DNA from: Bispira polyomma
Taxonomy: Eukaryota
Assembly: GCA_965649765.1 (NCBI GenBank)
Contig: OZ287755.1
Coordinates: 46,562,001 to 46,626,000 of the forward strand
Reading direction: 5' to 3'
DNA: 64,000 nt
Each line of letters opens with the position of its first letter. The first letter of the stretch is position 1. Positions 1 through 64,000 of this stretch are shown one piece after another. Below the pieces are notes generated by a model, which searched no databases, was not told the origin of the DNA, and saw only the letters and a program-made list of their open reading frames with translations. The translations under genes were made by a program, and so were the position numbers.

Positions 1-2812
1 GGCTTGTGCCACATTTGCTACAGTCATATAGTTTTTGGGGGACCATAGCCTCTGGATGAATATAAGAACACTCTGCCTTTGATATGTGCGACTTTATGTC
101 GAGAATAGGAGAAAATCAATTAGAATACAGGTTGATTGAAATTTAGTTTGGTACTTTCCTTTACACTGGCTCAAACGAGCATATGATTTTTAATAATTTG
201 TAAATGTGTAATCCAGTGGGTTGGAGAGACGAGCTTTAATGAAAGAAAAACAATGTTATCATAAATACGGAACAAAAGAAATACACTTGTGAAAAGACTT
301 GATATTTTAAACAAGTGACCTAATTTTTTACTATTATGATGAAAAAGCTGCATCGTATTCAGTTGTTATGTAATGATTAATAATTAAACATACTAATGTT
401 TATAACAACATGTACCACAAAATTGGGTGCATTAATTTATGGATATAAATACAGCTAGGAATTCATTATTAATAATGTACTCCATGCATATTATATTTAT
501 CCTCTAGGCAAATCATTACCACCATTTAACCTCAGAGGTAGTTAAGGCTCTACAGATGATAATAAAATACACTTTGGGGGGTACATGATAAATGGATTGG
601 TGAAAACTATCAACCCTATTGTGATCTGTATCATTAGTAGGGTTATGTTGTTACTTATCTTGTTTATAGAGTGTAATGATGCAATGACATCCACAAATTA
701 GGTTTATTTCATATCTACTAGTTTGTTCATTTTATTCACTAGGTGACTGAACCTTTTTACATGAAATCTGTTAAAGATATGTGACATGGGCCAATAAATC
801 GACATTGGATTTTGAAGTGGATCCAAGTGGAGATATGCAGTTAACTAATTGCAATTTATGTTACTAAATGCAATTGTACGTGTACCAGCATTTGTTAACA
901 AAGTGGACTTTGTGGGGACAAAGCCTAAAACTATACCATCAAACTAAAGCAACTTGGTCCAGTGAAAGACATATTATCTTTCTAATTTTCTTTTTACACT
1001 CGCTAATTGATTGTGTGCACATCATTATATTAGCTCAGGTCATTATTAAGCAGCAGGCTCGAAAAGCCAGCCCAGCTGTGAATGTCTGATTTAGTAACTA
1101 ACTGATGCAAGGGCGCCAATGAATGTGTGAAGTCTCCACTCAATTATTATAGCTTTTCCTCTCACTGAGTTAGTGCATACACAACATTCTATTAACCCCA
1201 GTAAGCTCAAAATGCTAGACTAGTAGGTGTGTCCTTGGGTTGGTGACAGACTAATTTTAGATATCCACTGAATGTGTCAGTCTTCACTCAAATTTGTTTT
1301 AGCCCTACCATTAACAAAAATACGCCTGACCTTTGTTTGCAGGTCATAATTATGGAGAGTAATATAAATATGTATGGACATATTTACAATTATAATTATG
1401 GTTTCCACAGCTTTAATGAGTTCTCACCTTTTTTGGAATGAAAACAAGTGTAGGTCACTTCCAATATCTGCATATGTACTTTTTTTAATAAAAAAGTTTT
1501 GTTATATAAAAAAAATTTCATATAATGCACCAGCTCCAGATAATGCAACATCTAATATACACAATTGAAAGCAAACTTGTATATTTTCTGAACAGCCTGA
1601 CCTTTTTTTGCGACAGTCTCGGCCATAAAAATGTTGTCGGCATCCCTGCTTGTATGGCAAAGTAGCTTAAACATTGCGTGTGAAATTTGAATTGCGTGTG
1701 AAATTTCCTCAGTGACACAGTTATAGTATTTTGCTCTTTTTTTGGCTGAGGTGTGATTAACTTAGGAATAATGCCATAACAAGACTGTTACTGGATAGTC
1801 TTAAGATACTAACACATTTGCAATATCACTTGTATTGTAGATTTTAAGTTGATGTTTTTCCAGGTTGATTTTTCTTTCAACAGTTGGCATTTATTTGGTG
1901 GAGGATGATGCAGTTTTATGGATTATTACTCAATCTAACATATGCCTTTTTAAGTGATAGAATTAATGTTAGTTTATAAATATACTATTTATGCAAACAG
2001 ATAATTGAAAAACAATTTTAAAACATTAGCGGCTACCAAGGGAGATTAAGGCCAGCTAAAAAATTTGGAAAATGATTCATTGCAGGCTTCGCTGATCAGT
2101 TCAGTATTTGGTTGAGCTATGACAAGGTCAAGTATGTGATGTGTGGAAGTGGAGATAAAATAAGTTAAAAATGTTGGAGGAGTGCTCTGTGGAAAAATGA
2201 CCACTCGAATTTTAGAAGCTATAAAAAGAACGAACAAGTGATACATATTAGGATATAAATAAAAATTATAATCACATATGTAATCACATTTGTACCAAAC
2301 AAGACTTTTGCCGAAATTTTTATGCCAAAATTTGAATATAATACAATCATAAAAATGATATAACTATGATTCAATGGTAAAAATGTTTTTGTTAATAATA
2401 CTAATTGCTGGTGTATAGAAAGAGAGAGAGAATTGATTTATTATAGTGTCACCTGCACATACAGAAAACATAAACTATAATATATTGGCTACCCAGCCAG
2501 CTCATTTTACCTGGGCTTACGAGGCACTTCTTACAAATACATTTTAGATATACAACATATATACAAATATATATATATTATTATATATAAGTTACATAGT
2601 ATACAAGTAACAGTTTACACCGAGCTAAATATAAGTTTACAGAACATTCAAAGATTTAGTTAATACATTAATAGATTTAGTTAATGCATATATTCAGTTA
2701 ATACATGTCATTTTTAATTTGTTACCGGTTTCTAGTTTAACATTGATTTCCTATTTAAGAATATTTTTACTATATAGTCCTTAAATATCCCCCGTGATCC
2801 CCCGTGGTCCAG

Positions 2813-3115
2813 TGTGATCTCCGGTGGTCTAGTGGTTAGGGTGTAGGTCTGATGATCAGAAGGTCCCCGGTTCAAGTCCCGGTATTTCATTTGGTGGGAT
2901 AACATCCTTAGGCAATATGTGAACACAAGTTTGCCTAGTGGCTCGGATGGCCACTGGAAATGGCGGTCCTCTGTCACTGAGTAATATCTCCAGTGGCAGA
3001 TTAGTGGCTGCAGTAGTGGGCTGTAGTGGCTGCCCATGAGGAAGCGCATTTGAAAGGACTCTGTGTTCTATAAGTGCGCTATAACAAATGTACTATTTCA
3101 TTATTTCATTTCATT
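2813..3115 (+). mobile_element. tRNA-derived SINE, family A (Deu/Nin-like core, L2-type tail)
   Basis: Pol III A box TGGTCTAGTGG and B box GGTTCAAGTCC; core CGGATGGCCACTGGAAATGGCGGTCC; tail TAAGTGCGCTATAACAAATG plus short repeats; second copy at 19060-19280. Confidence 0.8.
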
Positions 3116-6108
3116 AAGATGTTATTATTTTCTTTCTTCATTAAAAGGTCAAACTTTTTATTATCTTCAAAAGAGTTCCATTCAATGTATTGGGTATTAA
3201 TTTTCTCAGAGAATGCAAGTGTATATCTCTTGATTGGTGTGGATCTTCACGTTCATTTGTAATGTTTATTTTACCGTCAGACTCTGACAATTAATCAGTT
3301 TTATAATCATCTTATTAATTAAAAATCACATTAACATGTATGTTGGTGCTCTTGGTCAAGTAAATAAAATGGTTATATAAACTATCATCTTGATTATCCG
3401 GTAATATTATAATACTTGGCCAGAACTTGTTTTTACAACACATTTAGAGTTTATTTTGTCAAAAGTTACACTTTTTATTCACTGAATTTAGTACAGCAAG
3501 CTCTGTGTAACCTAAGCAATAGAACTTTTTAATATTGCATAGGCGCAACATTATATACATATAACCAGTTTAATTTTATATCTTAAACTACCTGACACCT
3601 GATTCCATGATTCAATTCAATGAGGGTGATATATTTCGATGATAATTCGGTGTGCTATAGAAATACATATAGCTGTGGATATAGCTCAAGGGCTCTCCTC
3701 AATTTTATCTGTGTGTTGGCAAGAGTAATAATAAAACTGTTGAATAACTTCTTTAGTGACGACTGAAAAATAGTTGTACTGTTTAAGGACAGGTATACAC
3801 AGTATTTTAGAATTCCATATAGAGTCTGAACAAATATTAAACCACACAGAGCACAGAGCTAGCTATTCAAGTGATATGAATACTAAATTGAAGGACTAAC
3901 ATGAAAATCCCATTTTGATATCAAATGTCTAGGGTCCTTATGCTCTGTGGTAAAGACATCTCAAATGACTGCAGGCAATGCAAGAAGTGACGTCATACAT
4001 TGGCCTAAATGGCAGAAACTTTTCACATTTTTAGCTTAACTGTAATTATACCTCAAACTGTTTGTCAACAATTGTGAAAGTTTGATTTTTAACAAAAGCC
4101 AACATGGACGTTTGGTGGATTTGTAACAAAAAATGAACTGAAATGAATTCCTTTACTGCTATTTATATTATATTTAAACCTAAATTCTCTCACAAATATT
4201 TGTATTTGATCGCCCTAGACATATTAAAAGAAAACATTTTTATTAAGAGACCGTCTCTCCATAAAAAAGAAGATTTAAAATGAACTTTATATTGAACAAA
4301 CATCTCCATATATGATATTAACAGACCACTTGAGGGTATTTCATTTCAGAACTAATGATTGTTAGCACCGAACGCACCAACATATTCAGTTGTTAGTTAA
4401 TAATTAATAATTGAAGAGTCCAATTAAAATATACCACAAATGAAGTGCTTATGTAAATGCAAACTTTAAAAGCAGCTTATGTACAATTCAATTAGCTGAA
4501 AACAAGACATATAGGTCGACGATTATGTAATTATATATTATAGATATTTAGTTACTTCTAGGTAATTTCTGAGGATTGAAGGCTGTTGTAAAACACAAAA
4601 TTAACTAGGAACTACTGAATATTTCTACACAACTTTGTAGTGTAAAAATCCATCTATCTATGCATCTGTATCACATTATTATCTATATGGGAATTTTTGT
4701 ATAGTTGGTATTTAATAATAGTAAGTTAATTAGCTTATTAATTAATTACTTTTACTGGTATTTAGTTACAGCGATTTTTGTAGATTTATCATTCTTTATT
4801 AATATTTCAACAAACTTAACTTGAAAATTCAGCTATATATTTTTAAGAATATGTTGTGGTTCATTTTTATATGGTTATATAAATAGTAAAACTTTTACAT
4901 ATATTGTAGAAACAATTTGTATGACAATATTATTCATGTAGCATACCATTCATAATGTTAAATATTATTTGAATATAAATTTTGTACTAATAGTCTGCAC
5001 CATCTATCAAACTAACCAATTATATAACATCATTAAGCTTCATATCTTAATAAAAGAAGGGAAATCTTTGGTTATTTACCACAATGGATACTGACCTGGA
5101 GAAGGCAGGAGACATTTAGCCGAGACTTCCGTATTGATGATCCCTTTTTCTGATGTAAGCCCATGCTTTCATGCAGCCGATGAATATATGTTTCTGTGTC
5201 ACTTCATCAGAATCACATTTTAAAGATATATATTCCATCCAATACATCGACCAGATTTGCCATTTTTTTAGCTCCCTAACAGAATAAATCTGAATTAATC
5301 CAATGAAGATTCTGCTAACATCTGATCTCATTTGACACATCAAAGTGCATACACTGTAAGTGCTAGCAGGGGGGACGGGCGTTACAAAAGCATTGGATGA
5401 TATATATCTCATACATGAAAGCGTAGACTAAAGGCTGAACAAAATAGCTGAGCTGAGGACATTTGCGGGTAAATGTTGAATGGATTGGTCTAAAAATCAC
5501 CAACCCTCCTGATCATTATAGGCTATATCATTAGTATAGTTAGTTGTCTGTAGTTACTGAACTTGTTTAAAGAGGCTAATGATGTCATTACTTTGCAATG
5601 TCCATGGACTTAATGATTGAACCAATGAATCTGCTGTTGGGCTTTACAAGATGCCTAGCATCAATAAAGCGCGTTAAAAATCAATAATAATAATAATATA
5701 TCACCTATGGAGGTTATAACGTCACTGGTATATCTTTGATTGTCACCAGGATTACAATGTAGGTTTTAATGTAAGTGGGGAATAGGTCAGATCAGGTAAA
5801 ATGTGAAGGTGATATTTTAACCAGGCCTCAGTAAAATATATGGTTTGGACTTTTTTCCTGTACAAGTTAGTGTAATAATGTATAAAACGTTATTTGTGTT
5901 GAACTAAAAAGGTTAAAATGAATTTCAAGTACCTTGTGAACACTCCAACCACGGGGATTTCCGGATCTCAAGGGCTAAATGTTGATTGGACGTGGCCTAA
6001 ATACCACCAACGACCCCCCCCCCCCCCCCCCTTTTATCATTATAACTGTATCATTAGTAAGAACAGTTGTCTGTTGTTACTGGTTTTATTTATGAAGGGT
6101 AATTATGC

Positions 6109-6320
6109 TATTACCTCCACCGTGGAGGTTATCCATTTTCCAGGTATTTCTTTTGTTTGTTTATTTGTAACCAATTTTGAAATTTATTTTGGGTTTTTAT
6201 TAGCAATAGTACATAAACAAACTACCAAACCCATTTACATGATATTTCATGGAGTTATAGGGTAAGAATCCATTAAATTGTGCAGCAAATTTAGGTAGAC
6301 GGGCGGATCCATAATTTTGT
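6109..6320 (+). mobile_element. Degenerate non-autonomous element resembling Helentron-associated (HINE/DINE-like) repeats
   Basis: Starts TTACCTCCACCGTGGAGGTTAT (short hairpin), then a GTTT microsatellite; looser copies near 27768-27910 and 44090-44270. Confidence 0.45.
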
Positions 6321-6619
6321 GCTCTACTTGTAAAAGGCATGTGCTCTATGATATGATCCGATCCATTTTTAACACGCCTAATTGATGCCAGACATCTTTC
6401 TTCTAAAGCATAACATTGACAAATTTGTTAAAACGTAGTCTATTTCAAATGCAAATTCGTGGCGTAGAGGATAAAGATGTCTTTGGAGGGTAAGCAAGGG
6501 GAGAGAGATGGGTCTTAAGGTTGCTTCTAAAACCAGAAAGAGTTTTCTGGGATCTCATAATGGCTGGTAAATTATTGCATATTGTTGATGCTGCAAAAGA
6601 GAAGGCATAGGATCATATC

Positions 6620-7090
6620 CGTTTACTGGTTCTGGTATCGGAGACTGAAATTCTGTTTCCCTTGATAAGCCTGCTGAAAGGCAGCAATGAGGCAACATTG
6701 GACAAAGAATATGCAAACTTTGCAATGAACATTTTGAGGACGAAATTCATTTCTCTTTCAACTGTGTAGCTTTTTATGATGAGTGGAGTAATATTTAAAT
6801 AGCCCTGGATTACCATTTATATCATTTACCCAAAGATGCAATTACTGGTACTTGTAGGAAATTACATGTGGAAGAACGATTATGTTTAGTGTGTAAAAAT
6901 AAAGATATTGAAGATGAAATCCACTTTTTTTGTAATTGTTTGGCGTATCAAGCTCTTATGGAAAGGTTATTTAATATAATACAACAGAATTTACCTCACT
7001 TTTCAGTAATTTCAGATATAGATAAATTTAACATAATATAACAACTTGTGTCATACTTAGCTGATTCTAGGAAAATTAGACAAAATATAG
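6620..7090 (+). mobile_element. 3' fragments of a non-LTR retrotransposon ORF2 (C-terminal Cys/His knuckle), two degenerate copies
   Basis: Translates to EERLCLVCKNKDIEDEIHFFCNCLAY at ~6870-6950 and FEDEIHFSFNC at ~6733-6765. Confidence 0.65.
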
Positions 7091-7849
7091 TTAATAGTTA
7101 ATAATAAGTACTTGTATATGTGTTTGTATGGAAATAAAACTTAACCAAAAATTCAACCTTTCTAACTTCAAAAATAAAAATTTGTAATAATGTACTAGAA
7201 TGGTCTTCTGGGCTCTGATATCTCTGCGGCAAAGGTCTAACAGCCTAACAATGCCCAGAAGTCTGATCCAGTACATTATAACTGTATTAAATGTGAACAA
7301 AGTATGTGTAAAATCTTGTGTAAAATGATTTCTGTGTCATGTGTACTTTTATCTGTGTTTGTATGGAAATATAACTAACTAAAGGAATAAAGTATGCGTA
7401 AAATTGTAACTATAATCACTGTTATCAATATCTTATTGTCAAAGTTACTTATACGCCCATTGGGGCTGGGTTATATACTTTATGTAATATTTGTATATAC
7501 CCATATGTATAACTTCTGTATATAGTATAGATATTATTTATATCTCATGTAATATATGTAAAAAAAGTGCCTCATAAGCCCATGTGTGCTTGGCTGGCTG
7601 CCATAGTTATGATTTGTTAAAAATGTATATAGAATATTGAAGTATAAAAAATCCTCTTTATAGGGGCTGACAAAGGTTTAAGTTTGAGTGGACTGTGGTA
7701 CATCTTGTGTGTCACTGTTGAAGCTGTTCTTGTATACTAGTCTTTCTTGGGTTTTAATGTTGTGAAGTGATGTAATCTTCGTTCTTCACACACTTGCATT
7801 ATATTAAACACACAATTCAAACCGTATGTAAACTTATTCAAAATCAATT

Positions 7850-8420
7850 CCCGTGCATAATGCTGAGCTGATCTTGTACATCGTTTGCTGTTAGAGATTA
7901 GGTAGATTTGGGTGTCATCTGCATACATGTGATGTTTGATATTTGATATAGAGTTTGTTAATAACATAAGTCTAAAGGATAAATAGATCTTTGACTCCTG
8001 TTGACAAGGTATGAACCAATCCACTCCAAGGTGAGGCATTAAATGCCAAACAAAATTCATCAGTTTATTTTTAGATGTTGTGGTCGATGGTATCAAAAAC
8101 TGCTGACCGGTCCAGCAGTGTCAGAGCAGTAACTTCACCTAAGTCAGAGCCAAGTCTGATGTCATTACATATATATAACAGACCACTTTCAGTTGAATGA
8201 TGTCTTCTGTAGGCAGACTGATACAGGTTGGCTTCTTGTTGAAAATAAAAAATTTGAAAATAAAACTAGGGTAAGAAACAAGCCTAGATTTGCTTAATGT
8301 GTTTTCATCAAGGTTGGTTTTCTTGAGTAAAAGGGTAACAAAAATAGTTTCAAAACAGTCGGAAAAATGCCTTTGAGAAGTGATGAGTATATTACATATA
8401 GTTTGCCATTTTATTATTAT
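7850..8420 (-). mobile_element. L2/CR1-group LINE reverse transcriptase fragment (pseudogene)
   Basis: HHMYADDTQIYL (YADD motif) and LLKKTNLDENTLSKSRLVSYPSFIFK, resembling the L2 motif PLLKK..LD...NYRPVS.LPF.SK; frameshifted. Confidence 0.75.
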
Positions 8421-9725
8421 GAACTTAAGATGTTTTACAAATGGCAAAATACTAGATCTTTGAAACAGGTTTTCTCGTGAGGATTTCTACTAAAGTAAAA
8501 TAGTTAGATAAAGTATATAAAAATGTCAAGCTGACAGAAATAACTATGTGTATAATAATAAAGTGACATTTACAGAAGCATTAGAGTAAAATTGACTTAA
8601 ACTGATTTGGTAGAATGAAATAGACAACCAAATTTTATAGAACATGGATCTGAGATGTCTTTTCTTGTGTTGCAATAGGTCCAATTCAGGCAATACATAG
8701 ACTCTCTTTAACAAAACACTACTCCAATAGTCTCATACAGCATTTTATGCCCAGTAATAATATCACTGAATCACACAGAGCTAATGTGCCCTACACAATG
8801 AAACATGAAACCTTACAAGTAAATTCCATTTTGATATCACGTGATAAGGACCCATGTTCTGTGTGCAGTTGAGATGCCTATCTGAAACTTAAAGTTATAC
8901 CGAGTTGTAGTGGCTTCATCGAGAATGGGAGGGGTATGTAATTGGGAGTCCATTTCTAATGATATTTAATTATTATTGTGAATTTATCATTATGAATTTT
9001 TAGCGTGCTTTATTGATGCTTATAATGTATGTGTTTGATGCATAACATTTTCGAGTGCCTCAATTAATTATATATTTTATATTAGCCTGTAGATTAAAGA
9101 CATATTCTAATGTAAAATCTAAGGTGTTACCCACTAACTTCCTTAAAGCAGTGTTTCTAGAATATCTATGAAAATAGTTAATTAAACCAATATTGATGTG
9201 TTTCTTTTTACAAAACATTCTGCATAGGCTTCATTTGAGTACTACTTTTAGTTTTGTTTAACAATTTCTCCACCAAAATGTTAGTTCTACTTATGAATTC
9301 ACGTCAATTATTTTCAAATATAGTCAACCCTTTAGCTGCTAAAAAGGAAACTGGTTACAGTGCATATCTCTGCTAAGCCAACAGTTATAAAACTACATGG
9401 ATGGGCCCTTTGACCCTTATCCACTCCTAAATTGATTCCTGGTGAACAACAAACCAACGCCTGTGAGCAACATGGTAACCTTTTTGATCCTAGTGAATAA
9501 AAATTTCCAATACAATTCCATGCATGCCTGTATTATCATATATTACCAATATTGTGACACATATGACAATAATATAGTACCACTGATCAGCTTCCAAATA
9601 CTAGAGGTAAATTTTCACCTTAGGTATATCACCTATGTTGGAAGTTATCGTATTTATATCTTTTTAGCCTTAATATTGCTATTCCCAAGTTGCCAATGAG
9701 CCATTGCACTGGTCATCAGTCTCAG

Positions 9726-9962
9726 GGTTGGTATTCTCTAACGCATATTCAGCTCAAACTCGTACTCAACTCAAATCTGGATTCTCTATAACTCTGAATG
9801 CAACAAACATATGTAAAATCTGACTTCATCTTAGAATTCAGTGTTGAAAGCTCTATTAAAAGGAATGGTCAATAGGTTATTTCCATGTACATGGATTTCC
9901 CAATGGCCTGTATTTGAGTTGAGTATGAGTTTAAACTGAGTATACGCTGGAGAACACAGCCC
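9726..9962. mobile_element. Palindromic MITE (Harbinger-like)
   Basis: Imperfect ~50-bp terminal inverted repeats (..CTCAAACTCGTACTCAACTCAAAT / ATTTGAGTTGAGTATGAGTTTAAAC..), flanked by CAG and CTG. Confidence 0.6.
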
Positions 9963-12844
9963 CTGGCATTTAGTTCAAGTTATAGATAAAATAGAACTCA
10001 ACCCTCATTACTCAAATAAAGTCACTCTAGACCTAAAGCTGAATGTATTCACCTACATCTGTATACTACCCTCCCTTAAAAGGGATGGCATTATTTGACA
10101 ACACAGCTCCATAAATGTCTGGTAAAGGGAGTTTTACCTAAAATCCACCCTATACATGGATGTCCGGTGTTTTTATGGGTGTGATCTATACTTTGTTTTT
10201 ACCAGACACAGTCTGATATTGTTTTCATTCTAAAAAGGGTGCCGCCATCTTCATTAATTGGTTGGACGCAATCGACCCGACCAAACTGAGGGGTGCCAGA
10301 TGTATTGTTATCAGGCACAGCCTGGGACCTGAGTATATAGTGGTCATATCAATCTTAGTGTATTTCACACTGGGCACCTGTATCTCTTTTTTAAATTCAA
10401 TACTTTTTCTATAATTTCTTCTATACATATTCCGTAATAGCACATTTCTGTACAGCTATTTTTAGTAAATTTGAACATTTGCATGAATATTAAATGTGTG
10501 TGTACCAAAAAAGTGGCACAAATCTATTGTCTATCTCGGTTAATTATCCTGACTAATGGTCATGTACGACCTGTTTATATCCAAGCACTGTGCGAATGAA
10601 ACATGATTGTGATCGTTAAGTAGGTCAGTAAAGCCTCTTGCATTAGCAAAGAGACATTCTGTGAGAAGGGCTTTAGGTTAATTTGCAAATGGTCTATATT
10701 ATAAATGAATGATTGAAGTAACACATTTATTACACACAGCTGTTTACCATTCTTACACTCCTTATATACAAGTACATTGTACTGATTAAGTCTATTTATC
10801 AGTAGAGATACCTAACACATGGTTTATTTAAGGTATTTTAAAGGTATATAAACTTAGTTACAGAATTGTCTTGCCATAAAGCAATGCACCTTGGCTAAAT
10901 TCACTTACATTTTGCAGTATTCGATAGAATTATATTTAGATTATTACAACTTGCAATTAGGTAAAGCTTTTGACCCTGTCAGTTGGTTAGTGTGTGTCTT
11001 TGATATTTTTTTTTTTTTTTCAATTTGATTTGTCACTGTAGCGCCTTGTTGGTGGTATAGGTAATATAACAATATTCTTTCTACCAATTGTTCAATGAAA
11101 TTTGTATAAATCATTGACTGTCCTTGTATGATAACCATTTTTATCTTTGTGTGTGTCACTTTTATTATCTTCAATCTAATATTCTCTGTTACCTTGTGTT
11201 AACAATTTACAGTGAAATTTCCTCATGTATACATCCGCATAAATACAGTCCTACCAAATTACCCGGATGTATAAACCAGGTAAAATTGCTATCGTGCTAA
11301 TGGTGCTTGCATGTGTATATGGCATTAAAGACAGTCTATTAAGCCTGTCTGGGTAAACCAAATCACAGAATAACAACAAATATACCTGTGTTCAATTATT
11401 TACTCACGGCAACACTAATTAGATTAATGTAACCAAACCTTCCAACATGTTCATGAGTAACAAATTGTACACACTATTTGCTTAAATTGCTTGCTAAAGC
11501 CTCTAGATAATTGAAAGAAAGTCATATTTCAAATATTATATGCAAATATTAATCTCAAGATTGATATGTATTGGATAACATCAAATCACTGACTGTTGGG
11601 ATTGGTATCCTATGTACTATGTATGCTTAAAATTAAGGAATACACCAGCATCAACCTGGATTGAAGGCATAGGAACATAGGTATTTTTAGAAATAATAAC
11701 CATTAAATACACAGTAAACCCAGGGAACTATACAAAGTAAGAATCAATCAACAAAGAATGGTAGATATTCATTTGTGTTAAGAAAAACCCCTGTCACATA
11801 GTGGCACAGTAAGTTTTAAAACAAAAGTCAATATAAAAAGGAAATCCTTCATAACATGCAATTTGAGAGATGGTAAACATTGTATCTGACAATTTAAAAA
11901 ATGGTGGAAAGCCAAAGTGAAAACTTATATTACGTAACATATATCCCATTGATGTTAGTGAAAGTCACATGTTAGAAGAAACATATATATCCTTGCGTTA
12001 CCTGTTTGCGACGGTGTAAGGCAATATACCTCATGTTATGCATATTTATCTGAAAATCAGAGCAGTTACTGGCTATCGACGGTTATGGTTAAATTCATCA
12101 AATGCAAATGTATATGCTAACTTTTAAAATAATTAGGACACAAATTGACAATTCATCGACTTTCCCATGAAATACACCATTTTATTTTAATAAAACGGCA
12201 GGCAACAATATTTTTTCATGCAAATGAAATTGTGTGTGCAGTTTTTTTAACCCATCCCAGGAACACAACTTCCAAAAAAGGGATGTAATGGTTACTCATT
12301 TCCCCCAGTTTACAAAATAAGTTATAATCTTATATTTTATATAACGGTTAAATAAATATCTTACAAGTACGAAAAAATTAAATCGAGACCAATTGAGCAA
12401 TGACATCCATATATACTATTTTAGTTTACAAATAAAGTTTTGTAAATAAATGGTATTGTTCATATATGTAGTCTACCCATGCCACTCCATATTAACCTAC
12501 TTGCCTGTAGGCACATTATTAACACCATGCAATTGTAGAGACAACCCCAAATGCAGGACAAGTTTGGTATGGAAGCTATAAAGGAACAGCCTTTTAGGTG
12601 TTGGTGGTAAATGTGTTGGTGTGAGAGTGAAACCTTTTCTCCAGGCTGTATTAGTAGTAGGTTTATCATTATTATTCTTAAAGCCTTATGCCCTAGTAAC
12701 AAGTAGGCGGTACTTGAAAGAACAGAATTTATTGTAACTTGTCTTTTTGTCTATTAAATCGGCTGTTACATATATGAGACATATACCCGAAAAAAGTTTT
12801 GCAGACAGAAAAGTAAAGATGACTACTATTACAATTACTACAAC

Positions 12845-13053
12845 TTACAGTAGTGAAACAGAAATACACAAAAATAGTCAGAAATGGGTGGGAATGCGGG
12901 GAAGAGTTACAGTATTGAAACAGAAATACACGTAAATAGTCAGAAATGGGTGGGAATGCGGGAAAGAGTTACAGTATTTAAACAGAAATACACGTAAATA
13001 GTCAGAAATGGGTGGGAATGCGGGGAAGAGTTACAGTATTGAAACAGAAATAC
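12845..13053. repeat. Minisatellite, 62-bp unit, ~3.3 copies
   Basis: GAAACAGAAATAC-like motif recurs at 12855, 12917, 12979 and 13041 with near-identical intervening sequence. Confidence 0.95.
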
Positions 13054-13247
13054 GTGGCAATATTTGGAAGTAGGTGGAAACAGGCTGAAACACAACAATT
13101 GCATGGACCGAAGACCTACGGTAGTAATAAGGCACTACTCTGTCAAGGGCGGAAGGCCTTTTTTACCTTTTTCCGCTTTAGTGAGGTTGAAAAAGTTTTG
13201 AATACTGCATGGTTCATGTAGATAATATAAACGAAATGCTAACTCTG

Positions 13248-13343
13248 GGGCCGTATTCAAGAAGGGACTTAGCCAAGTCTTAGGCTTAAATCAGTATACT
13301 TTTGTGCTAGATTTAAGCCTAAGACCCTTCGTGAATACGGCCC
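13248..13343. mobile_element. 96-bp Harbinger-type MITE
   Basis: TIRs GGGCCGTATTCA / TGAATACGGCCC, internal palindrome CTTAGGCTTAAATC..GATTTAAGCCTAAG, CTG target duplication on both sides. Confidence 0.75.
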
Positions 13344-14429
13344 CTGTCCTAGTTTAAATTTAAGCCATGTTTACCTACCCAGAGATTTTACAGTCACTGT
13401 ATCTTATATATGATATTGAACACAAATTATCCTTCTAAAATGCATCTTAAATCAGTACATACTTTGGTGTCTTTTTAACACTCATCGTTTGCATAGGAAT
13501 AAGTAAATACATGTATATAAATGATATATAATATTATATATATATATATATATTCAGATAATTCACTTTTGGTTTTATTTTGGATTTTTAAAAATCACTC
13601 AAACAGTCATCTACATCAAGCCACAGATATTGAACAGTTAAAGGAACACAGTAGGGACACTATATATCTGTACAGAATATAATTATTTCCTGTGTTAAGG
13701 GCAAACAACTGTTAAAATGTTTGTAAGTGGCATGTTCATTAGTGACATTACTTTGTCACAGACTGATGGAAATGACCTGTATTGTAAGGTTCTGTGTGTG
13801 CTGCGTTTACTTTAGTTTAAACAAGGTATCCTTACACCAAATAACAGTTGTTGACAGCTAAATGTGGTCTACAATGAGTTTTTACTTCAGCCAAGAAGGA
13901 ACCTTTTACAAATAAACTTAGGTCTGACTGTGCCAGAAAAAAATTATTCTGTGTTGAACAAAATATATGTCAAGGTATTGTATTTAGATTTAGATTCATT
14001 TTAGTTAATCTGATATTCAATATTATAAAAATATCTTTACTTGAATGTACAAGTACAGCCAGCTAGCATCAGTAACTGCCATCATCCTAACTGAAGAGAA
14101 AAATTTTGGGGTGGCTGTTTATCAATAGCAATACACAAGGTTCTTTAGTGTGGTAAAATGACTCAATATGAGACCACTATATATTGGGTCCTATCGTCAC
14201 GAGCAGACAAAATAAATTTCTGTATTGGACCTGGTGGGGCTAGGCTTGGAATAAACCCAACTCATCTGTGTTTCCTCTATGTGCTATATTACTCCCAAAT
14301 TTGGAAATACACCAAAAAAATAGTAGACTTGAATAATGGAAAATTACTCATTTCCTTTTTAACTGTTTGTGAACAATTTCGATGTTTAGGGTCTTAGTGC
14401 AAAGAGGGTGAATGTCAATTTTTGATTGA

Positions 14430-14653
14430 TTTCATTTTTTTTTAAAATTTGGATATTAACGTCCACTCTAGTACCTGTTTAGGTTATATTGAGATGGGTA
14501 GTTAGAAACGCTGGAGGAAACACTGCATACAGTTGATCAAGGTTCTGCACTGAAACCAGCGGCCCACAGCAAGGAACTACCACCTTTCCCACATAGGCAT
14601 CGACGGGATTCGAACTCACGCCGCCCAGAGGTGAGAGACCAGTGATTGTGAAG
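14430..14653 (-). mobile_element. tRNA-derived SINE, family B, 5'-truncated
   Basis: Reverse-complement homolog of 36895-37146; 13-bp TSD AATTTTTGATTGA at 14417-14429 and 14654-14666. Confidence 0.85.
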
Positions 14654-17600
14654 AATTTTTGATTGAAGTCATTATTATATCACAAAGTTTGTGTATTACC
14701 ACAGCAACAATATGTAAAAAACATTGACTTTACCCTTTTTATAAGTATAAATGTATTGGGTAGTAATTAAATTAAATAAATATCTACAATATACACCTCA
14801 CTGTCGTAGTAATGGTGTCATACCATACTTGGTATGTATATAAGACATAATCTACTATTATATACTATTATATACTGGTATACATTATTATTATTATATG
14901 TACAAATCACTTATTATCCTCTAATCTTTTCTTCCCTGTCTTACCTCTTGGGTTTCCTCTACTCTAAAAATTGCTGCATCTGGTGTACTGACGATTATTA
15001 ACAGATTTGTGCATTGAGTTAATGAGTTGGTGTCTGTGAACATTGCCATAGTTTACACACACACTGCTCATGCACTGCGTGACTTAATCATGGTTTAGGC
15101 CATTCCTAAATGAAGATATCCAAACTACTGGTGTGACTAGTTCTGTAGCTGATGGCTATTACTATTCAATTACAAAGCTTTTGTAATATGATATTAGTCG
15201 TATTTATGGTCTATGCCACCTAAAATTATTTTTATTCTATGGAATATGTTGCATTGAAATGGATTATGTTAGGTTCCATGCCAAAAATTCTATCTTTATA
15301 ATGTCATGTTTAGAACATGCACAATTACGACATTTTGTCTGTTTTTAGTTAAAGGAGGGGATGGGAGGGTGTCAGTACCAGGTGGTGTTCTTGTTCTGTG
15401 GGGAAACGGTTTATTAGAGCGGTCAGTGAAAGAAAATATCCCAATACTAAACTGTAAATGGAATGACAATGGCAAAATCACACAAAAAACAATGCTGGGC
15501 GTGGTCTGTATTGTTTAGGGGTAGTGTGTCTCATGTAGTGCAACATTTAATGGAAAATCAATTTTTTATAGAAAAGAAAATTTATTTACAAAGACGGTTA
15601 CTATATTTGCTATTTTGACCACTGCAAGTGGATAATTTTAAATGTTATCTAATGAATACAAAAATAGAAAAATGTTTAGATTTTAATTTAAAAAGTTATC
15701 TTTACAAATGTACTATCATTTAAGTAAACGAATCAATTGGAAATGTTTTTTTTTTAAATTGGCCAATATTTTATTATAAGTAACATCTCCATTACACATT
15801 ATTTAAGGTAAACCTCTAAATATGTTTTGATACTATGTGTGAACTGTTTGAATATCAGTCTGAATAATGCAATGTCCAGTTTATGTTATTTACCGATTTA
15901 GTTATGATATTTTAATAATTATTCACCGCCAAATGTACATGTAGAACGTTTATCTTTAAGGGAATGGTGTTTATTAAAGCTGACTTTCTGTATTTGCTGT
16001 TAATAATAGACAAAATATCTTCTATAACAATGGCTGTTACTAAGTGTATAAATATAATGGACATACAAAAGTAAAATACTATTTGACATATTGTTAGCAA
16101 GAGCAAGATATTCAAATTGCCCTTTAAACAATTCTAGTATTGACTGAATATGTAATGAACTCAAAGAAGAAAACACTGCCTTGCCTTGTTATAGAGATAA
16201 GCATATCCATGCAAATGGAGGATTGCCTTATTACCGGAAGTATGAAGTAGCTAGACAGTTGCCCTTGGTATGTTTCCAGGTAATTTATCTGCATGTGTAC
16301 ATGGCATCAATGACTGTAACAAGTCAGAGAAGCCATTTTATGACAACAAAGATTGTGCCTGTCTGTAAAGGACTTGCCGCAGTAATTAGAGTAGAATACC
16401 TACACATTCCAACATTCTAATGCCAGAGACGTGTATTCTGTTTAACTTGGAACTTAACGACTACAAAATAAGCCAATTCTTGTGGTTGTGTAAATGTTGC
16501 ATAATGTGAGAACATTCTGTAGTTAGTTTAACTTGGGTCTTATGTCACCTTTAACGTCCTGTGTGTTTTATCTTGGTAGACAAACTTTCTGCCAGATGAA
16601 GGCAGAACTGGGTAGTTGTTCAAGATTTCTGAATTCTTGCAAACAACCTGCCATAAGCAAGATTGCTACCAAATTTTAACAAATTTTAAACTTTGGAACA
16701 TTGTTGGCATAGTTAACATTCTATTAATTCAAATTCATTTATGGATATATTTATTTTTAAGTTTTAGATGGAAGTAATTCTTAAAAAGGTAAAAACACCA
16801 GACTATCCTGAAATAACAACGAAAAATAAATTTCTAGAAACAACATTATTTTTCGATCTATAATAAAACCACCTCAACGTGTACTCCTAGCCAATAAATA
16901 TATTACAAATTAACAATATCATGCAAAATTATGAAAGATGTGCTATCTCTCCACCCTGTCCTCAATATTGGAAACCAGTTAGTTCAATTAGAATCTTTTA
17001 ATGTAACCTTCCACAGTAACCTTTCATATTAGTAATACACATGGGGAGTTTCATTGCTGCCAAGATAATGTTTCAGTGTCTTGTGATGTAAAGTTGTAAC
17101 CGTGAGAAAGACAAGCAGTTGGGATAATAATTTTAATCTAGCATCAAACATATATACAGGCTGGTTCAAATAAGGCCACATTAGTTGGATTAAGCTTATA
17201 TTAGTCTAAGGACAATAAATGTGACTTTAAGTAGACATAAGTTAAAATAACTTGATTTACTTGGTTAAGTTAATTAGAACTTAAGCTAACTAATTGAACT
17301 TAGATGGTTAACATGACATTAGCCCTTAATGCATATAGTGAGAGGTTACCATAGATGGCTAACTATAAGGGGACATTAAATAAATTAGAAGATTGTAAAC
17401 TATACTGTAAATGAAAAAAAAATACCACCGGGGAGTTTTATTACTGCCGAGATATTGTTCCATTGATGTGTATATAGATGCAACAGTAGTTGTTTTACAG
17501 CAAGTATTTTAGAGTTATGTGTAATTTGAAACCGTTAAGACAGTTATATTAGCTTACATTACAGCTATATATATATATATGCTGTGACCTGAGTAACTGC

Positions 17601-17934
17601 AACCTTTAACTAGTCTGGTTAAGGTTTTCATTAAAATTTATAGCCAGAAATAACCTGGTGCATATAGCATATTTTCTACAGCTACCGTGTAGCTTTTTCT
17701 GGCATTATTTAAAGGTAGCTTGAAATACAAACAAACACGGCCATTATATAATATTTAACTATTGGGAATTATTAATTTGCAGTATGTTTTTGGACTTATG
17801 TATGCCATTCGTAATTTAAAACCAACGAGGTTATATTTTTGCTCAATTTTGTGTGTTGGTTGCCAGGTTTACACAAACACTACTGAATATTTTTTTTTAA
17901 TTTGGTGAATTTAGTTGGGTTTTATGTTGTTGTC

Positions 17935-18125
17935 ACATCGTATCACAACAGCCAGATTCAATGGTTGCGGAACCAAGTGCTAAAGCAAGGTAACCCACTG
18001 ACCTAGAACAAGTACCTCTGGAAAACTTGTACACCGGAAGGAACAAACTAGATTTGAACCCACATTGGTAACAGGCCATTGATGTTGAAGCAGGTGCTAG
18101 AACCACTAGGCCACTGCAGACTCTT
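17935..18125 (-). mobile_element. Degenerate tRNA-derived SINE, family C
   Basis: Minus strand has A box GTGGCCTAGTGG and B box GGTTCAAATC; similar to 23663-23875. Confidence 0.6.
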
Positions 18126-19059
18126 AAAATGTAGTGGATGGATATGGCATGGGCCAATGTAGATTCCATGAATTTTAAGGGTGTGTCCACATAGAAAGAT
18201 GCATAGTAGTTTCTTTTATTTTGTATTGGCTTATACCAAATTAATGTAAGACAAATCTATAAATTATCTTGTATAATGTCACTTATGCCCCATGTTTGCA
18301 ACACATACATTTACATGATTGAAAAAGTACATGGCATTAGTTGTCTACAAAATGTATGCACCAACTGGCAATACGGTCCACGTTAATTTTTAAAGGAACT
18401 GTTATCCACTGAATTATTACTTAAATTCCATATGCATCCCAATCTCAACTCCCAATGTGGGCAATTTGTTTTGCAATACTCAATTAGCTATTCGTTTGTT
18501 TGTATTTATTGCTCTCTTTGTTTAATTGTCTTTGCAAGCAGGTTTCCTCAAACCTGTGTTTAAAAATTGCTACAGCATAAAAGAACCAAAATGGCACTTA
18601 CTTGAAAGAGTCCTTCTAAGCCTTGTATAGGATAATGGTTAAGTAAATAGTTGTTTGTCATGAACTAGAGTAATAGACAAGGACCCACTCGAAAATCCTG
18701 TAGTTGTTTAACAATTACTTTGGGAAGAGCTGTGTGCTTTTGTCGTCAACAAATAGTGGGCAGGTACTACAACTCTCTGAGCATAGAGTTTTATCATTTA
18801 TCCCTGCCGTATGTAATGTGACAGTTACAGCTAGGAATGTTACTATTAAATTCATACAATGTTATTTCTATTCTTTTTTTGTGATAAGTATTTATGTAAC
18901 GACTTTCATGAATGGCCTCAAATGGGGTACATACATCTCTTAAAGATAAAAAATATGTATAGTTTTATCGATACTGGAACAAATGTATAGTTATATTCTT
19001 GGTTATGTACAATTTTGCTCAATCATGATAGTTATGTTTGGCATTCTATGATAGTTTGA

Positions 19060-19280
19060 TCACAAGTTTGCCTAGTGGCTCGGATGACCACTTAAAATGG
19101 CGGTCCTCTGTCTCTGAGTAATATCTCTAGTGACAGATTAAAGATCCCTGGGATGTTGATAAATGGTCATCCTCAAACAAGCCTCGGCACCCATAGTGGC
19201 AGCCCATGAGGAAGTGCATATAAAACGACCCTGTATTGTATAAGTGTGCTATCACAAATGCTCCTTTTTCTTTCTTTTTT
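19060..19280 (+). mobile_element. SINE family A, 5'-truncated copy
   Basis: Matches 2924-3095 (CACAAGTTTGCCTAGTGGCTCGGATG...GCCCATGAGGAAG...TAAGTG.GCTAT.ACAAATG). Confidence 0.8.
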
Positions 19281-22200
19281 ATCAATTTCAGTATATTTCA
19301 TTAATGATCTATGTTTTGTGCACAGTCCCTTATTTCTCGATCTGGGTAAAAATTGTATAAAACTGTGAACTTTTCATGTCTGCGAAAAATATTCTAAGCA
19401 TACCTGATCTTTTTGACAGACACAGATGGTTCACTGTATACACAGAGATAGATCACCACCAATTCCAAACTTCACCACAAAGAAATAACATATTATCTTT
19501 GCTGCAGTGAAAAACCACAGTTTAGTTACACTGGTCTATCCTACATGAAATTATCTGGTGTACGATAACCAAGTACTAGGTCAGGGATTTGAGCTGGTGA
19601 TTTGAAGGTTCTAGGTTCAACTTCTGACTGGGATGTCACTCTTGTGATCACAAGGTCCCCAGTTCCTGGTCATACCACCATCGTCATTGAGGGATATGAT
19701 ATTTGGACAAGATATGAATATGCCGTGGCTACCGATGACAATGAAATGGCAATATATTAGGATCGTGTTTAAAATGGATGATTGATTCTGATGTTGTGCT
19801 TAAGAAAATGTCTGGCACCAGTAAGGCATTAAAACAATCTAAATCACAATGTATAAAATATCATGAAAAGATCAACTGATCACCACAAACAGTATTACCA
19901 CATTAATTCACATCTGTGCAATTAGATTGAGAAGTACATACGGATCAAGCAAACATCAATTCCTTATTTATAAAATTCTAAAAGTCACTCCAACCCCCAA
20001 ACCCCTCTGGATAAATCGTTCTTTTGTCTGTATGTATCTATTTTTCCTGCCTTTTTGTAGCTAGAGGCAGACGACAGTAAAACCATTGTACTTTATATAC
20101 CTTTCCTCAGCTGAGCAAGATAAAAGATGATGAAGGGTGGTCTGGGTGGGGTGGGGTGGGGTTTATCCAGCACATAGAGGGTAGTCACGACATGACACGA
20201 ACTTAAATTGACACAGCCTTTTATAAGCTTTTACGTAAAGCAATGCTTTTGTAAATTTGCTAGTCAGTTGGGGAAAAAAACCTTCTTCCCAAATACAAAC
20301 AACTGCCATCCCCTCTGACGCATCTAGAATTGGCCTTATGCTTCCCCTAAATGGAGGGGAAACCCCAATCAAGTTATAAGGGTTAAAAATGTTATCTTGA
20401 GCTTGCTTTTCCCACCAGTTTTGTCAGCATTATTTTTATCAGGCGTAGCCAGATGTTGATTTCATTCTGAAAAGGACGCGACCTTATTGGAAATATGTAA
20501 CACCTTCATGAATTATTTGAAAGCTATTAAAAACTAAGGGATGTCAGATTTATAGTATCAGGCGATTATCAAGCACAGCCGCCATGCTGGAAATAATATG
20601 TAAGGTATTCATGCGTTGGTGGGAAGCAATCGACCTGGCCAAACTGAGGGGCTGTCACTCACACACTGTGCGTCTTTTTTAAAGGACAAATCTTGTTCTT
20701 TGCATTTCCTTCTAAGCTTTGCCTGTTAAAGGAAATAATAAAGAAGAACACGCTATTTTTTCCCTTTAGGTGACACAGAAAGAAAACAAATCTCATTGGA
20801 TGGATCCAATCAGGAAGTAGGTCAGTGACATCTATCGATTGCAATTAGTGTGAGAAAAAGTTGGAGGAGTTTGTGGACGTGTGAGGTGAGGAGTGGTCTT
20901 ATTTTAAAAAGGAGATGAGAAATAGGGTAAGGGTGACTAGGTAGATATTACAGTGGGTGTGTGTGTGTGTGAAATACTGTGTTGTTAGTGATTGTGTATC
21001 TGTGTGTGTGTGTTTGTGTGTCCCTAAGATCATGACGTCATTGTTGTCTGTTGTGTGGGGCTCTCATTATAGAAACAGGATTACTAAGTCACAGGGATGG
21101 CAATAATATGAAACACTGCACTTGTTTGTGGTAAAAAATAAAACATGGACATGACAAAGCTCATATCAATGCAAATATGTTACTCTGCTTGTGAACAGGT
21201 ATGAGATACTTCAAACATTTTTAATTTTTAGTTATCCAATAGTGCTGATCAGTCTGAAGTTTGGAAACATTAGAGACCTTTTGTTGTGAAGTTGAAATAA
21301 CTCATCAGAGTTTGCATATGATGAATTCAAAGAAAATCATTATCTCCAATGTACAACATAACAATATGAAATATGTTGTTTCTCAATAAGGTTGTATCTG
21401 TATATATGTTTTCATTAAAAATGGATTGATGTATCATTTATAAAAATAAACTATTGTATTCATTTACAGATCAAACACACTCAGAGATTGCAGAAATGAC
21501 GTTTTTAATAGGGGATATTTTGTGACAAGTGACTACCTTTATGAGTGAGGTTTGGTTATGCATTTTATCTGTTCCAAGGACGATTGTTGCACATGCAAAG
21601 AATAAACTTGGTGACAACATTTGAGAGCAGGAGGCAAACCCCTTGGTAACAAGTGTCTATATGTAGTTTTATAAGAAGCTCTGACCAGGCTATTTATAGC
21701 TAGAGTGCCAGTTTGGTATGTGATAAAAGAGCTAATCAAAAAGAGAAAGTTCTTTAAAAGACAATATAATTATCCTGAAACACATCGTTTCCAATCTAGA
21801 AACTAACATATAATCTAGAGTGGGGTAGATTAAATAGAGCTATGTATACTACAATAATAAAACATGTCATATGACTTTGTCCCAACAGATTAAATAGCTG
21901 GATTTTTTTTCCGTGTTCAGGTACCCATATAGAAAGTGTTAATATACAGAACATTTAGAAGGGGTGTGATACATTGCTGATTGACAACAAGTACATGCAA
22001 CTTCACACAGCGGGTATTGCAAAACTAACTAAAGTAGGGTTGGAGCACCACAGTTTTCAAACATGGCCAGGTCGTAGGATAACAACTTAACTCTATATGC
22101 TGAGAGCTGCAGAGAAAAAAAAAACAAGCAGTGAATACTGAATGTTTTATTTTCGTATGTTGTTATATTTTTTTGCTTGTTTTCCCACTACTAAATGCAG

Positions 22201-23052
22201 TGTAGTGGTTGGTGTACACCAATTTTCATTGATAACTCAACACAGTGGTGCACTAGCTGCAGTAAATGTTGTAACAACAGGGATGTTTTCACAGAGTGTG
22301 GTTTGTTTGTTGTTTGTTTTCTCTCTCTTCTGTCTGAAGTCAGTCCATCAATAGAAATAGAAGTACTGTTCCACATAATATATATATATTATGAGTGTAT
22401 ATTTACCAAAAGTATTAAATATGTTTAATTATATGAGGTCACTGGAGTTTTACTACAGAGATTAGTTGATAATTTAAATGACAGTTGGAAGTATCACTAA
22501 TATTGTGCAGCATATGAGATGTTTAGATGTTGATACCTGTTTTAGTATATGTAGCATATGTTAGCAATATAAAACATGCACTGTAATGGGGATACTAGAC
22601 TATAAACATATATGGATATATAACATTTATCAGTAAAAGGAGAAATAGACATACATCTACACAAAGTACTCCTTTCAAAACATACCATTTATTATAAGTA
22701 CATAAAAAAGGCAGTATTTCAAAACTCAGCTAGATAATAATATTTTTTTCTTAAATTGTGTGTCATCAAATAACATCTAATTCAGTGATTCTGCAAAGAA
22801 AAATGTTCAAATAGAACTAGATTCAATAGATTCTTCCACAGATTGAATATCACTGCTATTAAAGTGACCGGGTGGCACATAACAGAAACCACTTCCTTGG
22901 ATATCTGAACCATAAGAGAAGGAGGGCCGTGTCAGGTTCCTTTATACTAAGCCCAGCTTATTCAGTACAATTACAACAGACAGAAAGTGTGGAAGGAGCA
23001 GGCATTTCACCACCACCACCCCATCTGATCAACACACTGCCCCCCCAAAAAG

Positions 23053-23253
23053 ATGATGATATCGGTGGGTTGGATAGTATTGCTAGTCTTAGTGGGTCTC
23101 TGCGCAATACTAGGAGCTATCTACGCGTATATCTACTTCACCCGTATTAACCCCAGGACCCACCGGCCACGGACGTATGTGGAACAACAACAGGATGAGG
23201 ACAACGGAAATCAAGTGACTCATACTCATATATTTATGTTTAGAAAATCATAG
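23053..23253 (+). CDS. 66-aa single-pass membrane microprotein of unknown function
   Basis: Hydrophobic segment (VGWIVLLVLVGLCAILGAIYAYIYF), then basic residues (TRINPRTHRPR) and an acidic patch; first ATG after a good splice acceptor (TTCTTCCACAG, 22841); in-frame stop at 23026; GC-richer than its flanks. Confidence 0.6.
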   Translation: MMISVGWIVLLVLVGLCAILGAIYAYIYFTRINPRTHRPRTYVEQQQDEDNGNQVTHTHIFMFRKS

Positions 23254-23494
23254 TTTAGGATGGATGGGAAAGGGAGACAGAGAGATGGTGCAGTGACGGT
23301 GTTGGTGACAAGGTTACAGAGACAAGAACCCCCCCCCAAAAAAAAAAAAAAAAGAAAAAAAAAGAGGCTCCAGGTGATAGAGAAATGTATTTTGTGGAGG
23401 AACAGAAAAGAGAAGCATCTTGAGTAATCTGTTACAAATGAGATATATAGGAGTGTGGAGACAATGTCGTGATGTTTGTCTGTTGCTGTATTCC

Positions 23495-24000
23495 AATCGC
23501 TGGTGGATGGCGGTCTCCACAGTTTGAGTAGTAATACCAATCTTAGGGGCTATTTGTGCCGAAGGGCCAAATAGACATGTAAAAGAACAGCAGTATTGGG
23601 GACAATAGGAATCAAGTGACTAACACTCATTGATTTATGTTGAAAAAGTTATATGTGGGGGTAGGGGCTACGGTGGTCTAATAATCACTGGTATCTTACC
23701 AATGTAGGTTCGAATCATGATGGTTTCTTCTTGTAAAATAGTTTGTCAGGCCGTTGTAGGCCAGTGTTTTTACAGGGCTTCAGCACTGGTTTCTTCCACC
23801 ATTTAATCTGGCCGTCGTGATATGACCTAAGTTGTTGAACACAATCTAAAGCCATGTACTAAATTCAAATTCATAGGCGGGAGTGTGATTGTTGACGACA
23901 GGGTACACAGAAAAAGAACGGTCCTTCAGGTGGGGGGGGGGGGGGGGGGGGGGGAGTGTTTCAATATTCCAGTGACTGTTTCTGTGGTAACAAGAAGAAA
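23495..24000 (+). pseudogene. Decayed tandem duplicate of the microprotein exon and its 3' UTR, interrupted by a SINE
   Basis: GGAATCAAGTGACTAACACTCAT..TTTATGTTGAAAAA matches GGAAATCAAGTGACTCATACTCATATATTTATGTTTAGAAAA; similarity resumes after the SINE at ~23880; stops and indels present. Confidence 0.65.
23663..23875 (+). mobile_element. Degenerate tRNA-derived SINE, family C
   Basis: GGGGCTACGGTGGTCTA head, B box GGTTCGAATC, core CACTGGTTTCTTCCACC...GTGATATGACC; homolog at 17935-18125. Confidence 0.6.
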
Positions 24001-26949
24001 AAGTTCAATTTTTGAGAAATCTTGATCTATTTATATTGATGTTTTCCAATCATTGGTGATATTTTGGGTTTGTGACCCTTTATTCTGGTTTAGAATGTTT
24101 GTCAACTGCTTTCTGATTTAGATGACGTGCTAACACAGAGATGAAGCTGGTTTGTTACCTCATTGAATAAATGATATATTATTGTGACTTCAGTTAGGGG
24201 CAGTTATTCTCTACTTCACTACCTGATGTTTGATTAAATGTTTTTACAATTAAACAATGTTTACACCTGCAGAAAATAAAAAATTGTGGCAAAGAATTTA
24301 AATAGTGAGAAGTATATAGCGTTTGTAAAATGTTCGAGCACTTTATTATCTCGAATGCTATAATACAGTAGAAGTTCCAGTATACGAACTTATATTAACC
24401 AGATATTTGATTTGTTAAACTTGTTTCCACTCTTCCAAATTTACATTTCCTTTTGTTTTATACTTGAATTACCATTTTTAACTCACAATCTTTCGTTTGT
24501 CGGAAAAAAATCTTCCAAAATATTTGGATAATTAAGGTTCCACTCAATATATATATATATATACAGACCCTAAGTTATTGTCATATTATTTATTATTTTA
24601 CAATGGACGATAATTGGTATAAAAAGATAGGCTTGCACCTATGTTTATATAGCATTTTACCACAATACTAGCCCACTCAGAATCAAAGTAACCCTTGTTT
24701 CTTCCCAGTGCTCCTGGCTCTCGTCTGATTAATTTTTTGCACATATTTTTTTTTTTTACATTACAACATTCCACGACTGTTTTCCTTATTCTTTGTCAGT
24801 GCACCGAATAAATAAAAAATGTTGATATTAGAGAATTATTAATATATGTATTTGTATATATGTGAGGCCCAAAATGGGAAGTGATAACTAGCTGATTGTA
24901 GTATATAGAAGGGAAATCAATATTACCCTATATTCATGTTATATATATATGTATTTTTGTATATTATTGCTTTCAATAATTTATAAACAAAAATGTCAAG
25001 CCTCAAATGAGTATATATTTTCTTTATATTTTATTATCAAATATTTATTTAAATATATAAGCATATATCTTTACAGTGACTTGGTACAAGTATTAATGTT
25101 AAATTCGAGATAAGTAGAAGATTTTCTGGGATAAAGAAGTGGAAGTTACAAACCCACTCTGATTTACAACACCGATAATGCACAAAAAATTACAAGTATT
25201 AGAGCGATGTGCATAAGTTTAACAACTGTATATTTTAACTTGTCATTAGAATTTGAATATGTAATTTTGAAAAGTCAATGAACTTTGTTAAGCTGTTAAA
25301 AAAATATGATCCGATAATTTATAAACATATTATGCTATTATATTCCATTAATGTTATTGATCACATAAACAATTGAATAATAAAGATACGTTTGTTATTA
25401 GTGGAATTTCACTAACTAAGGTACATATGAGAAATTGTATATTTTTGTATTCTATTTAAGTACATCCACAAGACATGATTTCTACACGATTGTAAATGCT
25501 TTGTTTATGCAAATGTCTTGTAATTGTTTTAGTTTGAACTGTGACAAAAATTGAAAAAAGTTATTCATCGTGAATTTCAGTCTATCTAATGAAGCATTTG
25601 TTGATGAAAAAGCTCACCAAAGTAGCACCTATTATGGCCTGCTATCTTTCGATAAACCCCACTAGCTGGTAGTGTTTTATCTTAGCCAGTCTGTCTTTCT
25701 CTTTGTGTTATGCGTCTGGCAGTTTGCATTAACTGTTAGGTTGTTCTGCCATTTTTTTCTGGCTGTTACACCAGATCTACTTACCTCCACAACCAGAAGT
25801 CTCTCGCTTTCTCTTTTAACACCCTCATACTCTAAATACTGCACTGTGTTTAGAATTCAAATAATGGTGTGTAACTCAACCCAGCCATGTACTTAACATG
25901 TTAATGTAATACTAGGGGCTGACTTTGTCACCAAAATCTCCATAACCATTGAAACTCTCACAAATGATCACACAACTGGAAATTATAATGGGTGTATATG
26001 TTGTTGAAAGATGAAATTGAAAAATAAAAACAACAACAAAAAATTTATTCATCATACATTGACGAAACTTTTTTGGATCATTGTGTTTACATGAACCTAA
26101 AATTGGGGAAATACACACATCAAGTTTAAAAATAATCAATTTGGCCTGTTGGTTTGTTACATTTTGCCAGTTGCAATTTAATATATTTTTTTAAAAGGAA
26201 TTATGTTAGGACACCAATTATTGCATAGTTATATCACATCATACATCATGTTGCTCTTGGTAAAATATTGCTCCTATTGTAACCACTTTTCTGTATACAA
26301 TGAGTCATGTATTTGCACCCACCCCAGACTCATTCTAAATAATGGTAGTTCATAATATTATCTGTTGTATTATTTTAGTAATAAACCAAATTAAAATAAT
26401 TTTTAGAAACAGATATAAGTGATACTTACTTTTACAAATAATTGAAAATAACCATTATATGTCGACCAGTATTATTTTATTATATTCATATTAGACTTTT
26501 TACTTTTATGTGGTATTCAAAATGCTGATTTATCTTCTCTTGGCTGCTCAAGCAAACTTACACCTGCAGATAGGCTTATTAATATTCCCAAGATTCTCCA
26601 TCTGATGGGATAGCACCTAAAGACAGTGGACTGTCATTCTAAGTGGGCATCTAATACACTATGTATGTGACATGTTGAGGTCGGGATTAAATACAGGTTT
26701 TCTTTGTTTATAAGTCTGTGCATTACTAACTAGGCCGGCATGATTAAAAAAATAATATCATTTTTGACCTGGGCGGGTGGTTTCAAAGATTTTTTATTGT
26801 TATACTTTTATTTTAACCAAATTTATTCGACGAAAATATATATTTTTTTAAATACAATTGGCTGATCCTGAGAAATTGTATTCTAAGAATGTTTTTAAAT
26901 ACAGCCCTAGGCCTGTGGTATAACTGCCCGTGTAGTAAATATTAATTGA

Positions 26950-27720
26950 AACATTTACAAAGCGCCAAAGTGATGAGAACATTCTCTAAGGTGCTGATAT
27001 CCAAAAAGGGAAAAATCCAGGGGCAAGCAAAGCAAAAGGTTGTTACCAGAAAATTATTCACCGGGGGAAGGGTGACTAAGGAAGGGGGATGGGAGGGGGG
27101 GGGGGGGGGTAGGCCAGTCTGAAAAGGTAAGTTTTTATATGGCTACTGAAATCTGTGATATTATCCCGGATCTAACAGTGTGCAAGAGTTTGTTCCATTC
27201 AATAGGTGCCACAACAGCTAAGCAGCGCCTACTGAGTTTGGTCGAGTTAAGGAAACAGAGAAGCAGTTTCCCTGGGTAAGGCTACTAGATTGGATAAGTA
27301 AGGACAAATAAGGAGGTTGGTTGACTTTGATAGCTTTGAACAAAATAAGGTTGCATTGAAAAAGAATTCGCTGTTTGACAGGTAGCTAGTGGAGTTTGTT
27401 AAGGTATATGCCTGAATTTGGCAAGCTTGTACATAATTTTGCAGATGGCATTTTGGACTCTTTGGACAGTAGTAATGACTATGTGCAATGAAGTTATCCT
27501 GTACAGGTTCCCATGGTTCCATTTGAAAAATGTAAAGGTATAATTTGGTTTCAAATTGAAGAAAATTCCCTCTACACACAGAAAAATTCCTAACACCATA
27601 CATTTTACAATTCAAGTGCAAATTACCCAACAAAAAGTAATTTCATCCGAAAGAATTAAATTGGTCTGTCTGAAAATGCAGCAACCTAAACGGTACAATT
27701 CCCTTTTTCTTTTTTGGACT
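26950..27720 (-). mobile_element. L2-clade LINE 3' fragment
   Basis: Degenerate VQNAICKIMYKLAKFRHIP (cf. VQNAAARI...HITP) and AVVAPIEWNKL (cf. APxxWNxLP), typical of the L2 ORF2 C-terminus. Confidence 0.6.
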
Positions 27721-29398
27721 AGAAGTATGCAATACATGTGCATATGGACTATTTGATTGCACATAAAGTTACCTTGACCAGTGACGTTATGTTTTTCAAC
27801 TGTGTCCGTTTGTTGGTATTTTTGTCAGTACCTAAAACTAATGGGCCCATTTACATATATTTGGAGAAGATAGGGTCTGGACCAGGAGATATTTTGGTCC
27901 AATGTAAACTTTTGGACCAGTTTGACTCATTGATGTCTCATAATATAATTGTAACAAACTTGTAAAACTTAATACTGTAGAATGTTATATCTAGTAAGCT
28001 TCATAATGTCGATGGAGTTTGCGATTGGAGCTGCTGATGAGTATGTTTACAATGCAAACACAAAGAGTTCCACAGCATTTGAAACGTACTGCTCTGAAAA
28101 ACAATGAATTTTTTTTCTACTTCAGAATAAGTCTCTTTAATATATATGTAATCAATGGCAATTGCAAAAAATTAGACAATCAAGTCACATATGATTTGCT
28201 TATCTTGGAAAATTTTCCCCTCTGGAACGCAAGTATGGCAAATTTTTGCATACATTTGAATGTCTCTTTGATTACCATTTGATGTCCCCTACTCCCATTT
28301 CCACAATGATAAAAAGTACATAAAATTTCCAACAAAGCAGTAAAAACACCATATTTTGGCAATTTGGGATTATTACTTGACAGCCATAAATCAAAGGTTT
28401 CTGTTTTAAGACATTGCATGTATTGTTTATTTGTACCCATGGGGCATCACAGACAAAGAGTTTTAATATCCCCCTTATAAATATCAAGTCATTATTTGTC
28501 AAAGCCTCAAAGTAGGTTTTTACAGTGCGACTACATCTTGATTAAAATTTTGCCATATTTTGGCTCATAAAATGTTCTAACTTCCTATTTCTATATAGTT
28601 TAAAGACAGCAGATCATTATGATTTAATGTGAGAAAAAACAACCGTACTATTGTAATTATAACCTGATTGAAAGAAATGCATCAGAATAACGTCATTTTA
28701 CTCAAGATTGCCTTCATTGTAATTTAGTGTAAATACAAGTAATATTATTTAATAATATTGCCAATTTGCCAATCACTGTGATACTTTAATGTTTACCTTA
28801 AAAATAGAATTGATTTTGCTCCAAGGAAATCATTACACACATATGGAGAAAATAGAACAGAGCCTTCATAAATATTTAGGTTATCCTTCCCAAAGAACAT
28901 TTTCACCCTACCTTAACAATAGGGATATTAAAAATGTGTAAGCATTTTTGTAAAATTCAATATCCTTTAGCAGGACAACCCTTCCACACAACCACACATG
29001 CAACAACACACCCAGTCCTACAGATATAGAGGTGTGTTTGTGACAATAGGGTTTCCTTACACTGTGACAATAAGCACACTCAGTTAATAACAAAGGATCA
29101 GACAGCTCCTATAGCTGAAGGTGTAAGATTATTGATTGGCATCAAAACAGAAAAATAACCATGGCAATAACTCCTATTTTTGTGCCAACATGTTTTCAGT
29201 TCATACAGGTAATGTTAGAATAGAACAAAAAAATGCATTGTATCCAAAAGTACTTACAATAAATGGTGAAAGCAAAACAGGTCAGTGCGCTCTGTAGCAT
29301 AATTGTAGCTACTAAAGTAATAGAATTGTTCCATAAGCCATTTGATTTATTTGTACATTTCTATTTTCTAAATAGTTCTTGTCATTATTGTGTTTTTT

Positions 29399-29594
29399 TG
29401 CGGGGTAGCGCCGTAGGGGATAGCAAGTTCAGTGCTACTAGTATTTTCTACCCTGGGTTCATGCCCTATGAACCCCTTCCTAATTGGTCACTTGTGTACT
29501 AATTAACCTCTGTTTTCCCGCTTTTTAGCTAGAATCCTCACTTATACTATTGAAGTCATTTAGGCAACAACGCCATCTTTAATATTTTACATTA
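29399..29594 (+). repeat. Split direct repeat A1 (probable Pol II promoter)
   Basis: Matches 34712-34907; contains ATTGG (reverse CCAAT), CTTATACTAT and an Inr-like TCATTT. Confidence 0.92.
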
Positions 29595-29932
29595 TTATTT
29601 TTATGTGTTTTATTTTTACTTCACTGATTTTAATATTTGTGTTATGGAAACAAGAAATGCAACAAATGATTCACTAAGTTGTGCTACACACTAAGGAGGA
29701 ACTGATCTGCAGTGTTTTTTTTGCTGGATTCCTGTGTTTTACTCTACTTTGAGTCTTGCGATTATATGCTCGTTTGAGCGGTGGTAAAGGAACGTGGTCA
29801 AATCAATTATATTGCATCAAATTCACGGCTATTTGCCTGATTACATATAATTTAATTCAGATTATCGCGCTACAGTTCCTTTAGTATAGTTGCAGGTATC
29901 AAAGATACGAGTTCTTATATTATTCAGAGGCT

Positions 29933-30907
29933 ATGGCCCCAAGGAAACAATACTACTGTCACAAGTGTGAAACTAGTCATATTAAACCCATTGATGAAAA
30001 CTGTAAATTATATACCAGTGTGGGAACTTCCAAGCAGAACTCTGTGGCTAGCGATGGTGTAACTGCTGCCGACGTTAACCTACAAATTTTGACTGAACTC
30101 AAAGCATTAAGTGGGCGTATGACCCAAGTTGAGCAGCAAGTTTATCGCAGTTCACATGGAGCCCAGGCTTTGCCGGCGCCGAGCCCGGGGAGTGCAGCCC
30201 AACCTAGACAGGCGGAGCAAACCACTTCTGAGCTACTGGTCCCGACGCTACAGACACTACGTTCATCCGACTCCCTACAGACTGCAGTGGATTCACGTCT
30301 TAAGGAATTGGTGGCCATTAATGAATCAGGTACGTCAAAATCTCAAAGAGGGGGTCCTGACACTCTGTGGGTGAAGAATAAGGTGGCTTGGCCTCAGAAC
30401 GTTATACTAGGGGGACAAAACAAAACACGAGTTACGTATGACGCGTTGTCAATGGCCCAGTGGGTCTCTGGTTTTGCCAGTATAGCTAGAGATGAAAGTA
30501 GTTTAGACGTTAAGAACCAAATGTTGGACTATCTCACTGACCTCATGGAGGACGCTCATGACTTTTCCTGGACCTCGGCTAAGGCTAGCCATGCCGTTGT
30601 ACTGTGTAAAATGGAAGAGGGTAAGGTAACCTGGGGAGATGCCCACAAGTTGGACAGGATTAGACGGGCTCATGCCCAAAGGGTTGTCATCCAGACTGCA
30701 AATAGTAATCATCAAACCAACACCAGGAAAAGTCATGAGAAGTCCATCCCATGTAGGTACTTCCAGAAGGGTACTTGCCCCCAAAAAGGGGATCACGAAT
30801 TCAAAGGGGTGTCATATAGTCATGTGTGTAACCAATGCTTTCAAAATGGGAGGTCTTACCCCCACCCTGCAAAAGACTGTAAAAAATATCCGTTAAAAAA
30901 CGAGTAA
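29933..30907 (+). CDS. Gag-like ORF1 of element 1
   Basis: Intact 324-aa ORF; N-terminal CxxC-H-C motif, heptad-like segment, core WPQN...YDALS...LMEDAHDFSW shared with element 2, C-terminal Cys/His fingers. Confidence 0.85.
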   Translation: MAPRKQYYCHKCETSHIKPIDENCKLYTSVGTSKQNSVASDGVTAADVNLQILTELKALSGRMTQVEQQVYRSSHGAQALPAPSPGSAAQPRQAEQTTSELLVPTLQTLRSSDSLQTAVDSRLKELVAINESGTSKSQRGGPDTLWVKNKVAWPQNVILGGQNKTRVTYDALSMAQWVSGFASIARDESSLDVKNQMLDYLTDLMEDAHDFSWTSAKASHAVVLCKMEEGKVTWGDAHKLDRIRRAHAQRVVIQTANSNHQTNTRKSHEKSIPCRYFQKGTCPQKGDHEFKGVSYSHVCNQCFQNGRSYPHPAKDCKKYPLKNE

Positions 30908-30929
30908 GGCACTGCAGTAAGGCAGTGCC
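30895..30929 (+). promoter_or_regulatory. Putative -1 programmed ribosomal frameshift signal
   Basis: A-AAA-AAC at 30895-30901 in gag frame, 6-nt spacer, stem GGCACTGC/GCAGTGCC with 6-nt loop. Confidence 0.75.
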
Positions 30930-33151
30930 AGCCTATGTTTCTTCCACACAAGAGGTGGTCAGAAAAAAACTTGCACAAAAAGTTGTAAATAATTCTAAAG
31001 GTTTTCCCACTAGAACTGTGTATAATAGTCTTAAAAATGTAATACTGGCAGTACACATTGGAGGGCAGATTGGGCCAAATTTGTAAATAGATCTTATGCT
31101 GATGTGGTTAAAAGAAAGGCTCCCTCCAGGTCTGCTGCCATAAAGGTTTCTGTACAAAGTGCAAATGTGAATCAGAGGTGTCAAAGTCACCATGTTAAAT
31201 GTTCACCATGTTTAAATAACAACCAAATGTCAGAAGTGTTCACAAAACATGAACTGGGGCACAGAGTGAGTGTTAAAGCTTTCACAAAAGGTGCTTCCCC
31301 TTTTACAAGTGCACAGAGGAATAATGTAATGTCAAAAATGGGTAAACCCCCTCCAACAAAAGGTGATCAATTTGGCCAAAAGCTGGAAATCACAAAATTA
31401 GACATTCAGGGCAAATGGCCCATTTCCACTCACAATAGGTTTTCCCCTTTGAGTGACAATGACCATTATATGGACACTAGTGACAACTCTGTCACACATT
31501 TACCAGATACTTGTAACCAAGGTCAAGGTCTTAAAATACTCTCTCGAGGTATTGGGGGAATAAAATCAGACAAATATGACCTAGAACTACAAACTAAATC
31601 GAAAAACAGGGAACTTATAAAGCGTGCTTGCAACCAGCCTAAGTTCCAGCAATGGGATACTCAAACTACAGATAAGTATGGGTTTATTCCGCTAAATGAC
31701 CTCCAAGTTCCCCAAACGGATAAACGAGTAAAGTCGGATAAGTCTCTGTTAGAGTTACACACTCAGATTAAGCAGGACAACTACCCAAATTATATGGGGG
31801 CACAAGTTCAATTGAAATCTGAGTTGAACCCAGATGTATGGGAAAAATACTTGACTGACTACTGGGATAAACAACTCCCCTTTTTGATAAGATATGGGTT
31901 TCCCCTCGATTTTAATCCTGACAGCAAGTTATCTCATACAGAACAGAATCATTCATCTGCAACACAATTTCCAGATGATGTGCATGCTTATTTAAAAGAA
32001 GAGACTGAGTTAGGCGCCATGTTGGGCCCTTTCCATAAGGCCCCCATACAAAACCTCCATATTTCTCCCTTTATGACTAGGGAAAAGCCAGGTGCCGCAC
32101 ACAGGCGCGTTATCATAGATTTAAGCTTTCCTCATGGCAACTCTGTGAATTCGGCTGTAGTCAAGGATAAGTATCTCGGTACTGCGCCGTCAGGTACATC
32201 ATGAAACGTCACGGACATGACGTCACCAACTATATCGACGACGTAATCGGCTATGGTGACGTCATAGAAAGTAAACATTCATTTGATATATTGCTCAACT
32301 TACTCCAGGAACTAGGCTTTGCGATTAGTCACAAAAAACTTGTTCACCCCAGCACGTCAGTAACGTGTCTGGGGGTGTTAGTTAATACAAATGACTTGAC
32401 AATCTCATTGCCAGATGAAAAGCTACTAGAAATAAACACACTTGTGCAAGACTGGCAATTAAGAAACTACTGCAGTAAGAGGGAGTTGCAGTCACTGCTA
32501 GGTAAATTGTTATATGTATCCAAATGTGTTCGAGTTTCACGTGCTTTCTTAAACCGAATGCTTGACGTCCTAAGATCTGTAGGCCCGGATCAAAAAGTAA
32601 AACTTACACCTGAGTTTCATCAGGATGTAAATTGGTTTAAAAAATTTTTACCAACATTTAATGGAAAAGCTTTCTTTGAACACAAACCCACTACCGATTG
32701 TATTCAGTTGGATGCGTGCCTCCAAGGTCTGGGAGGCCGTTGTAATGACGAAGTATACCAATTCCAAATTCCTCTAGGTTATCTAGATTTCACGATAGTT
32801 CACCTGGAGATGTTAAACATCTTAGTTGCCATTAGGCTATGGAAGTCAGCGTGGGCAGGTAAGAGGTTAATATTGCAATGCGACAATGCTGCCGTGGTCA
32901 CTATCCTCAATTCAGGCAAAACTAAAGACCTCACTTTGGCAGCTATTGCCAGAAACATCTTCATGACCGTAGCCTCCCATGATATCAGTCTCAAAACCAT
33001 TCACATTTTAGGTAGACTTAATACAGTGGCTGATCTCCTCTCTAGGTGGCAGATCACGGCCAGCAATAATGACAAGTTACTAGAACTGGTATCGAATCCC
33101 AAATGGGTAAAAGTAAAAGACACAATGTTAGAAATAGATTGGTCTATCTAA
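30901..33151 (+). pseudogene. pol (RT-RNaseH) of element 1, disrupted
   Basis: LGPF..PFMTREK..RVIIDLS, YIDD, QSLLGKL, RNaseH LDAC...HLEMLN...CDN...ADLLSR; 1-nt frameshift near 31033 and ~76-codon deletion at ~32184. Confidence 0.9.
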
Positions 33152-33157
33152 TTGCAG

Positions 33158-34148
33158 ATGTACCTTCCAAGCTAAGAAAGATTGCTACACAAGCCTCATA
33201 CAGAGCCCATCAGGCCTTTAGACCAGCCACTGAAAGGGCCTATACAAATATGTTTAGGATATTCTTGGCCTATTGTAGTTTTGCTCAGGTCAGGCCTCAA
33301 AATATCTCCCCCCTCTTTATATTGGCTTTCTTAGAAGTATTAGTGGTTAATCATGTCTCTTCCTCCTCCATTGCGAACTACCTCTCGGCGGTTAAAGCTA
33401 AATTGGCCCTCTATGGCCTTGACGTCTCTGCATTTGCAGATCCTAGAATTAAGTATTACCAAAAAGCCCTCACACTCAATAGCCCCTTCAGGGCTAAAAT
33501 CAGCGCTATTATTGACATTCCCCTGTTACTCCAAATTACTCAAATTTGTGACAGCATGTACATGGGGCAGGTCTTCAAGGCTCTGTACCTCATTGCTTTC
33601 TTTTCTTTTCTTAGAATATCGAACTTACTTCCACATGCTGTCTCTCAATTCTCTCCACTAGTCCAACTGGCCCGGGGGACGTACTTTTTGCCTCCCCTGG
33701 CCTCCACCTCATAATAAAGTGGTCTAAAACAATGCAGTCAAAGAATGTAGCAAAAGTTATTAAAATACCGAGCCTAAGTGGCTCTAGTCTCTGTCCGGTG
33801 GCTGCCACAAGGGCCTTGCTAGCTATTACTCCTGGACACAAAAATTCTCCTCTCTTTCAGTTTAAAAAATACCATAAATGGTCCCCAATGATTGACACCC
33901 AAGCTAGACAAAATCTCACTCAAATTTTGAGGCGTCTTGGCCTCCAGCAATCAAACATTTCTTTCCACACCTTCAGGCGTTCAGGTGCCACCTTGGCCTT
34001 CAACAATAATGTCCCAATTCAAGATATCCAGAGCCATGGCACTTGGACGTCTGATTGTGTGTGGAAATATATTGTACAGGATCACAATGCATCTGACCAA
34101 GTCGCCCTCACCTTCAAGTCCCTCCTTTCCCCTTCTACTACTTCCTAG
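33158..34148 (+). CDS. Tyrosine recombinase of element 1 (one frameshift at G-run 33674-33678)
   Basis: Catalytic motifs FLRISN (R), KWSKT (K), HTFRR (HxxR), HGTW and WKY (Y); adding one G restores LARGDV as in element 2 (LARADV). Confidence 0.88.
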
Positions 34149-34157
34149 TTGGGCTTT

Positions 34158-34712
34158 GGGGCTTTATTTACATACATTATATACAAATAAAATATAATAA
34201 TGCTTAAATATAAATATTTTGGGGCCACCTTACCTTATACTAATTTAATCATTTTACATCTTTACTAAATCTCTTTTGGCAACCTCAAATAAAATCTAAG
34301 GTTACCATTTTTCTTAAACTTAAACTCATTCTAAGGTTACCCTAACTTCAAGTTAGGGTTACCCCTAAATTCAACCTTAAAATTTCAATCTTTGGTAACC
34401 CTAACTTCCAAGTTAGGGCTACCCTTAACCTTAAACTCAATCTTAGGTAGCCCTAACTTTCAAGCTAGGGCTACCCCTTAAATTTTAAAAAATCCCTTTG
34501 GTCACTTTGGCCTGTTGTCCTCAGGTTAAGGTCACCTTAAACTCTTAACTTCTCCTAAACTCTTGGGGCTAAGGTGGCCCCTTACTACACAGTATGTAAA
34601 TAATTATTAGTGATAACATAGTCAAATTAAAGCTAATATCCCCAAAACCTACCTTTCTTGTTATTTTCCTGTGTTACACCACATTAACAAGTTTACTAGG
34701 GTAGGGCACTGT
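34158..34712 (+). repeat. Split direct repeat B1, containing a hairpin array and AATAAA
   Basis: Matches 35810-36364. Confidence 0.92.
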
Positions 34713-34907
34713 GCGGGGTAGCGCCGTAGGGGATAGCAAGTTCAGTGCTACTAGTATTTTCTACCCTGGGTTCATGCCCTATGAACCCCTTCCTAATTGG
34801 TCACTTGTGTACTAATTAACCTCTGTTTTCCCGCTTTTTAGCTAGAATCCTCACTTATACTATTGAAGTCATTTAGGCAACAACGCCATCTTTAATATTT
34901 TACATTA
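34712..34907 (+). repeat. Split direct repeat A2
   Basis: Matches 29399-29594 and abuts B1 directly. Confidence 0.92.
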
Positions 34908-35809
34908 CCCACCCACTTCCCCCTACTACTTCCTCTGTAGTTTTCAGCTATGCGTCCGTCCCTGGAGTGCTGTATGCAGTCCCTGGGGTTCCTGAAGTCT
35001 CACTTTACACCTTGGCGCAGGGGGGTGGGGGCTCGGGGCTGTGGGCCCACGAGTTATGCATTACTGCTGGCCTTCACAGTTCCCCGCCCTTGGGGGCCTT
35101 CTGGGGCCTCAGGTGACTTATCTCCCATACTTTTCTGGGTAACACCAGGGCCCTTAGGGGCCAACACTTAATTTTAGGTAGCTGCTTGCTGCTGAGGTTG
35201 CGTCTCCTTTTGTAGTTATCAATGTATGTTACTTTATTGTCTTCAGGGTCTTCCCTTTGTTGTATATCAAATTGATAATGTTGTCAAATGTCCTGCGTCA
35301 GGCAGCACAATTTATATGTGTACAGTATGTGAAGTCGCATCCTTTTTTGTTGTCATAGTAGCATGTAAAGTATAACTATTAATGTTGTTCCTCGTCACAA
35401 CGAGGACTGGATTTGTAAAATGTTTGTATTTCACAACCTGGTGTTGTCGCTAGTATAACGTAATGCATTGCACATCATGTGGTGTGCAAGTGCATTTGGT
35501 AACTTTGTGATCACATGTTGAACTGTAAGCATGTAGTTTCAGGCATACTGGATTGATGGATCTCTTGTGGCTCAGTCAGGAATGAACTCTATACAAGCAA
35601 GCACTGCCCTCCTGGAAGACAAGAGCTACTCGATTTATATTTTGCTCATGTCTGTATGCATGTTCTCTGTAAGCCATGGTAATTGTATATGCTAGGGGTT
35701 TAAGGTTTAGTGAGTTTTTGCTACTCTTATGGACTTTATTAGTGAGCAGCACAGGTTTTAGTTTCTTAGCTAGTACCATGGTTTTTTAATTTCGATTTTA
35801 CCCTTTTTG

Positions 35810-36364
35810 GGGGCTTTATTTACATACATTATATACAAATAAAATATAATAATGCTTAAATATAAATATTTTGGGGCCACCTTACCTTATACTAATTTAA
35901 TCATTTTACATCTTTACTAAATCTCTTTTGGCAACCTCAAATAAAATCTAAGGTTACCATTTTTCTTAAACTTAAACTCATTCTAAGGTTACCCTAACTT
36001 CAAGTTAGGGTTACCCCTAAATTCAACCTTAAAATTTCAATCTTTGGTAACCCTAACTTCCAAGTTAGGGCTACCCTTAACCTTAAACTCAATCTTAGGT
36101 AGCCCTAACTTTCAAGCTAGGGCTACCCCTTAAATTTTAAAAAATCCCTTTGGTCACTTTGGCCTGTTGTCCTCAAGTTAAGGTCACCTTAAACTCTTAA
36201 CTTCTCCTAAACTCTTGGGGCTAAGGTGGCCCCTTACTACACAGTATGTAAATAATTATTAGTGATAACATAGTCAAATTAAAGCTAATATCCCCAAAAC
36301 CTACCTTTCTTGTTATTTTCCTGTGTTACACCACATTAACAAGTTTACTAGGGTAGGGCACTGT
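35810..36364 (+). repeat. Split direct repeat B2 (3' terminus of element 1)
   Basis: Matches 34158-34712. Confidence 0.92.
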
Positions 36365-36554
36365 TGCCTTATATTTTGACATTATGTGTCCCAATGCAAT
36401 TACAACCAAGAAGTTTATTTAAGGAATTTAATATTATTTTGTACCAGTGCCTTAAATTTTCTTATGTGAACCTTCATACGTCTGTTTCGTTACATGACCC
36501 ATGAAAACTACTTACGAGCAGTGTGGTCTTCCTTGTTCAGTTGTTTTGACTAAC

Positions 36555-36585
<31 letters not shown>

Positions 36586-36894
36586 CTTATCTAATCAGAT
36601 TGTCAGGTGATTAATCTACCTTCTAGTGGGTGCTTAGGTATGTCAATTCAATTCAGAAAAAAATTATTATATCGTCGTCACTTGAAAAAAAGATGCTGAC
36701 CACGAACTGTACCAATGTAAAATGTATAGTTAACATATTGGTAAAGCATGTTGTACACAATAGGTTGGTCAGAAGTTATTACTGTAATAACCTTTCTATG
36801 ATATATACACTGGGATCAAACATAGACTAACTGTTGATCGGTTCTAAGAATTCAGGCTCCACAGAACAATATATTTACATGATGGTTGTAAAAG

Positions 36895-37146
36895 AGGGGC
36901 CGCAGTGGCCTAGTGGTTAGCAAGCATTGCGCTTCACAATCACTGGTCTCTCACCTCGGGGCGGCGTGAGTTCGAATTCCGTCGATGCCTATGTGGGAAA
37001 GGTGCTAGTTCCTTACTGTGGGCCGCTGGTTTCTCTGCAGAACCTTGACCGACTGTATGCAGTGTTTCCTCCAGCATTTCCAACTACCCGTCCCAATATA
37101 CCCTACTAAAAGCTACTAGAGTGGACGTTAAATATCCAAATTCAAA
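36895..37146 (+). mobile_element. tRNA-derived SINE, family B, full length
   Basis: A box GTGGCCTAGTGG, B box AGTTCGAATTC; 14-bp TSD GATGGTTGTAAAAG at 36881-36894 and 37147-37160. Confidence 0.88.
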
Positions 37147-37709
37147 GATGGTTGTAAAAGTGGAATACATTATGGAATACGTCATTATAGGTCTCAATTC
37201 TTAATGTAAAATATCCAGTTTACATCATGCTATTAAGTTTGTGTTGTTTTGGTCGTATCAGGTCGTATCAGATCATAAGTCAGTGTTGAGTGATTAACAC
37301 AAATATTGATATGTATGCCTAATTTAACTAGAATGCACAGAAATTTGTGTACATTAATAATAACCTCATTGTAAACATATAACTGTACATAATATCAGTG
37401 CAATAAATGTATCATAAAACATAAAGAATGGATAAAAGCTATACTAAAGTACATCTTTCAAAGTTGAACACACATATTCATAAATAATCACTTTTTCTTT
37501 ACACATTTCATGAATATATTTGCCTATAAGATAGTTAGTTCATTCCATAAAGTCACCTCCATAAAGTCAACAGTTCAACAGAAAGTATGAATCAACAAAA
37601 ATTAAACCATAACACTGGAAGCATCTGCAAGGTATCACTAACATATTTTAATGACGCAGTTCAACAAAATATAATTAAAAAACAACCATATATACCTATA
37701 TATATATAT

Positions 37710-37941
37710 ACAAACACACAAACACTCGATCATTTCATGTATTATCCCAAATATATTGATGGCACAGTTCAACCGAAAAAAAAGTATGAATGAAAACCAC
37801 ACTACTAAATACAAGTCCTAATATAAATAAACCAATCCAGTTTAACCTAATCTATCAAGTTCTTGTATTACAGACTTGTCAAACAGTTTGATTGTTATCC
37901 CATCATCCCCGGTATGCCAGTTTGAATGGGCTTTTCCTAAT
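37710..37941 (-). pseudogene. Diverged duplicate of the last ~32 codons and proximal 3' UTR of NLR gene 1
   Basis: Tandem homolog of 37942-38163; encodes LGKAHSNWHTGDDGITIKLFDKSVIQELDRLG* vs LGKTHSKWHAGDDGMTIKLFAKSVIQKLDRLG*. Confidence 0.85.
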
Positions 37942-38063
37942 ACAAACACACAATCATTTCATATATTATCCCAAATATATTGATGGCACAGTCCAACCGA
38001 AAAAAATATGAATAAAAACCACACTACTAAAAACAAGTCCTAATATGAATAAACTAATCCAGT

Positions 38064-41000
38064 CTAACCTAATCTATCAAGTTTTTGTATTACAGACTTA
38101 GCAAACAGTTTGATTGTCATCCCATCATCCCCGGCATGCCATTTTGAATGGGTTTTTCCTAATTGGTCATGGCATTCTCTGAGATCCACTTTCCTCAGTT
38201 GGGTACACCTTAAGAAAGCCTCCATCAGTTTCCGAAAGGCCTGCTTCGATAACTTGTTTTTTGACATCGTAATCTCGGTCAACCGTGGTAGAGAGCGAAG
38301 AACTGGTATCATAATGTCCACATGCATGTCACTGTTGAGGCCAGAATTTGATGCCTTAATATACTGCAGCTGTTTGCAATTGTTTAGGGCCAAGACAACA
38401 AACTGCCAGTTTTCTGCATTGCTAAGGTCATTGCCTACTACATTGATGCGCCTTAGTTGAGGGAAACATGGCAAGGCATTCCCAAGTTTCTTGAAATGAT
38501 AAGTGTGGTGAAGCTTGCACTCATTAACATTCAGTTTATCCAAAACGAAACAGTGTTTCAAACTCTCAGTAAAGTGTTCCCAGGTCACTTCATTTATATC
38601 ATGGAAATCATTTTCGGACACGTCCAGGTGTTCGAGTTGCACTAAATGCCCTAGAGTTTTAGCTAGTCTTTCAACTTGGAAATCTTGATGAATTTTGCAT
38701 TTGGAAATAGCAAGTTTTTTAAGGCGAGAACATTTTGCCAGCTGTTTTGTGAAGATGTCCCATTCTGTGTGATCACTGTCCCCTAGATTGTTGCCATCCA
38801 AGTTGAAGTGAAGAAGGGTTTGATGTAGAAATCCGAGAGTTTCCCCAAGACTGGCAACGTGTTCTCCTGTAAGGCTGTTCTTCGATAGCTTTAAATATTG
38901 CAGCTTTTGGCAGTGCTTTAGACCAGATATAAACACATGCCAGTCATGTGTAGCAATCCTACCAAGTGCATTGTGAGTCATATCTAGTGCAGTAAGGTGC
39001 TGAAGCTTTCCCATACATGTAGCATTGCCCTTGAAATGGCCAGGCTGTAAGCCACACTTTCCTAAATATAGCTTCTCCACAGTTGCTTTACCTAGTGCAT
39101 TAATAAAACCTTGCCAATCAGATGGTGTCACATTCTGCATGTTGTTTTTTGCAAGTAATACTTCTTTTAGGTTCTTGATTTTGTCAACAGATTTGGCTAA
39201 GCTTCTTACTTGATGAATCAAATGGCAGTTGGTGAAGTTAATAGTCAACAAGTATTTATTCCCTGGTAATGATGCACAAAAGAAACTCCATGAAATTTCA
39301 TCAATGTTACTGAGGTTGTTGTGAGATAAATCTATGGTCTGAAGCTCACAGCACTGAGTAACTAATTTTGTGATGCCAGTAATATGAAGTGACTTTGTCA
39401 ACCGACATCTGGAAAAACTTAACTCACGTAAGCTCTTTGCATTTTCACATTTTTCTGTAAATTTTGCCATGCTTGGGCTATCCATTTCTTCGAAGCTGTT
39501 TCCTGATAGGTTAATAGTCGCAATACATTTCATTTTGTGTAATGCATCACCTACTGCTAAAAGACACGATCTCTTATGAAGTTCACATTTACTTAAGTCC
39601 AACACTTTTAGATGTGCCAGTGTTTTAAAAGCTCTCAAAAACTTGACAACCTCAGTCTCACATAAATTTCCATAGCTATTTGCTGACAGGTTAAGGGTTG
39701 TCAAGTCAGGAAATTCTGCTAGAGTTCTCCCAAGTATTTGTATCTGGTAGTCATGCACTAAGTGGCATTTGCTCAGATGTAAATATCTTAATGCAGTCAG
39801 CTTGGTAATTGAATGAACAAACGATTCCCATGTGGCAGAATCAACGTGGCAAAAGTTATTTTGTGATAAATCTAGAAGCACTAATTTCGGAAGTAGATTA
39901 AACTTCTGGCCAAGACCCTGCAGATGAAAATTTTCATTCATCTTACAAGCAGTGAGTTTCAATTTCTCCAGGTCTGAGCAATTTCCAAGCTTCTCTGTAG
40001 CAATAGTCCATTTCTCCTGAGATACAATATCCCTTAAAAATGACTGATCTATACACAAAGCCTTTAACATGGGATTATAAAATCTTGCAAATGATTCTAT
40101 GTAAACCTTCTTGTAGATAACATTCGTAGTGCCCATGGAGCTGCACCAGTCATGATCAATGACAAAGTTATGACAAATTGAGACATTTGTACATTGTCTT
40201 TTAATAAGATGTGCAATCACTTTCTGTAATGACTCGGTCAAAGAGCTCAGATTATTACCCGAAATATCGATAAGTTGAGTGCTCGGATTCCTTGCCAAGT
40301 TCAGAAAAATATCCTCCAGATGGCAATTCTGCAGGTTACAAAATGGAAATCTTAGTTCCTTCAGCAATGGTCTGGATTGTAAAACATCAATCAGATCCCT
40401 CCAGATGTTGTACCCCAGTGTGGACATGTCTTTGTTTCTGATTTCCAGATGTGTTACTTCGTCACTATTGCTAATTGCTGAGGTCAAAAGTTGCAAATCT
40501 ACATCAGCCCCTGCAACACTTATTACAGAGGGCAGTTGGTTCTCTAGCAAGTAAGACTCTAGGATGTCACCTGTCTTGCTCTCCCTTGATTCAGTGATGA
40601 TGCTCTCGCAGTTGTCATTCCAGCAAACACTTGCTTTAATCCCATACAATTCAGTTAACAACAGACATTTGAAATGATTGGGCATATTTTTGCAGACATA
40701 ATCATACATAGCCATGCTGTAATTGTCTGGAACACTAGGAAAATCACTATACATTCTGTTTTTCTTCACATTAAGCAGGTACCTAGCATAATGTTTAACA
40801 AGTGAGACATCCTGTGATTCAAACACCAGCGATGTTTCATATTGGGTATCAAATATACTTCTGTTGTTTTTATCTTGATTAGCCTGTAAATGGCATGCAC
40901 ATATCCCATACAAGAATACATCCTTCCCAAACTCTGCTGACATTCCTGATGCAAACTGTATTGTAGTCACAAGCTGTCGAAAGCTTTCTTCCATTGTTTT

Positions 41001-42355
41001 TGTTTCTTCACTGAATTCTTCTTGTTTTGGTGGTTCCCACTCTTTTCGAATGCAAACATTTTCCAAACCATCTAATATTCTTTTGTTGTTAAACATTGTC
41101 CTTTTCAAAGTCATTAAGTGCATCGCTGTCTTTGGGAATCCAATCTTTGCACAAAATATTCCAGCAAAATATTCCTGAAAGGTTTTGTGGCAAAATGTAT
41201 ATGCACGTTGTCCACCATTCATTTGTTTTAAACTTCCAGGAACTTCAATAAAGTAGCCTATCTTCTGAACCAAGTCTGCTTCCAGAAAGTTGTCTTCTAA
41301 ATCACTTTGATAGAAAACATGGTCTTCCTGAGCCAGTTTATAGAAGCTCATTCTACCTATGAGGTGTTTCAGCAAAGGTAAGGATTTTTTTATGTGCTCT
41401 CTTACATGAGAAACAACCGGCATTTTGGCAGAGTACCTTTTCTCAAACACTTCCGCAAATGTGTCGTACATCTCAAGTCTGGTTCTTGGTATGGATAAGG
41501 TCTGCAATGAGTTAGAGGCACAATGTTCACGAGCCAAGACACAGAGCAATGTCAAGTATATTGGCACTCCCAAGATTTTATGGTCAAACAGAAAGTCTTT
41601 ACACCGAGAAATAAATGTCTCAACATCCTCTGGTCCAGCTTTTTCACCCAACATACGATGTATAAATGTTCCTCTGCTTTCTTCTGTTACACCATTCAAG
41701 GTCACCATTAAATCTGCATAAGGCTTCAGCTTCTCGAGAACACTTTGATACATTCTAGTTGTGACAATCACTGTTGCTTCTGGCAGTTTGGTCCTATTGA
41801 TGAGTTTCCAAATATCAGAGTGACCAAAACTGGAGATTCTCTCGTCCAGGCCATCTATTAAGAATGTGAGTCGGCGTTGAAAAGCAACATCCTGCATGAA
41901 GTACTCAAAAGCTGGCCTGTATTGCTTTCCAATGAGAATCAGATCTTCAAATATTATGTCAATTAAATCATGGCTATGCACTGAACGGGCTGGGATATAA
42001 ATAATAAAGCTGTTTTTGTTTGGTAGAGAATCGGTTGCCCAACCCATTGTCCATCGCTGGAGAAAGACTGTTTTACCAGATCCTGGGTTTCCCTCTACCA
42101 ATATGACTCTGTGTTCTTTCACATTGTCCACAAATAGTCTATCAGCATCTTTGATTTTGTATGTATCTTGACCATTCTGCCAACGACAGTTACTTGCCAT
42201 TCCTTCATACCTGCCCTTTGGTACATGTAGAATAGCATTCAATCGCAGTAGTTTTGCTCTATCTTCAATGACATCAAGGTGAAATAACTCTCCAGGAATG
42301 GGAATAATATCTTTTAGTTTGGTCAGCAAAATTTCTTTCATGTTTGAGAGCATAT
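38064..42355 (-). CDS. NLR gene 1, terminal exon: NACHT NTPase, winged helix and ribonuclease-inhibitor-like LRRs
   Basis: Walker A GNPGSGKT, Walker B FLIDGLDE, sensor VTTR, WH motif FCHKTFQEYFAG, many LxLSxN/LxLSxC repeats; acceptor TTTCCAG|AT (phase 1). Confidence 0.93.
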
Positions 42356-43400
42356 CTGGAAATATACCATTGACATGTATATCAGTTTAAACTAAATTCA
42401 ATCATATCAAAATTATAATTCTTAACAAAGACATTACTTATTATTGTGACAGGGGCCTGTAAATAAGGAGCATACATTACAATACAAAAAGCTAGAGAAA
42501 CAAAGTCTCCCTTACAATGTTTGATAGCAATGTGAGGCAATACAGTAAAACTAACGTTCGCGCTCTGTAACCTCTTCCTCATTTTTTGCATTAAAATTGA
42601 CCATTTACAAGTTCCGACCAACAACCACCATTATAATTTTAGTTGTAAAACTGTGAACACCAAAGTATATTCAGTGAGTGGTAATCCAATATCAACAGAT
42701 AAAAGTGACATATTGCAATGGAAAGCATTTATGTGAGGGGACAATAATATAATTTGTGACATCGCACATCTTTGACTCCTCAATTATTCCTCTCGCTATT
42801 CCTTGGAACTTCAATGGCAAATCTATTAACTGATATTTATCACTTCAAAGTATTTTTTGACAAGCAATCCAGATAATACAACTGAACTCACTTCTATTAA
42901 ATGAAAATTTTAGAATATAGATAGCATAAGGATCATACAACAATATTGTATACAGCAGTGATGTATTTAAGGGAATTTGTTTTTAAATCTCCACTTAAGC
43001 AACAACCAATAAATTAGGTTTCATAGAATAACTGATCAATACTAGCAACCATTTTTAGGTCGTCGTCTTGTACAAATTTTTATATTTTAGTTTATACTCC
43101 TGTTGTAACATATCAAAACAAAGTAACAACTTGCAATTGAAAGACATTTGATGAAGACACAATTTACCAGTTACAGTAGCTGGTGCTGAGCAATTAAAAT
43201 TACCTTGCATGTACTGAGAAGTTGACAGGTACCATGTTTTCAAAGAAACAACAGCTTTCAGAAAGAGTTCAGGTTAGAAATAGAACACTACTTTTGCATA
43301 TATGTTTGCTTTTCAAAAAGTGTGAAAAAACCTGTTAGACAATGTCATCAATCTTGTTGGAAAATGTATTGTTAGTACATATAAAGAGACCCAATCTAAC

Positions 43401-44010
43401 CTTCAAAAACTTCTTCAAGTTTTACATGGAGAGATACCATCAGTTTACTCTGCCCTATGATACGGAATAACTCTGCATTCGGATTATTATCTGAGTGCTT
43501 GAAAAAGCACATGACACTTGAAATATCAGATCCATGAAGTTGTTGTAGAATATGTTTGATTTTATCCTGGTTTGATTCACCTCTGCAGGAAATGATCACA
43601 TCATCTGATATCAGTCTGGCTACAAGAGAATTAACATCTCTCAGATTTTCTGTCAGTAGCTTATAATTCTGTTGTATGCAGTCCCTTACTAACTTCTCAA
43701 CTTCCAGCCATTCCTTACTTGTATTTCGGGCTTCGCCGACAATAACATTGTATACAACTTTGTTGTTACTGCTAAACAGAGCATCTAGGAACTTTTTTGC
43801 TTTTCCTCCTGTAGTGTCAGACAGTATGATTTCTATTAGAAATGACAGTTTGTCTTCATCTGAAGTACAAACTTGTACTTTTTCCAGATCAGCTTGATGT
43901 ATCACAAAATCTGCGAAAAGCACAGAAATCAACTGATTCACATGTTTGGTTTTGCTTTTTATTTCTTCAGCAAGTCTCACAATCGATTCCCTGAGTTGCA
44001 ATTTGTCTAC
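43401..44010 (-). CDS. NLR gene 1, exon with two CARD-like death-fold domains
   Basis: Acceptor TTTTTCAG| (phase 0); donor GAAG|GTTAGA (phase 1) joins the NACHT exon in frame; two helical repeats with V..L...L....VI pattern; paralogous to 62592-63219. Confidence 0.8.
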
Positions 44011-45019
44011 CTGAAAAATAGTTCACAGATAAGATTATGTCCAGATAAAACAAGTCAAAAGAATTTCCCAGTTTTTCTGGTATTATATATTCTTCAATTT
44101 TAGGTGTGGATCTGGGGCAAATTTTTACAATAGCTATACAGAGATTGTTTGTTTCCATGATTACTCAAAAACTACTAAGACAATTACGATTGGATTTGGT
44201 AAGATGGCCTATGGGCAAAGAAAAAATTCGATAAATTTTTGAGTGTATCAAAGCAGAAGGTGGGAACCCAGATTTTTTTTTTTTTTTTGACTCCCTCGTA
44301 CCTTGGAAGTGCAAAAAAAATGACAATGCAGGCTAGTGAGTATTTTCATAGGATCTTCTCAAAATGTAATTAAAATTCAAATGTCCTGTTCAGTTCTGTA
44401 CCATATGATCAGGCCTTATCTGTATCTGGTAAAAACGGAGTATTTTTTAAATATGTATACAGCAAACATATTTGTCAAAATAAGAAAACGATGTGACAGT
44501 AAAAATATCATATAGAAGAAATGATATATTGTAGTGATATAAGTAGGATGATGACTACCATAACTTATAACCTCACACTGTTCTGTTGTTGGACATGTAT
44601 GCTCTCTAAAGATATCAATTTCGACCTTTTGAAAATTTACATTATCCATTTTTTTTTATCATTCATTTTCGTCCAAGTCCCAAAAAGTAAAGATGGTTTT
44701 ATTTTTAGAAGTTCCCAATACTTCTAAGTAAGCTTCATATTACCACATTTTTAAAATATCAACTACTTTCATAAAGTTTTGAAACATTCAAGATGGCTAC
44801 CCAATCGTCAATTTTACCTGTGTCAATCCTCCTTCTGAGCAGTGGGACGATGGAGGTTAGACATTTAAAACATACAAACTCAAAATACGGCTGCCAGATA
44901 TACAAGTCCATTGTAGTTACTAGATATCAATATATAAGGTTTACATACGAGTAAAAATGTTTTATGGTGGGCTGACGCTTATGCGGCAGCCCCCTCAGTT
45001 CTGGTGGCAGGTCACTGGG

Positions 45020-45092
45020 GGGCCAATTAGGCCACCTGGGGTCATGAGGGCAAGTATAAAAGGGTTTGCCGCCAACAGGCACCATCATTAAT
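45020..45092 (+). promoter_or_regulatory. Putative Pol II promoter of element 2
   Basis: CCAAT at 45023, TATAAAAGG at 45055, Inr-like TCATTA ~30 bp downstream. Confidence 0.55.
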
Positions 45093-45149
45093 TTACAGAA
45101 CTTTGCTGGAACAAGAGTGTTTTACAACGGGGCTTTACTACCCCTACTA

Positions 45150-46000
45150 TTGCTTATACTACAACAACTGGTGGCCATGAATGAGAAGATGGATAGCATG
45201 GATCAACGAGTACAAGCTACTGAGGCGGCGCTGTGCACTCCCAGCGCCAGTAAGGCATGTAATCTTTCTTCTAAAACTGATTCTAGTGCAACTAAGGTTA
45301 CTGAACCCGTGGCTGAGGCCGTTATACCCTCTTTAGAACACTTGCATACCAATGAAGGTTTGCAATTTCAGGTTGATCAGCGGCTACTGCAATTACAGCA
45401 GTTAAACGATATTACCAGAGGTAAATTTAAGTCTCAAAGGGGTGGTGCTGAGGCCCCAATAAAAAGAAATGTGGACTGGCCACAAAATTTTGTCTTGTCT
45501 GGCGTCAAAAAAGTTAGACCCACGTATGATGACCTTTCTCTGGTTCAGTTTGTATCTGGTTTTATTCGTTGCATTCAAGAGCAGAAAGTCCCCACTGCCT
45601 GAGAGGCTATGTTAGATTATCTCGCGAATTTAATGGACGACGCCCATGATTTCTCTTGGGACGCCGCTAAAGCTTCACATGCCATATTGCTTACCAATAT
45701 GGAACTGGATCGTCCTAATTGGACGGACACTGACAAGGTCGACCGGATACGCCGTGCTCATGCACAACGTCATATACCCTCGGCATCTAGTGGGTCTAGC
45801 TCTTCTAAAACCAGTAGTAATGGTAAAAACAAAAGTCAAGGTAATCAAATGGTGTCAATTGTCGTTTCTTCCAGGAAGGAACATGTAAGTTTAGTGCTAG
45901 CCATCGCACCTCGGGGCAACTATTCAAACACTGCTGTGAGAGTTGTGATGGAAACCACCAGACTAAGCTTTGTTCTAAAAAAGGTTCTGCAAAAAACTAA
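45150..46000 (+). pseudogene. gag of element 2 (5' part missing, TGA at 45600, frameshift at ~45847)
   Basis: KSQRGG..WPQN..YDDLS, LMDDAHDFSW; shifted frame gives CRFFQEGTC...HCCESCDGNHQTKLC...KN*. Confidence 0.85.
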
Positions 46001-46026
46001 GGGGCCACTGCCGGAGTGCAGTGGTT
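45991..46026 (+). promoter_or_regulatory. Putative -1 frameshift signal of element 2
   Basis: A-AAA-AAC at 45991-45997 directly before the gag TAA; stem CCACTGC/GCAGTGG with 6-nt loop; the -1 frame runs into ORF 46021. Confidence 0.75.
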
Positions 46027-48452
46027 GAAAACAAATCTGTAGACGAAATATATTCTAGGGTTGTATACAATTCCAACTTTGTTGATTTTAAACTGTTTAA
46101 TCATGTTTGTTTTAATTCACGTGTGTGTGTAAAGCCAAGTGTACGACGTTCCTATCGGGACGTGTTGATAAAAAAGACAATGGGTGCCCTAAAAACTTTC
46201 AGTAGAAAACCCAGTGCGGGCGAAATTGGGGAAACAAGCCAAACTGAATCCCATCCAGTTAAAGTTGCTCTCAAAACGTTTGCATATGGGGGTAAAAACG
46301 TGGGCTGTCAACCCGTTGTTAACATTCAAGTGCTTTCCAAAAATAGTATGCCAACCAAGAGCTGTGACCATTTCAACTCAGTTAATGTGTCAAGCAAAGG
46401 TGACGCCTCCATTGTGAATTCCAAGTTAAATGGTGTCAAACAAAACCATGAGAGAAAAAGGGCCCCCATTGTTGAAACAATTAAGTCCAGCTCGGTGAAA
46501 AACAGCAATTAGCCCTTCATAATAGGTTTGATTGTTTGGATATCCCTTGTGTAGAAACAAATAGTGTTGTGGGCGACCAAGGGCGAGGGGGGGGGGGCGA
46601 AGCTGGTGAAAAGACTGCGCCTCTCCCCAAACAAGCTACTACTAAATTGATTCATTGTGATGATAAGTATGCCTTAGACCTCCCTAAAGGCCCTGACAAA
46701 AGAAAACGCTTGAATGATGCACAAGACTGCGTGACTTACAAATTGTGGGACATCCAAAATAGTGGTAAATATGGGTTTATTCCGGTGAGTGATTGGGGTG
46801 ACCCTGTGATAGACCATTCTAGTGACAGGCTAACAATGGATGTGTTCACCATGCACAAATATGTTAAATTGGATGAGCGTCCTAACTATGAAGGACTTCA
46901 GATACCCGTTAGTACACAACTTAATGCCTCTGTGTGGGCCAAGTATCTAGTAGACTACTGGGATTGGGAGCTTCCTTTATTGATAAAGTTCGGGTTCCCC
47001 CTTGATTGTGACAGAAAACATGAGTTTAAGTCAGAACTCTGTAATCACTCTTCTGCCACCCAGTACCCTGATCAGGTGACACACTATCTAACGGAAGAAT
47101 GTCAGCTCGGTGCTATGTACGGACCATTTACGGTCCCCCCCATTGGGGATATGCACATTTCACCTTTCATGACCCAAGATAAATCGAGCTCGGTTAACCG
47201 ACGGGTAATCATAGATCTGAGTTGGCCACAAGGCCATTCGGTTAATGCTGCGGTTTGTTCCAACTCGTACTTAGACAAAGAATTTGTGCTTACTTACCCG
47301 TCTATTGATACTATCACTAGTCAAGTCTTGGCCATGGGTAGGGGATCACTCATATTTAAGGCCGACATTAGTCGGGCTTTCAGGCACGTGACCATCGATC
47401 CGAAAGACATAAATCTATTAGGTTTGTACTGGGATGGGTATTACATTGATGGGTCACTACCTTTTGGCTATCGACACGGCTCGGTTATTTTCCAGTGAAT
47501 TTCGGACGGAATAAGGTACATAATGGAGGGTGAAGGTCACCACATTACCAACTACATCGACGATCTCTTATGTTGCTCTATTCTTTCGAAAGTACACAAA
47601 ACATATGACCGATTACAAGCATTGTTAGTAGAGCTGGGTTTAACCCTGAGCCAGAAGAAGCTGGTTCCCCCCTCTACCAGAGTAATGTGCCTGGGCATTG
47701 TTATAGACACCATGCAATTCACCACCTCTATACCAGAGGAGAAATTGGCTGCCATTCAGACTACGTGTAGTAAGTGGGTGGCCAAAAAATCTTGTACCAA
47801 ACGGGAACTTCAGTGCTTACTTGGTTCCTTACTTTATGTTTCTAAGTGTGTCAAATATTCACGTTTTTTCTTGAATCGAATGTTGCAACTCCTTAGAAGC
47901 AATCATAACAGTAAAACCATGAATATCACCCCCGAGTTTCGCAGAGATCTGAACTGGTTTGTGGCGTTCCTCAATAAGTAACCTTTTTTCTCCATGCCCC
48001 CACTACTGCCACCATAGAATTAGATGCCTGTCTCACTGGTATATGGGTAGCAAGTTTATTTTCTCCCCATACCTGCCTCCATGCAGAATCAAAACATCGC
48101 CTCGTTGGAAATGTTAAACATATATGTTGCTTTAAGGTTGTGGGGTGAGCAGTGGGAGGGTCAAAAGATACTTGTAAAGTGTGATAACCAGGCTGTGGTT
48201 AGTGTCCTCACCCATGGTAGAACTCGTGACTGTGAGTTGGCTCTCTACTCACGCAATATATTTATGTTGGCCAGTCAGTTTGACGTTGAGCTAAAAGTCA
48301 TACATATTCTAGGTGAGAACAACACTGCTGCAGACTTGCTGTCCCGTTGGACTAACTCAGTAAAGGATAATGTTCTCTTACAGGAGCTGGTGGGCCTGCC
48401 TCAGTGGTGTCCAGTGTCAAATAACTACTTATTGCTCAATCATGAAATTTAA
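45997..48452 (+). pseudogene. pol (RT-RNaseH) of element 2
   Basis: RT motifs KADISRAF, LPFG, YIDD; RNaseH LDAC, LEMLN, CDN, ADLLSR; stop at 47496 and several frameshifts. Confidence 0.9.
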
Positions 48453-48492
48453 TGTATATATGTTGTTCTCCTGCCAGTGTTCTGTTTTACAG

Positions 48493-49514
48493 ATAGAGAT
48501 CCCCTGCAACAGTTATTGTACAAAAATGCAACCAAGAAACTGCACCTGGCTTTCTGCAGATCAACTGACAGGTCCTACACAGCCATGCATAGGCTGTATT
48601 TGGCTTATGCCTCTTTCATGAATCTGCCTTTTGACCAGGTGACAGTTTTTGACTTACTTGCCTTTTTAGAACTGTTGCAACACAATTCTGTAAAACCAGC
48701 CCATATGGCAAACTAACTATCTGCCATTAAGGCTAAATGTATTGTTTATAATGTTCCCTCAAATGCCTTCAGTGACCCCCGCATTGCCTATTACCAAAAG
48801 GCAGTACAGCTAGCTGCCCCCCTTCATGTTAAGCTAAAGAAAATTATTGACATACCCACTTTAACCCATATTATTGAAATTTCTCTCACTACTTATATGG
48901 GTGTGATGTTTAAAGCCGTTTACCTTGTCAGCTATTTTTCTTTTTTACGCTTGTCCAATCTAGTCCCCCATTCTGCTTTGCAGTTCTCACCTCTTAAGCA
49001 TCTGGCTAGGGCCGATGTTATGATTCACAAGGATAAAGCTGTGCTCCTAGTGAAATGGTCAAAGACCATGCAAAGCAACAATCAAATCAAATTAATCACT
49101 GTTCCTAGGCTTTCGGGCTCCCCTCTCTGCCCGGTGAGGTCAATGGAGGACATTTTGCTGCTAACCTCCCCTGAGCCTAACTCCCCGTTGTTTCAATTCA
49201 AGGTTAATGGCAACTGGTTGCCTCTAACTGATACTCGAGTGCATCGGCATTTTAAAGATATACTTGCTAGGTTGCAGCTAAAACATTCTGGCCTTACCTT
49301 TCACGCTTTCCGTCGTTCAGATGCCCCTTTTGCTTTCAATCATAATGTCAGCATTCAAAATATTCAAAATCATGGCACCTGGACGTCGGACTGCGTATGG
49401 AGGTACGTCGCAGACTCGGTGGATGCTGGCCACCAAGTGGCTGACACCTTCAAACAGCATCTTTCCACTACTTTTTCTTCCCAAGTCCTATTGTTGGGCT
49501 TTGGGTGTTTGTAA
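48493..49514 (+). pseudogene. Tyrosine recombinase of element 2 (in-frame TAA at 48714)
   Basis: FLRLSN, KWSKT, HAFRR, HGTW, WRY; aligns with the element 1 YR throughout. Confidence 0.88.
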
Positions 49515-50737
49515 TTAATAATACCTCATGTGTAACAGTTGAACTATTATGTAAATTCGTTAAATTATTGCCTAGTCTAGTCTAAATGTAATGTACTACA
49601 TGCTAAGAATGTTAACTGTACTATCACTTGCAAGTGGCACTATTACTTTGACTTTCTATTACTTTATTACTTGCCTGTCAATACCTTTAATTTGACTCCA
49701 TTGTATGAAAGTGCAAGGGCTAAAGTTCAAACTCTCAGTCATAATTTATGGTCACCTTACTGTTGCTAATTGCCTACGGGCTGTGTGATTTCCATAAACA
49801 AGTAAATTTGCGTAAGGTGACCTTTAAATCTTTAATTATGCTACGTAAAATATTTATGACTTTAAGTGACCTTAAGTCACTTACGTTCCTATTTAAATTA
49901 TAATTTACCTAAGGTGACCTTAAGTCGCCCTGTTTAAGTTGTTATATTAAAATATAATTTACCTAAGGTGACCTTAAGTTGGCCCGTTTAAGGTGACCTT
50001 AAGTGTCACGCTGTATTAAAACTTATAGGACGCAAGTCATCTTGTACATAGTAGTTTTAACACTTAGATTAACATAATAAATATTTTACCGCATTCTGTA
50101 TCATTTATATCTTGCCTTCTTGACCTCTGACCCCTCTGGCCTGTCACTCGGGGAAATGTTATATAATGTCCACATACATGTTTATGGTTCAAAAATAATG
50201 CCAGATGTAAATAATGTTTACATATATGTTTATGGTTAACATGTGAATTGAAATGTTTTTATTAGACTTTTTGTACAGCGTTATAGAGGTAGGTAGACAC
50301 ACACGTAGGAAAAGGTCACAATATTGTAAAACATTAAAAATACATCTTTATCATGGAGGGCTCCCTGAATATTTCTTTAGTGTTGTGGGTAAAAATGTTG
50401 TAAATTATATTTATATTATATGATAAGATATATATCAGCTACCCAATGAAATACATAAAAATACAAATCTAACAGGGATATGACGACAGGTACCAAGAGA
50501 TCACTTGGTTGAAAACGTTATGGTCATGAAAAATTTCAAATTTCTATGTGGTTTTATAATTCACGCACGTATTGATTGATGAAAACCCTTATGCAAAAAG
50601 TCTGTATTGTATAATGTACATGTTCATGTATATGATTATAATTGTGGTAAGATGGTTAACGGGCCCAGGTCTGCCACCACTAAATGTACAGTACACTTTA
50701 TGTGGCTCCCTGAACACGACACATAAACGGAACCTAA

Positions 50738-51353
50738 TGCTGTGGTCACATTCAGCTTATGTTCCACTTACGCACAAAAAATGGCTAATGTAAGCTAAAA
50801 CGTAGTGAACATAAGTAAAACGTAGTAAACGTAAATAACGTATACAAGTAAACGTAAGTAAAATACTTTAAGTTTTGTTATTTCCCCTTTTTTTTAAAAA
50901 AAATATCTTAATTTTTGCACAGCTCGAAATTTAAACGGGTGGTGCGTTCGCGGCAAATGTTTGACACGTATGCGTATTTGACATAAAGGATGGGTCCACA
51001 AATAATATTAAGGACGAGGAGAGCAAGAACGAAACGGGTTTACAAACGTTAAAAACAAGAACAAGACTAAAACAGATTTAGAAGCGTGGCTAACATATTT
51101 CTAAAAACGTGGCTAACGTGGCTAATGAGGCTAACATATCATTAAAACGTGGCTAACGAGTTGAACATAATTGAAATGGCTAATAAAATGTATTAAATGC
51201 ATGTACAAACGTGTACAGATGCGTACTAAACATGTAACGTGAAATGGCCGATACATTTGATTTTTGCTGCGTTTCCCAATACATGTATTTTGTTTTCTCT
51301 TGTTTACGAAAAAAACAAAACGTAACGCGAACGTACTTAGTGTGACCACAGCA
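50738..51353. mobile_element. PIF/Harbinger-type MITE, copy 1
   Basis: TIR TGCTGTGGTCACA / TGTGACCACAGCA with TAA duplication on both sides. Confidence 0.85.
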
Positions 51354-52314
51354 TAAAATAGACTACTTTATCACGAAACCTCTTACTTTCTTTCAAACCC
51401 CCCCAGAAAAACACACCAAAGAATATGATATTTGTAGCCGCCGAAGACAGTAAGAACCGTAAGATTATCTTGTTAACTTTTAACAATAGAATTATGTTTT
51501 ATTTTTTTTAAGAACCAACTCACCCCATGGGCTTCTGTGGATTTGTGTCGTCGACGATAACACTCTACAGGGCCCTTCTTATCCATATTTTTTTTATTTC
51601 ATTTAGTGGTCGCACTGATACCTAATCAACTCCATATTCTTGACAAACATGGCGACTAGATACACGTACTTATATTTATAAAACTCCGGTTGATACGAGT
51701 GCCACAACAAACAACATGTATTATAAATACGTTATTAGAATACGTTGATAGTTCGTTCTAGAGTATTGATCTGTTGTCAGAACCTATGGGTGTCGTTACT
51801 TATTTGGTGGTGCAATATTTACGAAGAAAGTTGTGGTAGTTTCAACCATCGGGAAATGAGACATTCCCGTGTGTTATTCCAGTGCATAAATGGCTGGGCA
51901 AATTTCCCCATAGAATAGAGTTGTGTACGTCCAAGCAATTTTCGAGCACACCTTCTACCGTAAATGAAAACACCAATACACTAGTTCAAAAAAGGTGTAA
52001 ATATAGATTCCGACTTCAGCTGATTGTGCAATATTAGTGTTATTTTCAGGAGATTAATAGCTGTATTTTCTGTAGGAACATTTTGTTGACAGAAATACAC
52101 TTATTCTTTCATTAACTCTTTTATTGATATAGTTGCCATAAATAAAAACTGTTTATGATGACATATGATGGCCGACTCCTAAAAAGTTCAGTCCCTGAAT
52201 TAATTTAAATATAATTCGAAGAATGGGATTCTTTTCACACTACATTAATACCAGTACTCAAGTGTAGCCTTTTTGAGGCTCAGGTTGGCTCTACACTGAT
52301 ACAATACATATTAA

Positions 52315-52920
52315 TGCCGTGGTCACACTGAGTATGTTCGTGTTACGTTTTTTTCGTAAACATGAGAAAACCGAGTGGGAAAATGGGGAAACGTAGCAAA
52401 AATCAAATGTATGGGCTGTTTTGTGCACGTTCAGTACGCATTTGTACACTTTTTTACACCCATTTAATATGTTTTAATAGCTTTTCCAATTATGTTTACC
52501 TCGTTAGGCACGTTTTAATAATATGCGAGCCTCGTTATCCACGTTTTAGCCTCGTTAGCCATGTTTTAGAACTACGTTAGTCACGCTTCTAAACCCGTTT
52601 CAGTCTCATTCTCCTCGTCCCTAATATTATGTGTAGGTATAGTTCATTTTACTTCCAATCTTCCTGTCAAATATGCATTGAATACGTTTCAGAAATTTTT
52701 GCAGCAAACGGCTAAAAACGTAAAAAATTTTGTGCAGTCCGAAAATTAGGACGTTTTTTTAAAAGCAGGAGATAACAAAACTTATATAAGATACCACCTT
52801 TTTCTTACGTTTACTTCTGTTACTTCCATTTACTACGTTTTACTTCCGTTCTCTACATTTTACCTTACGTTAGCCATTTTTCGTGCGTAAACAAAACGTA
52901 AGGCCAGTGTGACCACGTCA
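52315..52920. mobile_element. PIF/Harbinger-type MITE, copy 2, inverted relative to copy 1
   Basis: TIR TGCCGTGGTCACACT / AGTGTGACCACGTCA, TAA duplications; internal sequence is a reverse-complement homolog of 50738-51353. Confidence 0.85.
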
Positions 52921-53399
52921 TAAGGGGCAGTTCCTTACATCCCAATAAACGTTAGAAACGTTTATAAACTTACTTTTAAATATATATATAAACCTTACAT
53001 AAGATATTATTTCTTTATTTGATATCAGTTAAAATTGTTAAACGTGCGCATATTCTCCCAAACCTTTATAAACATTTATAAATATGTTGTTTTTTTTCTA
53101 AATAAAAAAATGTTGTCTCGTTCTCAATTTGTAATGACACAGAGCATTTATTTAGCTTCTTTTTTTTTTTTTAGGGGGGGGGTTTCCGTTTTTAAGGCCA
53201 AAAAGAAAATACACTGCTAAAAAAAAATAGGAATTTTTAGTAATTTCAAAAGTTTAGAGAATTTTAATTATTTTGATATGTATTTGTATCAACACATCTC
53301 TTTTCCTTATTTCAAACTATTGTTCCTTCCCTACGTATCAAATGTAGTTAATAAAAATGGTCATTTTGGTATTTAGCCAGCAACTGATGCGAGTGTCAA

Positions 53400-53790
53400 T
53401 GGTGTTAGGATTGACAACCTCTTCATTAGAATGTCTTTGAAGAAAGTGGTGTAAAATGCTTGTTGCCTTCACTACCTTAGTGGCTATAAAGGTTAATAAT
53501 CGTCTTTGGTATGCACCATCTTTGGGACAAAATTCCAAAACCTTTCTTTGATATATTCTCCTTGCTCTAGAGTCAATTTTTATTTTTAATTACATGTAGC
53601 GTCCTTTTCTGATAGATTTCTACCTGGATATGGCATACTGAGGTAATGTTTTAGTGGAAAAGCTTGATCACCCACAATAGCATTTGGCAATAGACCAATT
53701 TCTGGAACATCACGCAAGATCTTTGGAGGGGATTTGTACGTTTTACCAAATTTAACCAAGTTTGTAGTCCCAACAATATCATCCAAATAG
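53400..53790 (-). pseudogene. Harbinger/PIF (HARBI1-like DDE) transposase relic
   Basis: IVGDQAFPLKHYLSMPYPG, then in shifted frames SRARR..GFGIL..RW and KVVKATSILHHFL; may extend to ~54150. Confidence 0.75.
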
Positions 53791-54550
53791 AGTTAGTATT
53801 AGTGTTAATTTTAATTATCATAAGAGTGAAGTTCTGCCCCAATGAAGAACAAATACAGATATCGGTGGATCGTGTTATGTGCACCCTGTTTGGATTGCTA
53901 TTTCCTGTGATAAAATACTCCACTTTCAGCATTTTCAAAATGTATTAGTAGCAACAGATGTATTTTCAGTTTCTACAATTTGCATATGGAAAATCAATTG
54001 TGATTTCATTATTTTAGACAAGTTGGGCTTAACGTCGCTTTTAACACTTTTATGTCATATCATGAAGGACATTTCACCACTAAAGGAAATCAAAAAGGGT
54101 TGTTGGTCAAGGGTTTCTGCTCTGTTGTGTAACCACAAGATTCCTGCAATCTGACTAAACCACTGCTACTTTTGCATCAGTCATACTCCAGGAATAATGT
54201 ATTGTATTTTATTTATTGTAAGAAAATACAACCATGAAACATATAACTATATCTTTTCTACACCAGCGGCTAGCACATGTGTAAATGAATTTAAAGTTAA
54301 GGAAAGTTAAACCTGTCTCGAAAAAAGTAAATCTAAACACAGGCTACTGGTAGAATATTGAATGATTACAGGTAGTTCATTACACTGGAAAGCATCCTGT
54401 GATAAAGTATAGACTCTAGGAGTTTATAATAGAGATGCCCAGTACACAACAATATAATTAATATAATAAATTACAAATAACATCACACTCCATCTTGGAA
54501 AATGTGTTAAAAATATAAGCTATCAGGTTTCAAGAACAATTACACACACT

Positions 54551-57500
54551 CTATAACAGAGCTCCTATTTTGTCTAGTACAGATTTGGTATACACCTGAA
54601 CTGTCATACCATCATCCCCTACATGCCACTTCAAGCTAGCTTTATCAAGTTTTGTATTGCATTCCCGAAGATCAATCACCCTCAGTTGATTGCACTTAGA
54701 AAACACATTCATGAGATTCTCAATACTGCCAAGCAGGAGGCTATTCTTGGAGAGGTTCAATTCAGTAACTCTTGGCAAAGACCGAATAACTGGAATCACT
54801 GTGTCCACATGACTATCTGTGTTAATACGGCAGTTGGAGAACTTCACAAATTGCAACTTCTTGCACCACTGAAGACCTTGCAAAACAGAGTGCCAATGCC
54901 GTATCTCACCCATGTTGTTGCCGCTGAGGTTTAGATGCCGTAACTGTGTTAAGCAGGCCAAGAGACTGCCTAGACTTAGGAAATGAAACGGCAGACAAAG
55001 CTTGCAGTTGTCAAGATTTAGTTTTCTTAAGCTGCGACACATTTTTAGATTCTCTGCAAAGCTACACCACGCTGGTTCATCCACATGGATATCATTTTCT
55101 GAAATGTCCAGGTGTTCCAGATGAATTAGCTTCCGTACTACAGTACCTAGTCGTTCTATTTGGTAATTACTGTGCACTTTACACCTTGGAAGTGAGAGCT
55201 CTTTTAGCTGCTTGCAGTTTTCTACTCCTCGCATCAGCGCATTCCATGCCATATTGTCTGACTCTCCAATATTGTTTTCACTCAAGTTCAGATGTAATAG
55301 GGAATCTGTCAAGCTACAGAGTGACTCGCCCAAGCTGGCGATATGTTCTTCACAAAGACTATTTCTTGAAAGATTCAGATGTTGCAGTTTGTAGCAAGTT
55401 TTTAATCCTGAGACAAAAGTAGTCCAGTCATACTGGGCGATTCTGCCCAATGCATTTTGGTGCATGTCTAAGTGGATGAGGTGTTGCAGTTTGTTTAGAC
55501 TAGTAGCGTTGCCTTCAAAATGGCTGGACTGTAACCCACATCTAGACATATTCAATGTTTGTAGGGACGTTTTACTCAAGGCCAGAACAAGACTGTGCCA
55601 ATCTGATAGTACCATGTGCTGCATATTGTTTCTCTCAATGTTGAAATGTTTTAAATTCCGACTGCTTTCAATAGTTGCAGCCAGTTTGCTGATCTGGTAA
55701 AAGCTGGTTATACAGCAGTTCATAATGTTTATGTCTTCAATGGTAGATTTGTCTCGCAAAGCTGTGCAAAATGCATTCCATGATTTCTTATCTACTTCAC
55801 TTAAATTGTTGGTGGAAATATCGACAGCCTTAAGCTTAGGGCAACTTACAATAACTTGACTGAGTCCTTCAATATGGTGGGATTGTGTCATCCCACATCC
55901 CGAAAAATTCACAACAGCTAAATGTTGTGTGCTTTTAGAAAACCTGAGAAAATTGAACCAAGATCTTGACCCCACTTTGTTGAAGTTATTCCTTGACAAA
56001 TTAAAGTCAGTCAAGTACACCATCGTAGATACAGCATCACCTAAATGTAGCATTAGGGATGGCTGACGAAGCTCACATCTGCTGAAATCTAAAGTTTCAA
56101 GATGCTTCAAATGTTGCAATGCATTCAAGAAGGCAATCACTTCTCCATCTTGGCAATTTCCAAAGCTGTTTCTTGACAAGTCAAGGTTAACAAGATGCTT
56201 AAGGTTCTCGAACGCTTTTCCTAGTTGCCTTATATGATTGTTTTGCATCAAACGACACTTGCTCAACTTCAGATGTCTCAAAGTATGTACGGATGAAAGT
56301 GACTCAACAAACTCTGTCCAAATGTGGTCATCAATGTTTCCAAAATTATTTTGTGATAAGTCTAAATTTGCTAAAGACTGAAATTTGTGGAATGCTGTAC
56401 AAAGACTTTGTAAATGATATTCCTGTGTCAATCTACAAGCCGTGATCTTCAAAGTTTCTAAGTCTTTACAGGTTCCCAGCTTTTCTGTAGCATTTTTCCA
56501 TTGTGATTCGGTGTGGAAGTCATTGAGATATGACTGATCTATTGAGAGGGTATTCAAAATAGCGTTAAATTTTAGAAATCTAGCAAAAGACGCAATGTAT
56601 ACATCATTGTGTACAACACATACGTTACTTGTTGTGGTGATCCAATCATGTTCCTGGATAAAGCAATGACAAATATACGCTTTTGTGCAATGTCTGTCAA
56701 TGACCGGGCCAATAAGTTGCAAAGACTTCTCAGTCACATTTCTCAAACTGTTTCCAGAGATATCTATAGACTTAACTGCTTTGTTTGTGATTAAATATTG
56801 AAATATGTTTTCCATCTGATAGGATTGAAGGTTACAGAAAGGAAGTTTTAAAACTTCAAGCATCGATTTAGACACTAGGATGGTAAACAATTCTTCCCAT
56901 AACTCCTTTGCCAAAACAGAAAGGTCTGCATTTTCTATTTCAAGATGTTTCACTATGTCAGTTTGCCGCAAGGCATTGGTCACCAATTCAAAATCCACAT
57001 CAGGGCCAGATACACAGATTATTGATGGCAATTCATTGTCCAAGAGGAACGATAACAGGGCATCATCAGTATTACGATTCTTTGTCTCAGTCAAGATACT
57101 TTCATTCTCTTCATTCCAGCACAGTTTGGCTTTGATGTGGTATAACTGATTCAGTAATCTGCACTTCATCGATTTTGACATGGCTTCACTGATATACTTG
57201 TACATTGCTATGATGTAGTTATCTGGGATTGTAGCCTTTATGCCAGTGACTGTGTACTTCTTCACATTTAGAAGGTATGTGCAATAGTCCTCCATTAGTG
57301 AGGGGTCCTGAGATTCAAATACCAGTGATGTTTCATAGTGAGTATCATATGCAGGCTGACCATACCTATCAGTGCTGACCTGAAGGTGGCAGGCACAAAT
57401 CCCATACAGAAATACACTTTTAGCAAATTCTGTCGAGATGCCGGAAGCAAACTGGATTGCAGTGACAACCTGCTGAAAACTGTCTTCTAATGATTTTGTT

Positions 57501-58845
57501 TCTTCAACTTGGGAATTTAATTCTACATGTTTCCACTCCTTTCTGATGCAAACATTTTCCAGACCAGCCAGGATTCTCTTATTATTGAAGATTCCCCTTG
57601 ATTCTAAGGTCATCAGGTGCATTGCTGTTTTGGGAAATCCAATCTTTGCACAAAAGATTCCAGAAAAGTATTCTTGGAAGGTTTTGTGGCAAAATGTGTA
57701 CGTCCGTCCTGCACTACCTCTGTGTTTCGAAACTTCAGTGAAGTAACCAATCCTCTGGACAAGGTGTTCTTCCAGAAAATTGTCTTGTAAATCTTGTAAC
57801 GTAAACACATATTTTTCTTGAGCTAGATTGTGGAAGCTCATTCTGCCGATGAGGTATTTCATTAAAGGCACTGTATGCTGTACGTGTTTTTCTGTGTCAC
57901 AGCCTGTATATGATATGGCAACATATCGCTTCTCAAAGACATCAGCAAAGGTATTGTACATTTCCAGTCTGGTCTTTGGTAATTCTAGGGTTTCTAACCT
58001 CTTGTCATTGCAATGTTCTTGAGCCAGAACACAAAGTAAGGTGAGATAGATTGGAACTCCAAGGAGTCTACTGTCAAAAAGGAATTCCTTGCATCTTTTG
58101 ATAAATGACTCCACATCATCAGATCCGGCCTTGGGTCCCAACATGTGATGTATAAAACTTTCACGGCTTCGCTCAGTTACTCCAGTTAGTGTGACAACTC
58201 TATTCGCCAATGGCTTGAATTTCTCTAATATTCCTTGGTACATTCGGGTCGTCACAACCACTTTTGCTTTGGGCAACAATGATCCACTAATAAGGTTCCA
58301 AATGTCTGATTTTTCCATACCTGATATATTCTCATCTACACCGTCAACCAGGAATGTCATGCAGCTTTGTAAATGCACATCTTGCATAAAGTATTGAAAT
58401 GCTGCCCTGAATTCTTTCCCTATGAGCATCAAGTCTTCAAATATAATGTCCAGTAAATCTTTACTTTGCACAGCACTCATTGGAATATACACATTGAAAT
58501 TGGCATGGTCTTTGAGATCAACTGCCCAGTTTACAGTCCATCGCTGGAGTAAAACAGTCTTGCCCGAGCCAGTTTCCCCCTGAACTACTGTAACCCTGTG
58601 ATGATTTTTAGTGTTTGAGAAAAGTTTGTCAGCATCATTCATTCTATAAACTTCTTCGACACTTTTGCAGTTGCGGGGTTTATTCGTCTGATTTGGCCTT
58701 GGCTTGCTAGGAAAACGTATCAGAGCATTTAGCTTTAAGAGTATGTTCCTGTCTATTATTATGTCCATATGAAACGTATTTCCTGGTATGGGGATGATGT
58801 CTTTCAAGGTTGCACAGAATTTCTGTTTTACACTGGACAACATAT
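54551..58845 (-). CDS. NLR gene 2, terminal exon: NACHT, winged helix and LRRs
   Basis: Walker A GETGSGKT, Walker B FLVDGVDE, FCHKTFQEYFSG, LRRs; collinear paralog of gene 1; acceptor TTCACAG|AT (phase 1). Confidence 0.93.
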
Positions 58846-59126
58846 CTGTGAAGATATAAAATGATTATATTGGTTAAAAAATACATAACACAAGATCTTT
58901 ACTTCAGCACTGTGTGAAGGAGGACATAGCTGCTTGCCAGAAGTAAATAGTTTTTGCTAACTATGTGTGTACAGCATTACGCTATATGGCCCGCTTTTAT
59001 ACACCTCTATGATCTACAAAAAAGGCATTACTTTTACTACTAAGGTTCCCAAAATAAATAAGTTGCTTTGGCATGATGAACAAGAATGCAGTGACCGCTA
59101 GCGGTCACAAAGAAAGAATTGTTTAA

Positions 59127-59904
59127 GGCTTTAGTATCGTAAACACATAAATGGGTCGGGGATAAAGCATGCTATTTTTACGAGAGTCATTTCTAGTCTG
59201 TATCACAACTATGAGGACTGCAAAGTACACTTTAGTATGGGTTTTAACCATTTTTATATGTCTAAACAATTTAAAAAGTTAATACTATTGTATAAAACTA
59301 TAAAAACACCCATACAGCAATTCCTGTATTGAGACGTCACACAATTTGAAATCCATGGTGAAATCATATTTGTAAACAATTCTCGCAGAGAGCCCCGTCT
59401 ATTGTGACACAATACAAGTATTGATCCAGCAAAAATAGAGACATTATATACACTAAACAACTTTAGAATACATGTATATTATTTTCAATGATTTACATTT
59501 TTCAATATGTTTCCTTATTTTATAAAAACAAAGAATACAAAACATCTTTCTGTTTAGAAGAGTGTAACTTTAATATTTTTTCTAAAATTATCCCAGTTTT
59601 TGTGCTTTTTTGGAAAAACGAATTCATTAAAAAAAATGCCAACGTTTTCATTTTTCTATTAATATACAACACTTCAGTATTGATCCCTTCTTGGTATATG
59701 AATTGTGTCACGTTTGTGAAGCATGTACTTGGAAAATATTACCCATTTTAGTTACAATTTGATACACTGCTATATGTATTGTATGTCTCAAGATATCTAT
59801 TTAAATGAGTCATAAAATATAATTATTAGTATATAATTAAAATATGTCATTTTTTATTATTTCTACTCATGATCGTTTTATGTGTTTACGTCACTACTAA
59901 ACCC
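59127..59904. mobile_element. Non-autonomous DNA transposon with TTAA target (Kolobok-like), copy 1, in the NLR2 intron
   Basis: TTAA|GGCTTTAGTATCGTAAACACATAA ... TTATGTGTTTACGTCACTACTAAACCC|TTAA; RR..YY termini with TTAA TSD. Confidence 0.75.
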
Positions 59905-60565
59905 TTAAGAGAACGAACCAACAGACAAAAATGAAAATATTACCTCCTAGCTTAAATTTAGAGCAAGCTATTGTTATAAAAACTATTTCAATAATGTGAT
60001 TTTTACATAATTTTGCTTTAAAACCTAATAAAACAATTTATTTTTGGGTCAAAAACATTTTGATAAATTGCCAGCATTGCCGAACACTCGAATTTGATCG
60101 AATCAGCTCCAAGTCCCATTTTCAAAAACCGGTTCCTACCAAACTTTTGATCTTTGCAAAGACTACTAACAGTAAGTTAAACAATTTTTATATCGTCTTT
60201 TCGCTGCAAAAAGCCGAAGACTTTACCTTACCAAATGAAACTAATTTTTAGGGTATACTACTTTGTATTTGGACAACTTTATTTCGAATTGTTGAGGGGC
60301 AAGGTCTGTAAGTGTGAAGCAATTTTATTGATTACTGTGTCAGCAATTCTGATTGACTGACCACTTACTGTAAAGTTTTAAAGCATCTTAACAATAAATA
60401 TTGTATAGATAGGAGTTTATTTTCAAAGCAATCAATAGGGTTAATATCAATGGATGCATCAAGTAAATTTTTATCCAATTTTTATCAAATGTTTTTGCGT
60501 TTGGCGAAATGCATTTTTTATTATTTGGAAAGCAAGATTTATACCAATGACAAAGTGTTATTTAA

Positions 60566-61443
60566 GGCTTTAGTAACGAAAACACAAAAAACTATCGCCG
60601 CTAAACCACGTTATGTATGGTTGAGCTTCTCAGAAACTGCACAACTTTTTGGGGTGGCCTTAAACTGGATTTATCGATAACGTATTTACATTTTCATGAG
60701 TAGAAATAAAAAAGAATGACATATATTTTAAATATATACTAATTCATATATTTTACCTATCATTTTAATAGCTATTTGAGACATACAGTACATATAGCAG
60801 TGTGTCAAATTGTAACTGAAATGGCGATTTTTTTCTTTTAAGTACATGCTTCACAAACGTGAAACAATTCACATACCAAAAAGGGATCAATATTAATGCA
60901 GTGTGTATCACTAGAAAAAGAAAAACATCAGCATTAATTCTGATGAATTCGTTTTTCAAAAAAGCACAAAAACGTGGATAATTTTAGAAAAATACTAAAG
61001 TTACATTCTTCTAAACAGAAAGTTGTTTTGTATTCTTCGTTTTTATAAAATAAGGAAACATATTGATAAAACGAATTCACTAAAAACAATATACACATTA
61101 TCTAAAGTGGGATAGAATACATAATATCATCATATATGCTGGATCAATAACCGTATTATGTCACAAAAGAAAGGGCTCTCTCCGAGATTTGTTTACAAAT
61201 ATGACGTTCTACATAGATTTTTAAATTGTGTGACGTCACAACACAAGGATTGTTTTATGGGTGTTTTCATAGTTTTGTAGCATAGTATTGATCTTTTTAA
61301 TTGTTTGGACATATAAAAATACCTAAAAGGCTTACTAAATTGTACCTTTAAAGTCATCATAGTTGTTATACAGAGTAGAAATGACTCTCGTAAAATAGCT
61401 TGCTTTATCTCCGGCCCGTTTATGTGTTTACGTTACTAAAGCC
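60566..61443. mobile_element. Kolobok-like non-autonomous element, copy 2, inverted relative to copy 1
   Basis: TTAA|GGCTTTAGTAACG ... CGTTACTAAAGCC|TTAA; 60690-61443 is a reverse-complement homolog of 59127-59870. Confidence 0.78.
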
Positions 61444-62591
61444 TTAAAGTACATCCTGTGGGTACTTGCACAGTGAAGGATATTTGTTGTTTCGGTTTTC
61501 TTATATGTCTTATATTGTCTTCGATCAATGGCCGTAGTATGCCGACCACTGGCAGACTGAGCCTAAAACATTCCTATGTTTCAAAGTAACTTTTTTTATT
61601 AGGGCAAGTTAATTAGAGCAAAGTACACAATGTATATTTCAACATCAAAAAATATGTAAACCATTTGTGACTATTTGGGTAATGTATTTTTTTAATTTAC
61701 CGGATCCAATTTCTGGACTTCTTAACAAGTGTCTGCAAGGATTGTCTAGTTAAAATAAAAGTTAAATTCACAAGGAAGTGTATAATAAGAGGGCAATTTT
61801 TTTTAATTACAGCAGGAATAATGTGGGTCTCTTCTTTGCTGACCAAACAATACTACATGTTTACTGGCATTCCTAACAAGTAATAATGACTGTTGAAACA
61901 AAAACTGAATATTTAAATTGATGGTAAATTAGAACAGCCAATTAATCAAGTAATCAAACCTCAAATTGACCTTTGTAGAATAATTTTAACACAATTACCA
62001 CTGAGTTATTGTATAGATAATAACCAAATGGCACTACATTATGTCAAATTAATGGTGTATGATGGCCTTTTGGCTGATATAAGGAGATGGTAGATAGTTC
62101 TGATGAGCACAGAATCACTCTATCTTACTACATTTTTCTCGATTCAAAAATAGTTTCAAAATTTGACTTGTAACAAAGAGTATACCACAAAGGGCAGGAA
62201 ATAAGTTTGAAATCTCTCCATCTCGAGAGTTACAACAATTGCAAGTATACCCAAAAGGGTTAAAAATAAGCTCTATCACTCCAATTTGCCGCATTGTAGA
62301 GATACTAAATATTTTCTGGAAAGTCAAAAAATTCAAAATCGTATCATCAATGCTGAAAGTCATTTCAATATTAAAGCCATGTGTATTATTTTATTTCATC
62401 TGGTTAAAAATTTTAACAAAAACCTGAGTGATCACACATATGGCAGTCTTCGGGGATGATTAAATTTGCCAGAAAAACATAAAACTGAATATTCAAATAA
62501 CAGGAATTTGTTTGATAGAAATTTTACTCCAGTATATGACAATATCTTAAAGATTACTCGTATGGTACGATGCAAAACCAATAACACTCAC

Positions 62592-63219
62592 CATGGTAGA
62601 CCTCTTGAAGTTTATAGGTTATGCTCGCCATTTTCTCGCTTCTAGAAATTAGCTTGAATAAAGGGACATTTACACCTTCCTGTAAGTGTGTTACAAAACA
62701 AAGCACTGTTGTAATGCCCCCATTGTTGACTTGTTGAAGTAAGTCACCTATTTTCTCTGATACTGTTTCCCCCCGGCACGACAAAATTACCATCTTTGAT
62801 TTCAGGTGTTCAATTACAGTCTCTACATCCCTCAAGTTCTCCAATAACCTGCAATAATGTTGTTGCACCAAATCGCGTCCAGCTTTTTGAACTTCCAACC
62901 ATTTTTGGTTAGTTTTCAGTCCCTCCGTGACGAGTAACTTACACAGGGTATCATTGGTGCTTGCAATCAGTGCCTGCAGAAACTTTTCCGCCTTGTCACC
63001 TTTTTCGTCTTTTTGAATTATGTCAATCAAAAGAAGCAACTTGTCTTCGGAAACTGATTTGATGTCCAGTCGTTCTTTGTCCGAGCTGTTTAGGCAAAAC
63101 GAACTGAATAGGTTTGCAATCAATCCATCTACATCTCGAGTTTTGCTTATTATATCTTTTGAACATATCTTTATGGCTTCCTTTTTCTGCAAGTTGCCCA
63201 TATGTAGCAATTTATCTCG
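62592..63219 (-). CDS. NLR gene 2, tandem CARD-like exon
   Basis: Acceptor TTTTCAG| (phase 0); donor CATG|GTGAGT (phase 1) in frame with the exon at 58845; same boundaries as gene 1. Confidence 0.82.
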
Positions 63220-64000
63220 CTGAAAATAAAAATCACACAACCAGTCATTCTGAAGCATCATTAACAAAATGAAGAACATATTTTTAAATGTTTGATAACA
63301 ATGGTATAATATGTGTTATTTGTTGTACATATCTAAAACAATAATGTTAACTGACATAAAACTGACAAACCTTCATGTAAGTGAGCGATAATGAAAAGAT
63401 TTATTGCAAATTAGGCTTTGCAGTTTTGAGTTGTCATCATATTGAGCACTGGTAAGTAGCTATAACAGTCTGTTTGTTGACTTAAGAATAACCATCAACA
63501 ATGTATCAGAAAAATTAGAAATACTTAAAATTATGATGGATTTTCCTTATTCATTTTAATTTTAATAGCTTCTATTAAGGTATTTATTATGATTGACAAA
63601 AATAATTTAATCTTAATAATTACTTTAATTTTAAAATCATAAGTAGAGTATGGTGAAATAAAATCCTTAAATTTAATTGCATTAATAGAGTTGAAGTTGT
63701 CTAACCTGAACCTAACACTAACTTTATTCAATGTACATTTGGATGTAGCACAAAATATACATCCGGATAAAAGTATTTGGACGAAAAGTATCGTTTTGTT
63801 TCCTCTTATTTGTGATTCGTTTTTTACATTATTTTATGTCTCATATTTTGCTATATTTATTTCTCTCCCAAACTGGTGTGTAAAGCCTAGGTCCAATTTT
63901 GGCAATTTTAAATTAAATCCTGATGCTAAAATGATGTAGACCGCATTTAAGCACTTAAATCTCCATGGGGTCCCTTTTCTGGATGCATTAGTCTCTATTT

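Follow-up and report, generated by a model that had tools for sequence, protein, structure and literature searches.

A heptamer of the form X-XXY-YYZ with a downstream stem is the textbook signal for -1 ribosomal frameshifting. The described systems closest to the one presented here are the gag-pro sites of the deltaretroviruses (HTLV-1, STLV-1, HTLV-2 and BLV) and the astrovirus site, which share its heptamer, AAAAAAC; the available text of the source gives spacers of 6 nt for HTLV-I and STLV-I, 7 nt for HTLV-II and BLV and 6-8 nt for astroviruses, and notes that a simple stem-loop is generally assumed at the deltaretrovirus gag-pro site (PMC3835772). For animal LTR elements, a 2003 survey counted a -1 pol with a classical heptamer in 28 of 51 animal retroelements (PMC5009743); the first 300,000 of the 449,034 characters of that source mention neither DIRS nor Ngaro nor a tyrosine recombinase. 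How the second and third ORFs are translated in the order DIRS is unsettled in the available text of the literature found. Frameshifting was proposed at the RT/recombinase overlap by Poulter and Butler 2015, as quoted in the accessible part of PMC13003380, and the accessible parts of the papers on Ngaro elements describe overlapping ORFs and no gag-pol recoding signal (PMC8547959, PMC4157794, PMC9210276). We found no description of a gag/pol frameshift signal for the order DIRS in the available text of the following sources: PMC3783388, PMC8547959, PMC6681497, PMC3266345, PMC13003380, 10.1101/2022.06.16.496473, PMC9210276, PMC3835772, PMC7192593, PMC9341512, PMC4157794, 10.1101/2021.01.25.428050, PMC12440569, PMC5009743 and PMC7075266. 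Such a -1 gag/pol overlap may already have been noted by Poulter and Butler 2015, by Goodwin and Poulter 2004 or in Repbase entries, which limits any claim to novelty.

The locus presented here lies in the window, that is, the whole 64,000-nt stretch of Bispira polyomma DNA that was analysed. It holds two copies of a defined 35-nt signal, common to more than 30 subfamilies of the genome, in which a slippery heptamer, a spacer and a putative hairpin stand at the end of gag. Judged from sequence, this cassette is real and conserved, and it is very probably functional.

Host elements and their surroundings

By their layout, the host elements of both sites are Ngaro-type tyrosine-recombinase retrotransposons and not a retrovirus; the class call rests on this layout, and a PAT element that has lost its methyltransferase can look alike (PMC4157794, in the text available). 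The order A1-ORFs-B1-A2-B2, with gag followed by RT/RNase H and then by the recombinase, on one strand and methyltransferase-free, is shared with Ngaro elements of the order DIRS as the accessible text of PMC8547959, PMC4157794 and PMC9210276 describes them. Element 1, on the plus strand, has this order. Its 5' end is the 196-bp split direct repeat A1 (29399-29594), 100% identical to A2 (34712-34907), and its 3' end is B2 (35806-36364), which pairs with B1 (34155-34712, about 559 bp, 99.6% identity), a repeat that includes a palindrome array. Between A1 and B1 lie the gag ORF (29933-30907; 324 aa, ATG to TAA, tail K-N-E-stop), pol (31035-33151; linker, RT and RNase H, in two pieces with part of the RT gone) and the tyrosine recombinase ORF (33158-34148; Phage_int_SAM and Phage_integrase matches, with a frame break in that copy). 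The Gag of element 1 has Cys/His clusters near both ends and no Pfam match. Element 2, also on the plus strand, consists of a gag remnant with an internal stop, a frame break and the tail K-N-stop (45060-46000), a pol that begins in the -1 frame and has several breaks downstream (45979-48453), and a predicted acceptor TTTTACAG (48485-48492) with a broken recombinase ORF (48485-49514); the Gags of the groups of the two window elements are about 37% identical. Split repeats were also found in 6 of 8 long sister loci. They are absent from element 2 (window 43500-53500) and from 2 of 8 long subfamily 1 loci (L225, L230), and the copies lacking them are probably truncated.

The domain content of the family was read from four unbroken sister pol ORFs of 815-863 codons. 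RVT_1 lies above the Pfam cut-off in all four, and RNase H-like and Phage_integrase matches fall mostly under their cut-offs. The pol stop follows shortly 3' of RNase H. Pfam gave no match among the four ORFs for a protease or a DDE integrase, nor, with E up to 0.1, for a methyltransferase; neither a hydrolase nor an env domain was found in the element family, and the ESM Atlas returned only unnamed clusters, with recognition under threshold. A retrovirus or LTR retrotransposon could be ruled out, the split repeats not being LTRs and protease and integrase matches being absent. An assembly artefact was likewise ruled out, the layout being repeated on many contigs.

Both retrotransposons sit among two tandem NLR-like genes on the minus strand (38064-44022 and 54551-63315), with NACHT plus leucine-rich-repeat ORFs of 1440 and 1437 codons and a CARD ORF upstream of each. 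Two further elements of about 2.1-2.2 kb (50726-52932 and 59222-61348) have long inverted arms that are 76-88% complementary, and in this they resemble foldback or non-autonomous DNA transposons. Further repeats lie at 12845-13080 and 37718-38163, namely a 62-nt tandem repeat and, at the 3' end of the first NLR-like ORF, a duplication spaced at about 222 nt. Arrays of short palindromes, spaced at about 50-60 nt, lie 3' of the recombinase in both elements (34326-34476, 35978-36128 and 49846-49995). An Rfam scan of 28000-54000 gave no match for the cassette and two sub-threshold microRNA matches, both on a palindrome array.

The cassette in the window and across the family

At site 1, the heptamer A-AAA-AAC occupies 30895-30901 in the gag frame, whose tail reads ...L-K-N-E-stop. 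The 6-nt spacer GAGTAA (30902-30907) includes the gag stop TAA (30905-30907), and the predicted stimulatory hairpin that follows (30908-30929; 8 bp, 6-nt loop, core CACTGC/GCAGTG) has the arms GGCACTGC (30908-30915) and GCAGTGCC (30922-30929). Site 2 has the heptamer in the gag frame at 45991-45997, the 6-nt spacer TAAGGG and, 6 nt 3' of the heptamer, a predicted hairpin (46004-46025) whose arms, GCCACTGC (46004-46011) and GCAGTGGT (46018-46025), also enclose a 6-nt loop. The earlier note on this DNA had claimed an in-frame A-AAA-AAC ending both gags and a stem with a 6-nt loop, and both are found as described; its spacer of 5-7 nt containing the stop is right as to the stop, but the length is 6 nt at both sites. 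The G-C to C-G change that it saw between the sites is present at the second stem pair, the first pair being G-C at site 1 and G-U at site 2. Pieces of 46 nt fold into these hairpins with z = -3.7 for site 1 and -2.8 for site 2; with 89-nt pieces the folding z is -2.6 and -0.9. On the plus strand of the window, a stem of at least 8 bp at 5-9 nt follows 2 of 429 X-XXY-YYZ heptamers, exactly the two sites, and the chance rate for heptamer plus stem is 0.075 matches per 64 kb (mean of 40 simulated strands). The minus strand has 2 such cases among 418 heptamers, both in palindromic repeats of the element tail.

The -1 frame of element 1 (30883-31083) opens 4 codons 5' of the heptamer and reads KKRVRHCSKAVP...RTVYNS; it closes after 63 codons, at a stop at 31084, owing to a frame break further downstream in that copy. 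In element 2 it is open over 45979-46509 and closes after 173 codons (stop at 46510). The motif claimed for this frame, R.VYNS, is thus reached in both copies, as R-T-V-Y-N-S in element 1 and R-V-V-Y-N-S in element 2; the frame closes before the RT in both, however, and the window alone therefore cannot show the frame of pol.

The family was surveyed in a 1.035-Gb assembly of 75 contigs by four Gag searches with at least 118-151 matches each, one of which used a tail ending in K-N and so carries a slight bias toward copies ending in this way. The 232 loci fetched, hand-picked to spread across identity classes and not random, represent 194 distinct copies in 36 clusters at 88% nucleotide identity. 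AAAAAAC stands exactly 6 nt 5' of the stem in 170 of the 194 copies, AAAAAAT in 6 and another heptamer in 7. The stem core is present with at most two mismatches in 183 copies (161 of them exact) and missing in 11, mostly by visible deletions. In all six AAAAAAT copies (L067, L077, L132, L160, L190, L201) the C precedes G, which fits CpG decay, and the change makes a TGA stop in the frame AAA-AAA-TGA. The codon before K-N has A as its third base in 35 of 36 subfamilies, across the residues A, S, V, T, P, L and Q, against a background of 406 of 1636 four-fold sites (25%). Over 13 subfamilies, one fixed codon is used for every invariant residue of the cassette (5 of 5) and, in the rest of the aligned pol, for none of 35 (0/16 four-fold, 0/19 two-fold). 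The distance from the heptamer to the gag stop 3' of it is 0 nt in 10 subfamilies and 3 nt in 23, and the stem is always at 6 nt.

The frame of pol was determined by a test blind to the heptamer, which asks which frame stays open between the gag stop and the RT motif. Among the copies scored as unbroken, it is -1 in 64 of 68 (12 subfamilies), 0 in four and +1 in none. Intact relatives with pol in another frame would have spoken against the earlier claim; the four exceptions are explained by a cassette indel in three and a false motif match in one. Of 33 subfamilies, 16 have a -1 frame that starts at most 4 codons 5' of the heptamer, and in four the distance is just 1 codon; an overlap so short leaves no other place for a frameshift. 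A second in-frame heptamer lies inside the overlap in 5 of 33 subfamilies.

The earlier note had also called the stem covarying, and this was checked over 10 named pairs in an alignment of 29 rows, 27 of them for subfamily representatives and one for each window site; 87.9% of the cells are paired. The covariation score is 0.152, compared with 0.060 in shuffles, none of 500 of which reach it, and at most 0.047 in slid controls; double changes occur in three pairs, a number not above shuffles (253 of 500 reach it). Five stem pairs are invariant, and only one of the 29 rows departs from the common 6-bp core; the outer pair is open in 11 of these rows and the inner ninth pair in 10. RNAalifold retains 7 pairs, and all 26 representatives have a predicted hairpin of 7-9 bp (-12.7 to -16.3 kcal/mol), with a ninth pair around a 4-nt loop possible in most sister copies. 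The Gag tree, built without three single-copy rows whose cassette is shifted or damaged and containing two misaligned long rows, assigns the G-C to C-G swap to a single branch (support 92/92); three more double stem changes, each in a single subfamily, make about four covariation events in total. The near-invariant core also codes for H-C-x-x-A-V and cannot itself prove pairing. As far as these alignments go, the covariation of the stem is real but thin: its score exceeds the controls, but the description was overstated, the core hardly varying and the swap being that of one branch. A conserved pseudoknot was not found, the complements of the loop being scattered 7-93 nt away at no common distance.

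The cassette is apparently common to other genomes, at the level of protein sequence. K-N is present in the tail of 92 of the 99 foreign Gags that reach the profile end (of 120 homologues), and these foreign Gags share no more than 62% identity with the copies fetched from Bispira polyomma; their records may come from few species. Among more distant Gag representatives (147), 46 of 70 have K-N and 24 of 70 do not, so that the cassette does not occur throughout the wider group. In 11 of the 120 foreign Gags the stop lies at least 5 codons past the heptamer and the tail reads K-[NK]-x-x-[GS]-T-A, which is the stem in the gag frame; three of these continue x-M-Q-C. One fused ORF, P0190, reads KKRLGHCLNAVP...RVIYNS 3' of the zinc finger. 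A scan of metagenome contigs with the Gag alignment gave 173 pattern matches, none confirmed; it provided no foreign DNA, and the foreign support is therefore protein only.

Routes to Pol and to the recombinase

We consider it very likely that the cassette directs a canonical -1 programmed frameshift that makes Gag-Pol. The fusion, as the earlier note had suggested, is supported by the pol frame, the short overlap, the fixed distance between heptamer and stem and the frozen synonymous sites, and further by the absence of a conserved AUG ahead of pol and of a conserved splice acceptor within 60 nt of the heptamer. In the proposed mechanism, unspliced RNA would be the source of Gag and Gag-Pol. 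The majority of ribosomes would halt at the gag stop, 0-1 codons past the heptamer, and release Gag, while a smaller share, held up by the 7-9 bp hairpin 6 nt further on as the tRNAs for lysine and asparagine occupy A-AAA-AAC, would slip back by one base by tandem tRNA slippage. They would then read K-K/N-R-x-x-H-C-x-x-A-V, a variable linker of 200-270 residues, the RT and RNase H. A hairpin at a fixed 6 nt suits the ribosome entry channel. Both the formation of the hairpin in vivo and the slip itself are inferred; with predicted energies of -12.7 to -16.3 kcal/mol the efficiency of slipping would probably be modest, and the Gag-Pol fusion would stay uncut, no protease domain having been found. 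The heptamer A_AAA_AAC is among the most shifty for mammalian ribosomes in the available text of PMC5009743, and the usual spacer in -1 frameshift signals is 5-8 nt according to that of PMC7075266.

Splicing from a donor in gag to a predicted acceptor appears to give rise to the recombinase. A predicted phase-1 donor, CAG|GTACGT, lies in gag of element 1 at 30330-30335 on the plus strand and probably serves the recombinase mRNA; G|GT of the donor xAG|GTA is kept in 165 of the 167 copies showing the motif. The predicted acceptor of element 1, TAATTGCAG (33149-33157, plus strand), is directly 3' of the pol stop and in phase 1 to the recombinase, which gives splice positions of 30330 with 33156-33157 in element 1 and of 45421 with 48491-48492 in element 2. 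When acceptors are located by anchoring on the conserved recombinase Met, YAG is found exactly 92 nt 5' of it in 80 of 90 copies, the next best offset reaching 31 of 90; this Met, at recombinase residue 30, could be an alternative start. Relative to pol, the recombinase is read at -1, 0 or +1 according to subfamily, which argues against a frameshift at the pol/recombinase junction. No annotated Gag-recombinase fusion was found among 120 recombinase and 267 Gag homologues, whose records look like intron-free gene calls, so that this result does not bear on the splicing. Three contig sets from one study, of undefined kind, showed no GT..AG joint among the 15 joints listed of 25 and are silent on expression.

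Pol could instead arise from a start of its own, by internal initiation, from a shorter transcript or by re-initiation past the gag stop, with the hairpin serving packaging or termination; we regard this as very improbable. It would suit the Met codons found in the linker of many subfamilies (at codon 12 in one, codon 3 in another) and the poor conservation of the linker, whose identity averages 26% over its first part. The first Met of pol, however, lies anywhere from 3 to 425 codons 3' of the heptamer at a position not common to copies; in some copies it is 3' of the RT motif, and in one subfamily it comes at 288 or 381, past the first conserved pol motif (213). Conserved -1 frame residues begin right at the cassette, and a start of its own leaves the fixed A-AAA-AAC and the fixed stem distance unexplained. 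In the linker, pN/pS is 0.47-0.78 (8 of 8 pairs) versus 0.15-0.43 on the RT side (both uncorrected), and the other two frames hold 5-13 and 17-29 stops in the 200 codons past the junction (14 copies picked for an open -1 frame), so the linker would be translated from the junction onward under weak constraint. Readthrough of the stop codon was ruled out: in all 14 copies the gag frame meets 5-13 further stops within 200 codons. There is scarcely any likelihood that pol is translated from a spliced RNA in which the donor in gag is joined to an acceptor close to the pol start: such a route could draw on the conserved donor (165/167) and on the apparent splicing of the element to its recombinase, but the gag/pol junction is A-rich, and 20 of 26 representatives lack a pyrimidine-rich YAG within 60 nt of the heptamer, the other six differing in its place and phase, so that no splice acceptor at the junction is common to the 26. 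We give equally little credence to a polymerase stutter on the six A's, by which transcripts with an added A would fuse gag and pol. The same -1 layout and a conserved run of A's would be expected from stuttering too; the run is, however, just six A's and nearly always closed by C, a form suiting tRNA re-pairing, and stuttering does not require a hairpin at a fixed 6 nt, a distance that fits the ribosome (5-8 nt in the available text of PMC7075266).

A different question is whether the slip takes place at the heptamer while the hairpin is incidental or only partly involved, being conserved for H-C-x-x-A-V, a pseudoknot or a bound protein. This seems unlikely to us, and since it still gives Gag-Pol by a -1 shift, its probability overlaps that of the preferred explanation. 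It would account for a core that all but one of the 29 rows share and that recurs in foreign Gags at most 62% identical, which goes beyond the needs of pairing. Against it, the wobble positions of the core codons are frozen and the flanking pairs covary, the pairing of the loop to downstream sequence has no common distance (7-93 nt), and coding on both arms plus pairing may be enough to freeze the core without a further factor. The frozen core can be explained by coding on both arms together with pairing, or by a bound protein. Along the latter line one may speculate, with slightly less expectation, that one protease-free transcript yields Gag by translation, Gag-Pol by the -1 slip and a Gag(N)-recombinase by splicing, and that the CACTGC/GCAGTG core is read by its sequence, by the Gag Cys/His domain or a host protein, the ratio of Gag to Gag-Pol being regulated and not set by the strength of the hairpin.

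Relation to described systems

The mechanism favoured here, a -1 slip at the gag/pol junction, is a textbook one and would not surprise specialists; for this element class we found no description of it. If true, tyrosine-recombinase retrotransposons would join retroviruses and LTR elements in using gag-pol frameshifting, a point relevant to whether the frameshift trick predates the split of these element classes or arose again. The site proposed for frameshifting in Ngaro elements would also move, from the RT/recombinase overlap to the gag/pol junction: relative to the proposal of Poulter and Butler 2015, known from its quotation in the accessible part of PMC13003380, the RT/recombinase junction of the Bispira family has no fixed frame and has a predicted splice acceptor. 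Compared with the deltaretrovirus and astrovirus sites, the Ngaro cassette joins gag straight to RT/RNase H in a non-viral element in which no protease, integrase or env domain was found, and its gag stop lies 0-1 codons from the heptamer; the stems, compared without alignment, are unrelated in sequence as far as seen. Animal LTR retrotransposons, in turn, have a DDE integrase and a protease, whereas the Ngaro family described here has split direct repeats and a tyrosine recombinase.
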